64,000 nucleotides of DNA from positions 96,001 to 160,000 of the forward strand of contig CAWDPO010000017.1 in assembly GCA_963804165.1 (NCBI GenBank), in the 5' to 3' direction. This document shows positions 1-64,000 of this stretch, piece after piece. How positions within the stretch are numbered: position 1 is the stretch's first letter; each line of letters opens with the position of its first letter. The stretch is from an uncultured delta proteobacterium. Lineage in GTDB: Bacteria; Desulfobacterota; Binatia; UBA9968. Position numbers and translations under genes: made by a program. The notes below the pieces were generated by a model. The model was not told the DNA's origin, did not search any database, and was given only the letters and a program-made list of their open reading frames with translations.

Positions 1-141
1 GCGATCGCTCGGGCGTTACACGTTGACGGGTTCGGGCCGATTACCGAACCGGATCAACTGGGGCCGACGCTGGACAAAGCGATCGCGATCGTCGAAAGCG
101 GCAAGCCGGCGGTGGTCGATGTGATCACGCAGCCGCGTTAG
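1..141 (+). CDS. C-terminal end of a ThDP-dependent enzyme (partial)
   Basis: Frame 1 reads AIARALHVDGFGPITEPDQLGPTLDKAIAIVESGKPAVVDVITQPR*, a typical ThDP-enzyme C-terminus that parallels the end of the 725-2513 gene. Confidence 0.75.
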   Translation, partial: AIARALHVDGFGPITEPDQLGPTLDKAIAIVESGKPAVVDVITQPR

Positions 142-319
142 TGTCCGGAGCATTCATTCAAAAAATGAATTGTACGGCGACCGTTCAAATCACACCTAAA
201 TCCCTTGATCCCCCTTTTTCAAAGGGGGAATTTTCTTCGTGGCTACTCTAACCCCTCTTTTACAAAGAGGGGTAGGGGAGATTTGAGGACCGGCATGGTT
301 CAAAGAATTTCAGATACAG
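141..319. mobile_element. Small MITE-like insertion carrying CCCCCTTTT..AAAGGGGG palindromes
   Basis: Flanked by direct repeat CGCGTTA (134-140 and 320-326); internal stem-loops at ~197-283; terminal inverted repeats are weak. Confidence 0.5.
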
Positions 320-340
320 CGCGTTAAGGAGAGAATCGAT

Positions 341-532
341 ATGGATAAACTGATCGAGGAAAATTTGCTCGCGGTGCTCAAGCGAGAAGGGCTCGAACCG
401 ACCGAAGGGGACTTGGAACAGTTTGCCAAGATCATCGAGCTCTATATGGAAAACTTAAAGCAGCTGCATTCGGTCAATTTAGGCGCGGAAGAGTTGGCGC
501 CGGTGTTCCGGCCCGAGTGGACGGGGAAATAA
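341..532 (+). CDS. Small acidic helical protein, GatC/AtzG-like
   Basis: 63 aa, RBS AGGAG upstream, ends in E-E-L-A-P-V-F-R-P as in amidase small subunits. Confidence 0.55.
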   Translation: MDKLIEENLLAVLKREGLEPTEGDLEQFAKIIELYMENLKQLHSVNLGAEELAPVFRPEWTGK

Positions 533-566
533 GAGTTTTAAACGAATTCTCTCAAGGTGCTCAAGC

Positions 567-666
567 TCCCGCATGCATCCAGCTTTGTTGTCGCTCTAAA
601 TACAAAAACGCCTGGATTCCGGCATGCGCTGGAATGACGGAAACGGGAGCCGACTTCGAGTCGGCA
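567..666. repeat. REP-like palindromic element (TGGATTCC..GGAATGAC family)
   Basis: cctggattccggcatgcgctggaatgacgg; related copies at ~3184, ~4218-4292 and ~15253. Confidence 0.6.
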
Positions 667-724
667 GATTCAGAACAGAGCCGAGGGTTGGTCAGTTTTT
701 CATCGTCTGTAGAAAGGGACCATT

Positions 725-2513
725 ATGGCCAAAGCGCAAAAAATGGAAAAACCGCGCGCCGAATGGGGCTCGGACGTCGTCGTCGATCTCTTGAAGGCGT
801 TCGAGATTGAATATATCGCGATCAATCCCGGCGCGACGTTCCGCGGCCTGCACGATTCATTGGTCAATTATGGCGGCAACCATGCGCCGGAAATCATTCT
901 CTGCAACCACGAAGAGATCGCCGTGGCGCTGGCGCACGGCTACGCGCGCGCCAAGGGCAAGCCGATGGCCGCGGCGGTGCACAACGTCGTCGGCCTGCAG
1001 CACGCGTCGATGGCGATCTACAACGCCTGGGCGGACCGCCTGCCGGTGATCGTGCTCGGCGGCACGGGACCGATGGATTCCGCCAATCGCCGCCCATGGA
1101 TCGACTGGGTGCACACGGCCAACGTGCAAGGCAATCTCGTTCGCGACTTCTGCAAGTGGGACGATCAGCCCGCGAGCGTCGAGGCGGTGCCGGATTCGTT
1201 CATCCGCGCCTATCGGCTGGCGACGACCGATCCGCAGGGGCCGGTCTACATCTGCTACGACGGCGACGTGCAGGAAAAACAACTCGACAGCGAAGTGACG
1301 TTTCCATCGACTCGACGCGTTATCCCGCGCCGCTGCCGCTGCAGGCGCCGGAAGAAGGTTTCGAAAAACCATTCGCTGGCTGTTCGAAGCCAAGCGGCCG
1401 GTGATTTTGGCTGATTGGGTGGGCCGGCGAGAGGCCGGCTTCAAGGCGCTCGGCGAATTGGCCGAACTGCTCGCCGCGCCCGTGCTCGATCAGTTGGGCC
1501 GGTTTAATTTTCCTGTGCAACATCCGCTCAATCTGACCGGTCAGAGCCGACAAAGTGATTCCGCAGGCCGATCTGATTCTGGCGCTGGATGTTCCCGACC
1601 TCGAAGGCGCCACCGTGCGGCGTGCGCAGGAACGCGGCAATCGGCGCGCCGACGCCGCTATGTCGGCCTAGTGACAAAAGTGATCAACGTAAGTCTCGAC
1701 GATCTGCTGGTGCGCGCCTGGGCGACCGGATTTCAACAAGCTGCGCGAAGCCGATCTGATGATTCTCGGCCGACACATCGGTTTTCCTGCCGGAGTTGGT
1801 GCGGCGGCTGAAGGCGGAGAAGAAACTTGCCGACTTGAAAGGACGACATCGACAGGCGGCGCGCCGATTGGGGCAAGATTTACGAAGAGAAGAAGAGCCG
1901 CGCTGGAAAAAGAAACGAAAGCGAAGTGGGATGAAAAGCCGGTGTCGATGACGCGCATCTATGCGGAGATCGGCGACGCGCTCAAAGGCGAGGACTGGGT
2001 GCTGACCAACGGCAGCTCGCAGGGAAAAGAGAATCTGTGCCTGCCGGCGACGCAAGTTCAATCAGATTCTCGGCAAGTACAAGGGCGGCGGTTTGGGATA
2101 CGGCTTGCCCGCGTCGTTGGGCGCGGCGCTGGCGCACAAAGGCTCCGGCAAGTTCTGCGTCGACATTCAACCCGACGGCGATTTACTGTTTACCGTGAGC
2201 GGTATCTGGACCGCGGTGCACCATCAGATTCCATTGCTGATCATCGTCTGCAGCAACCGCTCGTACTTCAACGACGAAGAGCATCAGGAGCGCGTTGCGA
2301 TCCAGCGCAACCGTCCGGTGGAAAACAAAACCATCGGCATCCGCATCGAAGATCCCAACGTCGACTTCGGCGCCATGGCGCGCACCTACGGCTGCTGGGG
2401 CGCCGGGCCGATCACGCGAGCCGAAGGATTTGATCAAGACGTTGCGTGAAGCAGTGAAAGTGGTGAAAGACGGGAAGCCGGCGCTGGTCGACGTGGTGTG
2501 TCAGATGCGGTGA
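725..2513 (+). CDS. ThDP-binding protein (acetolactate synthase/benzoylformate decarboxylase family), frameshifted
   Basis: N-terminal NPGATFRGLHDS and HEEIAVALAHGYA, C-terminal GYGLPASLGAALA..PDGDLL..CSNRSY; spread over several frames. Confidence 0.85.
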
Positions 2514-2577
2514 TCAGTCTCCGTTAAATCTCACAGAGCGAAGGCGTCAATGGGGCAACCCTTGACGCCTTTGTTTT

Positions 2578-2892
2578 TTACCGGCGTGTTGCCTGCATCG
2601 CTTGGTCTTCTCTTCGCAAGCGGCCGTCGATTACAAACGGGCCGAACGGAAGTAGCGCGGCGATGAGAACAGTTCCTGATCGCCATGAACTCCATTTCGC
2701 TTCCTGGTGCGCCTGAGTCAAGGCGATGCAGAACGCGATGAACAGCATGCCGTGCAGCCAACCCGCGAAAGTCACGGCTTGCGGCATGCCGGCAAAATAT
2801 TTCAGTGGCATGGCGATACCCAACAACACGATAAACGAGATGCCTTCGACGAGGGCGATGGCGCGAAGGCGGCCGATAGAAGTTTTAAGCAT
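2578..2892 (-). CDS. DUF3817 family membrane protein
   Basis: LRAIALVEGISFIVLLGIAMPLKY...GWLHG...AALLPFGPF; start taken at MLKTS. Confidence 0.8.
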   Translation of the reverse strand: MLKTSIGRLRAIALVEGISFIVLLGIAMPLKYFAGMPQAVTFAGWLHGMLFIAFCIALTQAHQEAKWSSWRSGTVLIAALLPFGPFVIDGRLRREDQAMQATRR

Positions 2893-2950
2893 AAGTATTT
2901 TTATCAACTCAACGTTAACTTGACGAGACCCGGCGGCGAAGAGCTGGACT

Positions 2951-3304
2951 GGTAGTGGTTCATTTAGGGAAAGATCTCTCACTTTGTTCGAGATGACAGC
3001 TCCCGTATTTTGATGTCATTCCGAGTCCTTCGGTGAGACTCAGGATAAACTCCGCGAGGAATCTTTCCCCAGGGTACGAATGAAAAACCCCGCCGCAAAC
3101 AGCGGGGTATCGGATGCTGACAGAGCATCCTCTGAAGAGCGTCACCCCAGAATGCTTTTGTCGAGGCTCCAGGTCCGGATTCGCCTGGATTCCGCTTAAA
3201 GCGTGCGGGAATGACGGACTTCGGATTGGCCATTGCACAGACGCAGGAAGCTGCTGGGAATGAATCCGTAAGCGATTCAAGAAACCTAAAACTGAACCAC
3301 TACC
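2951..3304. mobile_element. Non-autonomous MITE with 12-bp TIRs and 8-bp target-site duplication
   Basis: GGTAGTGGTTCA (2951-2962) and TGAACCACTACC (3293-3304) form a perfect inverted pair; GCTGGACT lies directly outside both ends (2943-2950, 3305-3312). Confidence 0.8.
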
Positions 3305-3432
3305 GCTGGACTTCATTGCGAGCCGAAAATGTTGTACCCATGTATCGTCGTTTGAAGCGGTCGGCTCGCCGATCGTATTGCGCCTCCACCGCATCTCAGC
3401 TGTTCCACTTTCTTTGCCCTCACCGGTATAGA

Positions 3433-4110
3433 TCAAAGACCTTCGAACGGCGTGTCTTTATACGGCCCGACAAAGTAAGTGTAGAACGCATCGTTGACGT
3501 CATCCCAATACGGGATCGTTTTCATCCTTGCGAGCCAGCGCATCATGTTTGGATAGCCCGAATAATCGAGACGGATCACCTCGCCGAGCGTGATCATGCA
3601 TGCGCCTAAGAAATCCGCGATGGTAAGCCGCCCGCCGCAAACGTAGGAATTTTGTGGCCCGATGAGATGCTCGTCAAGAATCTTCAGCCATTTCTTCACG
3701 TTTTCTCGCGCACGTGCCAGCGTCGCCGATTGGACTTCATCGTCCGCGTAGCCATAATTCTGAATCATCTGCGGATAGACCAATCCATAGCCCAGGTCGC
3801 GATACAAGCCGGTATTGAACCAATCCATGCGTTCATTCACCCGCGCGCGTTCGCGCAAATCGCCAGGATACGCCGGTGATTTTTGTTTGTCGGCGAGATA
3901 CTTGAGTATCGCCGAGCTCTCGGCCAGATGAAAATCGCCATCCCCTAGAAAGGGAACCGCCTGGTTCGGGTTGATTGCCGTGAAAGCCGGCTGATAGTTT
4001 TCGCCGGCGAAAAGATCGACGACATGATAATCGAGCTCGAGTTTTTCCGCGGCCGCGAGCAGCATAATCGGCCTGCAGGTTGTCGACGCGGGGTGATAAT
4101 AGAGTTTCAT
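3433..4110 (-). CDS. Glutathione S-transferase family protein
   Basis: MKLYYHPASTTCR, INPNQAVP, LAESSAILKYLA, LTIADF motifs. Confidence 0.92.
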   Translation of the reverse strand: MKLYYHPASTTCRPIMLLAAAEKLELDYHVVDLFAGENYQPAFTAINPNQAVPFLGDGDFHLAESSAILKYLADKQKSPAYPGDLRERARVNERMDWFNTGLYRDLGYGLVYPQMIQNYGYADDEVQSATLARARENVKKWLKILDEHLIGPQNSYVCGGRLTIADFLGACMITLGEVIRLDYSGYPNMMRWLARMKTIPYWDDVNDAFYTYFVGPYKDTPFEGL

Positions 4111-4217
4111 ATAAACTCCGTGAGGCGATTTCTAACTAAGAAGTAGTTAATGACCTTACACTCACCCACAGAAAATGAAAAAGGAAGGCTGCCTCCACGT
4201 GGTGCTCCTCTCGACGT

Positions 4218-4292
4218 GTCATTCCCCCGCACGCGGGAATCCAGGTTTGTTGCGCTGAATTTGCCTGGATACCCGCATTCGCGGGTATGACG
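4218..4292. repeat. Inverted REP doublet
   Basis: gtcattcccccgcacgcgggaatccagg ... cctggatacccgcattcgcgggtatgac. Confidence 0.7.
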
Positions 4293-4425
4293 GAACGGGC
4301 GGTATTCTCGTTACCATCCCTGCACCAGATTGGAAAGGCCGCTAACTCTTAGGTTCGTCCTTCCGGCTGTTCCATGTTCATAGCGATATGGTTTCACTCC
4401 TCTCTACGCGGTCGATGGGCGCTTT

Positions 4426-5434
4426 TTACCATTTCATCCGCTCGACAAAGCCACTCTTCTTGATTTCATCCAAGATACTTGGATCGACCAACTTCAAGCT
4501 CTCCGGCGTCGGCCCATGCCTTTGGGATTGGTTTTGGCGACTTCGGCGATGACGAATTCGAGGCCGCGGCGCTCGGGTAAGCTGAGCAATCCTTCGCCAT
4601 GTTTGGCGATGTAGAAATCGTAGCCGATGGATGCGCTTTCATCGTCGAAGCGCAGATATTTTTTGATCAAGCGGATGCCGAGTGGTATGTCGCGCTTCAG
4701 CAGATACAGTCCTTCAATCACGGCTTTGATAAAATTAGTGGCTTGTTCGCGATTGGATTCCAGAAAACTGCTCTTCGCCATGAAACAGTTATGGCAATAG
4801 CGAGGAAAGCCCCATTTACTATCCGACAGATCGACCATCAGTTTCATGCCGTTTTTGGTCGCGGCGGTGGCTTGCGGATCGCTCAAGATCGTCGCTCGTA
4901 CCTGTCCGGCGATCAATGCCGTCTGACGCGTCGAGACGCCGCCGACTGGATGATCTGTGTCAGCTCCGGTTTCACTCCAAGTTTCTCCAGGCAGATTGCG
5001 CTAAATTTATTCGGATGACGAGCCAAAACGGCTGATCGCCAAGTGCTTGCCTTTGAGATCTTCGGGCGTGTTGATTTCGGGGCGGGCGATCAGCTTGTCA
5101 GGAATGAAATTCAGGCCGCCGGCGACCATGGCGATATCCGCGCCGACGCAAGATTGGCATTGACTGCGAGGGAGCCGTCGAAAAAAAAAACTGCGACTGA
5201 TTGGCCACCAGAGTCTGCATGCCGACGGTGCCGCTCTCGATGGCGATATATTCCAGATCGACTCCGTATTTCTTCAAAAGCTTTTGCTCGTACGGCGCCC
5301 AGAGTAAAGAATGAATGATCGAAAGCCCGCCGCTCGCGGCGCGGACGCGTTGAGCGTTTGCCGGGACATGACTGACGAGCAAAGAAGCTATGGCGACAAT
5401 CAGTCAAGGGTTCTGAGAATCAAGATATTCCCAT
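4426..5434 (-). CDS. ABC transporter substrate-binding protein (NMT1/THI5/SsuA-like), frameshifted
   Basis: Fragments SGGLSIIHSLLWAPYEQKLLKKYGVDLEYIAIESG, FIKAVIEGLY, DPSILDEIKKSGFVE; start approximate. Confidence 0.75.
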
Positions 5435-5515
5435 TTATTAAGTAGATTATAAAATATTTCCTCGACGGATACTTAAGCTATGAACGGCGGTCAAGCCGAG
5501 TGCGAAAGTTCGCGT

Positions 5516-6242
5516 TCAAGCGCCGAGTTTTTCGGCTAGATCCAAAAAATCTTTTGCAACGAAGTCATAACGATCCGTCGGCGGGATTTCGGTTGCCTTT
5601 CCCGGCCCGTGCTCCAAAGGGCGGTGGATGAATGCGGTTCGCAACCCATGCTTTTGCGCGGATTGAAGATCATGCTCGTGAGCGGCGACCATCATCACTT
5701 GCTCGGGTTTGAGATCGAAGAGTTGCGGCGACGAGAAGGTAAACTTCCGGATCGGGTTTGTAGCGGCGGACGTTTTCCGCGGACAAGATGCAGTCCCACG
5801 GCAAGCCGGCGTGTTTCGCCATGTTGGTCAGCAGCGAAATGTTGCCGTTGGATAACGTCGTGATGACGAAGCGCGACTTCAAACGTTGCAAGTCCGGGTA
5901 CCGAGTCCGGCCAAGGTTTGAGCCGATGCCAGACGCGATTGAAATGTTCCTTTTCGTCGTCGCTGAGATGAATCGATAGCGAATTTCTGCAGCGTCTCGG
6001 CGAGCATCATGCGATGCAAGATCGTCGAGCTTGGTCCACGGCAGTTCGCCGCTCTGACCTTGTCCATGTACGGCCGGTAGATGGATCGCCATGCGTCGGC
6101 GAATGCCGTCCAGTCGATGTTGAGGCCCTTTGTTTTGCCGAGTTGCTCGCCTTCGGCAATCACGCTCGATCGCCAGTCGACGACTGTGCCGAAGACGTCG
6201 AAGGCGAGGAGTTTGACATGCAGATGTGTTGAGATGAGTCAT
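5516..6242 (-). CDS. Haloacid dehalogenase type II, frameshifted
   Basis: FDVFGTVVDW, LSNGNISLL, YKPDPEVY, MMVAAHEHDL motifs across frames. Confidence 0.88.
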
Positions 6243-6261
6243 TAGACCTTGCTGTGAGCCC

Positions 6262-7427
6262 CTAGCCGCACACCGGAAACTTGAACGGATAGTTATGCAG
6301 CGCCTCGCCGCCGCTGGGTTTCACCACAACCGCGGCGCCGAGTTGAAGGCCGGCTTTGAAGTCTTTCGTTATCGGGTTGGGTTGGATGACGTGGACCATG
6401 TTTTCTTCCAGCGTCCATTTCTCCAGAGGGTGCGCGGCCGACTTGCGTGCCGAGCTCGGGCGATTTGCCGGCTTCGCCGTGGAAGACGCTGTCGTAGGAG
6501 GTGAAGCCGCTTTCTTCGATGACCGAAGTCGCGGCGACGATCTGTTCGCTGGTGGTGCCGGGTTTGCAGATACTGCGCACGTTTTCGTAGCATTCGTAGG
6601 CGGCATCGAAAAGCTTGCGGTACGTGGGCGAGGGTTCTTTGCCGATGGCGAATGGGCGATGGATTTGTGTCGAGTAGCCCCAGTAGCTGACGGTCAGCTC
6701 CGTGATGACGACGCTGCCTTTTTCGAGCACGCGTGAGGTTTGCCGCTGCCAGGGCACGAAGCGGTCGGGATTGTCCATGTTCGTTGTCGCGATGAAGTGA
6801 ATGCCGGGATCGCCGCCATTTTTTATATAGGCGCTGTAGACGATCGATAAAACGTCTTGTTCGGTCAGGCCGGGCCGCAAATTATTTTCCAAAGCTTCGC
6901 AGGCGAGGTCGGTGAGGTAGCCGCTCTTGCGCAGATAGACGAGCTCTTCTTCGCTCCGCACTCGTCGGATGCGGCCGAACTGCGGTCCGAACTCGACGAA
7001 CTCGGCTTCGGGAAACTGGCGCTGCAACTCCGTCACGTGGCCATAGGCCATGGCGCGCATCGTGACCAGGCCGATTTTGCTCTTGCCGAGCCCGCGCTTC
7101 CGAATTTCTTCAGCGATCGTCGGCATCGGCGTCGGCCCGTACCAGCGAACATCTTCGATGATCGATTGCGCTTTGGCGCAGGGCTGGTGATTGAAGAAAG
7201 TGGATGAAGACGGTCGGCGTCCGCCTTCGCCGCGGAAACAGCAGCCAGCACGGAGACTGCGCCTGGTAGTTCGATAGATAATCCACTTCCGACGAGCCGC
7301 GCGCGCCGGAGATCAGAATCGCATCGAGATTGTCTTTCTTCATCGCCTCGCGGATCGCGCTGTATCGGCGCACGTATTCGCTATCGGAAAAACGAGGAAA
7401 CATTTCTTCAGCGCTCATCTTGTTCAC
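6262..7427 (-). CDS. M24 (Xaa-Pro peptidase/creatinase) family protein, frameshifted
   Basis: Creatinase-N-like FSDSEYVRRYSAIREAM, RVRSEEELVYLRKS, pita-bread fold segments. Confidence 0.8.
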
Positions 7428-7460
7428 GGGTTTAAAATTTACATTTCGCTTTGGAATTGC

Positions 7461-9375
7461 TTATTCGCCGTTGGGTTGACTCGACTCGCATTGCGGCGGT
7501 TCGAGCGCGGTGAAGAGGGCGCGATTGGCCGGCATCACGGTGAAGCCGTCGCTGTAGAGCCGCGGGCCGCCCCATTGGAGCTGGTCGCCTTCCTTAGTTA
7601 ATTTTTCGATCCCCTGGTAGATCGGCATGACCCGGCTCATCTCTTCGCGGATCGCTTGGGTATCGTGGAACGGAAAAAGCTTATCGCCATTGGGCATCGA
7701 TTTGCGGCCGATGAGAGTCGGGATTTCCCACTCGGGTAGGGTCTCGCCGATCTGGATGGCCCGGAATCTCCGGTGTGAAGCGAATCCTTCGTTCGGTGCT
7801 CGTCGAGGTGCCGCCAGTGCGTTGTTCGTAACGGGTTTGTCCCGGAAGGATGACGACGGCGTCTTCTGGCGTCGAGCAGCATCGAAGTGTTGAGCACGAT
7901 GTCCTGATGCACACGCACGGAAACTTGGCCAAGCGCTTCGGCCACGAACTTCGGATCGGGCATGGTTTCGAGCAAATTGCCGCCGATGGAATAGAGAAAT
8001 TTGATCTCGCCATGGTTCGCGGCTTCAATCATGTGCGGGACTTTGAGGCCGGGATTGGACGGTACCGGGTGATGCCAGAGATTGGAGAATCGTCGTGCGG
8101 TATCGTCGTTGACGGCAAACCCGCCGGGAAATTTATCGGGCTCCGCGCCGCATTCGCCGCCGCCTTGGACGCCGCTGTGGCCGCGGATCGGCATGATGCC
8201 GCACTTTTCCCGGCCCAACATGCCGCGCGCCAAAGCGAGATTGACGACCGCTTTGACGTTGTCGACCGCCGAACTCATGCTGCGTCAGCCCCATGCTGTA
8301 AACGATTACCGCCGTGCGCGCTTGGCCGTACAGGGCTGCGAATCTTTGCATGTCGGCGCGGGTCAGACCGGAGCGCTGCTCAAGCATTTCCCAGGTTTGT
8401 CGATCCAGCGCGGCTTTGAGATCGGTGAATCCCGCGGTGTGTTTGTCGATAAACTTGCGGTCCAATCGATTCGTTAGCGATCAATGTTTTCAGTACGCCG
8501 TTGATGAACGCGATGTCGCCGCCGACCCGGACTTGGAAAAAATCGTCCATCAGTTTCGTGCCGAACACGGCGCTACTCGCGACCGACGGAACCCAGGAGC
8601 GCTCCAGACTGTGCTCGCGCACCGGATTGACGACGACGATGCGGGTGCCGGCCTTCTTGGCATAGTGCATGTATTTGGTCGTGACCGGCTGATTGTTGGC
8701 GAGGTCGGAGCCGAAGATAACGAGCAAGTCCGTGCCGATAAAATCCGCGAGCGAGCAGGTCGGCGCGCCGAGCCGAGGGTCGATTTCAAGCCGGAGACAC
8801 TGGCCGGCGTGACACACACGCGAGCAGAGATCGACGTTGTTGGTGCCGAGCACGCGCGCGAGTTTTTGAAAGACGTAATAGACTTCGTTGGTGAGCCCGC
8901 GCGAAGTGGCGAAGAAAGCTCATCTCGTGGGGCGCGGTGTTGTGAATCGATTTGCAGACGACGTCGAGCGCCTCGTCCCACGATACCCGCAAAAATCCGC
9001 GCTCGCCTTTTCGCCGCATCATCGGATGGGCAAGCGACCGAGCGAGCGCAGCTGTTCCGGCTCCATACTGCGAAGCCGATTGACATCTGTCATGACCGAC
9101 ATGTCGAGCGCGGCCATGGTATTGAGCTTGAGCAACTTGAGCCGCGTCATGCACAGATGCACGCCGTCGAGCACGTTATCTCGAAGGCCGTAAGGTCCGA
9201 GCGAGCAGCCGTCGCAGACGCCGTGATTGAGGACGTTCCACGCGTAGGGGAGTTCTTTGCGGTTTTCCCAGAGGACGCCGAGCATCTCGCGGTAATGCTG
9301 CGGTTTGGTCTGGCCGACCAGACCGAAAGGCACGATGCGCGAAAGCAAGGTGTCGTTGGATTTTACAGTGGGCAT
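7461..9375 (-). CDS. FdhF/YdeP family molybdopterin oxidoreductase, frameshifted
   Basis: [55 protein letters not shown]. Confidence 0.88.
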
Positions 9376-9394
9376 CGGTCGCTAGCTGCCAGTC

Positions 9395-9854
9395 TCAAGT
9401 TTTCTTAGCTGTGCGCAGTTCATCGAGCACGTCGGCAAACGCCTCGGGTTGACTCTTCGAGATCGCCGTCTTGTACAAAGCATAACGCTGATGGGCTTGC
9501 CAGCCAGGCCACTCGTTGGCGGTAACGATACCACCGCGACTCGCTGCTTTTTTCACGAACCGGGCCGGGAACGCGCGATCCCTCCCAAAGCGCGCTGTCC
9601 ATCGCTTCGGTGACGCTCACCGGCTCGCCGCGGTATCTTTTTGCCAGAAAATCCAGGTAGGCTCGGAACGCGCTCTTTTCCTCGTCCAAGGCGCAAGGCA
9701 GATGGCATAGAACGGTTCGTTCCACAAAACTAAAGGAGAGCCAATCGTCGAGGGAAATTTTCAGGCCGGCAACATCGAGCTTCATGCGCACATGGAGTGG
9801 CAGGCGGTTCAAGGTCGGATAATATTCGGCTTCGTAGCGGAAACGGTGAAACAT
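9395..9854 (-). CDS. Nitrate reductase-associated (NarM-like) protein, one frameshift
   Basis: FRYEAEYYPTLNRLPLHVRMKLDVAGLKISLDDW...ERTVLCHLPC; the alternate frame near the end gives QRYALYKTAISK. Confidence 0.7.
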
Positions 9855-9990
9855 ATGTCGCAAGTGGTTTGCCTTTTGGCCCCGCGTGACGCTATTTTCC
9901 CTATGCCGGATTGGCAAGTCAACCGCGCGAAAAGATACGGCGGTCGTGCGAAACGCAGCGTTAGCTGAATCAAACGACGAGGAGGATGTT

Positions 9991-10398
9991 ATGGCGGCAA
10001 GATATTCGAAGGCATTTATGCCTCTGAGCAGAGTGAAGGAAAAAGAATTTCTGTCCCGCCCGATGGGCTGCAAGGGGATCGGTTTCAGCTTCGTGCGCTG
10101 CAAACCGGGGCAAGGCGCGACGTACGTGCATCGTCATAAGGTGCAGGAAGAGGTATTTATCGCGCTCAAAGGAGACGGTACGATAATTCTCGACGGCAAA
10201 CGGATCCGAATGCCGGAGGGAACCATCGTCCGGGTTGGTCCTACGGCGTGGCGGGCCCTGGGAAACGACTCAAACAAGGACGTTGTCTTTATGGTTTTGG
10301 GAGCGGTCCCGCCGATGAATTTTCCCTTGGGCGGGCGCACTCTGTTGGGCGATGGGATTCCCAATCGAAAAAAGGTACCGCAGTGGAAGAAAGTATAA
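9991..10398 (+). CDS. Cupin domain protein
   Basis: HRHKVQEEVFIALKGDG motif; RBS GAGGAGG before ATG 9991. Confidence 0.88.
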   Translation: MAARYSKAFMPLSRVKEKEFLSRPMGCKGIGFSFVRCKPGQGATYVHRHKVQEEVFIALKGDGTIILDGKRIRMPEGTIVRVGPTAWRALGNDSNKDVVFMVLGAVPPMNFPLGGRTLLGDGIPNRKKVPQWKKV

Positions 10399-10571
10399 AA
10401 GGAAATGGAACGGGTTGCGAAGGAAGTCGAGCGGAAAAGTACGTCGTCTCGGCGGCACGTCAGGTTTAAGGATCTTCGATGACGCGAACATTTCGACTCC
10501 GTTCCAATAGAATCGGTCGAGCCGCCAACGCCTTTAATGGCAGGCGTGGGTAAGAGGTCGCTGAAGAAACG

Positions 10572-11096
10572 ATGCAGTACGATCCCCACGACCAATCGCC
10601 GTCACCGATTCAGCCGACCGGCTTCTTTACCGGTATTCAATTCCGGCCGATTATCGGCGGCGTGGTCGTGGATACGATCGCGACCATAGCGCTGACGACG
10701 CTGTATTATTCATTTTTTGTCGCTAAGAACTTGGCCGCCCAGGCTGGTGCGACTGACGACGCTTTCACCCAATATTGGAATTCCAGCGACGGTCTGATCG
10801 CCAGTCTGCTGCTCGGCTCGCTCGGCACCGTGATCGGCGGATTTTTTGCCGCTTATAAAGCCGGCACACTGGAGATGAAACACGGCGCGCTTGTGGGCAT
10901 GGGCTCGATCATCCTTGGACTGGTTCTGCAGGCCGGGGGACAACAAGAAACCGCGATGCCGGAATGGTTCATGGCGTTGTCTTTCGCCGCCGCGATACCG
11001 GCAGGGGCAATCGGCGGATTTTTCGCGGAGATGGTCAAGAACGCCATTGGCGGCGGCGCTCCGCCGGGCGCCAGAAACACGCCAGTCTCGCGGTAA
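10572..11096 (+). CDS. Four-TM membrane protein (TIGR04086-like)
   Basis: Hydrophobic helices with GGFFAAYKAG..KHGALVG pattern. Confidence 0.65.
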   Translation: MQYDPHDQSPSPIQPTGFFTGIQFRPIIGGVVVDTIATIALTTLYYSFFVAKNLAAQAGATDDAFTQYWNSSDGLIASLLLGSLGTVIGGFFAAYKAGTLEMKHGALVGMGSIILGLVLQAGGQQETAMPEWFMALSFAAAIPAGAIGGFFAEMVKNAIGGGAPPGARNTPVSR

Positions 11097-11129
11097 TCCA
11101 CATATCTGCAGAGGCCTTGCGGTCTGAGA

Positions 11130-11471
11130 ATGAAGTACACGTTGGCCTTTTGGTTACGCATGGATCTCGTCGTCGCATTTGTTTTGTTGGCGTTCGCGAA
11201 AGCGGGACGGCTCGGGAGTCCTAATCCCGATGTTTGTTATTACCTCGGTGACCGCTATTGGTGGTTGGCGGCTTATTACGAGCGTCGAGGCAATGCGATC
11301 AAAGCGAAACGTCTTCGGGACAAGTCAGAACAGTATTTGCGGGCAAGCGGCTGGTGGCATGGTGGCCCGCCGCCTTCCGGAGCGCTGGCAATGCCAGTTC
11401 CCAAGCGGCCCACAATCACCGCAGCCATCGGCTGGCGTTCGCGCCCTCGACCGCCGGATGATGCCGCATAG
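11130..11471 (+). CDS. Hypothetical protein
   Basis: 113-aa ORF with N-terminal hydrophobic stretch and Pro-rich tail PPPSGALAMPVP...PPDDAA. Confidence 0.5.
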   Translation: MKYTLAFWLRMDLVVAFVLLAFAKAGRLGSPNPDVCYYLGDRYWWLAAYYERRGNAIKAKRLRDKSEQYLRASGWWHGGPPPSGALAMPVPKRPTITAAIGWRSRPRPPDDAA

Positions 11472-11487
11472 TCCCCGCTCACGTCGC

Positions 11488-11856
11488 ATGCGTTCGTACA
11501 AAGAGATTCTCAGTTTTCTCATCATCCGAGAGCAGCTTTCGCTCGGATGGAAAATTGTGTTCTTCGTCGTCTGCGCGGCGCTGCTCTACGGCTCCGTGAC
11601 GCTCAGCGATTGGAGGATTCAGTCCACTGAAATTTTGGGAACGGTTCTGAACGATCGAGTCGACTTGAAGGAGGAAACACCGGTCGACTATTTGATCATA
11701 CAACTTGATAATGGCGATACGGTGCAGGCGAGGGCATCGCCTGGAATTGGCTATCGACCGGGAAAGAAAGCTATCGTCAATGCCAGGACAACGAATTTTT
11801 TTGGGATGCGAAAACACGAAGTTAAGAGATATGTAGACGAACGTGGTCGCAAGTGA
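11488..11856 (+). CDS. Hypothetical membrane-anchored protein
   Basis: One TM segment followed by a small beta-rich domain; start taken at MRSYKE. Confidence 0.55.
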   Translation: MRSYKEILSFLIIREQLSLGWKIVFFVVCAALLYGSVTLSDWRIQSTEILGTVLNDRVDLKEETPVDYLIIQLDNGDTVQARASPGIGYRPGKKAIVNARTTNFFGMRKHEVKRYVDERGRK

Positions 11857-11892
11857 CATTTATCAAGCGTTTCGTGAGGAGGTTTAGATTCC

Positions 11893-12447
11893 GTGTCGGC
11901 GATGGCGTATCGACGGGCGACGGTGACTGATTACGATCAGATTCTTCGGCTTCAGACTGCTAATTTTATCGCTAATCTTACAGAAGAGGAGCGCAAGCAA
12001 GGCTTTTTATCTGCGCAGTTCACGCCGGAGCAGACTGCTCGGATCGCCGAGGACTTAGGCACAATGATAGCTCTCGTCGACGATCAAGTCGCGGGTTTCT
12101 TGTGCGCGTTTCGGAAAGATTTTCAAACCGGGTCGCCGGTGATTGCCAAGATGCTTCAGTCGTACGACCGACTCAAGTTTGATGGCCGGCCGCTGAGCGC
12201 GTACAAGAGTTACATCTATGGCCCTGTGTGCATAGCGCGGGAATATCGCGGCCGTGGCTTGTTGAGGGGCTTGTACGAAGCCCAGAAAAAGGACTTGGCG
12301 GGAAAATTCGACATCGGCGTTGCCTTCGTGTCGCGTAGCAATCCGCATTCATTGAGCGCTCACGTTGCCGGTCTTGGAATGACGGATGCGGGCGATTTCG
12401 AAGTGAATGGCAACGTCTATGTGACTTTGGCTTTTCGGGTGCCTTGA
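11893..12447 (+). CDS. GNAT family N-acetyltransferase
   Basis: YGPVCIAREYRGRGLLRGLY acetyl-CoA motif; NPHSLSAH. Confidence 0.88.
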   Translation: MSAMAYRRATVTDYDQILRLQTANFIANLTEEERKQGFLSAQFTPEQTARIAEDLGTMIALVDDQVAGFLCAFRKDFQTGSPVIAKMLQSYDRLKFDGRPLSAYKSYIYGPVCIAREYRGRGLLRGLYEAQKKDLAGKFDIGVAFVSRSNPHSLSAHVAGLGMTDAGDFEVNGNVYVTLAFRVP

Positions 12448-12573
12448 AAGCAGCATAGTTCGCACGATAGCGCGATGCCTGGGCTTGCAGATTTCGTCCT
12501 GCTTCCATAGAATCGAATTCGATCAGAGATCTCTGCCGTTAGTTGAAAATCAATTTGAAAGGAAATACTGAAG

Positions 12574-13077
12574 ATGGATGCTGATGCAAAGAAGACCGCG
12601 CTACGGATGATTCCCTACGGAATTTACGTTCTTACGTCGGAAAGCAAGGATGGCAAAGTGGCGGCTTCGACCGTCAATTGGGTGACGCAGACGGCGTTCC
12701 AGCCGCCGCTGGTTGTCGTCGGCGTGAAAGCCGATTCCGGCGCTCACGCGATTATCAAAGAATCGAAAGTGTTTGCGCTCAATATGCTAGGTAAAGATCA
12801 AAAGGGACAGGCCTTTACTTTCTTCAAGCCGCTCGAGCGCGAAGGCAACACCATTGGCGGCGAGCCGTTTCGCAAAGGGTAGCTCGGCGCGCCGATCTTG
12901 GAAAATGCGCCGGCATTTGTCGAGTGCCAGTTGGTCAACACGATCGAGATGGGCGATCACTCGATCTTCGTCGGTGAAGTGAAGGATGCCGGCGTTGCGG
13001 TGGCACCGACGGGTCGGCCGGACGACGCGATCTTGGCGATGCGCGATTTAGGCGAGAAAGTTTTTTACGGCGGATGA
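12574..13077 (+). CDS. Flavin reductase family protein with in-frame TAG at 12880-12882
   Basis: LRMIPYGIYVLT, NWVTQTAFQPPLV; the same frame continues past the stop as LGAPILENAPAFVEC...GDHSIFVGEV...FYGG*. Confidence 0.85.
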
Positions 13078-13094
13078 GCGCGCTTCCGCGCGCG

Positions 13095-13123
13095 GTTCAA
13101 GGTTCAAGGGTTCAAAGTTAAGG
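13095..13123. repeat. GTTCAA(G/A) short tandem repeat
   Basis: ggttcaaggttcaagggttcaaagttaagg; similar arrays at ~13535-13625, 21787-21848, 37446-37481. Confidence 0.6.
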
Positions 13124-13149
13124 TCGGATACTCAGAAGGAGGATAAACA

Positions 13150-13531
13150 ATGGCAAAAATACGGCATATCGCTTATCGGGCAGACCGATGTGGATGCGAT
13201 GGCGAAATTTTTCGTCGACGCGATGGGCATGACAGATGATCCAGAAACGTAAGAATAACGCCATCGACTCTGAGCGATGGCTCGGTCAATATCACGGTGC
13301 TGCCGCTCGCGCCGGCCGGCGGGCGGCGAGGTCAAGCAGGCGGCATCGATCACATCGGCTTTTCCACCGACAATGACCAGGAGCAATTTAAGTCTGTTGG
13401 AAGCGGCGGGCGCGGAAAAAGCCGGCGCGGTGAATCTCGGCACAGCTTATTACGAAGACAAGTTTCGCGGCCCAGAGGGCATCATCGTCGACGTTGGCCA
13501 CTGGCAGGGCGCGGCGCCGGTCGATAAATAA
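13150..13531 (+). CDS. VOC/glyoxalase family protein, frameshifted
   Basis: MAKIRHIAYRA..., GIDHIGF, YYEDKFRGPEGIIVDVGHW. Confidence 0.75.
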
Positions 13532-13645
13532 TATCGTTCAAACGTTCAAAGCCTGTCCGAGCAGCTTGTCGAAGGGTTCAGAAACGTTGCTCCGGCCTTG
13601 ACGTATCGACCTTGAACTTTGAACGGGGAACCTTGCCAACGCGCT

Positions 13646-15118
13646 TTATCGGATCATCAACCGTTCGGCCTTGCCGGAGTAGTTGATAAAGACGGTTTTC
13701 AGTTCGGTAAAAAAGTTTAAACCCTCTTCCGCCATCTCCCGTTCGCCGACGCCGGTGGCTTTGGTGCCGCCGAAGGGGAGCTGGGCTTCGCCGCCGATGG
13801 TCGGTTCGTTGACGTGCACCATGCCGGTTTCGACTTCTTCGACGAAGTTCATGATCGTGTCGATGTTCTCCGTGAAGATCGATGTCGTTAGGCCGTATTC
13901 GACGCCGTTGGCGAAGCTGAGCGCTTCGTCCGAAATGTTTTGCCGTGGAGATCGACAGCACCGGACCGAAGATTTCTTCTTTGAAGATGCGCATATGACG
14001 GCGTAACGTTGTCGAAGATCGTCGGCTCGACGAAATAAGCCTTTGCCGAGCTTTGCGGCACTTTTCCGCCGAGCAGCAGCCGGGCGCCTTCTTGCGGCCG
14101 ATGGCGATGTAATCGAGATCGGTTTTCCATTGTTGATTCGTCGACGGCGGGTCCCATATCGACCGACTCGTCCAATCCCGGGCCCACTTTGATTTTCTTC
14201 GCAGCATCCACTAACCGTTCAACCAGCGCGTCTTTTACGCGGCGCCGCGATGACACGCGAAGTTGCCGTGCAGCGTTGGCCGGTGGAGCCGAAGGCGCCG
14301 CCGTGGATGGCGATGGCCGCTTTGTCGAGATCGGCGTCGGCCATGACGATGACCGCGTTTTTACCGCCCATCTCGCAGGTGACTTTGGCGCCGCGCTGCG
14401 CCGCTTTGGCGTAGAGCGCGCCGCCGACTTCATTCGAACCCGTGAAGGAGATCGCGCGCAGCACCGGCGAGTGCACCATCGCTTCGCCGACCACTGAGCC
14501 GGAGCCGACGAGCATGTTAAACACGCCGGCAGGCAGGCCGGCTTCGGCGTAAATCTCGGTAAGCAGAGCCGCCGTGGCCGGCGTCAGTTCAGCGGGTTTG
14601 AAAATCACACAATTACCCGCGGCCAACGCCGGGGCGGATTTCCAAACCGGAATCGCCCAGGGAAAATTCCACGGCGCGATCAGGCCGACGACGCCGAGCG
14701 GGCGGCGAATCGTGTACGTAAACGTGTCGCGCGCTTCGGACGGCAAAGTCATGCCGTGCATGCGAAATCCCTCGCCAGCGTAGAATTCCAAAAGCGAGAT
14801 ACCTTTCATCACTTCGCCTTTGGCTTCTTTGAGAATTTTACCTTCTTCGCGGGTTAGTGTTCGGGCGATCTCGTCCGCGCGTTGGCGCGCGATGTCGGCG
14901 GCGCGCCAGAGCACGCGGCCGCGCTCCGGGCCGGGCGTTTTGCGCCAGCCTCGAAACGCGGCCTGCGCCGCGTCGATCGCGCGCTGCGACATCTTCAGCA
15001 GTCGCCGCGGGAAACTCGGCGATCACCTCATCGGGGTCCGCCGGGTTGATATTGCGCACAAGACGAGTTGGACTTCGGATGAAACCATCGGCCAGTCGAC
15101 ATAGGAACCGGTGTTCAT
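13646..15118 (-). CDS. Aldehyde dehydrogenase family protein, frameshifted
   Basis: PWNFP, KPAELTP, SFTGS, EMGGKN, GQRCTA, EEIFGPV, PFGGTK. Confidence 0.92.
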
Positions 15119-15332
15119 AGATGACCTCGCTGTGAAAGAAAAATCTGGCTTAAAAATGATCTCCAGCAGGTCAGGTAAAGACCATAGCATGAGCAATATC
15201 CGTTATTGCCGTGAAAACGGCAATCCAGTTTTTTCACCGTTGGGAATCGAATCTGGATTCCACCTGCGCGGGAATGACGGATTGGGGGTCGGGTTACAGT
15301 CTATGCGGTTTCTTTGAGTGGTCCTGAAATGT

Positions 15333-16400
15333 TTAGAACGACGATCGTTTGGTCATATCGCGCATAATCATGCGCCATTTGCCTTCGAGGGTGTCGATCT
15401 GCTCGGCGGTCAATGCCCTGCTCCGGATACCAGCGTTTAAAGCCATAGTCTTGCTTGGATTGCCGTACTCATACTCTTCGAGAACCTTTTGTCCGCCTGC
15501 GCCGAGGATGAAGTCGGCCAAGCAGCAGCGCGGCGTGGGGATGCGGGCCTTTGGCTAAACCGCAGTGGAGCCGGAATTGGCTGGCACCACGTCCATGGGA
15601 ATCCATTCGATCGGTGCGCCGGCTTTGAGCGACACTTCGACATGATTGCGAAATGTCTGGGTGAAACGCCGACTTCGCCGGAGATCACCATATCGAGCAA
15701 CGCCCGCCCAGAGACATTGTGCACGGAGGGATTTTGACTTTCGAGTTTTCTGACATATTCCTCGCCTTGAATTTGAGCATGGCGCCGGTGACAGTGACGC
15801 CCGGTATCGCTGCCCGCAAAGGCGATCTTGTCTTTCAATTCCGGCCGCAACAATCCTTCATAATTTTTCGGCGCGAGGTTCGCCGCAATTAGGATTTTTG
15901 TTGTAGGCGAGACCGATGTGCGACTCGCGATCGATGGCCCAGTAAGACTAGACCATTGGGGCTTTTTCTTTGACGTGATCGGGAAATTTCGCCATGCGTC
16001 GGAAAATAATAGGGCACCAGCCAATTGTTGTCTTTCAGAAGCTTGAACAGCGGGATGGTCGTTTCCATGGTGTCGGCGATGTAGCGTTGCGCTTGGGACT
16101 CCGCCAGGATTCTCGCGCTCATTTCCTGGCGCGTGGCGCGGTAGGACTCGACCGATACGCCGGGATATTTGGCTTCATACGCCGCGGCGAGTTTTTTATA
16201 CGAGTTCGCCGGCTAGTGAGGTGTACCAAGTAATTTGCCTTCGGCTTTGCGCCGGTGTAGAGCATTTTTTCGCGGTCTGGTTTGTTGTAGGCGGCCAGTT
16301 GTTCCAGGGGGACATTTTGCCGGTTTGCGCGCACACCGCGGAAACCAAACTCGCACTGAATAGCAAGCGCCGATGAAAGACTCCATCGATCTGCTTCCAT
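15333..16400 (-). CDS. Extracellular solute-binding protein (Fe3+/thiamine-type ABC SBP), frameshifted
   Basis: YNKPDREKMLY, RILAESQA, PKNYEGLLRPELKDKI, ADFILGAGGQKVL. Confidence 0.75.
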
Positions 16401-16415
16401 AAGCGGTCTCAATTT

Positions 16416-17349
16416 TTAATACCCGGTTTCCATCAGTTGGTTGTAGAAGAGCTTGAGAAGGATTGTAGCCGCTCGGGCCGGGTGTAGTTGGCGAATTCCT
16501 GCGGGACTTTGAATTCTTTTTCAATCTGCTCGAGATTCTTGCCGGCGGCGATCATCTTCGCGACTTCATCTCTCATCACCACGAAGTAGCGCTTTTGCTC
16601 TTCAAGATCTTTCATGCCGCGGCCGATATGCGCGGGCCCATGGCCGGGAACGTAGGTTTCAACCGGAAGGTTGCGCGCCATGATGTTATCGAGGATCTGG
16701 ATCCAGCCTTTGACGTTGGAGTAAAAAATCTCCGCGGACTCGCCTTGGCCGGGATGAATTTCGGTGTCGAGCAGATCGCCCATCAAATGACCCGCTTCTG
16801 CGGAATATAAACCGTCAGATCGCCGGTGCTATGGCCGCGTCCTTCGGCGGTGATTTGAAAGGTCAGTCCGCCAAAGTAGAGCGTCATGTTGCCGTCGAAT
16901 GCCGATGTCCGGCGGAATCAATTCCCTTTCTTTGTAACTCGCGTTCCGCGGTTCGTTGGAATTTTTCCGCTCGTTAAACTCTTCAGCTCTTGCATACGAA
17001 AATCGTGGATTTGATTCTTGGTCGCGAATCCAAGCGGCTTGTCTTCGCGGAAATGCCATGCGCCGGAGGCATGGTCGCCGGCGCTGTGCGACGTGATGAG
17101 ATATTTAACTTTCTTGTCAGTGGTCTTGCGGATAAACGGCAAGGGTTTGATCGGCGTTGTCGATGTGCGAAGTCGAACACCAGCACGCCATCGTCGGTGA
17201 AAACCACGGTGGAGTTACCGGAGCCCTGGGAATGCTGAAGCATGTACACATTGTCGGTAATTTTCACCGGCGTCATGCGCACCGGCGCGGCTGCACCCAT
17301 GGTAAGGCACCAAACTGGCACAGCAGCAGTGGCAAGGTTTCAATTTCAT
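16416..17349 (-). CDS. Exported MBL-fold metallo-hydrolase, frameshifted
   Basis: GNSTVVFTDDGVLVFD, ITSHSAGDH, GRGHSTGD, MGDLL, VPGHG. Confidence 0.8.
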
Positions 17350-17379
17350 CTTATCACTTCCTCTGACGATCGTCGGCAG

Positions 17380-18267
17380 TCAATTATTAATCATACCCAA
17401 AGACTTCGCCATGTCGATGGTGCGCCGGGCGCGCTCGATGATCGGGCGGTCGATCAGTTGGCCGCCGAAGGCGATGGAGCCGTCGCCGCGGGCGTTGGCT
17501 TCCTCGAAGGCTTGCAGCACTTTTTGACAATAGTCGATTTCTTCAGCCGTAGGACTGAAGATGGTATTGATGGCATCCACTTGCGAAGGATGAATGCAGG
17601 ACATGCCGGAGAAGCCGAGCTGGCGCGATTGCTTGGCAAATCCAAGCAAACCGCCGCTATCGTTGAGATCGACCCAAACGCCATCGACGGTTGTACGTGG
17701 GCTGCCGCTGCGGCAACACGATGGCCGATCGCGCATAAATCAGATCGCGCGCTTCGCCTTCGCGCACCGCGGGCAGGCCGATCTCCCGGCCAAAATCTTC
17801 CGCGCCAAAGATGATGCCGACGATTCGCTATGAAGCCGCCGCGATGGCCGGGCGCGTTGAGCAGTCCACGCGGGCTTTCGATGGCGATCAGCAGCTTCAC
17901 ATGCCTTTTGCCAGTTTATTGTTCGGTTCTAATGTCGTTGAGAATCGCGTCGATTTGCGGACTTCGTCGACGGTATCGACTTTTGGGCAGACCAAACCTT
18001 CCAGCCCGGGCCGGACAACTGCTTCCAGGTCGGCGTCCATGCGCGTGATGGCCGATGGCGTTGATGCGCACGTAGCGCGCCGGGGTTCCCGGCGCTTTGA
18101 CGCGTCCCGAGAGACGTCGGCGATATTTTTGCGCGCCGTGTCTTTTTCGTTGGGTGCGACGCCGTCTTCGATATCGAGCATGATGGCGTCGGCGTTGAGC
18201 CAAGCGCTTTATCGATCATTTTCTGCCGGTGTCCCGGCACGAACATCCACGAGCGGATTAGATCCAT
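17380..18267 (-). CDS. CitE/HpcH-family CoA ester lyase (citramalyl-/malyl-CoA lyase-like), frameshifted
   Basis: RSWMFVPG, LDIEDGVAP, IESPRGLLNA, GFSGMSCIHPSQV, GQLIDRPII. Confidence 0.88.
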
Positions 18268-18377
18268 GGAGAAAAATTCTCCTCCGCCGGAATTTCCTTA
18301 CCTGAAGGCGGCGGCAAATGTCTAACATGCTGCAACGAAAATCGGCCAGTCACAATTGCCAGCCGAGAATCAGAATG

Positions 18378-18490
18378 ATTTCTCACTTTGTTCGAAATGA
18401 CAGGTTCGGAAACAACATGTCGTTGACTATCTGGCTGTCATCTCGACCGACAGAGCGTGGAAAAACTCTATCGGAGTCCTTCGACTAGGG
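18378..18490. repeat. REP-like palindromes (GATTTCTC..GAAATGACA family)
   Basis: gatttctcactttgttcgaaatgaca matches agatctctcactttgttcgagatgaca at ~2972. Confidence 0.6.
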
Positions 18491-18638
18491 CGAAGTACTT
18501 CTTCTCTAATCAAACTACTCCGATCGTTGTGAGTTGAGTCGAACCATGAACCGTGTTCTCACATAGCCGGGCGGTGCGAAAGTTCCATGACCCGATTCGA
18601 TTGAACCAGCAGGAATTTTAGCGAATAAGTGAAGAGAT

Positions 18639-19824
18639 ATGAAACTCAGCACGTTCAAGCTCCTAGTGCCGATAGTCGCCGTGACGGTCCAAAGCAACTC
18701 CGCGTCGACGGTGATTCCGCCCGTTTCTCGATCACATGCGCATGCCAGTGGCGCTGATCGGCACGTTGATTTCCTCGGGCCGGTGCTTGCGCTTGCATGG
18801 CGCGCTTGCCGATGGGCATGCCTACAACCATCGAGCGCGCGCTGGCTGGTATCGGTCGCAATCATGGCCATGGGCGCTGACCAATTATCTTTATAGTTTT
18901 GCGACGGACAGTTTAGTTTTGCCGTGGTGCATTCGCTGAACGGTTTCGCTTACAGAGCGGTGACCACGCTTTACATGGCGTTCTACGTCGATTCGCTGGC
19001 GCCGATGAAAACCGCAACCATGCCATGGGCTATTACGTCGGCAGTTTGGCGCTGGGATATTCCACGGGAAATTTCTTCGGCGGACTGATCGCCGACCATT
19101 GGGGTTACGCCTGACTTTTCAAGTTGGCGCGATTCTCTCACTAGTCGTCGGTGTGGCTTGTTGTGGCTCTTGCACGGAAGACCAGCCTGGAGACCGCGTA
19201 GGTGGAATGAAGACGAGCGGTAAATGACTCGGTGGCAGAATCCTCAAAGCGTTGGTTGAGCCTGAATTGGCGATCGTGGTCATTCGTGGCGATGTTTCTT
19301 AATCTGCTGCACCAGATGGGCGGCGTGTTCATTTCGCTTTATGGCCTGGCCGTTGGCATGAGTCTGACGCAAATCGGCATCATTCGTGCTGCTTACGCGG
19401 GCTGCAACGCGGTGACCCGGCCGATCAGCGGCCATGTGGTCAGCAAGTTGGGTCACAAAGGATTGTCGTATTTCGGACTTCCACTGCAGTCTTTCATTCT
19501 CATGCTGGTGCCGCTGTTTACCGGCTTCGGCACAATTTTGTTGGTTTATGTCTGTCGGGATTGCTACGCGCGATTGTGATTGTCGCTAACGCAGTCGGTT
19601 TAGTGCAGGACGTGCCGGAGTCGCGCGTGCGCCGCGGGTTGGCGTCCGGTGTCTATAACGCCGCGGGGGATTTGGGAAATATTCTGGGTCCCACGATCGG
19701 TGGCTTGATCGCGCACGCAACCGGGATTGCGAGCGTCTTTGTCGTGGGCTCGTTGGGATCGACGGCGCTGTTTCTTATCGGTGTATTCTTGGTCAGGCGG
19801 ATGAAGACAACGGCGGAGTCGTAG
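18639..19824 (+). CDS. MFS transporter, frameshifted
   Basis: Multiple TM fragments, RGLASGVYNAAGDLGNILGPTIGGLIA. Confidence 0.8.
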
Positions 19825-19891
19825 AGTTTCCCTTCCGGGTCTAGCTTCTTCGAGTATTCCACACGCCGGACCTTAGACTCCGAGCGTGAAA

Positions 19892-21052
19892 TCAATACGA
19901 CTTTGGCATTCCCAGAACATGCTGACCTAGATATGCGAGCACCAGGTTGTTGCTAACGGGCGCCACGGTGAGTAATCGAGTCTCTCTGAATTTTCGTTCC
20001 ACGTCATACTCCGCGGCGAAGCCGTAGCCACCGTGCGTCGTGAGACAGGCATTGGCTGCTTCCCATGCGGCTTCCGAGGCCAAATACTTGGCGAGATTTG
20101 CTTCGGCGCCGCATTTTTCTTTGCGGTCGAACTTGGTTGCCGCCTGGAAGCGCACTAAATCCGCGGCTTCGATATTCGCATAGGCTTTGGCGATGGGAAA
20201 TTGGACGCCCTGGTTAGCCCCGATCGCTCGGCCGAATACATTGCGCTCGCTCGCATATTTCGCCGCTCGCTCGACGAACCAGCGGCCGTCGCCGATCGCT
20301 TCGGCGGCGACCAGAATACGCTCGGCATTCCAGCCGTCGATGATGTAACGAAAACCCATGCCTTCTTGGCCGATCAAATTCTCAGCCGGCACTTCAACAT
20401 TATCGAAGAAAAGCGCGTTAGTATGGTGATTGATCATCAGATCGAGAGGCTTAACCTCAAGTTTTCCTTTAGCCTCGCGCAAGTCGACGATAAAGACGGA
20501 GAGGCCGCGGGTTTTGTCTGTTAATTCATCATAGGGGGTGGTGCGCGCGAGCAGCAGCATGAGATCGGATTGCAGCACGCGGGAGATAAATATCTTTTGC
20601 CCGTTGATGAGGTATTTTTCGCCTTTGCGCGTCGCCGTTGTCTGAATGCGAGTACTTTCAGAGCCGGCATTGGGTTCAGTGACGCCGAACGCCTGCAAGC
20701 GCAGCTCGCCGGTGGCGATCTTGGGTAGATAGCGTTTTTTCTGGTCTTCGTTGCCGTGACGCAGCAGTGTTCCCATAGTGTACATCTGCGCGTGGCATGC
20801 GGTGGCGACTCCGCCGGAGTGATTGATCTCTTCTAGGATAATGCTCGCTTCGGTGATGCCGAGGCCGGTGCCGCCGAACTCCTCGGGGATGAGTGCCGCG
20901 AGCCAGCCGAGATCGGAAAGTTTGCGCACGAACGCGTCGGGATATGCCTTCTTGCTATCGATCTCGCGCCAGTACGCGTCAGGAAACTCTTTGCAGACTT
21001 TCTTAATCTCCTCGCGGATCTGCTGCTGCTCCACGCTCAGGTTGAAATCCAT
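19892..21052 (-). CDS. Acyl-CoA dehydrogenase (resembles methylsuccinyl-CoA dehydrogenase of itaconate clusters)
   Basis: Intact 386 aa; GVTEPNAGS, NGQKIFIS, FGRAIGANQGVQFPIA, HGGYGFAAEYDVERKFRE. Confidence 0.92.
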   Translation of the reverse strand: MDFNLSVEQQQIREEIKKVCKEFPDAYWREIDSKKAYPDAFVRKLSDLGWLAALIPEEFGGTGLGITEASIILEEINHSGGVATACHAQMYTMGTLLRHGNEDQKKRYLPKIATGELRLQAFGVTEPNAGSESTRIQTTATRKGEKYLINGQKIFISRVLQSDLMLLLARTTPYDELTDKTRGLSVFIVDLREAKGKLEVKPLDLMINHHTNALFFDNVEVPAENLIGQEGMGFRYIIDGWNAERILVAAEAIGDGRWFVERAAKYASERNVFGRAIGANQGVQFPIAKAYANIEAADLVRFQAATKFDRKEKCGAEANLAKYLASEAAWEAANACLTTHGGYGFAAEYDVERKFRETRLLTVAPVSNNLVLAYLGQHVLGMPKSY

Positions 21053-21077
21053 CCCTACCTCCTATAATTAGCCGGTA

Positions 21078-21205
21078 TCAAGCTGCAGAAAAGGACTCAT
21101 AGGCTTCGTTGCGCTTGTTCGCTTCGCTTCAACGTACTCGCACTGTACGCTTCCGCTCGTCGATTCTTCGCGCGCCTCGCCTCTGAGGTCTTTTGAACAG
21201 CTTGA
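21078..21205. repeat. Intergenic palindromic element with imperfect terminal inverted repeats
   Basis: tcaagctgcagaaaaggac ... ggtcttttgaacagcttga. Confidence 0.55.
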
Positions 21206-21271
21206 AAGAGCGCTTCCGCGCTCCGCTGAACTATAGCGTAATGCTGTTATTGTCAAAAGAGGAGGAACGTC

Positions 21272-21778
21272 ATGGCCGTCAAAGCAGGTTGGGAAGGCCG
21301 GTTCTTTGAAGATTTCGAGGTAGGTGACGTGTACCGTTGCCGCCTGGGGCGAACCGTGACCGAAACGGACAATACCTGGTTCACACTATTGACGAACAAT
21401 CCCAATCAACTCCATTTCAACAACGAATATGGCAAGCGCACCGAATTTGGCAAGTGTTTGATCAATAGCGCGTTGACGCTCGCCATCGTCGCCGGCTTAG
21501 GCGTGTCGGACGTCAGCGAGAATGGTTTTGCGCTGGGCTGGGACGAAATCAAACTGCCCAATCCGCTTTTTGCCGGTGACACGCTTTATTCGGAATCCGA
21601 AGTGCTGGAAAAGCGCGAATCCAAATCCAAGCCGCAATGGGGCATTATCAAAGTGCGCACACGCGGGATTCAGCAAGAGGGCAAGGTGGTCATCGACTAC
21701 GCGCGCAGCGTGATGGTGTGGAAGAAGGCGCATGCGCCCAAGGCGGACTTATTTCCAGAGATAAAAGAAAACAAGTAA
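21272..21778 (+). CDS. MaoC family dehydratase/hydratase (RipB-like)
   Basis: GRFFEDFEVGDVY, TETDNTWFTLLTNNPNQLHF, PLFAGDTLYSESEVL. Confidence 0.9.
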   Translation: MAVKAGWEGRFFEDFEVGDVYRCRLGRTVTETDNTWFTLLTNNPNQLHFNNEYGKRTEFGKCLINSALTLAIVAGLGVSDVSENGFALGWDEIKLPNPLFAGDTLYSESEVLEKRESKSKPQWGIIKVRTRGIQQEGKVVIDYARSVMVWKKAHAPKADLFPEIKENK

Positions 21779-21786
21779 TTCCGACG

Positions 21787-21848
21787 TTGAACCATTGAAC
21801 CTTTGAACGAATAGGCCGTTCAAGCGTTCAAGGTTCAAAGTTCAAGGT
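21787..21848. repeat. Inverted arrays of TTGAAC / GTTCAA heptamer-like repeats
   Basis: ttgaaccattgaacctttgaacg ... cgttcaagcgttcaaggttcaaagttcaagg. Confidence 0.65.
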
Positions 21849-21858
21849 CAGATTCGAG

Positions 21859-23064
21859 GTGACTGTGGCAGATCAGCGTAAAGCTGCGCGCGCGTTGGAC
21901 GGGGTCAAGATTTTGGCTTTCGAGCAGGTGCTGTCGGGACCATTCGCAACCTGTTTGCTTGCCGACATGGGTGCGGAGGTCATCAAAGTCGAACGGCCGG
22001 GTGTCGGCGACGTGATCCGTTCTTGGGATTCGGTCGTTAAGGGATTGTCTTCCGGTTACGTTTGGCTCAACCGCAACAAGCGAAGTCTGACCGTCGACGT
22101 GAAAAAAGAAAAAGGGCGCGAGATTCTCCAGGAGCTGGCAAAGCAATCGGATATATTTTTCGAAAATTACGCGCCAGGCGTTGCTGGACGATTGGAACTT
22201 GGCTACGAAAAACTGAGCGAACTTAACTCACGGTTGATTTACTGTTCTCTATCGGGCTACGGCCAGGACGGTCCTTATCGCGACGTCAAGGCGTACGATT
22301 TACTGATTCAAGGCGAAGGCGGCATCATTGCTACGACGGGTTATCCCGACAAACCCGCGCGCGCAGGCATTGCGATCGCCGACATCGCATCCGGCATGTA
22401 CGCGGCCATCGGAATTCTTCTTGCGCTTTACCAGCGAGAAAAGACCGGCGCGGGACAGCTCATCGACGTTTCGATGCTCGACTCGATTGTCTCTTGGTTA
22501 GGCTATTTTCCCCATCACTATTGGCACGCCGGCGAAGAACCCGCGCGGGTCGGCATGCGCCACCACTACGTCACGCCCTACGGTCCCTATCTCGCCGGCG
22601 ATGGCGAGTATGTGAACCTCGCAGTGGCAAGTGCGTCGGATTGGGAAGTGTTTTGCAAGAAAGTCATCGAAATGCCGGAGCTACTTGAAGATCCACGCTT
22701 TGTCACCGTCGAAGGCCGGCGGAAGAATCGCGGACTCTTGGAAGAAACCATCGAAAACATTTTCTTGGAAAAAGATCACAAGCATTGGCTGGAACAACTC
22801 AAAAGAGCCGAGCTACCGCATGGAATCGTGCGCGGTATCGCGCAAGTGCTCGCGCATCCCCAGGTCGCGGCACGCAAGCTGATCCGCGAGGCTGAATCAC
22901 CGGTGGGTAAAGTTCCCGTGATCGCCAATGCGCTCAAAATGTCCGCCAGTGAGTCGCGCTACGAACGCATCCCTGCGTTGGGTCAAGACAATGAGGCGAT
23001 CCTGCGTGAACTCGGTTACGAAACATCGGATATCGACGTGCTGCGGCGCGATAAAGTTATTTAG
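21859..23064 (+). CDS. Family III CoA transferase (CaiB/BaiF)
   Basis: LADMGAEVIKVERPG, LNRNKRSL, SGYGQDGPY, AYDLLIQ. Confidence 0.93.
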   Translation: MTVADQRKAARALDGVKILAFEQVLSGPFATCLLADMGAEVIKVERPGVGDVIRSWDSVVKGLSSGYVWLNRNKRSLTVDVKKEKGREILQELAKQSDIFFENYAPGVAGRLELGYEKLSELNSRLIYCSLSGYGQDGPYRDVKAYDLLIQGEGGIIATTGYPDKPARAGIAIADIASGMYAAIGILLALYQREKTGAGQLIDVSMLDSIVSWLGYFPHHYWHAGEEPARVGMRHHYVTPYGPYLAGDGEYVNLAVASASDWEVFCKKVIEMPELLEDPRFVTVEGRRKNRGLLEETIENIFLEKDHKHWLEQLKRAELPHGIVRGIAQVLAHPQVAARKLIREAESPVGKVPVIANALKMSASESRYERIPALGQDNEAILRELGYETSDIDVLRRDKVI

Positions 23065-23163
23065 CAATAGATTCCTGTCTCCTTAGGGTTGATGCCTGCG
23101 ATGGAGCAGTCTTGCTCAATGCTTGTGGGGTTCGATCGGCGAACTTCATAGCGAATCCAAATT

Positions 23164-23715
23164 ATGTCTAAACCCCTCGTCGGAGTCATGGGCGCGTCGG
23201 CCAACGATGCGCTGACGAAGACCGACGAAAATCGGCTCAAGTCGCTTGCTAGAGCCCTCGGCGTGGCGATCGCGAAACGGGGCTGTATTCTCATCACTGG
23301 CGCGACTACCGGATTGCCGGATCTAGTTGCAAAAGCGTTTCGCAAGAATGGTGGCTTCGCGGTCGGTGTCTCGCCGGCGGAAAACCATCGCGAGCACGTG
23401 GGGCGCTACGGACTGCCTGAGGACGGGGCCGACGTGATGATTTACACCGGCTTCGGCTACAAAGGACGCAACGTCATCAATGTCCGTTCGGCTGATATCG
23501 TGATCATCTTCGGCGGCGCGACCGGGACGTTGAATGAATTCACTATCGCCTACGACGAAGGCAAAATTATCGGCGTGCTCGAAGGCAGCGGCGGGGTGGC
23601 CGATCATCTTCGAGAAATTATCGAGTTTTGCAACAAACCGACGTCAGGATCGGTTCTTTTTGGGAGCGATCCGGCAAAACTGATCGCGCGGTGTGTTCAA
23701 GCTTTCGGTTTTTAG
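23164..23715 (+). CDS. LOG/SLOG family nucleotide-binding protein (TIGR00725-like)
   Basis: GVMGAS, LITGATTGLP, YTGFGYKGRNVINVRS, GGATGTLNEF. Confidence 0.85.
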   Translation: MSKPLVGVMGASANDALTKTDENRLKSLARALGVAIAKRGCILITGATTGLPDLVAKAFRKNGGFAVGVSPAENHREHVGRYGLPEDGADVMIYTGFGYKGRNVINVRSADIVIIFGGATGTLNEFTIAYDEGKIIGVLEGSGGVADHLREIIEFCNKPTSGSVLFGSDPAKLIARCVQAFGF

Positions 23716-23764
23716 CCGTCGGCAATTTGCGCGGCGCGGGCTAAGCGGTGGGTGCCGACTTGAG

Positions 23765-24334
23765 TCAAATCTTCTTTGGTCCTGTCAGGTATTCCTTCGC
23801 AAACGCTTTTAGCTGATTGCGGTTTAACCCACTCAGGCGGCCTTCTTCTAGTGCTTTTTCTTCGCTCCAACCCTGTTCGATGATGCGAAACATCATCATG
23901 AACGGTGCGACGCGCTCGGCGAAGGCGCAGTTGATCAGCATGGGGTGGTTGGCTGGGTCTCTAACGAGTTTCAAAAAATCGTCAACCTGTTTACGTCGCG
24001 GCAGTTTGGCGGCGGCGGGAATGTTAAAGTAGCGCAGCTTGTTCTGTTCCACCAGTAAACGCTCGCGGATGAGGTCGACGCCGTCTTTCGCCGACCGCAG
24101 GGTCAACACCGAGCGGTAGCCGTTGGCCGCGGCCTTCGCATAAGCCTGCGCCGAAGGTTGGCCGCCTTCGGTCGGCTTGTCGTCGATGCAGAGCACCACC
24201 GGTGCGTCAACTTGTTTTCCGAATGGTTCAAGTTGCTTTGACCGCGGTATTTCGCTTTGTTGAGCGAAAATCGTCGTCTGGAACAGCACAATGATCAACG
24301 TGGCGCTGGCGTACACTGAAATTAGCCTTTTCAC
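23765..24334 (-). CDS. Exported phosphatase-like (DUF442-type) protein, paralog 2
   Basis: Signal peptide, GGQPS, GYRSVLTLR, HPMLINCAFAERV; GTG start assumed. Confidence 0.75.
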   Translation of the reverse strand: MKRLISVYASATLIIVLFQTTIFAQQSEIPRSKQLEPFGKQVDAPVVLCIDDKPTEGGQPSAQAYAKAAANGYRSVLTLRSAKDGVDLIRERLLVEQNKLRYFNIPAAAKLPRRKQVDDFLKLVRDPANHPMLINCAFAERVAPFMMMFRIIEQGWSEEKALEEGRLSGLNRNQLKAFAKEYLTGPKKI

Positions 24335-24425
24335 CTTTCGCTGCCGGTAAAGTGTTGGGGCGAACAGCAATGGAACGTAACCCCCGATGGTTGAAGTGAA
24401 ATACTCGTCGCGAGTCGAGACCATG

Positions 24426-24995
24426 CTATACGCGCTTTGGCGGGTGGCTCGCGATATAGTCTTTGGCAAACTTTTTCAGCCCGTCGCTGCTGAGGCCGAT
24501 CTTGATCGCTTCTTCCAAAGCCTTCTGTTCACTCCACCCCTGCTCGACGACGCGCAAGATCATCATGAAGGCGCCGACCCGATTGGCGCTTGCGCACTGG
24601 ACTAGCATTGGATGGTTGGCCTTATCGCGCGTCAAACGGAGAAATTCGTCGGCCTGCTCCGGCCGCGGCGACGAACTGTTAACCGGAATGTTGAAGTAAC
24701 GCAACTTGTTGCTTTCAACCTGCGCGCGTTCGCGCGCCAGATCGATGCCTTCGCCGGCGGTTCGCAAGCTCAAGACGGCGTGAAATCCGCTGGCAGCTGC
24801 TTTTGCATAGGCATCCCCAGTGGGTTGTCCACCGGTGGCGAAGTTTGTGTCCAAGCACAATATCCGTGGCACATCCGTGCTCAAGGACTTCTGGATCTGA
24901 TCGAGCCGGGCGCGCTCGGTTTTAACAGTTTCCGCTGCGCCGGCGCTCGCGATGTTGAGACTAAGGATGGCGATTAGGGTCAAAAACATTTTCAT
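24426..24995 (-). CDS. Exported phosphatase-like (DUF442-type) protein, paralog 1
   Basis: Signal peptide, TGGQPT, GFHAVLSLR, HPMLVQCASANRVG. Confidence 0.8.
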   Translation of the reverse strand: MKMFLTLIAILSLNIASAGAAETVKTERARLDQIQKSLSTDVPRILCLDTNFATGGQPTGDAYAKAAASGFHAVLSLRTAGEGIDLARERAQVESNKLRYFNIPVNSSSPRPEQADEFLRLTRDKANHPMLVQCASANRVGAFMMILRVVEQGWSEQKALEEAIKIGLSSDGLKKFAKDYIASHPPKRV

Positions 24996-25018
24996 GCTGA
25001 TCGACCTCAACGATCGTC

Positions 25019-26017
25019 TTACAGCTTAAATAACCTCGCGGCGTTCTTGCCGAGAATCGCGATTTTATCCGAGTCGGAGCAGGGCGCCTGGCGAACCATG
25101 GCGAGCGATTCGGTCAGATTCGCCGCTGTCTTGCATTCAAGCGGGTAATCGCTGCCAAACATGATGCGGTCGGCCGTCGTGATATTAAACGCCGCCGCCA
25201 TCGCCGGCAGCCAAGCCCCGGTCCCCGCCGTATCGAAATAGAGACGTTGAAAAAGTTTTTCGAAGCGTTCGGTGAGGCCGAATTGCTTTTGCTCCGCTTG
25301 AGTTTTTAAGTAGCCTTTCATATCGGCGGGGATGTCAGCGTCTTCGGTTTCAAAAAAAGCCATCATGCGCCCCTTGAGCGAGGACGTGCCGCCGCCGAGG
25401 TGGGGCATGATGAAGCGCAGCTCGGGGTAACGCGGCAATACGCTGTTCATCACGCGCACGATCGCCTGAGTCGTTTCCAGCGGGCGAAACACGCAGCGGT
25501 CGAGATTATACAGAGTGTCAGAGCCCGTCGGCTTGGATTGCGGATGGATGACGATGGGCAAATTGTTCTTTTGGATAATTTCGAACAGCGGGTTCATGAC
25601 CGGATTATCGAGCTGGACGTCAAGATGGCAGGCCAGCAGGGCCACGGCGCGCAGGCCCAATTCATCCATACCTCGCTCGAGTTCGCGTTTTGCCGCGTCC
25701 GGCTCATGAACCGGTAGATGAATGCAGCCGCGGAATCGTGTCGGGTATTTTTTCTCGACTTCGGCGATGCCGTCGTTGAGCGCCTTGGCGACGTCCGCGC
25801 CCATGACTTGAACTTGATCCGTTAGGATGGACACGGTCACGCCAGCTTCGTCCATGCATTTCAAGTGCGCTTCGAGATCTTTACGCGACGGATGCAGCGT
25901 CAAGCTGATTTCTTTGGTGACAATGCGTTTGCCGCCCGCCATATTGGCGAGACGATCGAACAACATTGCCGGCATATAGTGATGGTGCACGTCGACGATA
26001 AGTTCTGCTGAAGCCAT
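25019..26017 (-). CDS. Amidohydrolase_2 family protein (ACMSD/decarboxylase-like)
   Basis: VDVHHHY, IVIHP, MPHLGGG, LYFDTA, IMFGSDYP. Confidence 0.9.
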   Translation of the reverse strand: MASAELIVDVHHHYMPAMLFDRLANMAGGKRIVTKEISLTLHPSRKDLEAHLKCMDEAGVTVSILTDQVQVMGADVAKALNDGIAEVEKKYPTRFRGCIHLPVHEPDAAKRELERGMDELGLRAVALLACHLDVQLDNPVMNPLFEIIQKNNLPIVIHPQSKPTGSDTLYNLDRCVFRPLETTQAIVRVMNSVLPRYPELRFIMPHLGGGTSSLKGRMMAFFETEDADIPADMKGYLKTQAEQKQFGLTERFEKLFQRLYFDTAGTGAWLPAMAAAFNITTADRIMFGSDYPLECKTAANLTESLAMVRQAPCSDSDKIAILGKNAARLFKL

Positions 26018-26117
26018 GCTTGGTATAGTCTCCTTGTCGCTGAGATTACTGCGCCAAAACTACGTGACGGCGTTCGTGACTGCAAGAGAGCGCATTACTC
26101 GGACCAGACTTGGGATT

Positions 26118-26834
26118 CTAAAGCGTTCGTCGCGACTCGCGCACAGGAGTGATGAAATAAGAAGCGATCAAGATGAATATCGGCGCAAACACGGCATGCA
26201 CGAAGAAATCCGCCGGCGTCCAGGCGTAACTTGCAGAATACGATGAGGCACAAGGCGGGCAGAGCCACATCAGCGGTCCGGACAAATAAAAAGAGTTGTG
26301 TACACCGCCGAACATGAAACGCTCGCCGAACAGGGCGATGGCACCGCCCAGCGCGAAAGTGCTAGAGATCACCCAGATGCGATCTATACTTTGGTTGTGG
26401 AAGCGAAAAAACAGCGCACCGACGAGAAACAAATAGATAAGGTAAAGCATTAGAATAAAGTGAAAGGGCTCAAACGCGGTCTCGTGAAAAACCGAATGCA
26501 GCCCGAAATTCTTGAAGATTTCAACTTGCTGTGGACGGTCCCAGCGGAAAAAAAGCGCTTTAGAGCCGAAATCCACCAGTAAAACACCGAGCAACAGGCG
26601 CACATAAAGTTTCGATTCTTCAGGCATCGGCTTTCGCCATCTGCCTCTTACGTGAAAATGGGGATGCTTCGTGATTAGCAGCCAACAGGCGGTAAACACG
26701 CCGGTCCAGATCAACGCGTCGTGGGTTGCCTGCGCCGCAGAGTCGCCGCTGTTTAACGCGGCGCCGAGCCAAAAAGGGGTGACAAGCGCCAAAACCAAGC
26801 CTAAAGAGTAGTACCGATCGAGGTTCGAAATCAT
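26118..26834 (-). CDS. Membrane protein with degenerate signal peptidase II (LspA)-like domain
   Basis: LLVDFGSKAL, LGGAIALFGERFMFGGVHNSF, WTPADFF occur in the order of LspA motifs DqxtK, GGAxGNxxDRxxxGxVvDF, FNxAD. Confidence 0.55.
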   Translation of the reverse strand: MISNLDRYYSLGLVLALVTPFWLGAALNSGDSAAQATHDALIWTGVFTACWLLITKHPHFHVRGRWRKPMPEESKLYVRLLLGVLLVDFGSKALFFRWDRPQQVEIFKNFGLHSVFHETAFEPFHFILMLYLIYLFLVGALFFRFHNQSIDRIWVISSTFALGGAIALFGERFMFGGVHNSFYLSGPLMWLCPPCASSYSASYAWTPADFFVHAVFAPIFILIASYFITPVRESRRTL

Positions 26835-27021
26835 GACAGGTACCTGCCGGCCGTTTCGCTTATGTTAGCTTAACCAAGGCGGGGCAGGCAGGTTTGTTGG
26901 TTAATGCCAGCGACGGTCTGTATTTCCTCTCCACAATTCTTCCTACAAATGTGTAGACGCGATTGACGGCGCGCATCTTATAGCCTTCTCATCGTGTGGT
27001 CAATTCCGCAATCGATAGTCA

Positions 27022-27678
27022 TCAGATCGGTGAGGCCTCCAGCGAATGCAGGACGTCCATTGTCACTTCTTTCAACGATGAACAGATTCTCGTCGCTTTG
27101 GAAAAGTCGTGGTGACGGGTATAGTCGTTGGGCACGGCGATGCAGCGCATACCCGCTAGATAGGCCGCCATGACGCCCTTTTCCGCGTCTTCGAGGACCA
27201 GACATTTATTCGGTTCGACCCCGAGGTCATGGGCCGCTTTGAAAAAAATGTCGGGCGCAGGTTTGACCCGCAGCACGTCCAGACCGCTGACTATAACGTC
27301 AAAAAAGTGGGCCATCTTGAGACCGGCCATCACTCCATCGACAGCGTCCCGATAAGACGAGGAGGCGAGCGCGATCTTCAAGTTGCCGTGAAGTGATTGG
27401 AGCAATTCCAGCGCACCCTCCATCGGGCGTAAGGATGACGTTAATAGTTTCAAATAGTGTTCGGACTTGCGCAAGCGGAGCGCCTGGGGATCCAAGTCCA
27501 GACCATGCATCACCACCCAGTCGGCGATTCCCTTACCCGCGCGAACCCAGTGTTCGCAATAATCAGGTTCGCTGAGTTCGACGGCGTGCTCGGCAAACGT
27601 CATCTGATACGCGCGGCAATGGAGCCCTTCGGTGTCAGCCAGGAGGCCATCCAAATCGAATATTACGGTACTGATCAT
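27022..27678 (-). CDS. HAD family phosphatase (beta-PGM/CbbY-like)
   Basis: FDLDGLLADTE, LASSS, KPAPDIF, VLEDAEKG. Confidence 0.92.
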   Translation of the reverse strand: MISTVIFDLDGLLADTEGLHCRAYQMTFAEHAVELSEPDYCEHWVRAGKGIADWVVMHGLDLDPQALRLRKSEHYLKLLTSSLRPMEGALELLQSLHGNLKIALASSSYRDAVDGVMAGLKMAHFFDVIVSGLDVLRVKPAPDIFFKAAHDLGVEPNKCLVLEDAEKGVMAAYLAGMRCIAVPNDYTRHHDFSKATRICSSLKEVTMDVLHSLEASPI

Positions 27679-27774
27679 TTTCGCGATTCGCAGTTCCTAT
27701 TCTAATTCTACCAGGTTTTCAGCGGCTTTCACCCGTCAATTTAGCGACGTTGAAAGCGAATCAAGAGATGGATT

Positions 27775-27810
27775 AAAAAAGGCCCGGGCTTTTTCAAGCC
27801 GGGCCTTTTT
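27775..27810. terminator. Rho-independent terminator (bidirectional form)
   Basis: AAAAAAGGCCCGG-GCTTTTTCAAG-CCGGGCCTTTTT just downstream of the Spy-like gene. Confidence 0.8.
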
Positions 27811-27832
27811 GCTGCGTCAGGGGATCAGGTTG

Positions 27833-28351
27833 TTAAGAAGGTTGGCCTTGCGGAGTGCGGAAATGACCGTGGCGCGAGCGCACGAGCGTCTTCAATTGGT
27901 CTTGTTGCTGTGTTGATAATACCGAGCGGCCGTTATCGAGCGCTTCGACGCGCAAATAGCGCAGTTCGGATCGATACTTCTCGGCTTCCTGGATTTTGGT
28001 CTTAATCTGGATCAAGTTGGCCGGCGTCTGTTGCATCAGCGTGGCGATTTCCTTCTCGATACCCTGCACTTGTTGGTAGAGAGGGGTAACCTGGCTTTGG
28101 TAGTGGTTTTTGATCTTTTCCAAATTCGCCACCTGGTCATTCGTCAAGTTGAGCTCGGTTTTGTGTTTAAGAGCGATGGTGATCAGGGGTGCGCCACCCG
28201 TGAACGGGCCAATCATGCGATCGCCGCGGGCGAACGGCCTTTTCGTGGGCCCGGCTTCCTGTTGTCCCGCAACGACCGGGACGTTGACTAAAGCGCCGCC
28301 CGCCAGAACCGTAAACGCGCTGCCCAGGATTAGTTTTAGAACCTTGTTCAT
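27833..28351 (-). CDS. Spy/CpxP family periplasmic chaperone-like protein
   Basis: Signal peptide; LTxxQ motifs ELNLTNDQ and VLSTQQQ. Confidence 0.8.
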   Translation of the reverse strand: MNKVLKLILGSAFTVLAGGALVNVPVVAGQQEAGPTKRPFARGDRMIGPFTGGAPLITIALKHKTELNLTNDQVANLEKIKNHYQSQVTPLYQQVQGIEKEIATLMQQTPANLIQIKTKIQEAEKYRSELRYLRVEALDNGRSVLSTQQQDQLKTLVRSRHGHFRTPQGQPS

Positions 28352-28388
28352 ATATACCCTCCTCAGGGGGTGTTAGATTTTAGCCCTT

Positions 28389-28416
28389 TAGACGAAGATC
28401 GTTGCAAAAAGTTTAC
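28389..28416 (-). promoter_or_regulatory. ECF sigma-factor promoter
   Basis: Minus strand GTAAAC-N16-CGTCTA, about 40 bp upstream of the Spy/CpxP start. Confidence 0.65.
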
Positions 28417-28514
28417 TGATGCCATCCGTAAGGCGGAATGACCGCCTAAACGACCAAATCAGGCGAAATTCAAGCTTGTTCGAAGGTTATCCCTGGGGGG
28501 GAACGGGGCAGCAG

Positions 28515-29329
28515 TCACTTGTGCTTGGTCGCCGACTTGCGCCGGAGGGTGGTTCTCCGCGGGTTTTTCTGCGACGTGGAAGGTGGAAGATCCAATAGTC
28601 TGTCGAGCATCCGTGCCGGGCTAACCAGAAAATCATGTGTCACCTGATAATGCTCTGTCTGATAATAGTCGACCTGTTCTATTCCTTTGGCTGACAGGTT
28701 GTAAATTATTGCCTCGGGGTAGGCCATCAGAATAGGCGAGTGCGTTGCGATGATGAACTGGGAACGGTGGGTGACGAGATCGTGAATGCGCGTCAGCACT
28801 GCCAATTGCCGCTGCGGAGACAATGCGGCTTCCGGCTCGTCCAAGATGTAGAATCCCTCGCCGACGAAGCGGTTTAATAATAAAGCCATGAAAGATTCCC
28901 CATGGGACTGCTCGTGCAGTGATCGTCCACCAAAGTAATCGATGATGCGCGGACCGATGCCTTCCGAGTCCAGGCGTTCGATTTCAGTAGCGACGTTGAA
29001 ATAGCTTTCGGCGCGAAAGAAGTAACTGTCCGACGGACGGCGCACGCCCTTTACCAGAGTAACGAAGCGTCTCAGTTCGGAATGGGAGGGGCGCGCCTCA
29101 AAGAAAAAATTGCGCGATCCACCCTCAGCATTGAGCCCCCAAGCAATCGCAATCGCTTCCAATAAGGTTGACTTCCCCGTACCGTTGTCACCGACGATAA
29201 AGTCACCTTCGGGTGAAATTCCAGCGTGTGTAGGTGGCGTATGGCGGGCAGGCAGAAGGGATATTCCTTGAATGACCGCACCTCGTCCCGTTTGAGCTGG
29301 ATGGCTCGCACATACTGCGTTGCGATCAT
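28515..29329 (-). CDS. ABC-type AAA ATPase (COG3910-like), single frameshift near 29200
   Basis: YPFCLPAI, Walker A restored as FIVGDNGTGKST, SHGESF, LDEPEAALSPQRQ, IIATHSP. Confidence 0.88.
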
Positions 29330-29550
29330 CGGATTGTCATCGGCCGATCGGGCTTATGTTGCGCAATCAATGATATAGCGAGGAATAGTTTCACTTTAAC
29401 GATGTTTCTCTGTTATCGTAGCCAATGTTCCACTGCGCTATGAAATATGTCAACGGTCTTTGACAGCGTTTACATAGCGATCAACTTGCATCGGTATTGG
29501 CTGCTCTATTAGACTCGGTTCGCGAGAACCTGGAGTCGGAGGAGAAAAGG

Positions 29551-30012
29551 ATGGAAATCGAAAACAGGCTCAAAGAATTGGGCTACGAACTGCCCAATCC
29601 TCCCGTCCCGGCGGCGAACTATATAGGCTATGTCAGGGTCGGTAATCTGCTTTTTATCGGCGGCAACATCGGCCGCATCAACGGTACGCTCAAATATCGC
29701 GGCAAAGTGGGCGATACCGTGACGCTCGAACAAGCCTACGAAGCTGCGCGCAACTGTGCCCTCAACCATCTTGCGATCATGAAGGCTGCGCTCGGTGATC
29801 TCGACAAAGTCGAACGCATCGTCAAAGTCTTGGGTTATGTCAATGTCGCGCCAGGATTTACCGAAATGCCGAAGGTGGTGAACGGCGAGTCGGATTTATT
29901 CGTCGAGCTTTGGGGTGAACAGGGCCGGCACACGCGCGCGGCGGTGGGCGTGGCATCTCTGAGCCAGCAATCGCCGGTGGAGACCGAAGTGATCGTGCAA
30001 GTGAAAGAGTAG
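29551..30012 (+). CDS. RidA/YjgF family protein
   Basis: PAANY, VVNGESDLFVELWGEQGRHTRAAVGVASL. Confidence 0.9.
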   Translation: MEIENRLKELGYELPNPPVPAANYIGYVRVGNLLFIGGNIGRINGTLKYRGKVGDTVTLEQAYEAARNCALNHLAIMKAALGDLDKVERIVKVLGYVNVAPGFTEMPKVVNGESDLFVELWGEQGRHTRAAVGVASLSQQSPVETEVIVQVKE

Positions 30013-30140
30013 GTGATTTCGTCGTCCGGCGTGACGGAGCATTAGAGTAACGAACTTCTTACCCGTGATCCAACCGGGAGCACAATTTACCGCTCCTTTT
30101 TTTGCCCGGGATGGCGCCGTACCCTTGAAGCAAGAACCGA

Positions 30141-30512
30141 TTAATACACGATACTCGCGCGCTTGATCAGATCCTGACTAATCCAGCCTTGTTTGGCGAA
30201 AAACTCGGAAAGGTAGCGCACAGCTTGATCGGCGCTAGCCGCGGCCATGCGAACGACATCGGAACTATTGCCATTAACTCCCGCCGCGACGACGCCGCCG
30301 GCACTTAATCCGAGGCTCAATCCGATCGGAACTGCAGTGCCAACCGGCACAGTAGCGGCGGCTCCCGGCATCGTCCCGCTATCGGCATTGGTCGCGAACT
30401 CCAAGACCTTTTGGCGTTGTCCGGCGGCAAAAACTTGCACGCGGGTGCTCATTGTTGATGCTCCCGACCCGAACCCAATCAACAGGCAGTGCAGCGGATT
30501 ACCTTCGTCGGC
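30141..30512 (-). pseudogene. C-terminal remnant of a DUF4410-like lipoprotein
   Basis: DEGNPLHCLLIGFGSGAS...ADSGTMPGAA...FFAKQGWI with no N-terminal half or signal peptide. Confidence 0.6.
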
Positions 30513-30575
30513 GCGCCACTGAACAAGCTTAGCAGATGGTAGGACTGGCGATCAAGAAATTTTCCCGCACACCCG

Positions 30576-30902
30576 TCAATCGTCAAGAGCTAACAACCGG
30601 TGCACGATCATCGCACTCGTCAAAATTAGCGCGACAGTCATGATCGCGGCGCCGAAGGGGGCGAGGGCGATGAATTCAAGCACGCCGACTGCGCTCACGG
30701 CCAATGCTGCGAGAGCTAGTTTGAGATAGAATTTCAGCGTGCCCCGGTGGTTTTTAGGCCTCCCGAAAAGCGTCCGCCGGTCAAACTCGGAAAAAAGCGG
30801 TTGATTGTTCCGCCAACGACGGAACTGAACAAACCTGACCGTGAACCACATCACAAAAATCAGTACGGGTACTTCCGATAGTAGGTATCCAAGTTTTTCC
30901 AT
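30576..30902 (-). CDS. Hypothetical three-TM membrane protein
   Basis: Hydrophobic helices; start taken at MEKLGY. Confidence 0.55.
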   Translation of the reverse strand: MEKLGYLLSEVPVLIFVMWFTVRFVQFRRWRNNQPLFSEFDRRTLFGRPKNHRGTLKFYLKLALAALAVSAVGVLEFIALAPFGAAIMTVALILTSAMIVHRLLALDD

Positions 30903-31127
30903 GGTGAGTTGGCGTCTGGTTGAGGCGCGTCTCCTTCGTTGCGTAATTTTCAGCACAATCCCCCCGCAAGCTTCCTATAAGAGTGTGCAATCCATGTCAA
31001 TCCCTCGCATTGCTTGGCGTAAATCGAGCCTTTAGGTGCGGAGGCATGGTTTGGCAATGGGAAACATTGTTACGCGACAGCCAGAGTTATACTTCGATAG
31101 CTCTTGTTCGCGACGTCATTGAATTGG

Positions 31128-31988
31128 TCAATTGCGATACTCCGCAGGCTGAGAAAGGACCTCGATGATGTCCGCAACGGTGGGAGCGGGGTCGGTCTGA
31201 TCCTTAAAGCCCGCCAACCGCTCGCAAAATTGGGCGGCGGCACGATGAAAACCGGTCGGTAGGCCGGCCGCTTCGAAGGCCGCCGCAATCTCATTCATCT
31301 CGCCGACGTAGCGCCATGCCTTAGGAACTGCTACGGCGGCGGCTCGGTCACATTTTTTCGCAAGTGCTGGTTGCGACACCGACCATTCATCGAGCAGCGC
31401 CTTTTCGACGCCTTCGTGGGCGGCGAATGAGCGAATCGCCAGAACCAAGACGTCGGTACACTTTGTCCACGCAGCATACGCCATTTTCAGCGCTGAGGCC
31501 GCGCCCGGTCGGTTGCCGATCGGTCGCGCGTCGAGCATGCTCGCGGCAAAAAGGCGGGCGATGTCTTCAGCGCGGTCACCGGAGAGATACAGCCGGGTCG
31601 TTCCGGCTTGCTTGACCGGTGAGCCGATGATGCCACCATCGACGAAGCTTGCGCCGGACTCGGTGACGATACCACCGATCTCCTCGGCCGTGGCGCGAGA
31701 CACCGCATTGGCATCGACGTAGACGCCGTGGAAGTTCATCGCCGCAACTTCCTTGGCAACATCTACCGCTGCGTGCGGCGGGCAGACGGATAAAACGACT
31801 TGGCTTTGTCTGACGGCGTCGTCGACGTTCACGATGTCCTTGAGACCTGCGTTGCCGGCCCGTTTGCGGGTAGCTGAACTCCGTCCGTTTGACGCCCAAA
31901 GCACTTGCGCGCCGCTCGTCGCGGCAGCGGCACCGATCGTTACGCCCATATTGCCGGGATGAAGGAGTGCGATTGTCTTAATATTCAT
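31128..31988 (-). CDS. NAD(P)-dependent oxidoreductase, 6PGD/HIBADH-like with DUF1932
   Basis: LLHPGNMG, VDANAVS, VDGGIIG, ASALKMAYA, KAWRYVGEMNEI. Confidence 0.9.
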   Translation of the reverse strand: MNIKTIALLHPGNMGVTIGAAAATSGAQVLWASNGRSSATRKRAGNAGLKDIVNVDDAVRQSQVVLSVCPPHAAVDVAKEVAAMNFHGVYVDANAVSRATAEEIGGIVTESGASFVDGGIIGSPVKQAGTTRLYLSGDRAEDIARLFAASMLDARPIGNRPGAASALKMAYAAWTKCTDVLVLAIRSFAAHEGVEKALLDEWSVSQPALAKKCDRAAAVAVPKAWRYVGEMNEIAAAFEAAGLPTGFHRAAAQFCERLAGFKDQTDPAPTVADIIEVLSQPAEYRN

Positions 31989-32106
31989 GGTCCGATCCTC
32001 CGTTACTCCAAGCTAGTCGAATTCGTCTGCTGCAGTCAAGAATCCTGCCGGCGTATAGGCAGGCGGATTTCTTGACGATGGTGTCGCGCGTTGATATGCC
32101 AACAGG

Positions 32107-33210
32107 ATGCTTATACTCAGCAACGAAGAAATCGAATCGTTTTTATCCATCACCACTTGCATCGATGCTCTGGAGAACGCCTATCGCAGTTGGTCCAAAG
32201 GCACGGCGATCAACCGGCCGCGCACGGATCTGGTGATGCCCTCATCCAGCGAAGCCGGCGTGTACGCGTTCAAATCCATGGAAGCCGGGCTTTACGATCC
32301 GCCGATCGTCGCCATGCGCATCAATTCCGATATCATCCGTTGGAACCAGCAGGGCAATCGCGTGGTCAAAACCAAAATTCCCTCGGCTCCCGGCGAGAAA
32401 TACGTCGGGCTTGTAATGTTGTTTTCCATCACAACCGGCGAGCCCCTGGCGATGTTTCCCGACGGCGTGGTGCAAAGAATGCGAGTCGCATCGAGCAGCG
32501 CGCTGGCGGCGCGCTATCTCGCGCGGGAAAATGCGAGCACTTTGGCGCTCTTCGGTTCCGGCTGGCAGGCAGGCAGTCAGTTGCCGGCGATGTGCGCCGT
32601 GCGCCCGATCAAAAGGGTCAACGTGTTCAGCCCGACTAAGGCCAATCTCGACGCGTTCGTAAAAGAACTCCAGCCCAAAGTCAGTGCCGAAGTGCGCGCA
32701 GCTGAAAGTCCTGAAGCAGCGGTGCGCGACGCCGATATTATCGCCACAACGACGAATTCTCTAACGCGCGTCGTCAATCCCGATTGGGTGAAGCCCGGAC
32801 TGCACCTGACATGCGTCCGCGTTCCGGAGCTTGGCGAGGAAACCATCCGGAGAATCGACCGCTTGGTGATTCATGCGCACCAACATGCGCCGAAAAATTT
32901 CATCGCCGGATACGGTGAAGAGGGAATCGAAGCTCATGACGCGATCGATATCATTGGCAAAGGTCCGGCGCGGGCGCACGAGGTCAAAGTCGAGCACCCG
33001 TTTTGGCTGTCCTCTCCTGAGCTCAAGGATCTGGTAACGGGCAAAGCGGAAGGCCGCGCCAATGCCCTGGAGTCTACGTGCTTTCTAAACAACATCGGTA
33101 TCGGTCTTCAATTCGCGGCCGTCGGCGCCGCGGTTTTTAATGAAGCCAAGGCAAAGGGCGTCGGGCGCGAGATTCCGACGGATTGGTTTTTGGAAACCGT
33201 GCACCCGTGA
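32107..33210 (+). CDS. Ornithine cyclodeaminase/mu-crystallin family protein
   Basis: TGEPLA, QRMRVA, LFGSGWQA, ADIIATTT, GIGLQFAAVG. Confidence 0.9.
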   Translation: MLILSNEEIESFLSITTCIDALENAYRSWSKGTAINRPRTDLVMPSSSEAGVYAFKSMEAGLYDPPIVAMRINSDIIRWNQQGNRVVKTKIPSAPGEKYVGLVMLFSITTGEPLAMFPDGVVQRMRVASSSALAARYLARENASTLALFGSGWQAGSQLPAMCAVRPIKRVNVFSPTKANLDAFVKELQPKVSAEVRAAESPEAAVRDADIIATTTNSLTRVVNPDWVKPGLHLTCVRVPELGEETIRRIDRLVIHAHQHAPKNFIAGYGEEGIEAHDAIDIIGKGPARAHEVKVEHPFWLSSPELKDLVTGKAEGRANALESTCFLNNIGIGLQFAAVGAAVFNEAKAKGVGREIPTDWFLETVHP

Positions 33211-33345
33211 ACCGAATCGCATTGACCCAACGATACGTATCGCTATCGAATTAAGACCTTGTTAATTATTCAGACCGCATTGACTAAAGCTTTTCATTGC
33301 GGTAGCCGTTAGTGAATCCAGAAACATGTCGAAAGGAGAATTTTT

Positions 33346-34002
33346 ATGGCTCTTCGAATAGGCGATGTCGCGCCGGATTTTTCGGCGGAGACGTCGGAAG
33401 GAAAAATTAACTTTCACGAATGGCTCGGCAATAGCTGGGCGATTCTGTTCTCTCACCCGAAGGATTTTACCCCGGTTTGCACCACGGAACTCGGTTACCT
33501 GGCCGGACTCAAGCCTGAGTTCGAGAAGCGCAACTGCAAGATCATCGGACTCAGCGCCGATCCGGTAAGTGATCACACGAACTGGGCCAAGGACATTCAA
33601 GAGACCCAGGGGCACGCGCCGAACTACCCGATCATCGGCGACGCGGATTTGACGGTCGCCAAACTCTACGACATGCTGCCGGCCAGCGAGACTCCTGGCA
33701 AACGCACCGCGGCGGACAACCAGACGGTCCGCTCGGTGTTTGTCATCGGTCCGGACAAGAAGGTCAAGGCGATGCTCATCTACCCGATGAGCACCGGCCG
33801 CAACTTCGACGAGGTACTGCGCCTGCTCGATTCGGTGCAACTTACCGCCAAGCACACGGTCGCGACGCCGGTCAACTGGAAGCCGGGCCAGGATGTCATT
33901 ATTCCCACGTCGGTCTCTGACGAGGACGCCAAAAAGAAGTATCCGCAGGGCTATAAAACGCTCAAGCCCTACCTGCGGGTCGTTTCGCAGCCCAAGGAAT
34001 AA
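33346..34002 (+). CDS. 1-Cys peroxiredoxin (Prx6)
   Basis: FSHPKDFTPVCTTE, YPMSTGRNFDEVLR. Confidence 0.96.
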   Translation: MALRIGDVAPDFSAETSEGKINFHEWLGNSWAILFSHPKDFTPVCTTELGYLAGLKPEFEKRNCKIIGLSADPVSDHTNWAKDIQETQGHAPNYPIIGDADLTVAKLYDMLPASETPGKRTAADNQTVRSVFVIGPDKKVKAMLIYPMSTGRNFDEVLRLLDSVQLTAKHTVATPVNWKPGQDVIIPTSVSDEDAKKKYPQGYKTLKPYLRVVSQPKE

Positions 34003-34085
34003 TTGTCTTTTACTTCTGAGTAATAATCGCACGGGCGAGTGTTGACCGGCAAAGCTACCGGCGCATTCGCCTGTTCGGCATATAG

Positions 34086-34802
34086 TCAAATCCCCAAATG
34101 CTGATGCAGCAGCTCCGGTTGCGAGCGGAGCTCCTCACGGGTTCCTTCGAAGACCACGCGGCCCTTCACGAGAATCACGTTTCTATCGGTTAGAGCCGAA
34201 ACGGCGGCGAAGTTCTTATCGACGATGATGGCGGCGATGCCGGATTCGCGAATCGTCCGGATAATGTGCCAGATCTCCTGCGCGATGAGAGGCGCCAGGC
34301 CTTCGGTCGCCTCGTCGAGTATGAGCAAGACAGGATTGGTCATGAGTGCGCGGCCGATGGAAAGCATTTGCTGCTCGCCGCCTGACAGTTGCTGGCCGCC
34401 GTGGGAAAGTCGCTCGGCGAGTCTTGGAAAAATTTCCAGGACGCGTTTGTAACTCCAATCATGCCGCCCGTCCGACTCGGGGCGCGCCGCCATGATCAGG
34501 TTTTCCTTGACCGTGAGATTCGCAAAGATGCCGCGACCCTCGGGAACGTAGGCGATGCCTTGGCGGGCGATCAGGTGAGGTGCGGCGCGAGTCATGATTT
34601 GCCCGTTGATTTTAACTTCACCGCGTCGCGGCGGGACATGGCCCACCAGCGAGCGAATCAGAGTCGACTTGCCCATGCCGTTGCGCCCCATCAGGCCTAC
34701 CGCTTCGCCGGCACTGATGGAAAAATCGATGCCGCGCAGAACGTGGCTCGCACCGTAGTAGGTGTGCAATTCACGGCATTCGATAATCGGGTGGCTGCTC
34801 AT
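34086..34802 (-). CDS. Branched-chain-type ABC transporter ATPase (LivF-like)
   Basis: GRNGMGKST, LSGGEQQM, LDEATEGLAP. Confidence 0.93.
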   Translation of the reverse strand: MSSHPIIECRELHTYYGASHVLRGIDFSISAGEAVGLMGRNGMGKSTLIRSLVGHVPPRRGEVKINGQIMTRAAPHLIARQGIAYVPEGRGIFANLTVKENLIMAARPESDGRHDWSYKRVLEIFPRLAERLSHGGQQLSGGEQQMLSIGRALMTNPVLLILDEATEGLAPLIAQEIWHIIRTIRESGIAAIIVDKNFAAVSALTDRNVILVKGRVVFEGTREELRSQPELLHQHLGI

Positions 34803-35557
34803 ATCGTTGAGTCCAAGCCACCGAGGTAAGCGGTTTGCACGTCACGATTGGCGCGAATTTCCTTAGGTGTGCCGGACGCTAGGACCCTTCCGTCGACCAT
34901 CACGGTGAGCAGGTCGGCCAATTGGAAAACCGCGTCCATGTCGTGCTCGACCAAGAGAACGGCATGACTTTCCGCGAGACGGCGGATCAATTCGATCATT
35001 TTCTGCGATTCCTCCGCGCCCATGCCGGCGAGCGGTTCATCGAGCAGTAACAATTGCGGCTGGGTGGCCAGGCACATGGCGATTTCCAGTTGACGTTGTT
35101 CGCCGTGGCTCAGCTCGAGCGCAAGATCGTTCACCCGCGCACTCAGATTTACCGAGCCCAACGCAGATCGGGCGTGCCGCAAAACGTCATCGTAGGAAAG
35201 CGCGTCGCGCAGCCAATTGAGCGCGTGCGGCACGCGTGACTGCGCCGCCAGGCGGCAATTTTCCAGCGCGCTGAATCCGGGAAAGATATTGGTCTTTTGA
35301 TAGCTGCGGCCAATACCCTGAAGTGAGCGCTGTTCCGGCGTGAGATCCGAAATCTCATCGCCGCGGAAAAGAATACTGCCCGACGTGGCTCGCAGATCGC
35401 CGGCCAGCAAATCGATTAACGTTGTCTTGCCGGCGCCGTTGGGTCCGATCACGGCGTGCAGCTCGCCGGTTTTGACGTCGAGCGACACGTGATCCACGGC
35501 AGCGAGGCCGCCGAAGCCTTTACACAATTCGCGCACCTGTAGAATCGTTTCGCTCAT
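34799..35557 (-). CDS. Branched-chain-type ABC transporter ATPase (LivG-like)
   Basis: Start MSETIL; GPNGAGKTT, LSHGEQRQLE, VEHDM. Confidence 0.93.
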   Translation of the reverse strand: MSETILQVRELCKGFGGLAAVDHVSLDVKTGELHAVIGPNGAGKTTLIDLLAGDLRATSGSILFRGDEISDLTPEQRSLQGIGRSYQKTNIFPGFSALENCRLAAQSRVPHALNWLRDALSYDDVLRHARSALGSVNLSARVNDLALELSHGEQRQLEIAMCLATQPQLLLLDEPLAGMGAEESQKMIELIRRLAESHAVLLVEHDMDAVFQLADLLTVMVDGRVLASGTPKEIRANRDVQTAYLGGLDSTI

Positions 35558-36561
35558 GCGTCGGTCTCGGGATCGAGATTTACCTGCCGGTACGAACGCC
35601 GGCGCAGCGCGGCGTCGATCAAGCCGCCAATGCCATGCGGTAACACGAGCACGATGACGACGATCAAGCTTCCCATGGCGAGCTGCCAGTGCTTGGCGTA
35701 TGCGCCCAGAACGGCCGGTGCGGAAAAAACTTCCTGAATCATGATGTACGCGAACGCGCCCAGCACCGCGCCATGGAGCCGGCCCATACCGCCGAGGATG
35801 ACCATCATCAAGACGATGCCTGACTGATGCCACGCCAGAATGTCCGGATTGACGAAGCCAAATTGGCACGCCGCAAGGTAGCCGGCCAATCCCGCCAACG
35901 CGCCGGCGAGAACGAAGGCGGCCAGTTTGTAACCGAATACCGGATAACCAATGGACCGCATGCGTCGCTCATTGGCGCGAATACCGGCCAATGCGCGGCC
36001 ATAAGGAGAATGCAGCAACCGGTCAAGAAAAAGATAAACGAGAAGCAAAAAAATCAGCGCTAAATAGTAAAACTGCACGGGGCTTTCGAGATCGAGAGGC
36101 TTGAGACCGAAAATACCAAGGTCCGGGCGCACGTAGATATAAATACCGTCGGAGCCGCCGCCTAGCCTGGTGTCGTGAAAGATCGAATAGAGCATCTGCG
36201 CGAAGGCGAGAGTGACCATGATGAAGTAGACGCCGGCGGTGCGGACGACCAAAAAACCGATGACGAGGGCGCCAATCGCCGCGGCGATCATCGCGGCGGG
36301 CAGAGTGAGCCACAGGTTGGCCGCTTCGTATTTCGGCGAGAGCGACGCCAGTGTGTAGGCGGCGATCCCGAAATACGCCGCATGTCCCAGACTGGTCAAA
36401 CCCGTGTGGCCGACGAGCAGGTCAAGGCTTAACGCGAAGATTGCCATGATCATGATTTTCGCGCCGAGCTGAACGTAGAAAGTCGCGCCGACCAAAGGGA
36501 AGAGTGCGAGCGCTAGGGCGGCGACAATCAGGATGTTGCGCGGCAGTGAGATCGGGAGCAC
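35554..36561 (-). CDS. ABC transporter permease (LivM-like)
   Basis: SLGHAAYFG, GVYFIMVTLAFAQ, VILGGMG. Confidence 0.92.
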   Translation of the reverse strand: MLPISLPRNILIVAALALALFPLVGATFYVQLGAKIMIMAIFALSLDLLVGHTGLTSLGHAAYFGIAAYTLASLSPKYEAANLWLTLPAAMIAAAIGALVIGFLVVRTAGVYFIMVTLAFAQMLYSIFHDTRLGGGSDGIYIYVRPDLGIFGLKPLDLESPVQFYYLALIFLLLVYLFLDRLLHSPYGRALAGIRANERRMRSIGYPVFGYKLAAFVLAGALAGLAGYLAACQFGFVNPDILAWHQSGIVLMMVILGGMGRLHGAVLGAFAYIMIQEVFSAPAVLGAYAKHWQLAMGSLIVVIVLVLPHGIGGLIDAALRRRSYRQVNLDPETDA

Positions 36562-36568
36562 GTCGGTG

Positions 36569-37426
36569 TCAAGCCTTGTTCGCGATCCCCTGGGGTCGCC
36601 ACAAAAGAATCACCGCCATCACCAGGTAAACGACGACGCCGGAGTACTCCGCCGCGAGCACTTTGCCGACCGTGTCGGCGACGCCGACTGCGAGAGAGGC
36701 AATCAGCGCGCCGTTGATCGAGCCGATGCCGCCGATCACCACGACGACGAAACAAATGATCAAGACCTGGTTACCCATGCCGGGAAAAACGGAAGAGATC
36801 GGTGCGGCGATGGTGCCGGCAAAGGCGGCCAGTGCGACGCCGACAGCGAACACCAGCGCAAACAGCAGCGGGATATTGACGCCGAGCGATGCGGCCATTT
36901 CCCTGTTGCTGTTGCCGGCGCGGATCATCATACCGACACGGGTGCGCTGGATCACGAAATAGAGCAGGGCGGCGATCATCAGACAAACCGCGGTGACGAA
37001 CAATCGATAAACCGGGTAGGAGAGCATCTCCGTTAGTGGAATCGAATAGTCCAATATTGCGGGCACGGCGACACCATGGACTTCATCACCAAAGAGAATG
37101 CTGCGCAGCTCTTCAAAAACCAAGATTAGACCGAACGTGAGCAGCACTTGATAAAGATGATCGCGCTTATATAAGCGGCTGACGACGGCAGTCTCCAGCA
37201 ACAGACCGATGCCGAAAGCAATGATGATCCCCAGAGGCAAAGCAAGCCAAAGACTGCCCGTGAGCTTGGCCAGCCAATAGGCGAGATACGCGCCGATCAT
37301 GTAGAAACTGCCGTGCGCCAAATTGATCACGCCCATGATACCGAAGATAAGCGTCAGTCCGCTCGACAGTAGAAATAACAGTAAGCCGTACTGGACGGCG
37401 TTTAATAACTGAATTAGATAAAACAT
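36569..37426 (-). CDS. ABC transporter permease (LivH-like)
   Basis: GLTLIFGIMGVINLAHG, VVVVIGGIGS, RPQG. Confidence 0.93.
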   Translation of the reverse strand: MFYLIQLLNAVQYGLLLFLLSSGLTLIFGIMGVINLAHGSFYMIGAYLAYWLAKLTGSLWLALPLGIIIAFGIGLLLETAVVSRLYKRDHLYQVLLTFGLILVFEELRSILFGDEVHGVAVPAILDYSIPLTEMLSYPVYRLFVTAVCLMIAALLYFVIQRTRVGMMIRAGNSNREMAASLGVNIPLLFALVFAVGVALAAFAGTIAAPISSVFPGMGNQVLIICFVVVVIGGIGSINGALIASLAVGVADTVGKVLAAEYSGVVVYLVMAVILLWRPQGIANKA

Positions 37427-37557
37427 GAAAATCTTTGTTCCAGTAGTTCCAATCGTTTCAAACGTTCCAGTCGTTCAAAACGCACGAAGGCATTTCGATA
37501 TCCGGTCGGTTGATTGGCGCGATTGACTTTTCAGTTTGGAACGCGACGCCCGCGCCG

Positions 37558-38766
37558 CTACATTTTACAACCCCGCGCCGGGTCGGCGAGGGCTTTGTGG
37601 GCGACGCTGACGAAGCGGTTTTCCCGGCCCACGACTTTGCGCAGATAAAAGTCTTGGATAGGATTGTGCGCCCTCGACATCGTCCATGGTCCGCGCGGGC
37701 TATCGATCCTGGCTTTCTCCATGGCGGCGATCATTTCTTTTCTTTTGCTAATATCGCCTTTGACCGCGTCGAGTCCGAGCGCGAGCAACAGCCCGGCATC
37801 GTAGCCTTGCACGGCATACACGTCCGGATCGATCTTGTGCGCCTTGGTGTATGCGGCACGAAACTCTTTATCGCGTTTGGTATTGAGGCCATCGGAGTAG
37901 TGCAGAGTGGTCTCCAATCCTTCCGCCGCGTTATCGACGGCGTCCAATACGCCGTCGGTCAAAAAGCCGGAGCCGAAAAGCGGAATGTTCTTGCGCAATC
38001 CCGCCGCGGCGTAATCTTTAATGAACTTCGCCGCGCCGCCGCCGGCAAAAAAGACAAATACCGCGTCAGGCTTGATCGAGGCAATTTCCGTGAGCAATGC
38101 TTGAAATTCCACATTCGGGAACGGAATCCACAAACCGCGCACGGATTTGCCGCCGGCTTTGATGAAGCCCTCGGTGAAGCCGGCAACCGCCTCTTCGCCG
38201 GCGCCGTATTTCCAGGCGAGCGAGACGACGTTTCGGATGCCGCGATCGGCGAGCACTTTACCCATTGGATAGGAAGGCTGCCAGTTGGAGAACGAGGTGC
38301 GAAAAATATTCGGCGCGCACAACGCTCCGGTAGCGGCGTCGAGCCCGGCGTTGGGAATGATCATGAGCGTATTATTTTCCTTGGCGATCTTGACCATTCC
38401 CATCTGCACGCCGCTGTGGACGGTGCCGACGAGCACGTCGACCTTGTCGCGCTGTACCAGTTTGTTGGTATTCTCCGGCGCTTTTGCCGGCTCGGCTTCG
38501 TCGTCGACGCTGAAGAATTCAAGCTCTCGCCCGCCGAGTTTACCGCCGCGCTCGTTGGCGGCGAGTTTGAAACCGTTTGTGATTGCGGCGCCGAGCTGAG
38601 CGTAGGTGCCCGTGTATGGCAGCATGAGTCCGACACGGATTTTCTGCGCTTGGGCGAGGGTGGGCGGCGTCGGTAAACCAGTGTACGCCGCCAGCAAACC
38701 GGCGGCGATTAAAAACTTCCTGCGGTCTAGTTTGTGATCAAGCATCATCCTTCTCCAATTCTCCAT
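37558..38766 (-). CDS. ABC substrate-binding protein, aromatic acid (benzoate) type, Tat signal
   Basis: DRRKFL twin-arginine motif; GLMLPYTGTYA, GTVHSGV, FRTSFSNWQ, DSPRG. Confidence 0.9.
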   Translation of the reverse strand: MENWRRMMLDHKLDRRKFLIAAGLLAAYTGLPTPPTLAQAQKIRVGLMLPYTGTYAQLGAAITNGFKLAANERGGKLGGRELEFFSVDDEAEPAKAPENTNKLVQRDKVDVLVGTVHSGVQMGMVKIAKENNTLMIIPNAGLDAATGALCAPNIFRTSFSNWQPSYPMGKVLADRGIRNVVSLAWKYGAGEEAVAGFTEGFIKAGGKSVRGLWIPFPNVEFQALLTEIASIKPDAVFVFFAGGGAAKFIKDYAAAGLRKNIPLFGSGFLTDGVLDAVDNAAEGLETTLHYSDGLNTKRDKEFRAAYTKAHKIDPDVYAVQGYDAGLLLALGLDAVKGDISKRKEMIAAMEKARIDSPRGPWTMSRAHNPIQDFYLRKVVGRENRFVSVAHKALADPARGCKM

Positions 38767-38779
38767 GTGTTTGACGCGC

Positions 38780-38853
38780 TGGAGTGGTGGAGTATCGGAG
38801 TACTGGAGTGTTCAGAATCCGGAACCCCATCACTCCAATACTCCATTTCTCCA
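38780..38853. repeat. Inverted arrays of TGGAGT(A/G) repeats
   Basis: tggagtggtggagtatcggagtactggagtg ... cactccaatactccatttctcca. Confidence 0.65.
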
Positions 38854-40401
38854 CTATTTCTCACGCAGCTTGAAACGCTGAATCTTCCCCGTCGCGGTCT
38901 TGGGCAGCTCGGCGACGAACTCGATCCAGCGCGGATATTTGTATGGCGCCAGCTTAGCTTTCACGTGGCGCTGGAGATCGGCGGCGAGGGTTTCGGTCTG
39001 CGCCACGTCGGGGCGCAGCACCACGTAGGCCTTCGGTTTGATCAGACCGTTTTCATCAGCTTGGCCGACCACGGCGGCTTCAAGCACAGCCCCGTGGGAG
39101 GCGACGGCGGATTCGACCTCAAAGGGCGAAACCCATATCCCGCTCACTTTAAGCATGTCGTCGTTGCGCCCTGAGTAGGTAAAATAGCCGTCTTCGCTTT
39201 CAGTGTATTTGTCGCCGCTTCGCGTCCACGGGCCGAGGAACGTGCTGCGGCTCTTTTCGCGGTTGTTCCAGTAGTGAGCAGCAGCCGTCGGACCCGCCAC
39301 TTGCAACTCACCGATCTCACTTTTGGCGACCGGCCGGCCGTCTTCGTCGACGAGCCGGACATCGTAGCCGGGCACGGGCTTGCCGGTGGTGCCGTAGCGC
39401 ACGTCGCCCGGACGGTTCGATAAAAAGATATGCAGCATTTCAGTAGAGCCCAGGCCGTCGAGAATATCCACGCCGGTGTGCTCCAGCCAGCGCCGGCCCA
39501 CCTCAGACGGCAATGCTTCGCCGGCGGAAGTGCAGCGGCGCAAACTAAGCTCTTCCCGCCTCGGTAACTCCGGACACGACAGCATCGCGCTGTAAAGCGT
39601 GGGGACGCCGTAAAAGATCGTCGGCCGATACTCGCGCAGGATACGGCAAACCGCTTGTGGCGTAGGCCGATCGCCGAGCAAGACCGTCGTGGCACCGACC
39701 GAAAGCGGAAAAGTGAGTGCGTTGCCGAGTCCGTAGGCGAAGAACAACTTCGCTGCCGAAAACACGACATCGCTTTCCTGGATACCGAGGACCGGTTGAG
39801 CATACGACTCGGCGGTACGAATCATGCTCGTTTGCACGTGCACCACACCCTTTGGCGTGCCGGTGGAACCGGATGAGTAGAGCCAAAAGCAGGCGTCGTC
39901 GGCGCGGGTCGGCGCGGCGGTGAAATCTGTGCCGGCCGTAGCCATCAAGTCTGATAGCCGTTGGTGCCGCGAGAGACTTTCTCCCGATACGACTACGTGC
40001 TTTAGGAACGGTTGGTCATCGAGGATCGGCGCAAACACCGGCAGCAGCGCTTCGGACACGACCAGAGCTTGAGCACGGCTGTCGCGCAGCATGAAATCGA
40101 AGTCACTGTCCATGAGCAGCGTGTTGACGGCGATCGGCACCATCCCGGCTTTGATCGCGCCGAGAAAGACGGACGGGAAATCGATAGTGTCGAGGAGGCA
40201 GACCATGACGCGGGTTTCCAGCGCCAAGCCGAGGCCCGTGAGTGCGTTGGCACAGCGGTTCACACGTTCGGCGAGAGCGGCGAAGCTATAGCTGCCGCGC
40301 TCATCAATATAGGCGGTTTTCTGCGGCCTAGTGGCGAGGTTCCGATCGATCAAATCCTGTGCCGCGTTGTAGCGCTCCAGTGTCGCTGTGTGCGCGCTCA
40401 T
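38854..40401 (-). CDS. Benzoate-CoA ligase family protein
   Basis: FWLYSSGSTGTPKG, SAAKLFFAYGLGN, LDGLGSTEMLHIFLSN, LPKTATGKIQRFKLR. Confidence 0.93.
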   Translation of the reverse strand: MSAHTATLERYNAAQDLIDRNLATRPQKTAYIDERGSYSFAALAERVNRCANALTGLGLALETRVMVCLLDTIDFPSVFLGAIKAGMVPIAVNTLLMDSDFDFMLRDSRAQALVVSEALLPVFAPILDDQPFLKHVVVSGESLSRHQRLSDLMATAGTDFTAAPTRADDACFWLYSSGSTGTPKGVVHVQTSMIRTAESYAQPVLGIQESDVVFSAAKLFFAYGLGNALTFPLSVGATTVLLGDRPTPQAVCRILREYRPTIFYGVPTLYSAMLSCPELPRREELSLRRCTSAGEALPSEVGRRWLEHTGVDILDGLGSTEMLHIFLSNRPGDVRYGTTGKPVPGYDVRLVDEDGRPVAKSEIGELQVAGPTAAAHYWNNREKSRSTFLGPWTRSGDKYTESEDGYFTYSGRNDDMLKVSGIWVSPFEVESAVASHGAVLEAAVVGQADENGLIKPKAYVVLRPDVAQTETLAADLQRHVKAKLAPYKYPRWIEFVAELPKTATGKIQRFKLREK

Positions 40402-40567
40402 CTGGACCTCCGAGTTCGGTCAGCCATCCTCTGTACCTCATAGGTCCCGGCGATACCGGGTCGGTAAGTTTTTACTATAGATGGTGTGTAAGGAGCAATC
40501 GGAGTCACCGACGCCGGACTGGTATGGGCTTATTACGTATCACGCGTCGCTATTCAGCCAACGTCCG

Positions 40568-41590
40568 CTACTTGAGATAGCCACGTTCCCGATAAAAGCG
40601 CTTCGCTCCGGGATGGAGCGGCACGTCGTACGGCGCTTCTTCGTCATTGGCGCAGAGTTGCGCCATGTCGAGCGGCTTATAGTTATCGGTGGAAATCAAG
40701 TCTTGGCGCTTTTCGATCGCTTCGCAGAGCGCATAGGCGACTTTATTCGGCATATCGGCGTGAACGATCATCGGCCAGCCGCTGAAATCGACGGTCGGTA
40801 AGTCTTCCGCGAGTCCGTTGAAGCGCGTTTTTGTCATCGTCGCCGGCCGGTAGCCGAGCGCTTTCATGCGTTTCAGCACGATGCCGTCGATGGGCAGAAA
40901 GCGAAACCCATGCTCCAAGGCAGTTTGTCCGCAGCTCTTGATGCCTTCGTCGTAAATCGCGTTGATTGTGCCTGTTTCTATCCCCTTGCGCCGGCTCGGA
41001 TCGCTTGGCCGCGGCGCGCTATGAAGCTTGGCGCCCCAGCGACGCAGATCGCCGAGCGAAAAACCCGCCGCGCCCAAAACTGCCGAGACCGTGAACATCG
41101 TGGCATTTCCAGCCAGCGAGCTTTTGGCTATCACGCCGGTGGAAATGCGCAAGGGAGTGCGTTCTTTGCCGATCTGTGACAGGGAAGTAATTCCCGTCGA
41201 TGCATGAACCGCAAAACCCATGAGGTCGTAGGAGGGGAAAACAGCGACAGTCCTGAGCGGCAACCGCTTTGGGAAGGGGCCCGTGCCGCGATACGCCATG
41301 GTCAAGAGCACCGAGGGATTCACCCATGCGAGCGAATACTTTCCTTCGGCGACCGCGATGATCTCGCGAAAACTGCCGGTGGTGAAGGAAATCGTGACCT
41401 CCGGTCGGGTCTCGGATTTCTTCGTGTCGAGAGAAAGCCTGAGCACGCGGCCGAGATCCGTGTCGGTTTGCAGCACTCCCTCTGCCGCGCGTTTGGTCTG
41501 ATACGAAAGCGAACTGTCGTAAAGTCCGGCGGCGATTTCCAGCAGCCCTTTGGCGCGCTGAATGCCGGCATTGTACCTTGTGGTGGCCAT
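40568..41590 (-). CDS. TAXI-like (PBP2 fold) protein without signal peptide
   Basis: AYRGTGPF..LPLRTVAVFP, GITSLSQI, VPLHPGAKRFYRERGYL C-terminus. Confidence 0.8.
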   Translation of the reverse strand: MATTRYNAGIQRAKGLLEIAAGLYDSSLSYQTKRAAEGVLQTDTDLGRVLRLSLDTKKSETRPEVTISFTTGSFREIIAVAEGKYSLAWVNPSVLLTMAYRGTGPFPKRLPLRTVAVFPSYDLMGFAVHASTGITSLSQIGKERTPLRISTGVIAKSSLAGNATMFTVSAVLGAAGFSLGDLRRWGAKLHSAPRPSDPSRRKGIETGTINAIYDEGIKSCGQTALEHGFRFLPIDGIVLKRMKALGYRPATMTKTRFNGLAEDLPTVDFSGWPMIVHADMPNKVAYALCEAIEKRQDLISTDNYKPLDMAQLCANDEEAPYDVPLHPGAKRFYRERGYLK

Positions 41591-41769
41591 TGATTTCGAA
41601 CTTCCCGAAAATGGCCACACCTTAATCGTCGGCGCAGCGAATCACAACACCGTGCGGCAAATAGACTGTTTGAAGACCGAGGTTTTTCTGCTCCTCGCGA
41701 CCTCCGGTAAAAACGGCGTCTCCGGGTTAAACCTAAGAAGGGGAAATGGAATGAATGCGTGCGGGATGA

Positions 41770-41798
41770 CCGGACCGTCCGTAACGGGGACGGTCCGG
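41770..41798 (-). terminator. GC-rich hairpin downstream of the repeat protein gene
   Basis: CCGGACCGTCC-GTAACGG-GGACGGTCCGG; no clear U-tract. Confidence 0.45.
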
Positions 41799-41816
41799 CG
41801 GAACTTGGCGGATCGG

Positions 41817-42359
41817 TTATTTTCTCACGAGGTCGGTTCTCAGCTCACGTCGCTGCGAATCCAGCTTGGCGCGGTCTTTCCGTAGTTCAGCGCGGTCATC
41901 GTGGATCTCCTTCAGGTCGGCGCGAATCTCCTGGCGGTCTTTCATGATTTCGCTTTTGCTCGCGCCGTTGCGCAGATCGCGCCTGAGTTCCGCGCGGTCT
42001 TTTCTCAGCTCGGCGTAATCTTTGCGCAGCTCGACGCGATCGTCCTTAATCTCTTTGCGGGTGTTACGAACGTCTTTGAAACCGTCGCGAATCTCGGGTT
42101 TGTTGTGGTGGCCGCGATTGTCGTACCGGACATGGCGATGATACCGGCGCGGCTCGGGGTGCCGATAGTAACGGCGGTCATGCACGTCATGGTCAAATTT
42201 CTTTGCCTTATGTTTTTCCCAACCTTTATGCTTGCCATGATTTTCCGCCTCATGATGTTTGTCGCCCTCACCCTTCGGGTCTGCCATCGCCGAGGTGGCG
42301 GGCATCAGTAAAGTTGCAGAGAGCAACCCGGCTAGGACAAAAACTTTTGAACGATTCAT
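41817..42359 (-). CDS. Exported His-rich protein with ELRKD/ELRRD heptad repeats
   Basis: Signal peptide ending AMA-D, His/Lys-rich linker, repeated charged heptads. Confidence 0.75.
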   Translation of the reverse strand: MNRSKVFVLAGLLSATLLMPATSAMADPKGEGDKHHEAENHGKHKGWEKHKAKKFDHDVHDRRYYRHPEPRRYHRHVRYDNRGHHNKPEIRDGFKDVRNTRKEIKDDRVELRKDYAELRKDRAELRRDLRNGASKSEIMKDRQEIRADLKEIHDDRAELRKDRAKLDSQRRELRTDLVRK

Positions 42360-42406
42360 TTCACTTCTCCTTTAGTACGCGGCTTAATTTCGTTTCGTCT
42401 GATCAA

Positions 42407-42763
42407 TCAATATTCCGTCCGTTGATAGCGCTGGCTCTCGTATCGATTTTGTTCGATGACGCGTTGGTTTTGCTGAATCTGCTGTTGGTTATACTGGTAC
42501 TGGGCTTGTTCCTGTCCCTGCATGTAGTCGCCTACGAGCGCGCCCGCGCCCAAGCCCGTGCCGGCGCCGATCGCAGCGCCCATACCGGGACGCCCGAATG
42601 CGCTGCCGATCAATCCTCCGGCCGCCGCCCCGCCGACAGCACCGATACCTGCGCCCTTTTCTCGGGTCGTCATCGGCCCACCGGCGCAGCCCGCCGCCGT
42701 CGCCGCGATCGCAACGATCACCGTCCATGTCGAAAATTTGCTACTGGTTTTTCCTCTCTGCAT
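42407..42763 (-). CDS. Glycine-zipper lipoprotein
   Basis: Lipobox AAG-C, GAGIGAVGGAAAGGLIG, Gln-rich tail. Confidence 0.88.
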   Translation of the reverse strand: MQRGKTSSKFSTWTVIVAIAATAAGCAGGPMTTREKGAGIGAVGGAAAGGLIGSAFGRPGMGAAIGAGTGLGAGALVGDYMQGQEQAQYQYNQQQIQQNQRVIEQNRYESQRYQRTEY

Positions 42764-42815
42764 ATCGCCTCCTAGCTTTTGAACTTTTCGCTCCGTTCGG
42801 TCGAGCAGCGACTAG

Positions 42816-42831
42816 AGCAACGGATATGCCA
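42816..42831 (-). promoter_or_regulatory. Sigma-54 (-24/-12) promoter
   Basis: Minus strand TGGCAT-ATCCG-TTGCT about 50 bp upstream of the lipoprotein start. Confidence 0.7.
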
Positions 42832-43196
42832 GGGATCCAAACGGCATTCGCTATCTGATTTTTACTACGTCGCGCCAGAACGCCCTTCGACAGACTCCGT
42901 AAAAATTACGCGAGGCAGGTGAAGCTGGATGGCTCCAAGGCATGATGAAATTTGGCGCGTCTCGGTGCACAGACTCTTGGAAGAAGCGCTTACGGCAATT
43001 ACTACGTTGAATTGGATGATGCAGGGGAGGCAAAGATGATTGTCCGCGACGGGTATCAGGCGGTTCCGTAACCGCACGGCGATGACATTTCTTTCCCTTG
43101 AAAGCCAACTTGCCGCCGTTGTAGAGCTGAGACGGCATCGTGTGCCCGGGAAGATGTTGACAAGACCCCTCGTGGGACTTCGCCAAGGAGGCCAAA

Positions 43197-44180
43197 ATGA
43201 CTGTGCGGTTTGCGTCCGCGCTTACTCTCTTAGCCATCGCGCTCTATTTCGCGCCGGCTGATGGGCAAGAGAAAACCAGGATCGTTTTGGGCGCGTCCAG
43301 TAAGACTTTGGGATACAGTCCGCTTTGGGCAGCCACGAAGAAGGGTTTTTTTGACCAGCAGGGCCTCGACGTGCAATTGGTCCTGCTGCGCGGTGTGCCG
43401 ATGACTTTGCAGGCCCTGGCGGCGGGCTCGCTACACTTCGGCTCCGGCGGCCCGGAGCCTTACATCGAAGCGTCGGAGCGCGGCCTCGACTTCGTCGTCA
43501 CCGGCGGGATCATAAACGGCATCGCCCAGTTCTTGATCGCCGGTAAGAATTACAAAACCTATGAAGACCTCCGCGGCGCGACCTTCGGCACGGCATCATT
43601 GACCGGCGGCACGATCACGGCGCTTAGAGAAGCTCTCAAGCTCAAGGGCCTCGAGTATCCGCGCGATTACAAACTGCTCGTCATCGCCGGCGGGTCTTCG
43701 GCCAATCTTGCCGCGCTGCAATCCGGCCAGATCGCGGCGACGACGGTGGCGGTGCCGCTCAACTACGCCGCGGAAGAGTCAGGACTCAACGTCATCGGCC
43801 GGCTCAGCGAGGGGATCCCGCATTTTCAAACCAACGCGCTGGTGGTGCGGCGATCTTGGGCGGAAAAGAACCGCCCGGTCATGGTCCGTTTCATGAAAGC
43901 GATGGTGCTGACCTTTCGCTGGATGTTCGAGAATAGAGATGCTGCCGTTGAGTTCCTCTCCAACGAGATGAAATTGAAGCCTCTCCATGCGCGCAAGGGC
44001 TGGGAATTCTATACGCAGAATCGCTTTTGGCCGCCGGACGGTGACGTGACTATGGAAGGAATGAAGAACAATATCCGGATTTACGCTGAGCAAACCGGCG
44101 CGAAGGAGCCTCTACCGGATGTGAGCAAATATGTCGATCAAAGCTATTTGCGCGAAGCATTGAAGGAGATCGATAAGTGA
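43197..44180 (+). CDS. ABC substrate-binding protein (NMT1/THI5/SsuA-like)
   Basis: Signal peptide; PLWAATKKGFFDQQGLDV, LAALQSGQIAA, YVDQSYL. Confidence 0.88.
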   Translation: MTVRFASALTLLAIALYFAPADGQEKTRIVLGASSKTLGYSPLWAATKKGFFDQQGLDVQLVLLRGVPMTLQALAAGSLHFGSGGPEPYIEASERGLDFVVTGGIINGIAQFLIAGKNYKTYEDLRGATFGTASLTGGTITALREALKLKGLEYPRDYKLLVIAGGSSANLAALQSGQIAATTVAVPLNYAAEESGLNVIGRLSEGIPHFQTNALVVRRSWAEKNRPVMVRFMKAMVLTFRWMFENRDAAVEFLSNEMKLKPLHARKGWEFYTQNRFWPPDGDVTMEGMKNNIRIYAEQTGAKEPLPDVSKYVDQSYLREALKEIDK

Positions 44181-44267
44181 TAGCAATCTCACTTTGTACA
44201 AATCGAATATAGATTTTGATGCTTTAGTGTCCGAGGGTCAGAACCGACAAGTCTCCTTTCGATGGAT

Positions 44268-45176
44268 TCAGACCAGCTTCTTCACTTTCGTGTGACTGCC
44301 TCGCGCCAAAAGGGCGTCGATTAAAGATCGATGCAACGACTTGGCCGCTGCGAACTTTCTATAGATCACTGAGACTTCCATCGTTCCAATTTCACGCGTC
44401 ATATCGACGGATTGAAGGTTTCGCGATTGTCTCAGTAAACAGGTGTCGTGGACGAAACCGATGCCTAGTCCAAGTTCGACGAATTCCATTATGGTGTCGC
44501 ACGTACCGGCCTCTAGTATGTTTTCCGCCTCAATGCCATACCTTGACAGAGCTGCATCCACCAACTTTCGCGTCGGCGTCGGGCTGGTGTGAAGAACCAC
44601 CCGGTAATTCGTGATGTCTGCCAAAGATGGTTTCTTCCTCTGCGCTAGCGGGTGTCGCGCCGGAAAAATCAGGTGCATCCTGCTCGTGAACAGAGGCTGT
44701 TTTTGAATATCGTGCGGAACCTTTGTAAACCAGCCCACGGCGGCATCGATGGCGCCGTCGCTTAGCAGGGGCACCGCCTCGCGTGGGTAGCGGGAAAGCA
44801 CCGTCAGTCGAAGGTCTGGATGGCCTTGGCTAAACGCCGCGATGCGCGGCGCGAAATGCTTCGGTAGATCGCTTGAAAAAGCTATCGTCAATTTCTCGGA
44901 GTAGCCGGGAGATCCTTTCGTCGCTGACTCTTGCAGTCGGTTGAGGGCGGCCAAAATAACCTCCGTTTGTTTTAATAGGACAGCGCCGGTTTGCGTTAAA
45001 ACGAGTTTGTTTGGATGACGATCGAAGAGTTGGACGCGCAGGTCTCTCTCGAGTTTCTTGATTTGCAGGGAGATGGCCGGTGAGGTGAGTTTGAGATAAT
45101 TCGCGGCCATTTTGAGGCTGCCGTACTTTCCGACAAAATGGAATGCGCGCAGATTTTTTAAATCCATATCCGGCAA
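44268..45176 (-). CDS. LysR family transcriptional regulator
   Basis: AANYLKLTSPAISLQIKKLE..LFDR..LTQTG; VELGLGIGFV; divergent from the operon at 45346. Confidence 0.95.
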   Translation of the reverse strand: MPDMDLKNLRAFHFVGKYGSLKMAANYLKLTSPAISLQIKKLERDLRVQLFDRHPNKLVLTQTGAVLLKQTEVILAALNRLQESATKGSPGYSEKLTIAFSSDLPKHFAPRIAAFSQGHPDLRLTVLSRYPREAVPLLSDGAIDAAVGWFTKVPHDIQKQPLFTSRMHLIFPARHPLAQRKKPSLADITNYRVVLHTSPTPTRKLVDAALSRYGIEAENILEAGTCDTIMEFVELGLGIGFVHDTCLLRQSRNLQSVDMTREIGTMEVSVIYRKFAAAKSLHRSLIDALLARGSHTKVKKLV

Positions 45177-45345
45177 ATTTCGACATCGACAAAAATGCGA
45201 TGTTTATCGAGGAACCAAGATTTTTTGCGGCTTGTTCGATTAAGCAAACGTGAAGCTACTATATAGCAAGAATTAATCTTGACAAACCCACAGTTCCGCG
45301 AAATGGTGCGCTCAGTTCAAACCTATCGGCAGGAGGTCATCAATC

Positions 45346-46410
45346 ATGGCGATTTTTCTATCTCACGGCGGAACATCCGTTTACGATTCAAATGGCCTTT
45401 CGGACGAGGTACTGGTTGGAACTGTTGCAGGAATTTTCAGGATTCGAAAGAGCGGCTCCAACCGGTGGAGCGTCAGCGAACGGCACCTCGAGGGGCTGCA
45501 CATTCATACCTTGGTGCTCGAGCCCTCGAGTGGATTGTTGTTTGCCGGCGCTCACAAAGGTTCGCTGCACGCGAGTGCGGACGGCGGAAAATCATGGCAG
45601 CACCGAGACAACGGAATCACCAAGAAAGATATCTATTGTTTGAGTTTCACGAAGCGCCAAGCCGGCGTGAAGCTATATGTCGGGACCGATCCGGCGCACC
45701 TGTTCGAAAGCGATGACTTGGGCGAGAGTTGGACAGAGATTCCCTCGCTGCGCGATGTGCCGAGCGTGGACAAGTGGTTTTTTCCGGCGCCGCCGAAATT
45801 TGGCCATGTCAAAAACGTCGCGATTAACTGGCGCGATCCAAACGTCGTCTACGCGTGTATCGAGCAGGGCGGACTGCTCAAGACCACGAATGGTGGCCGG
45901 TCGTGGCAGGAACTGCATGGCTTCGATGACGACGTGCATAGAGTCTTAATTTCTCCGTCGAACAGCGAACGCCTCTTCTTGTCCACGCGCGCGGGAATTT
46001 TACAAAGCGACGATGCCGGCGAGAGTTGGAATCCTCTGCCCATGGCATCGACCCACATCGGCTACCCCGATGCCCTGATCGTTCATCCCAAACGCGAAAA
46101 CGTGATGTTCACTGCGGGCGCCGCGAGCCGTCCGCCGTTTTGGTTACAGACGCATGCCGCGGATGCTCGAATTGCGCGAAGTACGGACAGCGGAAAGAAT
46201 TGGGAAGTGATGCAGAACGGCCTACCGGAGAAAATCCACGGTAACGTGGAAGCGATGGCTATGGAAGTTTACAACGGCTCTTTTGGGCTTTATGCGGGTA
46301 CCACCGATGGCGAGGTCTTTTTTAGCGACAATGAAGGGAATGATTGGAGCAAGATCGTCGAGGGACTGCCGCCGATTTCCAAGGCCCATCACTACTTGAT
46401 CATAAGATAG
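45346..46410 (+). CDS. Asp-box (BNR) repeat beta-propeller protein, cytoplasmic
   Basis: Repeated S/T-x-D/N-x-G-x-S-W boxes (SADGGKSW, SDDLGESW, TTNGGRSW, SDDAGESW, STDSGKNW, SDNEGNDW); no signal peptide. Confidence 0.88.
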   Translation: MAIFLSHGGTSVYDSNGLSDEVLVGTVAGIFRIRKSGSNRWSVSERHLEGLHIHTLVLEPSSGLLFAGAHKGSLHASADGGKSWQHRDNGITKKDIYCLSFTKRQAGVKLYVGTDPAHLFESDDLGESWTEIPSLRDVPSVDKWFFPAPPKFGHVKNVAINWRDPNVVYACIEQGGLLKTTNGGRSWQELHGFDDDVHRVLISPSNSERLFLSTRAGILQSDDAGESWNPLPMASTHIGYPDALIVHPKRENVMFTAGAASRPPFWLQTHAADARIARSTDSGKNWEVMQNGLPEKIHGNVEAMAMEVYNGSFGLYAGTTDGEVFFSDNEGNDWSKIVEGLPPISKAHHYLIIR

Positions 46411-46436
46411 GGCTCGAAATCCGGGGAAGCGATCGA

Positions 46437-48020
46437 ATGGCATACTACAAGGGCCTGAGAGATTTGCTCGAGGTTCTCGAGCGTCACGGGAAGCTTGTCC
46501 GCATTTCTCGGCCGATCATCAAAGAAACGGAGTTGGTTCCTCTGGTCAGGCTTCAATTTCGCGGGTTGCCCGAGTCCAAGCGCAAAGCCTTTCTGTTTGA
46601 AAATGTCACGAGCGTGACCGGCAAAAAATATCCGGGCTCGGTTGCGGTTGGCACCTTTGCCGCCTCGCGCGAGGTTTACGCCCTTGGCATGATGTGCGAC
46701 GCCGCCGATATCGGTGAAAAATGGGTGAGGGCGTTGACCCATCCCATTCAGACGAGGACCGTCGATTCCGGCTGCTGCCAGGAGGAAGTGCACGTCGGAG
46801 AAAACCTGCTGGCGGAAGGCCTCGACGAATTACCCGTGCCGGTGAATACGCCCGGCTTTACCGGAGCGCTGCGCACGACTGCATCCCACGTGATCACCAG
46901 GGACATAGAAACCGGTGTGCAAAACTGCGGCTGCTATGCAGGTAAGTTCCTGGATCGAAACTTGATTGGGCTATCCATCGGGCCGACGCATCATGGCTCG
47001 ATACATTGGCGCAAGAGCAAAGAGAAGGGAATTTCCCCGCCCGCAGCCATCGTTATCGGCGCGCCGCCGAACATCGCTTATACCTCCGTCGCTTCGCTTC
47101 CGTACGGAGTGGATGAGCTCGCCGTCGCCGGTGGAATAGCCAACGAGCCGGTCGAGATGGTCAAATGCAAGACCATAGACCTGGAAGTGCCCGCCCATTC
47201 AGAAATCGTTATCGAAGGAGAGGTCTCCATCGATCGAAGGGTAGGATCGGCGTCCTTCGGGGAGTTTACCGGCTATATGTGCAAAGGCGCGCCGAACACC
47301 AACTATTTGATGAAAGTGACCGCCATCACCCACAGGAAGAATCCGATTTACAGCGTGTTTCTCAGTCAAATGCCACCGAGTGAAAGCAGCAAAATCGTTC
47401 AGATTGCCTTGGAGAACGTTTTTTACAAACACCTGCGGCACGATTGCAACATATCAGGAGTGATGGAGATTGCCTTTCCGGAATCCGGCGGCGGACGGAT
47501 GATTTGCATCATCCGCATGAAGAAACGAAATCCGAGCGACGTTTGGCAGGCGCTGAGCGCCGCAAATGGATTCGCTTCGGATCGCGCCAAAATTATCATT
47601 GTCGTCGATGAGGACATAGATCCCAAGGATCAGGAGGCGGTGAATTGGGCTCTGAGCTTTCGCATGCAGCCTCATCGCGACATTCACATCATGCGCGGCA
47701 GAACCGCGGGACTGGACTATTCCGCCTATGATCCGGCCGGGCCGCGCGAGGCCAGGATTTATCCGGAAGGGTTGGGGGCTTCATCGCTGATGATCGACGC
47801 GACCCTCAAATGGCCCTATCCGCCGATCTCCTTGCCCAAGAAGGAATACATGACTCGCGCCATCGAGTTATGGAATGAGCTGGAATTGGGGCCGCTCGAC
47901 TTGAAGTCTCCTTGGCATGGTTACGATCTTGGTTGCTGGTCTCAAGAGGACGAAATCAACGCGGAGTTGATTACGAGCGGCAACTACAAAGAGGTCGGGA
48001 AAAAATTAATGAGGCCCTAG
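46437..48020 (+). CDS. UbiD family (prFMN) protein with altered active site
   Basis: AFLFENV, VKCKTIDLEVPAHSEIVIEG, FGEFTGY, SQMPPSESS, IIIVVDEDIDP, VNWALSFR, IDAT. Confidence 0.93.
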   Translation: MAYYKGLRDLLEVLERHGKLVRISRPIIKETELVPLVRLQFRGLPESKRKAFLFENVTSVTGKKYPGSVAVGTFAASREVYALGMMCDAADIGEKWVRALTHPIQTRTVDSGCCQEEVHVGENLLAEGLDELPVPVNTPGFTGALRTTASHVITRDIETGVQNCGCYAGKFLDRNLIGLSIGPTHHGSIHWRKSKEKGISPPAAIVIGAPPNIAYTSVASLPYGVDELAVAGGIANEPVEMVKCKTIDLEVPAHSEIVIEGEVSIDRRVGSASFGEFTGYMCKGAPNTNYLMKVTAITHRKNPIYSVFLSQMPPSESSKIVQIALENVFYKHLRHDCNISGVMEIAFPESGGGRMICIIRMKKRNPSDVWQALSAANGFASDRAKIIIVVDEDIDPKDQEAVNWALSFRMQPHRDIHIMRGRTAGLDYSAYDPAGPREARIYPEGLGASSLMIDATLKWPYPPISLPKKEYMTRAIELWNELELGPLDLKSPWHGYDLGCWSQEDEINAELITSGNYKEVGKKLMRP

Positions 48021-48092
48021 GCCTAATTTGACGACCAACCGAATGCGCATACCGGGACATCGTAAAAAAACCTTAATCGGAAAGGGACGTTT

Positions 48093-49229
48093 ATGACCGT
48101 TGATACCCTCGTCGACATGGATGAGTTTCAGCACTGCTACTTCACCGGACCGGATACGTTGGCGGGAAAATACATGCGGATGTTTTGGCATCCGATCTTT
48201 CGGTCGGAGGATCTCAAGCCGGGATGGACGCAGCCGGTTCGGATCATGAACGAGGATTTTACCCTGTATCGAAGTGAAGCGGGCAATGCTCATCTCGTCG
48301 ATTACCGGTGTGCCCATCGCGGCGTGCCGCTGACGGTGGGATGGGTGGAGGGCGAATGTATTCGGTGCCGCTTTCACGGCTGGAAATACGACAGCACAGG
48401 CCAATGCGTGGAGCAGCCTGCGGAGGATGAATCTTTCGCGGCAAAGGTCAAAATTCGGAGCTTTCCAACCAAGGAATATTTGGGCCTCGTCTTCGCGTAT
48501 TTCGGCGAGGATGCGCCGCCGGAGTTTCCTCGCTATCCGGAATTCGAGAACAAGACTATTTGGATCGAGACCTACATCCGGCCTTGCAACTTCCTTAACA
48601 ACATCGAGAACGACCCCATTCATATTCCCTTCACTCACCGTGAGTCGGAGTTTTTTATCAACCGGCCGGTGGAGATCCCGTCAGTAAGCATAGAAGAGAC
48701 CGAATACGGAATCCTGCTGCGCTCCGATTTCAAGAGCGGCCGTTATCACGTCACCCATCACGGCATGCCCAACGTCTTATGCTTTCGCCGCGGCGGGGAC
48801 CGCGATCATTTGGCGTTCCGCGTGCCCATCGACGACGATCAACACGTGAGTTTTCAGGTGGACGTGCAATTCAAGACGGGAAACGAAGCGGATGAGGCGG
48901 TCCAGAAGCGGCATGCGGCGAGGAGCGGCCAGCTGGGGCGTTCGCCCAACGAAATGGGCGAAGCGGTTCTGCGCGGCCGGATGCGCATTCAGGACATCGA
49001 GGGCGATGAAAAGGCGAATATCGTATGGATACAGGATTACGCTGTGCAAGTCGGTCAGGGTCCGGTGCGCACGCGAAAAAAGGAGTGGCTCGGCCGCTCG
49101 GACAAGGCGTTGATTATGCAGCGCAAGCTTTGGGAACGTGAGCTAAAGGCTGTGGCCGAAGGCCGGCCGATCAAGCGATGGGTATGGACGGAACGGTTGG
49201 CGGCCATCGGCTCGTACAATCCCCTGTGA
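48093..49229 (+). CDS. Rieske non-heme iron oxygenase alpha subunit (phthalate 4,5-dioxygenase-like)
   Basis: CAHRG...CRFHGW Rieske ligands; ENDPIHIPFTH and IQD mononuclear Fe ligands. Confidence 0.93.
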   Translation: MTVDTLVDMDEFQHCYFTGPDTLAGKYMRMFWHPIFRSEDLKPGWTQPVRIMNEDFTLYRSEAGNAHLVDYRCAHRGVPLTVGWVEGECIRCRFHGWKYDSTGQCVEQPAEDESFAAKVKIRSFPTKEYLGLVFAYFGEDAPPEFPRYPEFENKTIWIETYIRPCNFLNNIENDPIHIPFTHRESEFFINRPVEIPSVSIEETEYGILLRSDFKSGRYHVTHHGMPNVLCFRRGGDRDHLAFRVPIDDDQHVSFQVDVQFKTGNEADEAVQKRHAARSGQLGRSPNEMGEAVLRGRMRIQDIEGDEKANIVWIQDYAVQVGQGPVRTRKKEWLGRSDKALIMQRKLWERELKAVAEGRPIKRWVWTERLAAIGSYNPL

Positions 49230-49259
49230 GTTTGGGTCGTAGTCACTCAGGATGAAAAC

Positions 49260-50399
49260 ATGACGCGGTATACGTCGATCAGAACGGCAATCGTGATGTG
49301 GATTTTCTTGGGCTTCCCTTTCTTGTGGGCAAACTCAGCCAGCGCGGGCGAAGCCAAGCCTAGTGCGCAGGCCGCCTGGGAGAAGGTCGTGGCTGCGGCG
49401 AAGAGCGAGGGCGCGCTGACGATCTACGGCAACACGGGCTACGACGCCATTTTCACTGAGTTTGAGAATAGATATCCGGGCATCAAGGTCGTCTACGTCA
49501 CCGGCCGCGGCGGCCCCGACATTGTGCCGCGGATATTGAGCGAGCAGAGGGCGGAGAAATATTTGGGCGACTTGTTCCTGGCCGGCCCCACCCCGGCGTT
49601 TACCTTGCACCAGGGCAAAGCCTTGGATCCGATCAAGCCGGCTTTGATTCACCCCGAAGTGTCGGATGAATCGAAGTGGTGGCAAGGCAAGCATCAATAC
49701 GTCGATAAGGAAGGCGCGTATATTTTTACTTTCAACGGCACGTTTCGGGTCGACGTGGTTTACAACAGCAACTTGGTCAATCCCAAAGAATTAAATTCGT
49801 ACTGGGATCTGATCAACCCGAAGTGGAAGGGCAAAGTCGTCTCATTCACGCAGATTACGGCGCCGCATAAATTTTTCTTTTACCAGCCGGAGCTCGGTCC
49901 GAAATTTTTAAGCCAGCTTTTCGGCCAGATGGATGTGATCAATAGCGCAGATATGCGTCAGATCGCGGACTGGTTGGGAGTGGGAAAGCACGCCATCGGT
50001 CTTTTCGTTTCTCCGGGTAACCGAAGCATCGGCAAGGCTCGGGAGCAAGGTCTGCCGTTGGGCATCTTCAAGGCGGACCATTTCAAAGAAGGCGTGGCGC
50101 TGCTGACGGCGGCGGGCTCCGGAGCTCTGCTCAAGCGCGCGCCGCATCCCAATGCAGCCAAGTTGGCGATCAACTGGCTGCTCTCTCGCGAAGGACAAAT
50201 CGCTTTTCAGAAAAATTATGTGAGAGAGACGGGCGCCGCCGATTCGTTCCGAACGGATATCCCCAAGGACGAAATACCCGTGGAATTCAGGCGCAAAGAG
50301 GGAGTCAAGTATCTGGACATCGATTCGGCGGAGTACATCGACCCCAAACCGGTTCAGGATTTTTACAACAAACTCTGGGGCGGTCGCACCAAGAACTGA
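49260..50399 (+). CDS. Extracellular solute-binding protein (copy 1)
   Basis: Signal peptide; AAAKSEG, SYWDLINPKWKGK, APHPNAAKLAINWLLSREGQ. Confidence 0.88.
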   Translation: MTRYTSIRTAIVMWIFLGFPFLWANSASAGEAKPSAQAAWEKVVAAAKSEGALTIYGNTGYDAIFTEFENRYPGIKVVYVTGRGGPDIVPRILSEQRAEKYLGDLFLAGPTPAFTLHQGKALDPIKPALIHPEVSDESKWWQGKHQYVDKEGAYIFTFNGTFRVDVVYNSNLVNPKELNSYWDLINPKWKGKVVSFTQITAPHKFFFYQPELGPKFLSQLFGQMDVINSADMRQIADWLGVGKHAIGLFVSPGNRSIGKAREQGLPLGIFKADHFKEGVALLTAAGSGALLKRAPHPNAAKLAINWLLSREGQIAFQKNYVRETGAADSFRTDIPKDEIPVEFRRKEGVKYLDIDSAEYIDPKPVQDFYNKLWGGRTKN

Positions 50400-50425
50400 A
50401 TCGATCAGCACAACAGGAGGAATCT

Positions 50426-51541
50426 GTGGCTGGCACAAACAATCCATCGGAACCGGTCATTTCGGCGCCTCCCTTGGAGACGGCGTATACCCAGTGGCTG
50501 CGCGAGGAGGAAGTTCCCAAACACGAAGGCTCCTGGGCGGATCTCAACGCGGTCGCGGTTGAGCCGTGGAAGCGGCTGGGGTGCCTCGGGGCGTATGTCA
50601 GTCTAGCGGAGCAACAATCGCTCGACGCCTACGTTGCCGAGATTCCCGCGGGTGGCAAGACTCATCCGGCTCGCCATCTATACGAAGAGGCCATTTATGT
50701 CCTCCGGGGCCGGGGAGCAACGACCGTTTGGTACGATGGCATGCCGAAGCAAACCTTCGAATGGCAGGAGGGCAGCCTTTTTTCGCCGCCGCTTAACTGT
50801 TGGCGCCAGCACTTCAACGGCGAGGGCAATGAACCGACCAGATTTGTCAGCATCACCACCGCGCCGCACACCATCAATCTTTTCCGCGATAAAAAATTTA
50901 TCTACGACAATCCGTTTGTCTTCAGCAGCCGCTATCAGACCAACCCCAAGTATTTTAGCGGCGCCGGTGTGCAAGAGACCTACACTTTGCCGGATTCTCC
51001 CGGCCGTCACCGAAAAGTTTGGAAGACCAATGTCGTCCCCGATGTTCTTCACTTCGAAAATCTTACGGACCACAGCCGCGGCATGTACGCTCCCGGGGCG
51101 GCGCTCTCGGTGCATTTCAATCTCGCGGAAAACACCATGGGCGGGCACATCGCCGACCAAAAGCCGGGCTATTATAAGAAAGCCCACCGTCACGGCCCGG
51201 GCGCGCATCTGATCATTCTGCGAGGCACGGGATATTCGTTGCAATGGTTGGAGGGACAGCCGCGGGAGAGAGTCGACTGGAAGCCAGGTATCGTCTTCTC
51301 GCCGCCGGACATGTGGTACCACAACCATTTGGTCACCGGCAAAGAGCCGGCGCGACTGCTGGCGGTCCACTGGGGAGGTGCGCACATCGGCGTCAATCGC
51401 GGGACGGAGAAGAACTACGGCGATCAGATCGAATACGAGGACGAGGATCCGGAGATTAGAAGGGAGTTCGAGCGCGAGTGCAAGAAAAATGGCGTCACGG
51501 TGCAGATGCCGCAAGTGACTTACCGCGGTTCAAAAACGTAG
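50426..51541 (+). CDS. Bicupin protein (gentisate-dioxygenase-like fold)
   Basis: RHLYEEAIYVLRGRG..PPLNCWRQHFN and KAHRHGPGAH..PPDMWYHNH; GTG start after AGGAGG. Confidence 0.85.
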   Translation: MAGTNNPSEPVISAPPLETAYTQWLREEEVPKHEGSWADLNAVAVEPWKRLGCLGAYVSLAEQQSLDAYVAEIPAGGKTHPARHLYEEAIYVLRGRGATTVWYDGMPKQTFEWQEGSLFSPPLNCWRQHFNGEGNEPTRFVSITTAPHTINLFRDKKFIYDNPFVFSSRYQTNPKYFSGAGVQETYTLPDSPGRHRKVWKTNVVPDVLHFENLTDHSRGMYAPGAALSVHFNLAENTMGGHIADQKPGYYKKAHRHGPGAHLIILRGTGYSLQWLEGQPRERVDWKPGIVFSPPDMWYHNHLVTGKEPARLLAVHWGGAHIGVNRGTEKNYGDQIEYEDEDPEIRREFERECKKNGVTVQMPQVTYRGSKT

Positions 51542-51593
51542 CGAATAAAAGTGGCCAAACGCAGCCAAAACGGATGGAAAGGAGAAGTCCGAT

Positions 51594-52529
51594 ATGAAGC
51601 GGATGCAGGTCCAAGTAGGTCCAAACGGCAGTCCTCTCAATCGACCGAGCAGTTTGGAGGATTGTTTACGCAAAGATTTCCAGGAAAAGAAGCACGCGAT
51701 CAAAATGAGCGAGGTCAAGCTCGAGCCCGTCAAGGGAACTGAAGGTTACCGCAGCGGGTGGTATGACTTCGGCAGCCAAGTCGTGGCGTGGGGTCTCACC
51801 GAAATCAGCCCGGGCGGTGCCGGACCCCTGCATCGCCAGTTGTGTGAATCGACGATGTTCGTCTTGGAAGGCGAAGGCTATACCGTCGTCAATGGCCGGA
51901 GATTCGATTGGAAAAAGGGCGATGTGCTATTCGTCCCGTTGTTCGCATGGCATCAGCATGTCAACACCGGTCAGCGTGCGGCCAAATACGCGCGCATGAG
52001 CACTGCGCCGATCTATAAGTTTCTCGGCTTGGGTGGCGAGGAAAACTTGTCGCCGCCGGCGTCCTGGGACCGTGCCGACGAAGAATCGGGGCCGCTTGGC
52101 AAAGTGCTGTTGAAATTCGAAGACGGGCTCGGACGAGAAAATTGGGAGAAATCCCGCGACGGTCAAACCGTCACGTTCGATTTCCAATATCGAATTCCGA
52201 CGACTCGCCGCGTTCCTTCCCGGATCATGCCCAACGAGAGCGGTGGCATGCACCGCCACGCCAGCGAGGCGCAAATCTTCATCTATCAAGGCAAAGGCTT
52301 TTCGACCCTCAACGAGAAGCGGATCGAGTGGGAGGCCGGGGACGTTGTGCGGGTTCCGCTTTTCGCCTGGCACCAACACACGAACACGGGCAACGAGCCG
52401 GCGATCTGGCTCAAACACACTTCGGCGGCACTCTATAAACAGATCGGCTTGCTCATGCGCGATGCGAGACCGGGATTCGGCGGCAGCGACGATGTCGCGG
52501 AGTTCAAAGACGATTTCGCACCGTATTGA
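51594..52529 (+). CDS. Bicupin protein
   Basis: LHRQLCES..PLFAWHQHVN and MHRHASEA..PLFAWHQHTN. Confidence 0.85.
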   Translation: MKRMQVQVGPNGSPLNRPSSLEDCLRKDFQEKKHAIKMSEVKLEPVKGTEGYRSGWYDFGSQVVAWGLTEISPGGAGPLHRQLCESTMFVLEGEGYTVVNGRRFDWKKGDVLFVPLFAWHQHVNTGQRAAKYARMSTAPIYKFLGLGGEENLSPPASWDRADEESGPLGKVLLKFEDGLGRENWEKSRDGQTVTFDFQYRIPTTRRVPSRIMPNESGGMHRHASEAQIFIYQGKGFSTLNEKRIEWEAGDVVRVPLFAWHQHTNTGNEPAIWLKHTSAALYKQIGLLMRDARPGFGGSDDVAEFKDDFAPY

Positions 52530-52570
52530 TCCGTAGCGACCGGCGTATCTACGTTGAAGATGGACGACCC

Positions 52571-53696
52571 ATGAAGCGATTCTTGTCGTTTTCATTAAGC
52601 GCGTTGACGCTCTTCATGCTCTTTTCATGGGAAGCTGCTCCGGCTTTTTCCGCCGAAGCGGTCAATACTCAAGCATCATGGGATAAACTGGTACGCGCCG
52701 CTAAGGGCGAAAAAGAACTCACCATCTACGGCAACGTGGGCTACGAGTCGATCTTTGCCGAGTTTTCCAAGAAATTTCCCGACATCAAGCTCACCTATGT
52801 CACGGGACGAGGATCCGCGGATATCGTGCCGCGCCTGCTGAGCGAGCAGCGCGCCGGAAAGAACCTGGGAGATATTTTTTTGGCCGGTCCTAACGGGACT
52901 TACGTCATCCATCAGGCCAAGGGTCTCGATCCTTTGAAGCCAGCGTTGATGCTGCCCGAGGTTGTCGACGAATCGAAGTGGTGGCAGGGAAAACATCAGT
53001 ACGTCGATAAGGAAGGAGCTTACGTATTTACTTTCAACGGCACCTTGCGCGTCGACGTCGTAGTCAACACAAACCTGGTAAATCCAAAAGAATTAAGTTC
53101 CTATTGGGATTTGATCAATCCTAAATGGAAAGGAAAGGTCGTCGCATTTACGCAGATAACGGCTCCGCACAAGTTTTTTTTCTATCAACCGGAGCTCGGT
53201 CCAAAATTCTTAAATCAGCTTTTCGGCCAAATGGATGTTACCCCGAGCAATGACATACGGCAGATAGCGGACTGGTTGGGGGTTGGAAAGTTCGCTATCG
53301 CGTCTTTTCACTTCTCCAGGCAATCGCAATATCGGCAAGGCGCGGGAACAAGGATTGCCGATCGGCAGCTTCAGACCGGATCATTTTAAAGAAGGCGCTG
53401 CGTTGCTTACTGCGGCGGGTGCCGGCGGACTCCTCAAAGGAGCGCCGCATCCCAACGCCTCCCGTCTAGCGTTCAATTGGCTATTATCACGCGAAGGGCA
53501 GATTGCTTTTCAAAAGAACTATGCCAGGGAAACCGGAGCGGCAGATTCTTTTCGGATAGACATTCCAAAAGAGGACATCCCGGTGGAGTTTCGGCGCCAA
53601 GATGGAGTAAAGTACTTCGACGTGGACAGCGTCGAATATATCGACCCCAAGCCGGTTAGAGATTTCTACGGTAAACACTGGGGAACACGAAAATAG
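52571..53696 (+). CDS. Extracellular solute-binding protein (copy 2), +1 frameshift near 53301
   Basis: Close paralog of 49260-50399; removing one C at ~53301 restores IGLFTSPGNR. Confidence 0.85.
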
Positions 53697-53762
53697 CCGC
53701 CAAGAGCGCCGGGAACTGCAGATGATGGGCATCGATGCTTTCGAAATGCGAGGTAAGAGCTG

Positions 53763-54551
53763 ATGTCTGATTATGTCTTGTTCGAGCAGCGTGGCCATGT
53801 GGCGATCGTGACGATCAATCGGCCCGAGCGCATGAACGCGCTCGGCTCCGAAGTGCGCCAGGGACTCGTCGACGCGTTTCTCAAAGTGCGCCAGGAGCCG
53901 TCGATCCACGTCGCCATCGTCACCGGTGCGGGCGACAAGGCTTTTTCGGCGGGCGCGGACCTGAAGGAGCACAATGAACTGTTCCAAAAGAAATCCTATC
54001 GCGTCGGACCGGACTACGGGGCGTTGGATGAGCCGCCGCATTCGAGCACGTTGGCCATAGAAACATACAAGCCGGTCATCGCAGCGGTGAACGGTTATGC
54101 GCTGGCCGGCGGATGTGAGCTGAGCTTGGCCTGCGATATTCGTATCGCTGCGGAAAACGCCCGCTTCGGCCTGCCGGAGGCGAAGCGCGGTCGCGGCGCA
54201 AACTTCGCCACGGTGATGCTGCAATACTTGATTCCGCGCGGCATCGCGATGGAAATGCTTTTCACCGGCGAGCAGATCTCAGCGCAGGACGCGTTGCGAT
54301 TCGGCCTGGTCAATCGCGTGGTGCCATTGCCCGAGTTAATGCCGACGGCGATCGCCTTGGCGGAAAAAATCGCCGAGAACGCGCCGGTGTCGTTACGACG
54401 CATCAAAGAGCTCTCCGTGAAATCCATCGGCTCGCCGTTGTTCTTTGCGTTGAAAATGGCACCGGGACCTAGTCCGTACGAAAGCCAAGACGCGCGTGAA
54501 GGCGCTAAAGCTTTTGCCGAAAAGCGCTCGGCGAAATACAAGGGCGACTGA
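53763..54551 (+). CDS. Enoyl-CoA hydratase/isomerase family protein
   Basis: AFSAGADL, KPVIAAVNGYALAGGCEL, FGLPEAKRG (both catalytic Glu present). Confidence 0.93.
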   Translation: MSDYVLFEQRGHVAIVTINRPERMNALGSEVRQGLVDAFLKVRQEPSIHVAIVTGAGDKAFSAGADLKEHNELFQKKSYRVGPDYGALDEPPHSSTLAIETYKPVIAAVNGYALAGGCELSLACDIRIAAENARFGLPEAKRGRGANFATVMLQYLIPRGIAMEMLFTGEQISAQDALRFGLVNRVVPLPELMPTAIALAEKIAENAPVSLRRIKELSVKSIGSPLFFALKMAPGPSPYESQDAREGAKAFAEKRSAKYKGD

Positions 54552-54649
54552 TCGAAGTTAAACGACCAACACTGGCCGTGACAAACGCTGCTGTTCACAT
54601 TCAACGTTCGTGTCTGAGGATTGGTTCTCCCTCTGAGGTTGTGTCGCAA

Positions 54650-54772
54650 TGTCATTCTGAGGAGTGGAGCGACGAAGAATCTGCTTTTTGGTTTTGTAGT
54701 TTCGGAACGCCAAACGCGATTCGACACGAGTACCGAAGAAAAGCAGATCCTTCGCTAGGGCTCAGGATGACG
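54650..54772. repeat. Inverted REP doublet inside the operon
   Basis: gtcattctgaggagtggagcgacgaagaatctgc ... gcagatccttcgctagggctcaggatgac. Confidence 0.7.
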
Positions 54773-54914
54773 CGGGCGCGATTTTTCGTATGCGAGAAGG
54801 ACAGGATGAGGGTCGCGCGGAGCAATTCGCCCCCCACCGCAGTCCTCTTCCAAAGGGAGAGGAAGTAATGCTCTTAATGAGTCATCCGACGTTATTGGTT
54901 TGCAGGAGGAATCC

Positions 54915-56087
54915 ATGAGCAATTATCCCAGAGTGGTTTTGACTGAAGAAGGCATGCGCGACGGTTTGCAAATAGAGCGCGCGGGGGTTCCGGTCGCCGA
55001 CAAGATTCGTCTGCTCGACGCGTTATCCGAAACGGGTCTGAAGGAAATCGCCGTCGGCTCCTTCGTCAGCCCGCGCTGGGTGCCGCAGATGGCCGACATT
55101 GATGAACTCGTCAAAGGATTTCATCCCAAGCCCGGCGTGACTTACACCGCCACCGCGCTAAATGATATGGGTCGCGAACGATTGCGACAATATATTCCGC
55201 CGCTATCGGACGAGAAATACCAGGCGCAGACCGCGGTCTATCTTTGCGATGTGTTCGCGCAGCGCAACATCAATCGCACTATCGCGCAGCAGATGGAGCG
55301 CTGGCCGAAAGCGATCGAGGAAGCGAAAAGAAAAGACGCCAAAGAAGCAGGCATCAGCATTAGCGCTGCCTGGGGCTCGAACTGGACGGGCGAAGTATCG
55401 CAAGAAGATCGGATGACAATGTTGGAACGACAACACCGGCTCTGGCAAGAAGCCGGGATTCTCGTAACCAAGATCGGTATCTCCGATCCGATGGGTTGGA
55501 ACATGCCGGATCAAGTCGAGCGCCAATTGGCGGCGATCAAAGAGCGCTGGCCGGCGATCAAGAGCTTCAATCTGCATCTGCACAATACCCGCGGCATGGC
55601 GCTCACGTCATCCTATGTCGCGCTCAAAAATCTCGACGCCGACGATACACTGCGCTTGCAACCGGCCATCGGCGGCATGGGTGGCTGTCCGTTTTGCGGC
55701 AACGGACGGTCGGCCGGCCTGGCGCCGACGGAAGATTTGATCCACATGATGGAAGGCATGGGCATCGAAACCGGCGTCGACCTGGAAAAGTTGATCGAAG
55801 CGGTTTGGTTGGCGGAAGAAATTGTCGGCCATCCGCTTTGGGGCCATGTTTCCAAAGGCGGGCCGCGACCGAAAGGCAAAAAACTTTATCCGATGAATAT
55901 GCCGTTCGTGGAAACTTTGGAACATGCACGTCACTTCATCAAGGGACCCGCCGCTTACGAGGGCGCGCCGTCGCCGTGGAAAGAAACCATCAAGAGCCCG
56001 CAGCGGCCGGAGACGATGAACGGCAACAGCGATTCGGCGCCGTCGGTTTCAGCCGAAGCAGTCGGCGGCCGGTGGTTGCCGTCGTAG
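54915..56087 (+). CDS. HMG-CoA lyase-like DRE-TIM enzyme
   Basis: EEGMRDGLQ, GSFVSPRWVPQMA, LHLHNTRG, GGMGGCPFC, PTEDL. Confidence 0.88.
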   Translation: MSNYPRVVLTEEGMRDGLQIERAGVPVADKIRLLDALSETGLKEIAVGSFVSPRWVPQMADIDELVKGFHPKPGVTYTATALNDMGRERLRQYIPPLSDEKYQAQTAVYLCDVFAQRNINRTIAQQMERWPKAIEEAKRKDAKEAGISISAAWGSNWTGEVSQEDRMTMLERQHRLWQEAGILVTKIGISDPMGWNMPDQVERQLAAIKERWPAIKSFNLHLHNTRGMALTSSYVALKNLDADDTLRLQPAIGGMGGCPFCGNGRSAGLAPTEDLIHMMEGMGIETGVDLEKLIEAVWLAEEIVGHPLWGHVSKGGPRPKGKKLYPMNMPFVETLEHARHFIKGPAAYEGAPSPWKETIKSPQRPETMNGNSDSAPSVSAEAVGGRWLPS

Positions 56088-56141
56088 CGGCGTTTTGAAC
56101 CCATCGCGTTCTAACCTCTTTCATCAATCTTAGGAGTCTCC

Positions 56142-58229
56142 GTGTCCGACCCGCGCGTCCGTTTACTCTTCGAGCCGCAATCGATTGCCATTGTCGGAGC
56201 CTCGTCGGACCTGACCAAGGCGTCAGGGCTGCCGCTGCGCAATATTATCAATTCACAATTCACCGGAAAGATTTATCCGATCAATCCACGAGTGAAGGAA
56301 ATCAGCGGACTGACGTGTTACGCCAGCGTGACCGATCTGCCGGAAGCTCCCGACGTCGCGGTGCTCATGGTCGACGCAAAGCTGACGGCGCAGATCTTGG
56401 AAGAATGCGGCAAGAAGGGCGTCAAGACCGCAATCATTGGCTCAGCCGGATTCAGCGAAGCGGGGGCGGAAGGCGCGGAGCGCCAAGCGCAGGCAAGCGA
56501 CATCGCGAAACGATACGACCTGCGGGTCTGCGGCCCCAACTGTCACGGCACGTTCAACGTTTTGAAGAACATTCCGTGCGGCTATGATCACGCGTTTGCG
56601 CTGCCGCTAAAGCCAGGGCCGGTGGCGATCGCGTCACATAGCGGCGCTTTGCTCGGTGTGCTTGGACACCGGGCCGTGCAAGCGAATCAAGGTTTTAGCT
56701 ATCTCGTCAGCAACGGCAACGAGATGGATTTGGATCTTTGCGATTTTACCGAATTCTTCCTCGAAGACCCGTCGACCAAAGTTGTCGCCGTGCTTATGGA
56801 GGGACTTAAAAATGGCCGGCGTTTTCTAGAGCTCGCCGAGCTCGCGCACGAGCTCGGCAAAACCATTGTCGTGCTCAAAGTCGGCAAGTCCGAGCGCGGC
56901 GCGATCACGACGCTAGCTCACACGGCGCGCATGGCCGGGTCGGGCGAGGTGTATGACGCCGCGTTCCGCCAATACGGCGTGATATCCACGGACACGGTGG
57001 AAACATTTTTAGGCGCGGCGCAAATGGCCGCGCATCAACCGGTGCCGCGCGGCGGTCGGATCCTCGTCATGACGTCGAGCGGCGCGGGCGCGAGCTTGAT
57101 GGCCGACAAAGCGAGCGAGTACGGCATCGAGCTGGCGGATATTTCCGACGAAGCCAAGGCGCACATCCCGCAACGACGCACGGCGATTTTAACCAATCCA
57201 TTCGATACTGCGGGCGCGTCGCGCAGCCCGGGGTTTCTTTCCAGCGTGTGCGAGGCCTTCGCCGCGGACAAGGCCAACGATTGCCTCTTGATGTATCTCG
57301 GCCCGCTCGCCGTGCGTCACGAGTATGCCCGTAACTTTGCCTCTGCGTCGGAAAAATTCAGCAAGACGGCTGCCGCCATTATCATGCTCAGCGAAGCCGA
57401 TGTGCGCGAGATTTTTCAGGCACACCATGTGCCGGTATTTGATGCTGCGACGGACGCTTGCTTCAAGACGTTGCGCGCATACATTGACCACGGCCAGTTT
57501 GTCGAGCGTCACCATGCCGCTCGGAAGAAGACTGGCGCTGCCGCGCCGGCGCGGCCGGAGGCAGCGGCCATTCTGAAGGCGCCTCAAGGATCGTCCATCC
57601 TCGCGCAGTCGGCGACTGTGAGACTGCTCCACGGTTATGGGCTAAAGTGCGCCGAAAGTGTGTCCGCAGGGACGAGCGATGAAGCAAGAACTGCGGCAAG
57701 AACTCTTGGTTATCCGGTAATGTTAAAAGCGCTGGTCCCAGATATCGCGCATCGAAGCGATGCCGGTCTCGTCAGCCGAACAATTTCCAACGACGCCGCG
57801 CTCGAAGATGCATTTGCCGCGCTGGCGGCCAATGCCCGGCCGCTGCTTCGGGGAGAGTTTGCCCTCAGCGTCGAGAAATTTGTGCCGCACGATTTTGAAG
57901 TGATTCTCGGTGTTAAGTATGACGCCACCTTCGGTCCGGTGATTCTCTGCGGCCTCGGCGGCGTCTTTACCGAAGTGCTCAAGGACTATGCGCTGCGGTT
58001 GGCGCCGCTCGCACCGATGGACGCGGAGGAGATGCTTGCGTCGCTCAAAGCGTTTCCGGTCTTGAAGAAATCCGCCGGGGGGTTGACTGCTTTGAACAAA
58101 GCCCTGTTGCAGTTATCGGATATCGCGGTCGAGCTCGAGGGTAAAATTACAGCGCTGGATATAAACCCGATCGCCTTGAGCGTGGACTCTGCGGAAATCA
58201 CCGTGCTCGATGCTAAAGTCCATCTTTGA
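56142..58229 (+). CDS. NDP-forming acyl-CoA synthetase (acetate-CoA ligase family, fused alpha-beta)
   Basis: PQSIAIVGAS, GPNC, phospho-His AHTA, NPFD, C-terminal ATP-grasp with FGPV..GLGGVF and LDINP. Confidence 0.92.
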   Translation: MSDPRVRLLFEPQSIAIVGASSDLTKASGLPLRNIINSQFTGKIYPINPRVKEISGLTCYASVTDLPEAPDVAVLMVDAKLTAQILEECGKKGVKTAIIGSAGFSEAGAEGAERQAQASDIAKRYDLRVCGPNCHGTFNVLKNIPCGYDHAFALPLKPGPVAIASHSGALLGVLGHRAVQANQGFSYLVSNGNEMDLDLCDFTEFFLEDPSTKVVAVLMEGLKNGRRFLELAELAHELGKTIVVLKVGKSERGAITTLAHTARMAGSGEVYDAAFRQYGVISTDTVETFLGAAQMAAHQPVPRGGRILVMTSSGAGASLMADKASEYGIELADISDEAKAHIPQRRTAILTNPFDTAGASRSPGFLSSVCEAFAADKANDCLLMYLGPLAVRHEYARNFASASEKFSKTAAAIIMLSEADVREIFQAHHVPVFDAATDACFKTLRAYIDHGQFVERHHAARKKTGAAAPARPEAAAILKAPQGSSILAQSATVRLLHGYGLKCAESVSAGTSDEARTAARTLGYPVMLKALVPDIAHRSDAGLVSRTISNDAALEDAFAALAANARPLLRGEFALSVEKFVPHDFEVILGVKYDATFGPVILCGLGGVFTEVLKDYALRLAPLAPMDAEEMLASLKAFPVLKKSAGGLTALNKALLQLSDIAVELEGKITALDINPIALSVDSAEITVLDAKVHL

Positions 58230-58251
58230 GCACAAAGCGGAGGGTCGTTTC

Positions 58252-59307
58252 ATGGTGAACTTATTTAAGGGGTCGACATGGTGGCTGTGCCTGTCGCTGG
58301 GATGTGTAGTGACTCTGACATCCGAGGCCTTCGCCCAGAGCGAGCAGGACTTCAAGGGCAAATCCATCAGGCTCATTATTGGCACGAGCACGGGAGGCGG
58401 CGTCGATCTCTACGCCCGTCTGGTCGGTCAGTTTCTCGGCAAACATTTACCGGGCGAACCGACCATTATTCCGCAGAACATGCCCGGCGCCAGTTCTTTG
58501 GTCGCCGCTAACTTCGTTTACAATATGACTAAACCCGATGGGCTCACGTTGGGCGCATTGCAAGGCGGAGTGTTTTTCGATCAGATCCTCGGGCGCGACA
58601 CGGCAAAATTCGAGTGGTCGAAATTTACCATGATCGGCTCGCCGGAACGGCTCGAAGCCCAGCTCTATATGAGAGCGGACAGCCCGTACAAGACCCTCGA
58701 CGATATCCGGCGCGCCGTGGAACCGCCGCGCTGCGGCGGCGCGGGAACTGGCGCCACAGGCTATTTTGTCCCACGGGTTTTGGAAGAGACTCTTGGTCTC
58801 AAGTTTAAAACGGTCACCGGTTATCAAAGCGGCGGCGAGATCGATATCGCGGTGGAACGCGGCGAGCTCCACTGCCGCGCCTTCGATATCGGTAGTTTCG
58901 TGGGCCGAGAGCCGACGCGGACGTGGTTCAAAAACGGATACGTGAAGAGCCTGATTCAGACCGGACGCAAGCGCGATGCGCGGCTCGGCGACGTGCCGAC
59001 ACTTTTTGAGTTAATGGACAAGCAGAAGACTCCCGACGCCCCGCGCCGCATGGCCACGGTCGTTCTCTCGTCCGGTGGATTTGGCCGGCCGATGGTGGCG
59101 CCGCCGGGGATGTCTGCGGATCTCTCGCGCACAATTCGCGACGGCTATGCAAAAATGCTCAAAGATCCCGAGTTCATCGCCGAGGTGAAGAAGCGTCGCT
59201 ACGACCTGGAGCCGGTGTCGTGGGAAGAAATGCAGAGCCTGGCGAAGGAAGTCACCAGCCAGCCGCCGGACGTGATCGAGCGGGTGAAAAAGATATTGGA
59301 AAATTGA
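58252..59307 (+). CDS. Bug/TctC-like tripartite tricarboxylate transporter substrate-binding protein
   Basis: GGGVDLYARL, NMPGASSLVAAN, KPDGLTL, VTGYQSGGE, AVERGE. Confidence 0.88.
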   Translation: MVNLFKGSTWWLCLSLGCVVTLTSEAFAQSEQDFKGKSIRLIIGTSTGGGVDLYARLVGQFLGKHLPGEPTIIPQNMPGASSLVAANFVYNMTKPDGLTLGALQGGVFFDQILGRDTAKFEWSKFTMIGSPERLEAQLYMRADSPYKTLDDIRRAVEPPRCGGAGTGATGYFVPRVLEETLGLKFKTVTGYQSGGEIDIAVERGELHCRAFDIGSFVGREPTRTWFKNGYVKSLIQTGRKRDARLGDVPTLFELMDKQKTPDAPRRMATVVLSSGGFGRPMVAPPGMSADLSRTIRDGYAKMLKDPEFIAEVKKRRYDLEPVSWEEMQSLAKEVTSQPPDVIERVKKILEN

Positions 59308-59325
59308 GCCAGCAGCTGAAAGCAT

Positions 59326-59360
59326 CCCTCACCTCAATCCTCTCCCAGCGGGAGGAGGTT
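59326..59360. repeat. REP-like palindrome (CCCTCACC..CCTCTCCC..GGGAG family)
   Basis: ccctcacctcaatcctctcccagcgggaggagg; related copy near 54803-54865. Confidence 0.55.
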
Positions 59361-59493
59361 TTGGAGGTATAAAACTGCCAGCGCCGGCTTTGAGCGGCTT
59401 CAAACTCAAGCCTCCGGCGGCCGGTGCGACTAGCCGACTCAATCTGGCGCGGACGATTGGCGCTGTCAAGTAATCGGTCGGCGGAACGATTTT

Positions 59494-60567
59494 CTACAAC
59501 ACGTGGAATGAGCGAATCTTGATAATGAGAAACACCGACATTCCTATTCGAAGGCCAAGTCTCGCGACGGCCGCAAAAGTGAGCCGGACAAAAAATTCGT
59601 CACCGGCGGAAACAGTCAACAGCGCCTCGCCGTCGAGTCGTTCCATTTTAGAAATTGTGCCAGGCAAGATATTGCCCGCTGAAATGCCTTTGGGACGTTC
59701 GGTGGCGACGAGAATATCGTCGGCGCTGACCCGAATTTGAAACTCCGGCTTTCCTGGACGCGACAAATAGGGAATGAAAAGTTCGGTGCCTGATGCAAGC
59801 CGGACTTGAGTATTTCCGGCTTCGCGGTTTGCTTGCACGAAGTTTACCGTCAAAACGTTTTCAAACTGTTCGTCGGCGAGTTGCGTGATAGCGTCGGCTG
59901 ATATCAGCGTTTCTTTCGGCACACCCGTGGCGATCAAGCGGCCTTGGCGGATCATCAATACCCAATCCGCCAAGGTTAGAACTTCGGTGAGATTGTGCGT
60001 AACGTAAATCATCGGAATGCCGAACTCGTCCCGAACGCGGGCGAGATAAGGCAGAATTCTTTCCTTGAGCGCGACGTCGAGCGCTGCCAGAGGTTCATCG
60101 AGCAAAAGCAATTGCGGTCCCGACAAGATCGCGCGCGCCAGAGCTACCCGCTGCGCCTCGCCGCCTGAAAGCCCCGTCACCGGACGATCCAAAAGTTTGT
60201 CGATTTCCAGAATTTCCAGCACATGATCCACCGCGATGCCCTTCGATGCGCGGAGGTTTTGGCTTCGGTCGCTTCCGAAAAGAATGTTCTTGCGCACGGA
60301 AAGATGGGGAAATAGGGCGCCTTCTTGCGGGACATAGCCGATACCCCGGCGCCGCGGCGGCCGATTGATGCCGCGTGCGGAGGAAAATAGAGTGTGGCCG
60401 TTGATTTCTATCTCGCCTTCGGTGATCTCGCGCAACCCGGCAATCGCGTCGAGGAGCGTTGTCTTACCAGATCCGGACGGACCGAATATTGCTGTTACGC
60501 GCGCGTCGAAGGCGAGTTCGACATCGAGCTCGAAGTGAGCGAGCGGGATGCGACATCGCAGCAACAT
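59494..60567 (-). CDS. modC: Molybdate ABC transporter ATP-binding protein
   Basis: GPSGSGKTT, LFPHLSV, LSGGEAQRVA, C-terminal TOBE (ISAGNIL); follows modB. Confidence 0.93.
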   Translation of the reverse strand: MLLRCRIPLAHFELDVELAFDARVTAIFGPSGSGKTTLLDAIAGLREITEGEIEINGHTLFSSARGINRPPRRRGIGYVPQEGALFPHLSVRKNILFGSDRSQNLRASKGIAVDHVLEILEIDKLLDRPVTGLSGGEAQRVALARAILSGPQLLLLDEPLAALDVALKERILPYLARVRDEFGIPMIYVTHNLTEVLTLADWVLMIRQGRLIATGVPKETLISADAITQLADEQFENVLTVNFVQANREAGNTQVRLASGTELFIPYLSRPGKPEFQIRVSADDILVATERPKGISAGNILPGTISKMERLDGEALLTVSAGDEFFVRLTFAAVARLGLRIGMSVFLIIKIRSFHVL

Positions 60568-60568
60568 G

Positions 60569-61243
60569 TTAAGCCTTCTTTCCCGCGCGTAACAGCCATT
60601 CCGAGAACCATACGAACGCGAATGCGAGAAATACGGTGATTCCCAGCAAGGTGTACGCTTCGGCATCCTTGCCGGTCTGAACGAAATTGAAGATAGCCAA
60701 TGAAAGCGTCTGCGTTTGGCCGGGAATATTTCCAGCGAGCAGAATCGTCGCGCCGAACTCGCCCAGCGCGCGCGAGAAGGCGAGCAGGGCCCCGGCAATG
60801 ATGCCTTTATACGCGAGCGGCATCGTGATGACGAAGAAAATTCTCAGCGGCGAAGCGCCGAGGGTCGCGGCGATCTGTTCGAGCCGCGGATTTACTTCCG
60901 CGAATGAAGTGCGCACCGAGCGGACGAGCAGGGGAAAGGACATGACTGACATGGCGATCAGCACGCCTTTCCAGTTGAAGACGATTTCTATGCCGCGGTC
61001 GTAAAGCCACTGGCCGACCGGGCTTCGGCGGCCGAAAATTTTGAGCAGGATGAGGCCTGTCGATACCGGCGGCATGACCAACGGCAAGAGGACGACTGTT
61101 TCGACGACGCTTTTGAAGGGCCATTCCTGGCGCGCGAACAGCCAGGCGAGGGCGATGCCGACGGGGAGAATGACGAGCGTGCTGGCGAGACCGACGGCCA
61201 GGGAAAAGAGCGTGATCTGCCAGGTCTCTGGGGAAAGGTTCAC
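60569..61243 (-). CDS. modB: Molybdate ABC transporter permease
   Basis: LPLVMPPV, FSRALGEFGATI..AGNIPG. Confidence 0.95.
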   Translation of the reverse strand: MNLSPETWQITLFSLAVGLASTLVILPVGIALAWLFARQEWPFKSVVETVVLLPLVMPPVSTGLILLKIFGRRSPVGQWLYDRGIEIVFNWKGVLIAMSVMSFPLLVRSVRTSFAEVNPRLEQIAATLGASPLRIFFVITMPLAYKGIIAGALLAFSRALGEFGATILLAGNIPGQTQTLSLAIFNFVQTGKDAEAYTLLGITVFLAFAFVWFSEWLLRAGKKA

Positions 61244-61260
61244 GGGATAAAATTCGGCGC

Positions 61261-62067
61261 TTAATCGAGGACCACGAAGCCGTATTTTCGGAACGCTCCT
61301 TTGCCTGCGGAGCTTAAAATATAATTCAAAAAATCGCGCGCCGCTTCCTTCTTCTTTGACTCTTTAACGATTGCCACCGGATAGGTGATCTTTGGTCCTT
61401 TTTCGAGTGGGACTTGGAAAACAATTCGTACCTTGTTGGAAATCGCCGCATCGGTTTTATAGACAAATCCCGCTTCGACGTTGCCCGATTCCACCGCCGC
61501 GAGAGTCGCGCGCACGTCCAGCACCGGCACGACTTTGGATTTTATCTTTTCCCATAGGCCTTCCGCTGCTAGAAAGTTGGCCGTGTAAACGCCCACGGGA
61601 ACGGCCGCTGGATCCGCCAAGGCGATTTTTTTGACTTCGGCTTTCAGCAAGTCTTCGGGCGAGGCGATCGCGAGTTTAGAGTCCGCCGGAACAAGGATCA
61701 CCAACTGATTTGACAGCAGATGCTTTCGGGTGCCCGGTTCCAGCCGGCCATTCTTTTCCAGAAGATCCATCTGCGCCAGATCGGCAGAGAAAAACATGTC
61801 CGCCGGCGCGCCTTCGTCGATCTGCCGGGCCAGGAAATTGGAAGGTCCGAGCGTAAGCAGAATTTTGTGTTTGCTGTTCGCTTGGAAGTTCTTGCCGAGA
61901 TCTCTCAACACGTCCGTTAAGCTTGCTGCGGCGCAGACAAGAATCTCGTCCGCGCGGATGGCTTGCGGCGCTCCCAGAAGGAAGCAAAGAGTCAAGCATA
62001 ACACAGTCGATCTTTGTCGAATCCAAATGAATGGTTTCATCTCCCGCGAATTTGGTTTCTGCTTCAT
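61261..62067 (-). CDS. modA: Molybdate ABC transporter substrate-binding protein
   Basis: AAASLTD, LARQIDEGAPAD, VPVGVY, GFVYKTDA, ITYP. Confidence 0.95.
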   Translation of the reverse strand: MKQKPNSREMKPFIWIRQRSTVLCLTLCFLLGAPQAIRADEILVCAAASLTDVLRDLGKNFQANSKHKILLTLGPSNFLARQIDEGAPADMFFSADLAQMDLLEKNGRLEPGTRKHLLSNQLVILVPADSKLAIASPEDLLKAEVKKIALADPAAVPVGVYTANFLAAEGLWEKIKSKVVPVLDVRATLAAVESGNVEAGFVYKTDAAISNKVRIVFQVPLEKGPKITYPVAIVKESKKKEAARDFLNYILSSAGKGAFRKYGFVVLD

Positions 62068-62093
62068 AGTTTCAGGGACGGACTAAGTCGCAG

Positions 62094-63251
62094 TCAATTC
62101 GCTATCTCGATAATCTTGCCGCTCTCGCGCGTATCGTAACCGCCCAAGGCTTCGATCTCGTCTCTGAACGGTTTAGTGGCGATCAAATCGAGCAGAACTC
62201 GCAGCCCCGAAAGTGTTTCGTAATAGGTTTTTGGAATGATCAGATCATAGCGCTCCCGCTGCAGTGGCACGAAATCGATGCCAAAGATCGAGGCTGCGGC
62301 GCGCACGCCGATCCCGACATCCGCGAGTCCTGCTTTCACCCGTGACGCCACTTCGAGATGAGACGATGCTTCCTGGTCAAAGCCCTTAACGCACGTCGTC
62401 GGTATTGCCGACGACTCAAGTTGGCGGTCGAGCAGGCGACGCGCCCCCGAGCCCTTTTCTCGATTGATAAATCTGACGGTTGGACGCGCCAGATCCGTGA
62501 TGCGGCGAATACTTTTGGGATTGCCTTGGGCCACAATCAGACCTTCCTCCCAATGGGCGAAGGTGACGATCATGCAGTCCATGCCGCCGAGACTGCGCTT
62601 CAGATCGGGAATCTTCCATGCACCGGATCGCTCTTCGGCCAAATGGACGCCCGCCACATGAATTTCTCCACGTTTCAATGCACCGAGGGCAAGAGTGCTC
62701 CCCATGACGCGCGGAGCCAGTTGGTTGTCATCGATCCTGCTCAGATGCGCCGCGGCGAGAAACATCGCCGGATCGCAGCCGCCAACGACGACTTTGCGCC
62801 GGACTGACTCTCGGTCGACGAGCAGTTTTACTTTAACTCGCTTTTTCTTTGAATCACCGGAGGCAACGATTCCGTCGGCGGCGCCGTTCAAACTTGTCAG
62901 CTCGCCCCAACCATCGAGTGGTTGAACCAACAAACGATCGCCGATCTGAGTGAGTTGTACGCGCGCTGGGCTGGGTCCGCTCGGCAATCGGCCCAAGAGA
63001 TCGCCCTCTACAATCTCGCCGCTGCTTCTTATGCTGAACAAGTCCTCGACCCGACAACGCAGCGCCCGAGCCAAATGCAAAGCGACCGATGTGGCCGGTG
63101 AATACTGACTCGCCTCGACTGCACAAACCGCCTGGCGCGTGATACCCGCCATGTCGGCAAGTTTTTTCTGCGAAAGGCTCGCGGACTGGCGCCTATCGCG
63201 CAATCGATTCTCGTATTCCGGCAGGTTTTGTGGTTTTTGCTCGGATGCCAT
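62094..63251 (-). CDS. XRE-HTH plus molybdate-binding PBP-domain regulator
   Basis: SQKKLADMAGITRQAV HTH; GSTLALGAL, FINREKGSGAR, ERYDL. Confidence 0.88.
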   Translation of the reverse strand: MASEQKPQNLPEYENRLRDRRQSASLSQKKLADMAGITRQAVCAVEASQYSPATSVALHLARALRCRVEDLFSIRSSGEIVEGDLLGRLPSGPSPARVQLTQIGDRLLVQPLDGWGELTSLNGAADGIVASGDSKKKRVKVKLLVDRESVRRKVVVGGCDPAMFLAAAHLSRIDDNQLAPRVMGSTLALGALKRGEIHVAGVHLAEERSGAWKIPDLKRSLGGMDCMIVTFAHWEEGLIVAQGNPKSIRRITDLARPTVRFINREKGSGARRLLDRQLESSAIPTTCVKGFDQEASSHLEVASRVKAGLADVGIGVRAAASIFGIDFVPLQRERYDLIIPKTYYETLSGLRVLLDLIATKPFRDEIEALGGYDTRESGKIIEIAN

Positions 63252-63252
63252 A

Positions 63253-63275
63253 ATATCTAACATAAAGTCAGATAT
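63253..63275. promoter_or_regulatory. Palindromic candidate operator directly upstream of the regulator
   Basis: ATATCTAAC-ATAAA-GTCAGATAT (9-bp arms, one mismatch). Confidence 0.55.
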
Positions 63276-63329
63276 CATAGCCAAATGACCGATTCAATCT
63301 CCTAGGAGGTTGCTGAAAGCGATACCGGC

Positions 63330-63416
63330 GCTTCGAGGGCTTAGCATGAACGGAATTTCACCATTGATTTCAATCTTTCCTCCGTTCGTCCTGAGCCTTG
63401 TCGAAGGATGAACGGC
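63330..63416. repeat. REP-like doublet
   Basis: cttcgagggcttagcatgaacgga ... tccgttcgtcctgagccttgtcgaaggatgaacgg. Confidence 0.6.
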
Positions 63417-63516
63417 AAATCTCATCGCCGAGTTCTGATACTCCGAAGTCTACCGCGGTGTCGATCACTGCTGGAAAACCAAAGTAGGGTTGCTAGCTGT
63501 ATCGGTTGCGGTTTGA

Positions 63517-63765
63517 TTATCGGCGCCTGAGCCAACGAGTGAAATTCGTGGCGACTTTTCTCGGCGGACACAAAGACCTTTTTCTAGCGAAGCTGTGAGC
63601 GGCAAGCTCGAGGCCGACAAGATCGATCTTTTCGAGCGCCGTGCACTCGTCCGCGGTCAAGCCGGCGTTTAAAGCTTCGCGGTGCGGGTCGGCGAGAAAG
63701 CGCGAGCGCGTTTGATCGTCGACGTAAAGTTTCGCCAGGAAGATTTCGAACTTTTGCGCTCTCAT
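63517..63765 (-). CDS. Small helical partner protein of the DUF692 gene
   Basis: FLAKLYVDDQTRSRFLADP...AGLTADE; ATGA overlap with the upstream DUF692 stop. Confidence 0.7.
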   Translation of the reverse strand: MRAQKFEIFLAKLYVDDQTRSRFLADPHREALNAGLTADECTALEKIDLVGLELAAHSFARKRSLCPPRKVATNFTRWLRRR

Positions 63766-64000
63766 GCTGCCTCTGATACCGCTCTTGATTGCTTCGCTCG
63801 CCCGCGCCGCAGCGCCTCACAGGCGCGATCGACTTGATTCAACAGGATCTCGATTGGCGGATATCGACCATCGCGTTCGAGGATCACTGTTAATGGATGA
63901 GGCGTCTTTACACCAATAAATTCTAAAAGTTCATATACGCCTTCGGGAACATCATGCAGATGGTCATCGAGCAGGCGTCGTTCGTCGGTGGTTTTTGCCT
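63762..64000 (-). CDS. DUF692 / multinuclear non-heme iron oxidase (MNIO), C-terminal part
   Basis: My translation, absent from the ORF track: AKTTDERRLLDDHLHDVPEGVYELLEFIG...TVILERDGRYPPIEILLNQVDRA...*; DxH and LERD motifs. Confidence 0.8.
   Translation of the reverse strand, partial: AKTTDERRLLDDHLHDVPEGVYELLEFIGVKTPHPLTVILERDGRYPPIEILLNQVDRACEALRRGRAKQSRAVSEAA

Follow-up and report, generated by a model that had tools for sequence, protein, structure and literature searches.

A gene run in an uncultured Binatia genome is probably a composite of an inserted UbiD-Rieske-bicupin cassette and an older CoA-dependent operon

Do the co-oriented genes that diverge from a LysR gene in this Binatia genome encode one catabolic pathway, or do they belong to two units of separate history? 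The original prediction, made from the window (the whole 64,000-nucleotide stretch analysed here), proposed a single pathway for a substituted aromatic acid, in which the ring-fission product would be processed as a CoA ester. Examination of open reading frames (ORFs) together with Pfam and NCBIfam searches showed that every gene named in that prediction lies where it had been placed, and confirmed both the gene content and the divergent position of LysR relative to the co-oriented run. The features of the locus are as follows.

44181..53762, no strand assigned, inserted cassette of 9.6 kb holding LysR and eight genes (from blastn collinearity of the flanks and GC content)
44268..45176, minus strand, LysR-type regulator (PF00126, PF03466), head-to-head with the propeller gene
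45346..46410, plus strand, BNR/Asp-box (Ycf48/sortilin-like) beta-propeller (PF15902, PF14870, PF02012)
46437..48020, plus strand, UbiD-family (prFMN-dependent) decarboxylase (PF01977, PF20696, PF20695), ORF open from 46344
48093..49229, plus strand, Rieske non-haem iron oxygenase alpha subunit (PF00355)
49260..50399, plus strand, solute-binding protein SBP1 (PF01547, SBP_bac_1)
50426..51541, plus strand, bicupin cup1 (PF07883)
51594..52529, plus strand, bicupin cup2 (PF07883 twice)
52526..53696, plus strand, SBP2, a frameshifted SBP1 paralog in two overlapping ORFs
53763..54551, plus strand, crotonase-family enoyl-CoA hydratase, ECH (PF00378, 203.6 bits)
54625..54791, no strand assigned, dispersed intergenic repeat in the ECH-HMGL spacer, MITE/REP-like with inverted arms
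54915..56087, plus strand, HMG-CoA-lyase-like enzyme, HMGL (PF00682), ORF open from 54900
56142..58229, plus strand, fused NDP-forming acyl-CoA synthetase, ACS (PF13380, PF13607, PF13549)
58210..59307, plus strand, TctC-type (tripartite tricarboxylate transporter) solute-binding protein (PF03401, 44.2 bits)

The Pfam scan detected no FAH-type hydrolase, aldolase, reductase, ferredoxin or UbiX gene within the cluster, in agreement with the predicted lack of FAH hydrolases and aldolases, and literature searches found no published pathway with this gene set, as had also been anticipated. The source genome is a 7.5-Mb, 81%-complete metagenome-assembled genome; the relatives used for comparison are species representatives, and absence means that a gene was not found in the genomes searched.

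Comparison by blastn showed that window positions 36000-44180 and 53763-59308 are collinear with five congeners (G018, G029, G003, G027 and G012; loci L094, L096, L097, L098 and L111), indicating that 44181-53762 is an insertion. In four of the five the two flanks are adjacent, the NMT1-type SBP gene and the ECH gene lying 158-224 bp apart, and in G018 they are separated by 2.6 kb that include an AraC-type gene. The cassette was thus inserted between the NMT1-type SBP gene and the lower operon. Its GC content is 54.8%, compared with 57.6-58.3% in the flanks, and the best matches among 100 relatives are 57% identical for cup1 and 67% for the Rieske enzyme. The same junction between cassette and lower operon was seen on just two other sequences, the short metagenome contigs L127 and L128, which come from near relatives, each in another sample. 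L127 keeps the SBP2-ECH junction with an ECH that is 87% identical, and L128 keeps it with 82% DNA identity over 52278-53854, implying that the arrangement has persisted through some divergence. The Rieske-SBP-cup1 run of L127 matches the window at 85-92% amino acid identity, and the LysR-propeller pair is inverted there as a unit.

The lower module, unlike the cassette, recurs among the relatives. The HMGL-like gene was found in 11 of 30 congeners and in 26 of 101 genomes (own genome counted). Nineteen relatives' loci were fetched around the lyase; ECH, HMGL and ACS keep their order in 13 of them, with ECH orthologues 75-93% identical, TctC stands beside ACS in 11, and no homologue of the Rieske enzyme, cup1, the propeller or LysR was found in any of the 19. 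In metagenomes, about 88 lyase protein clusters are at least 81% identical to the query, as against two clusters for cup1, at 85% and 73%. Sources label close homologues of the lyase 'Deltaproteobacteria bacterium' and use 'Candidatus Binatia' for the more remote. The lower module is a self-standing unit, independent of the cassette.

The likely HMGL start is ATG 54915, preceded by GGAGG. The protein, which has a C-terminal extension, scored 82.9 bits on PF00682, above the cut-off, matched HMG-CoA lyase structures at E 8e-41, and contains the HMG-CoA lyase motifs RDG, HxH and GGCP; the genome census with this query returned this single locus. The synthetase carries CoA-binding, succinyl-CoA-ligase-like and ATP-grasp domains on one chain, and its closest solved structure is 8wzu, a 4-hydroxybutyrate-CoA ligase [ADP-forming] (E 1e-100); it scored below every substrate-specific NCBIfam cut-off. 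No TctA/TctB membrane partners of the TctC-type protein were found in the window region scanned. The ECH-HMGL spacer is 363 bp long, and its repeat (inverted repeat I9) has about 30 full or partial copies on at least 20 contigs of the genome; in public runs the read depth spikes at 54650-54688, inside the repeat, and many ends lie loose there. The lower pathway of leucine/isovalerate degradation comprises 3-methylglutaconyl-CoA hydratase and HMG-CoA lyase (LiuC/LiuE), and there, too, a crotonase adjoins an HMGL-family lyase. However, the present locus lacks a carboxylase and an acyl-CoA dehydrogenase, has instead an NDP-forming synthetase that activates free acids, together with a TctC binding protein, and its lyase falls under the NCBIfam HMG-CoA lyase cut-off (NF004283, 193.8 versus 246 bits).

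The cassette belongs to families that are expanded in this genome. The census counted 40 UbiD, 34 Rieske, 57 SBP1-family, 23 cup1-family, 14 propeller and 113 TctC loci, and showed that two or more of the UbiD, Rieske, bicupin and propeller families occur together in 15 clusters, this one and 14 more, the propeller being present in five of the 15. A 50-kb island on contig C33 contains three bicupins, two UbiDs, seven LigXa_C-positive Rieske genes, many SBPs and one ABC permease/ATPase pair. None of the 14 other mixed clusters has HMGL or ACS beside it, and the only one of the 23 cup1-family loci with either gene within 5 kb is the window's own. Around 79 cup1-family loci of other species (species representatives), a Rieske gene was near in 21, an SBP in 17 and a UbiD in nine, and HMGL or ACS in none.

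These data suggest, with a probability of roughly 60%, that the locus combines two units of separate history, an older CoA operon (53763-59307) and the inserted cassette (44181-53762). It is more likely that the two units are not one pathway; they may have become functionally coupled since the insertion. The proposal that the CoA genes process a ring-fission product within one pathway is not upheld, since the lower module stands alone in 13 of the 19 relatives' loci and the upper half is a 9.6-kb insertion; nor was the ten-gene order conserved, being absent from the 79 species-representative loci and the 100 relatives.

Several observations run against the two-unit reading. The cassette genes other than LysR are co-oriented with the lower operon; the SBP2-ECH gap is 66 bp, and a scan of it, at or below chance level, gave no convincing terminator or promoter; L127 and L128 retain the junction; and in G046 a UbiD homologue (48%) lies divergently upstream of ECH with one unassigned ORF in between. 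No RNA run was found to contain the stretch.

The Rieske enzyme is where the single-pathway alternative takes its most specific form. Its Rieske domain scored 72.1 bits on PF00355, the CxH...CxxH motif can be read in the translation, and the catalytic motif DxxHxxxxH is present as DPIHIPFTH; the best solved match, 7fhr, covers the Rieske domain only. In the DDVA/5-carboxyvanillate pathway of Sphingobium sp. SYK-6, LigXa demethylates, LigZ opens the ring, LigW decarboxylates and LigY acts as a C-C hydrolase. The window Rieske enzyme is related to the LigXa/VanA-type single-subunit group, JGI labels its homologues 'DDVA O-demethylase', and genes for putative ring-opening dioxygenases and an aromatic-acid decarboxylase adjoin it. 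A single LysR-controlled pathway might thus be, in its strongest form, a CoA-dependent analogue of the Sphingobium route: the Rieske enzyme would demethylate (cf. LigXa), a bicupin open the ring (cf. LigZ) and UbiD decarboxylate (cf. LigW), after which the synthetase would activate a branched unsaturated dicarboxylate fragment, the crotonase hydrate it and the HMGL-like enzyme cleave it, replacing the hydratase/aldolase pair. The short gaps between co-oriented genes and the two contigs that keep the junction are consistent with such a pathway, and the cassette has no obvious enzyme for the ring-fission product (FAH-type hydrolases and aldolases are both absent from it), a place that the CoA genes could fill. 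One study has also put forward a UbiD as the enzyme that decarboxylates 5-carboxyvanillate in Paenibacillus (PMC12673573). However, the window Rieske enzyme scored 12.4 bits on LigXa_C, under the cut-off of 27 bits (24-27 bits for homologues that are 51-52% identical, and up to 115.6 for paralogs in the same genome), the ring-opening candidates are bicupins and not LigZ-type extradiol enzymes, the decarboxylase is a UbiD and not an amidohydrolase like LigW, a LigY-type hydrolase is absent, and binding-protein genes are interleaved among the enzyme genes. Moreover, a crotonase neighbour is common, occurring within 5 kb of four of the 34 Rieske loci in the genome. With the lower module so often found without the cassette, the cassette being an insertion, and HMGL and ACS missing from the other cup1-family loci and mixed clusters, a single pathway is unlikely.

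The likely true start of the UbiD gene is ATG 46437; all three UbiD Pfam domains (N-terminal, Rift-related and C-terminal) were matched, PF01977 with 170.9 bits, and the TIGR00148 score of 238.9 bits is just below the cut-off of 244.85. Alignment with 6h6x, 7pda and 2idb showed that the EGPFGE/EGPYGD stretch of solved UbiDs reads SASFGE, so that the acidic pair of EGPFG[ED] is incomplete, with Ser for the first Glu and the second acidic residue kept; the description 'variant UbiD' was therefore a fair one. The closest solved structures are 6h6x/6h6v (E 3e-47, residues 6-432 counted from 46437), which we take to be the furandicarboxylate decarboxylase HmfF. The similarity to these HmfF-type enzymes is modest, and the window UbiD differs from them in SASFGE for EGPFGE, in a C-terminal extension of about 70 residues and in having no furoyl-CoA genes nearby. 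The prFMN cofactor would come from the one UbiX gene of the genome (C14:20793-21308; NF004685, 266.8 bits versus a cut-off of 188). In relatives, a UbiD gene lies upstream of a 64-67% identical Rieske homologue, on the same strand and within 1.2 kb, in all eight loci.

The bicupins are the candidates for ring opening. Homologues of cup1 number 2569, all with generic names, and no characterised member was found in this family of thousands. H254, H256, H299 and H301 are invariant, and an HRH...H motif lies in the C-terminal barrel. The AF2 model of cup1 (pLDDT 84.6) matched best to the gentisate dioxygenase structure 3bu7 (Z 20.8, rmsd 4.9, 277 aligned) and salicylate 1,2-dioxygenase 2phd (Z 20.7, rmsd 3.2, 255 aligned), at Z scores only 1-2 above those of seed storage proteins and oxalate decarboxylase; cup1 gave no match to the NCBIfam gentisate 1,2-dioxygenase family model. 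cup2, 26% identical to cup1, matched 3bu7 at E 1e-18. With a TIGR02272 score of 75.7 bits (cut-off 442.1), it appears from its sequence to be distantly gentisate-1,2-dioxygenase-like. Thus cup1 shares the bicupin fold and the HRH motif with gentisate/salicylate 1,2-dioxygenases, which have a 3-His iron site, but bears the motif in the C-terminal barrel, and neither cup1 nor cup2 reaches the family models. Together with the intact Rieske motifs and the UbiD, the gentisate-dioxygenase-like bicupins make it reasonable to assign the upper genes to the breakdown of a substituted aromatic acid, as predicted; it was the extension to CoA-ester processing in the same pathway that the comparison did not support.

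SBP1 carries a signal peptide and is periplasmic, and no permease or ATPase gene stands beside it; no signal peptide was evident in the beta-propeller. SBP2, 68% identical to SBP1 in amino acids, falls into two reading frames (52526-53389 and 53283-53696) owing to a 1-nt offset around 53303 (the SBP1/SBP2 repeat spacing is 3303 versus 3302); either the gene is a pseudogene or the assembly is wrong here. The frameshift raises the question of whether the cassette is the decaying remnant of a once functional module, the cluster as a whole doing nothing coherent. L127 fits such decay in that it has no UbiD and has lost 660 bp (corresponding to window 52313-52972), which joins cup2 to SBP2, and several paralogs elsewhere in the genome contain in-frame stops. 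However, the seven other cassette genes are intact and full-length with conserved metal-binding motifs, SBP2 is intact on L128 and L126, and other ORFs in the window are fragmented as well, so that the single-base shift could have arisen during assembly. Decay is therefore improbable as an account of the cassette.

UbiD enzymes are reversible. Conceivably, then, the cassette makes or modifies a metabolite, for example by UbiD-catalysed carboxylation and oxygenative tailoring; biosynthesis also uses cupins and Rieske oxygenases, and BagN/FevL are among the weak NCBIfam matches of the UbiD. Nevertheless, three periplasmic binding proteins and LysR point to uptake, the cassette contains no synthase, ligase or export gene, and paralogous clusters rich in SBPs better fit substrate scavenging, making a non-catabolic role very improbable.

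For the composite reading, a working scheme can be drawn for each unit. Unit 1 (53763-59307) would be the ancestral four-gene operon of the lineage: the TctC-type protein may capture an organic acid, probably a di-carboxylic one, which the NDP-forming synthetase would convert to its CoA thioester, the crotonase would hydrate a 3-substituted 2-enoyl-CoA, and the HMGL-like enzyme would split the resulting 3-hydroxy-3-substituted acyl-CoA into acetyl-CoA and a keto compound, chemistry that is known for 3-methylglutaconyl-CoA and HMG-CoA. Unit 2 (44181-53762) is the accessory cassette, one of the 15 clusters built from the same expanded families. Under LysR control, it would take up an aromatic carboxylate, possibly methoxylated and derived from lignin or humus; UbiD would decarboxylate the acid with prFMN from the single unlinked UbiX, the Rieske enzyme would O-demethylate or hydroxylate it with a reductase encoded elsewhere, and the gentisate-dioxygenase-like bicupins would open the ring.

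For this locus, the composite reading is a caution, since a co-oriented run that resembles one new pathway appears to be a recent mosaic, and the hunt for substrates should handle both halves separately. More widely, we tentatively suggest that the clusters of SBPs, UbiD, LigXa-related Rieske enzymes, bicupins and BNR propellers may amount to a modular catabolic system, so far undescribed, in this uncultured lineage, with a single UbiX and few ABC membrane components to serve it. UbiD and Rieske might then be a conserved pair stripping carboxyl and methyl groups from varied lignin- or humus-derived aromatic acids, the bicupins a new ring-opening class, and the window would capture one such module while it is being recruited before a CoA-dependent lower pathway. 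The lineage, uncultured and abundant in soil and groundwater, carries shuffled clusters with dozens of paralogous UbiDs, LigXa-related oxygenases, uncharacterised bicupins and orphan binding proteins. Should aromatic acids from lignin or humus prove to be the substrates of these enzymes, the enzymes would represent a large untapped set for aromatic carbon turnover and lignin valorisation, and the binding proteins give direct experimental access to the substrates.

Gene calls at the cluster were made from the ORF listing together with Pfam and NCBIfam. The results bore out the gene list of the original prediction, as follows.

Genes of the cluster
44268-45176, minus strand: LysR regulator, head-to-head with the plus-strand genes
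45346-46410, plus strand: BNR/Ycf48-like propeller
46437 (probable start; ORF from 46344) to 48020, plus strand: UbiD decarboxylase
48093-49229, plus strand: Rieske oxygenase
49260-50399, plus strand: SBP_bac_1 solute-binding protein with a signal peptide (SBP1)
50426-51541, plus strand: bicupin cup1
51594-52529, plus strand: bicupin cup2
52526-53696, plus strand: second solute-binding protein (SBP2)
53763-54551, plus strand: crotonase (ECH)
54900 or 54915 to 56087, plus strand: HMG-CoA-lyase-like protein (HMGL)
56142-58229, plus strand: NDP-forming acyl-CoA synthetase (ACS), fused
58210-59307, plus strand: TctC-type binding protein

No reductase, ferredoxin, UbiX, FAH-type hydrolase or aldolase was found in the cluster, in line with the predicted absence of FAH hydrolases and aldolases. 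The UbiD carries SASFGE in place of the EGPFGE or EGPYGD of solved UbiDs, and SBP2, which is 68% identical to SBP1, is frameshifted near 53303, where the sequence is offset by one base; both features had been missed earlier. In scans, promoter-like sites numbered 4 (7.2 expected) and terminator-like sites 18 (19.7 expected), so that neither count is informative. The minus-strand stretch 59494-63284 (ABC ATPase with a TOBE domain, permease, SBP_bac_11 protein and HTH-PBP_like regulator) resembles an operon for molybdate/tungstate-type uptake and has no relation to the cluster.

Several ORFs in positions 1-20000 of the window match only part of their Pfam family, and paralogs elsewhere in the genome contain in-frame stops.

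Partial ORFs in window 1-20000
725-1414: TPP_enzyme_N alone
12574-12882: half of a flavin reductase
14219-14992: aldehyde dehydrogenase, family positions 32-277 of 461

These observations point to either many pseudogenes or assembly indel errors, and bear on the SBP2 frameshift.

Comparison with relatives demonstrated that the locus is of composite origin. When window positions 36000-64000 were aligned with the relatives' loci by blastn, five congeners (G018, G029, G003, G027 and G012) matched 36000-44180 and 53763-59308 collinearly, indicating that 44181-53762, which holds LysR and eight genes (the cassette), is an insertion. In four of these congeners 158-224 bp separate an NMT1-type SBP gene from ECH; in G018 (locus L094, G018:C13, 6700-9321) another 2.6-kb stretch lies there, in which an AraC-type regulator gene diverges from ECH. 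The NMT1-ECH site therefore seems variable or prone to insertions. The GC content of the cassette (54.8%) is slightly below that of its flanks (57.6-58.3%). Neither an IS remnant nor a convincing target duplication was found at the cassette ends, and the window contains no tRNA gene, hence no tRNA-linked integration site. An Rfam search of 40000-62000 at E up to 0.1 gave no match. The two junctions share a similarity of about 30 nt in alignment (GATGCTTT...GAGG...), which was discounted as a target-site duplication because in stretches this short chance alone would give an 8-mer match about one time in seven. Four DNA runs yielded only short contigs of low depth over 43000-60000, none of which spanned either junction or an empty site; the single long skip, from 43757 to 56829 in one contig (side 25, 38 other letters intervening), was not trustworthy. 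No RNA run was listed as containing 49400-59300.

The segment downstream of the cassette, ECH-HMGL-ACS-TctC, is an older module that is independent of the cassette. A search of 100 relatives with the HMGL-like protein, from which 19 loci around its matches were fetched, showed that it is present in 26 of 101 genomes, own genome counted, including 11 of 30 congeners (72-92% identity). The ECH-HMGL-ACS order of the window was kept in 13 of the 19 loci, with the TctC gene next in 11; in one further locus the contig ends before ECH. No homologue of the Rieske protein, cup1, the propeller or LysR was found in any of the 19, which held weak SBP matches (26%) in two and a cup2-like match (29%) in one. 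In one of them, from another genus (L099, G046:C39, 8812-12387), the ECH-HMGL-ACS module is preceded by a divergent gene for a 528-aa UbiD, 48% identical to that of the window, with one unassigned 261-aa ORF in between; since a genome has some 40 UbiDs, the proximity may be fortuitous. In metagenomes, the HMGL-like lyase is represented by about 88 protein clusters of at least 81% identity, and cup1 by one cluster at 85% and another at 73%. A second CoA-dependent organic-acid module of the window lies at 19892-23064 (acyl-CoA dehydrogenase, MaoC/mesaconyl-CoA-hydratase-like protein and family III CoA-transferase).

The 363-bp ECH-HMGL spacer (54552-54914) was found to contain a dispersed repeat (54625-54791), also missed earlier, of about 150 nt with inverted arms at 54648-54688 and 54739-54771. 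The genome has about 30 copies, full or partial, spread over at least 20 contigs, and in public runs the depth spikes at the repeat's borders, where loose ends are numerous. The repeat looks like a MITE/REP-type element.

The families that make up the cassette, in turn, are expanded and shuffled. A census of the window's own genome, a 7.5-Mb, 81%-complete MAG, was made by tblastn (E 1e-10 or better, at least half of the query covered).

Loci per family in the window's own genome
UbiD: 40
Rieske: 34
SBP1 family (SBP_bac_1-type): 57
cup1 family: 23
Propeller: 14
TctC: 113
Crotonase: 21
ACS: 6
HMGL: 1

A single UbiX, on a contig other than the window's, stands against the 40 UbiD loci. In 15 clusters, two or more of the families UbiD, Rieske, bicupin and propeller occur together; of these, the window's cluster alone has HMGL or ACS within 5 kb, at one of the 23 cup1-family loci. 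A crotonase lies within 5 kb of 4 of the 34 Rieske loci, so that such proximity is not rare. A 50-kb, almost wholly plus-strand island (G000:C33:43000-96000, L129-L131) holds 3 bicupins, 2 UbiDs, 7 Rieske genes matching Pfam LigXa_C at 25-116 bits and many SBPs, together with an IS-type (rve) integrase, two GFO/IDH/MocA oxidoreductases, an MFS transporter, a LigB fragment and one copy of the spacer repeat. Its single ABC permease/ATPase pair could serve orphan SBPs.

Among the 100 relatives, the best matches were 57% for cup1 and 67% for the Rieske protein, yet both families are very large in these genomes. Cup1-family matches (E 1e-30 or better) occurred in 94 of 101 genomes, and a single 4.5-Mb genome gave as many as 114 first-look candidates; the unpublished genomes G005, G035 and G041 are among those tallied. 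The neighbours of 79 cup1-family loci of other species, many interrupted by contig ends, included Rieske (21), SBP (17), TctC-type (12), UbiD (9), propeller (5) and crotonase (3) genes, and HMGL or ACS in none. The original prediction of one undescribed pathway, an oxygenase upper half joined to a CoA-dependent lower half, had proposed conserved synteny as its check; with 0 of 79 loci on one side and 0 of 19 on the other, synteny speaks against it. UbiD-Rieske is a recurrent pair: the relatives' 64-67% Rieske homologues have a same-strand UbiD upstream within 1.2 kb at 8 of 8 loci, these UbiDs being 35-37% identical to that of the window.

A metagenome scan with cup2 as query returned six contigs. 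L127 (8.1 kb) carries Rieske (92%), SBP1 (85%), cup1 (85%), a truncated cup2, an SBP2 remnant and the ECH start (87%); it lacks UbiD, its LysR-propeller pair is inverted, and cup2 and SBP2 are fused through a 660-bp deletion corresponding to window 52313-52972. L128 (1.55 kb) aligns with 52278-53854 at 82%, so that it runs from the end of cup2 through SBP2, which matches in one frame, into the start of ECH. Other orders were SBP-cup2-SBP-cup1 (L123), cup2-SBP (L126) and cup2-UbiD (L124 and L125). The junction is thus common to a few near relatives, and the cassette is undergoing rearrangement and partial loss. Retention of the cassette-ECH junction in near relatives, the shared orientation of the lower module and the cassette genes other than LysR, and the gap of only 66 bp between the halves would fit a cassette whose product now feeds the lower module as one pathway, but the comparative evidence makes this less likely, and judged from sequence we consider it improbable.

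A function can be inferred for each half. The cassette would import and decarboxylate an aromatic carboxylate, followed by demethylation or hydroxylation and then ring opening. The UbiD has 6h6x/6h6v as its closest solved structures. The Rieske protein has CxH...CxxH and DPIHIPFTH both intact, its catalytic domain falls under Pfam thresholds (LigXa_C 12.4 versus 27 bits), and solved relatives align over the Rieske domain only (7fhr at E 1e-38). The JGI name of its homologues, 'DDVA O-demethylase', is a lead only, since the label is automatic. The family of cup1 numbers more than 2500 proteins, with generic names only, and cup1 has invariant His residues within the C-terminal barrel. Its AF2 model (pLDDT 84.6) is closest to gentisate (Z 20.8) and salicylate (Z 20.7) 1,2-dioxygenases, though these scores exceed those of storage proteins and oxalate decarboxylase by no more than 1-2. 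Foldseek with this model returned generic bicupins only (TM about 0.47), and a protein-atlas search gave cupin clusters without names. Cup2, 26% identical to cup1, is distantly related to gentisate dioxygenases; both bicupins fall outside the curated gentisate dioxygenase family. The lower module would take up and activate an unsaturated or branched (di)carboxylate, with hydration and cleavage probably yielding acetyl-CoA and a keto compound. Its HMGL-like lyase matches HMG-CoA lyases at E 8e-41 but scores below the NCBIfam cut-off, ACS is closest to ADP-forming 4-hydroxybutyrate and 3-hydroxypropionate CoA ligases, and the crotonase is of a generic kind.

No published pathway with this gene set was found in the literature searched, which lay outside supplements and subscription journals. 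Riboflavin catabolism, considered because it ends in acetoacetate, was rejected, as it relies on a P450, xanthine oxidase and a thiamin enzyme, with no CoA steps (PMC12746152). The kinds of enzyme are known and their combination is new. More unusual is a toolkit that extends across the lineage and combines UbiD and LigXa-related oxygenases with uncharacterised bicupins and orphan binding proteins.

Follow-up and report, generated by a model that had tools for sequence, protein, structure and literature searches.

The UbiD-family gene in our window (the whole 64,000-nt stretch of DNA analyzed here) encodes a protein, P0001, in which two residues of the family's catalytic network are replaced. 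Is this protein a working enzyme, a noncatalytic subunit, or the product of a decaying gene? The E(D)-R-E motif has been termed "integral for activity" (PMC8379154) and "conserved in the UbiD family" (PMC8988006). In Fdc1, the R173A, R173K, and E277Q variants are nearly or fully inactive, with disturbed maturation (PMC5818171). R173A nevertheless retains low activity, with slow cofactor maturation; therefore, the Arg is not absolutely required (PMC5818171). In the literature searched, we found no description of UbiD members without the Arg.

Active-site residues of P0001

The first-pass annotation described a full-length ORF, and this description holds. Translation gave 527 stop-free codons, and P0001 exceeded the cut-offs of PF01977, PF20695, and PF20696, with 171.1, 80.4, and 31.6 bits against 23.3, 24.2, and 24.3. 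Its score for NCBIfam TIGR00148 (239.2 bits) was narrowly below the cut-off of 244.85. We rejected identities as a phenylphosphate carboxylase alpha or beta subunit (TIGR02723 and TIGR02724; 110.2 versus 564.6 and 126.6 versus 468.95 bits), as VdcC (203.7 versus 650), and as a menaquinone SCO4490-type decarboxylase (201 versus 495.9). An upstream TTG at 46344 was rejected as the start. The ATG at 46437 is the correct start because two relatives (94% and 84% identity) have the same length of 527 aa and align over 100% of the query.

The AF2 model of P0001 has a pLDDT of 94.7. Foldseek assigned it the UbiD fold with a probability of 1.00 and TM-scores of 0.72 to 0.79 to HmfF, UbiD, VdcC, HudA, and Fdc1; the top matches were HmfF and Escherichia coli UbiD. 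The closest solved structure is the 2,5-furandicarboxylate decarboxylase HmfF (6h6v/6h6x; E value of 2.7e-47, TM-score of 0.72 to 0.74, 29% identity). However, HmfF is shorter (448 aa) and keeps both N-x-x-x-x-R and E-G-P-F-G-E. P0001 shares with the canonical Aspergillus niger Fdc1 and E. coli UbiD the three domains, the fold, the Asn/His/Glu positions, the acid Glu of F-G-E, and a UbiX gene in the genome (an ORF on G000:C14; NF004685, 283.5 bits, where the cut-off is 188). It differs from them in having Ala for the Arg (R173) and Ser for the first Glu (E277), a new invariant Arg146, and about 70 extra C-terminal residues. D142, P145, Y146, and P273, which are near-universal among 123 diverse members, are also replaced in P0001.

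We aligned P0001 by phmmer with four solved structures: two of HmfF (6h6x and 6h6v), PhdA (7pda), and AroY (5o3m). The Arg of N-x-x-x-x-R lies opposite Ala168 in all four alignments, and the first Glu of E-G-P-F-G-E lies opposite Ser271 in three, the exception being AroY. These alignments and the codons bear out the first-pass claim that the catalytic Arg and its partner Glu are both replaced. P0001 thus lacks the Arg and the first acidic residue of the E(D)-R-E network and has the acid/base Glu. The alignments also confirm that this Glu (E276) and the metal-ligand positions N163, H186, and E227 are kept, as had been proposed. In Fdc1, the Asn/His/Glu that hold the prFMN-phosphate metal ions are N168, H191, and E233. 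AroY, a protocatechuate decarboxylase, has the UbiD fold and in this alignment reads S-G-H-A-M-P-E, so it is also without Glu at the first acidic column. Unlike P0001 (25% identity in Foldseek), it retains the Arg. Since AroY is an active enzyme, it is a precedent for loss of this Glu being compatible with activity.

Table 1. Coordinates in the window of the UbiD-family gene, its neighbors, and its active-site codons
Feature	Position	Strand	Remarks
Divergent LysR-type regulator	44268..45176	-	Conserved in L107, 59% identity
BNR/Ycf48-like beta-propeller, 354 aa	45346..46410	+	Ends 26 nt before the UbiD start
UbiD-family gene	46437..48020	+	527 aa (P0001), clade without Arg168; Pfam UbiD_N/UbiD/UbiD_C
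Rieske oxygenase, phthalate-dioxygenase-like	48093..49229	+	7fhr, E 9.5e-39; 92% identical in L107
SBP_bac_1 solute-binding protein	49260..50399	+	85% identical in L107
371-aa bicupin	50426..51541	+	Weakly like gentisate/5-aminosalicylate dioxygenases
311-aa bicupin	51594..52529	+	Gentisate/5-aminosalicylate 1,2-dioxygenase-like, under family cut-offs
287-aa shortened second SBP copy	52526..53389	+	Matches 49260..50399 at 68% identity across 249 residues
Arg146, codon CGC	46872..46874	+	Clade-invariant; Tyr or Phe in canonical members
Asn163	46923..46925	+	Conserved metal-ligand position
Ala168, codon GCA	46938..46940	+	Replaces family Arg (Fdc1 R173 / ShVdcC R168)
Lys170, codon AAG	46944..46946	+	Two residues past 168; canonical Met or Gln
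His185-His186	46989..46994	+	H186, conserved metal-ligand His; H185 replaces sister-clade Gln
Glu227	47115..47117	+	Conserved metal-ligand position
Ser271, codon TCG	47247..47249	+	Replaces first Glu (Fdc1 E277)
Glu276	47262..47264	+	Retained acid/base Glu of F-G-E (Fdc1 E282)

A clade without Arg168

The replacements mark a large clade of the kind that the first-pass annotation had in mind. The family has 5401 representatives. In an alignment of 290 family members, 109 are without Arg168 and 179 have it. Arg146 is present in all 109 of the former and in none of the latter; it is also present in all 68 sequences of a smaller clade set. The first-pass annotation had considered that a nearby Arg, such as that of ALRTT, might fill the vacated site, and at the sequence level this exact correlation partly supports such a replacement. 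The two losses are paired, as had been claimed: among the 121 nearest proteins, position 271 is neither E nor D in 59 of the 62 without R168, and it is E in 57 and D in 1 of the 58 with R168. At position 276, 114 of the 121 have E and the other 7 have D.

Loss of Arg168 covaries with changes at D142, P145, M170 (to Lys or His), K172, Q185 (to His), and P273. Five otherwise near-universal positions (D142, Y146, R168, E271, and P273) are altered jointly. Positions 168 and 271 in the clade hold small, variable residues instead of Arg and Glu, and position 168 is G, A, Q, or S in the nearest clade. Position 170 is K in 22/24 sequences of the nearest clade and H in 30/38 of the next clade. The nearest clade additionally has Arg267, and in it H185 (24/24), C166, H186, and E276 are invariant. 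An alignment of 66 clade sequences has 21 invariant columns, R146, N163, and E227 among them, and H186, F274, G275, and L426 are each at least 90% conserved. In both alignment A1 and alignment A4, N163 and E227 never vary, and conservation of H186 reaches at least 90%.

When only the motif columns were dropped, all 68 sequences formed one clade (support of 91), the sister of which comprises 56 sequences, all R/E. When all discriminating columns were dropped, pure clades of 90 (support of 99) and 18 (support of 100) were recovered. On these trees, the proteins without Arg168 form one or two well-supported clades, with labels from several bacterial and archaeal phyla. The sister clade ("NYRAM ... 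EREAPFGEF") is 50 to 54% identical, about 530 aa long, and shares the C-terminal extension. However, it keeps D142, P145, Y146, R168, K172, E271, and P273. P0001 and its clade constitute a distinct UbiD subfamily, whose members are about 530 aa long and extended at the C terminus. Judged by the names among the matches, no clade member has been characterized; those named are all metagenome bins.

Could the gene be decaying, or could two codons be sequencing or assembly errors? We give this explanation almost no credence. In its favor, the gene is accessory: among 40 related genomes, 24 of which are congeners, we found no orthologue exceeding 49% identity, and a search of 30 congeners did not recover the cluster. 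A genome-contig scan with this one protein as the query gave 80 loci, the best only 51% identical and canonical, which provided no clade context. A phylum-wide profile search for the nearest clade, scoring three candidates per genome, gave seven matches outside the genome, one of them (G066) without Arg168. However, the reading frame is intact, the pattern extends across 109 sequences, and relatives at 94%, 84%, 82%, and 77% identity carry the same two residues; the changes are thus not unique to this genome. Sequencing error is excluded because L107 (82% identity; codons GCC and TCC) and L108 (77%; GCA and TCG) also carry Ala168 and Ser271. Codon 146 is AGG in L107 and CGT in L108, encoding Arg throughout. 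Contigs of two other runs (X2 and X3; pieces 92 to 97% identical) span codon 168, which is unchanged among the 40 of 93 differences listed. Thirteen sequencing runs contain the sequence, each with a share of at most 0.15, and no RNA run is listed among them.

Against L107 and L108, pN is 0.11 to 0.14, and pS is 0.75 to 0.82, which is saturated; A168, S271, R146, K170, and E276 are kept across synonymous changes. These comparisons indicate that purifying selection on the gene is strong. Together with clade-wide retention, this selection upholds the earlier view that the loss is not decay.

Gene neighborhood and UbiD paralogs

The BNR, UbiD, Rieske, SBP, and two bicupin genes form a tight co-directional array behind the divergent LysR gene. 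All four of the Rieske, SBP, BNR, and LysR genes have conserved counterparts in L107, in which the BNR gene (71% identity) likewise immediately precedes the UbiD gene. L108 has a partial SBP copy and a 371-aa bicupin copy of 62% identity. The bicupin and SBP module is repeated beside the C9 paralog, the genome's other clade member (37 to 38% and 31 to 33% identical, respectively). The bicupins and the Rieske protein score under every curated family cut-off. The family of the approximately 370-aa bicupin and the Rieske family each occur within 3 kb of 6 of the genome's 37 full-length UbiD paralogs, so that P0001 has a gene setting similar to that of canonical paralogs. Promoter and terminator scans of 44900..54900 gave counts at or below those of shuffles. 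The GC content is 0.52 to 0.57 in the cluster versus 0.57 to 0.60 in the flanks, a difference too small to define an island.

One alternative is that P0001 has a heteromeric, possibly noncatalytic role with a canonical UbiD partner. Two of three catalytic-triad residues are missing, and 34 of the 37 paralogs are canonical, offering possible partners. One co-directional array in G066:C18 contains both a clade member and a canonical UbiD, about 10 kb apart, and carboxylases with two UbiD-like subunits exist (PMC7500099). However, on contig C17, more than 100 kb separates the P0001 gene from any other UbiD gene, so that a canonical neighbor is absent. Conservation of the metal ligands and acid Glu equals that in enzymes, and selection is strongly purifying. 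The new invariant residues in active-site strands (R146 and, in the nearest clade, C166, H185, and K170) argue against a relaxed pseudo-enzyme. We consider this alternative quite improbable. The first-pass annotation had read the paired loss as selection for different chemistry or substrate, or for a noncatalytic subunit, rather than decay. The exclusion of decay stands; the noncatalytic subunit has become less likely, given the kept ligands, Glu276, and Leu426 and the lack of a canonical UbiD neighbor.

A second alternative, which we regard as rather unlikely, is that P0001 binds (pr)FMN but performs other chemistry (e.g., isomerization, hydration, or cofactor handling), or that without the self-maturation Arg it needs an outside maturation factor. 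At least seven columns in the active-site region are altered jointly, and Fdc1 R173 variants accumulate the prFMN radical, visible as a 550-nm feature, and mature very slowly (PMC5818171). Dedicated helpers are known, namely, the chaperone LpdD (PMC10865409) and the maturase PhdC (PMC13040415). Such helpers, VdcD included, assist either cofactor maturation or the ERE loops (PMC8379154, PMC10865409, and PMC13040415). VdcCD, LpdC/LpdD, and PhdA/PhdC resemble the present locus in that a UbiD gene has a small or unrelated neighbor gene. However, the BNR beta-propeller is unrelated to these helpers and is a putative partner only. Its position immediately upstream, here and in L107, is consistent with such a function, but a BNR gene adjoins only 1 of the 37 UbiD paralogs and is absent beside the L108, C9, and G066 clade members. 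The genome gave seven matches to PhdC-like flavin-reductase genes, all outside the cluster; the closest of these, about 34 kb upstream, has a TAG inside. Against other chemistry, the acid Glu276 and Leu426 are still conserved, and Fdc1 decarboxylation requires their equivalents (PMC8379154). The gene context is also that of ordinary aromatic catabolism.

A proposed second active site for prFMN chemistry

On balance, we think it somewhat probable that P0001 is a working prFMN (de)carboxylase, that its basic residues have been relocated, and that it acts on an aromatic acid. The appearance of R146, K/H170, and H185 suggests that basic residues were relocated rather than plainly lost, and the canonical E(D)-R-E network was probably rebuilt, not lost, in this subfamily. 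In this proposal, a positive charge from Arg146 and/or Lys170 would bind the substrate carboxylate or CO2 and tune prFMN. P0001 would still use prFMN to (de)carboxylate an aromatic or heteroaromatic acid. This acid may be imported via the adjacent solute-binding protein and processed with the phthalate-type Rieske oxygenase and the gentisate-dioxygenase-like bicupins, in a pathway that would be under LysR control.

More tentatively, this widespread clade may have evolved a second way of building an active site for prFMN chemistry, in which Arg146, Lys/His170, His185, and Glu276 replace E(D)-R-E. Its members would bind the substrate carboxylate differently and would probably also differ in cofactor maturation; in the branch to which this gene belongs, the presumably co-transcribed BNR beta-propeller may aid maturation as a novel type of UbiD partner.

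UbiD enzymes are being investigated as reversible (de)carboxylases with which to fix CO2 and upgrade aromatics, and their mechanism and cofactor maturation have been explained via an E(D)-R-E network described as conserved family-wide. Here, purifying selection acts on a large clade that is without two of the three network residues but keeps the cofactor-binding and acid residues, which makes this clade a natural experiment. Either the Arg function is supplied from another strand, which would be a lesson for engineering, or prFMN is matured and used differently in these proteins.

Active-site residues of the UbiD protein

The UbiD-family gene encodes 527 residues with no internal stop, and UbiD_N, UbiD and UbiD_C were all matched in Pfam. 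Its start at 46437 is backed by 527-aa relatives at 100% coverage. We aligned the protein (P0001) to four solved-structure sequences: two HmfF sequences, PhdA, and AroY. Both HmfF sequences read N-V-S-I-H-R at N163-C-G-C-Y-A168 of the target and E-G-P-F-G-E at S271-A-S-F-G-E276. PhdA also has Arg at column 168 and Glu at column 271. AroY has the Arg, and reads S-G-H-A-M-P-E, with no Glu, at the second stretch. Because all four align an Arg there, the Arg of the family is replaced by Ala168 in 4/4 alignments, and the first Glu is replaced by Ser271 in three of the four alignments. AroY (PDB 5o3m; aligned to residues 266 to 280) is an active prFMN enzyme; the first acidic position of the E(D)-R-E network already varies there. 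The target retains N163, H186, E227, and E276. Therefore, the first-pass annotation was right that a full-length reading frame carries NCGCYA and SASFGE in place of the Arg and first Glu while keeping the metal-ligand positions and the acid Glu. An excerpt of PMC8379154 gives the network Arg as "R168/173 (ShVdcC/Fdc numbering)," consistent with the earlier equation of the network to Fdc1 R173, E277, and E282.

A clade without Arg168

Our near-relative set comprised the query and the best 120 of 4946 relatives. Arg occupies column 168 in 58 of them, with Glu (57) or Asp (1) at 271. In another 62, column 168 is Ser, Gly, Ala, or Gln, and 59 of these lack an acidic residue (Glu or Asp) at 271. 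Arg was absent from every 66 to 97% identical relative covering the column. The paired change is thus shared by a clade, as the first-pass annotation had suggested looking for, and is not unique to this genome.

A wider comparison covered 247 family members: near hits, full-length representatives from an exhaustive search, and paralogs from the same genome. Five positions are near-universal among 123 distant members (D142 in 115, Y/F146 in 116, R168 in 120, E/D271 in 118, and P273 in 120), and the clade alters all five.

Residues in canonical UbiD proteins, which keep Arg168, and in the clade
Position	Canonical	Clade
142	Asp	Ser/Thr/Gly
145	Pro	Ile/Leu/Met
146	Tyr	Arg
166	Asn	Cys/Thr
168	Arg	small residue
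170	Met/Gln	Lys or His
172	Lys	Leu/Arg/His
185	Gln	His
271	Glu	variable
273	Pro	Ser/Ala

A third database search, with a clade profile, added 43 proteins, 40 without Arg168 and 3 canonical. Across 290 aligned sequences, Arg146 is present in 109/109 proteins counted without Arg168 and in 0/179 with it; two further proteins lack Arg168 but keep Tyr146. Among the 109, P0128 sits on a long branch away from the main clade and is a weak independent replicate. Only 21 columns of the clade alignment are invariant, Arg146, N163, and E227 among them. Positions 168 (G/A/Q/S) and 271 (S/A/G/T/H and others) vary within the clade, as vacated sites do.

In a FastTree tree with the two motif stretches removed, all 68 sequences without Arg168 formed one clade (support 91), whose sister was 56 sequences, all with R and E/D. 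The target's subclade has 24 members (support 100) reading Q-N-C-G-C-Y-[GAQS]-G-K. Removing every discriminating column gave one pure clade of 90 sequences (support 99) and another of 18 (support 100); the branch separating them has support 9, so one origin and two are not distinguishable. Midpoint rooting of the trees leaves gain and loss without a formal polarity. Members are labeled Thermodesulfobacteriota, Desulfobacterales, Chloroflexota/Dehalococcoidia, Thaumarchaeota, and Caldarchaeum. All are metagenome bins, with no cultured or characterized member among the named database hits.

We compared the target with two metagenome loci, L107 (82% protein identity) and L108 (77%). Pairwise pN was 0.11 to 0.14 and pS 0.75 to 0.82; with synonymous sites at saturation, omega is far below 1. 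R146 (CGC/AGG/CGT in target/L107/L108), A168 (GCA/GCC/GCA), S271 (TCG/TCC/TCG), K170, H186, E227, and E276 are unchanged despite synonymous changes. Decay or sequencing error at the two codons was ruled out.

Predicted structure and function

An AlphaFold2 model from a 123-row alignment had a mean pLDDT of 94.7. Foldseek matched it to HmfF, Escherichia coli UbiD, AroY, VdcC, HudA, and Fdc1 at a probability of 1.00 and TM scores of 0.71 to 0.79. By DSSP, a strand of residues 162 to 166 and 168 to 173 adjoins strand 150 to 155, and residue 146 is an isolated bridge. The hairpin register, taken alone, would place Arg146 opposite about residue 172, on the same sheet face as 168 and 170. The first-pass annotation had named, as grounds against its reading, a nearby Arg, for example from ALRTT, that fills the vacated position in a model; at sequence level, the strict pairing of Arg146 with loss of Arg168 goes partly that way, and its location on that face is predicted.

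We take the cofactor-contacting position to immediately precede the metal-ligand His (Fdc1 Gln190); in that case, His185 would be compatible with an aromatic-acid enzyme, since oxygen-sensitive aromatic-acid UbiDs have Arg/Lys/His at the cofactor versus Asn/Gln in Fdc1-type enzymes (PMC8379154, in part).

We lean toward an active enzyme with a rebuilt catalytic network. This is favored because conservation extends to the metal ligands, the acid Glu, and Leu426, while new invariant residues lie in active-site strands, and also because the neighborhood is catabolic and lacks a canonical UbiD partner close by. According to an excerpt of PMC5818171, Fdc1 R173A still has low activity and matures slowly, so losing the Arg would be survivable in principle. 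The same excerpt describes the loss as costly without compensation. Different chemistry or helper-dependent maturation is possible but rather unlikely. A non-catalytic subunit, with no canonical partner at hand, is less probable still. The first-pass annotation had proposed different chemistry or substrate, or a non-catalytic subunit, rather than decay. Its rejection of decay stood, and an active rebuilt enzyme is the likelier reading than different chemistry or a non-catalytic subunit.

Gene neighborhood and genome

The UbiD gene belongs to a closely spaced co-directional array with successive gaps of 26, 72, 30, 26, and 52 nt, then a 4-nt overlap.

Features of the window
Feature	Position	Strand	Remark
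Flavin-reductase match (PF01613)	12604-12999	+	117 bits; one internal TAG; ~34 kb from UbiD gene
Benzoate-CoA ligase family	38854-40401	-	TIGR02262, 800 bits; adjoins TAXI-type TRAP binding protein
LysR gene	44268-45176	-	divergent from array
BNR propeller	45346-46410	+	
UbiD (target)	46437-48020	+	
Rieske oxygenase	48093-49229	+	nearest solved relative 7fhr, putative phthalate 4,5-dioxygenase, E 9.5e-39
SBP_bac_1 binding protein	49260-50399	+	
371-aa bicupin	50426-51541	+	
311-aa bicupin	51594-52529	+	like gentisate/5-aminosalicylate dioxygenases, below cut-offs
Second binding protein, shortened, 287 aa	52526-53389	+	68% identical to 49260-50399; N-terminal part missing

The benzoate-CoA ligase locus is a second aromatic-acid route within the window. 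The context was compared with that of the other clade members whose surroundings were readable. Around the UbiD gene of L107, the LysR (59%), BNR (71%), Rieske (92%), and SBP (85%) genes are conserved; L108 conserves the bicupin (62%) and a binding-protein fragment. The genome's second clade member (C9:38870-40444) is first in an array with a bicupin, two binding proteins, a broken UbiD, a further bicupin, and a permease. A different one-directional array in another genome (L196, G066:C18:5510-19399) holds a clade member (S168, R146, K172 retained), a canonical UbiD, a sigma-54 activator, a nitroreductase, a molybdopterin oxidoreductase, hydantoinase A/B, an alcohol dehydrogenase, and a xanthine-dehydrogenase-type enzyme. 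It is anaerobic-looking and possibly an anaerobic carboxylation cluster.

Paralog families are very large in the target's 7.5-Mb, 81%-complete genome. It has 49 PF01977 matches and 37 full-length UbiD paralogs. Arg168 is retained in 34 of the 37 and missing from the target, C9:38870, and C20:47134. Broken-looking paralogs occur at C36:23088-23671, C9:33878-35342, and C11:6-1432, one with two internal TGA codons and two split into overlapping ORFs. The genome has 23 relatives of the ~370-aa bicupin, 35 phthalate-type Rieske proteins, 70 SBP_bac_1 binding proteins, and 13 BNR proteins, and adjacency of UbiD, bicupin, and Rieske genes is frequent. Within 3 kb of the 37 paralogs, a bicupin occurs at 6, a Rieske at 6, a binding protein at 4, and a BNR at 1 (the target). 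The target's module is therefore of a kind also present at canonical paralogs. A UbiX flavin prenyltransferase gene (C14:20766-21434; L013:1474-2142) lies between a riboflavin-kinase-like gene and a type-2 IPP isomerase gene, in what looks like a compact prFMN supply cluster.

No target orthologue was found in 40 related genomes (24 congeners); the best match was 49% identical, and the 11 best-scoring loci were all canonical. None of 30 congeners searched carries the 8.3-kb LysR-to-bicupin cluster (44268-52529) as a contiguous block; the matches were paralog-level only, at ≤69% nucleotide identity. These tallies include the unpublished G005 (23 and 29 congeners without it). The cluster's absence from the congeners, yet 92% (Rieske) and 82% (UbiD) protein identity to L107, suggests horizontal acquisition.

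Searches of openly available full texts yielded no account of an Arg146-type clade or of UbiD members that lack the Arg. The E(D)-R-E triad is described as "conserved in the UbiD family" (PMC8988006) and, in an excerpt of PMC8379154, as "integral for activity." The clade without Arg168 and with Arg146 departs from this published view of a triad conserved across the UbiD family.
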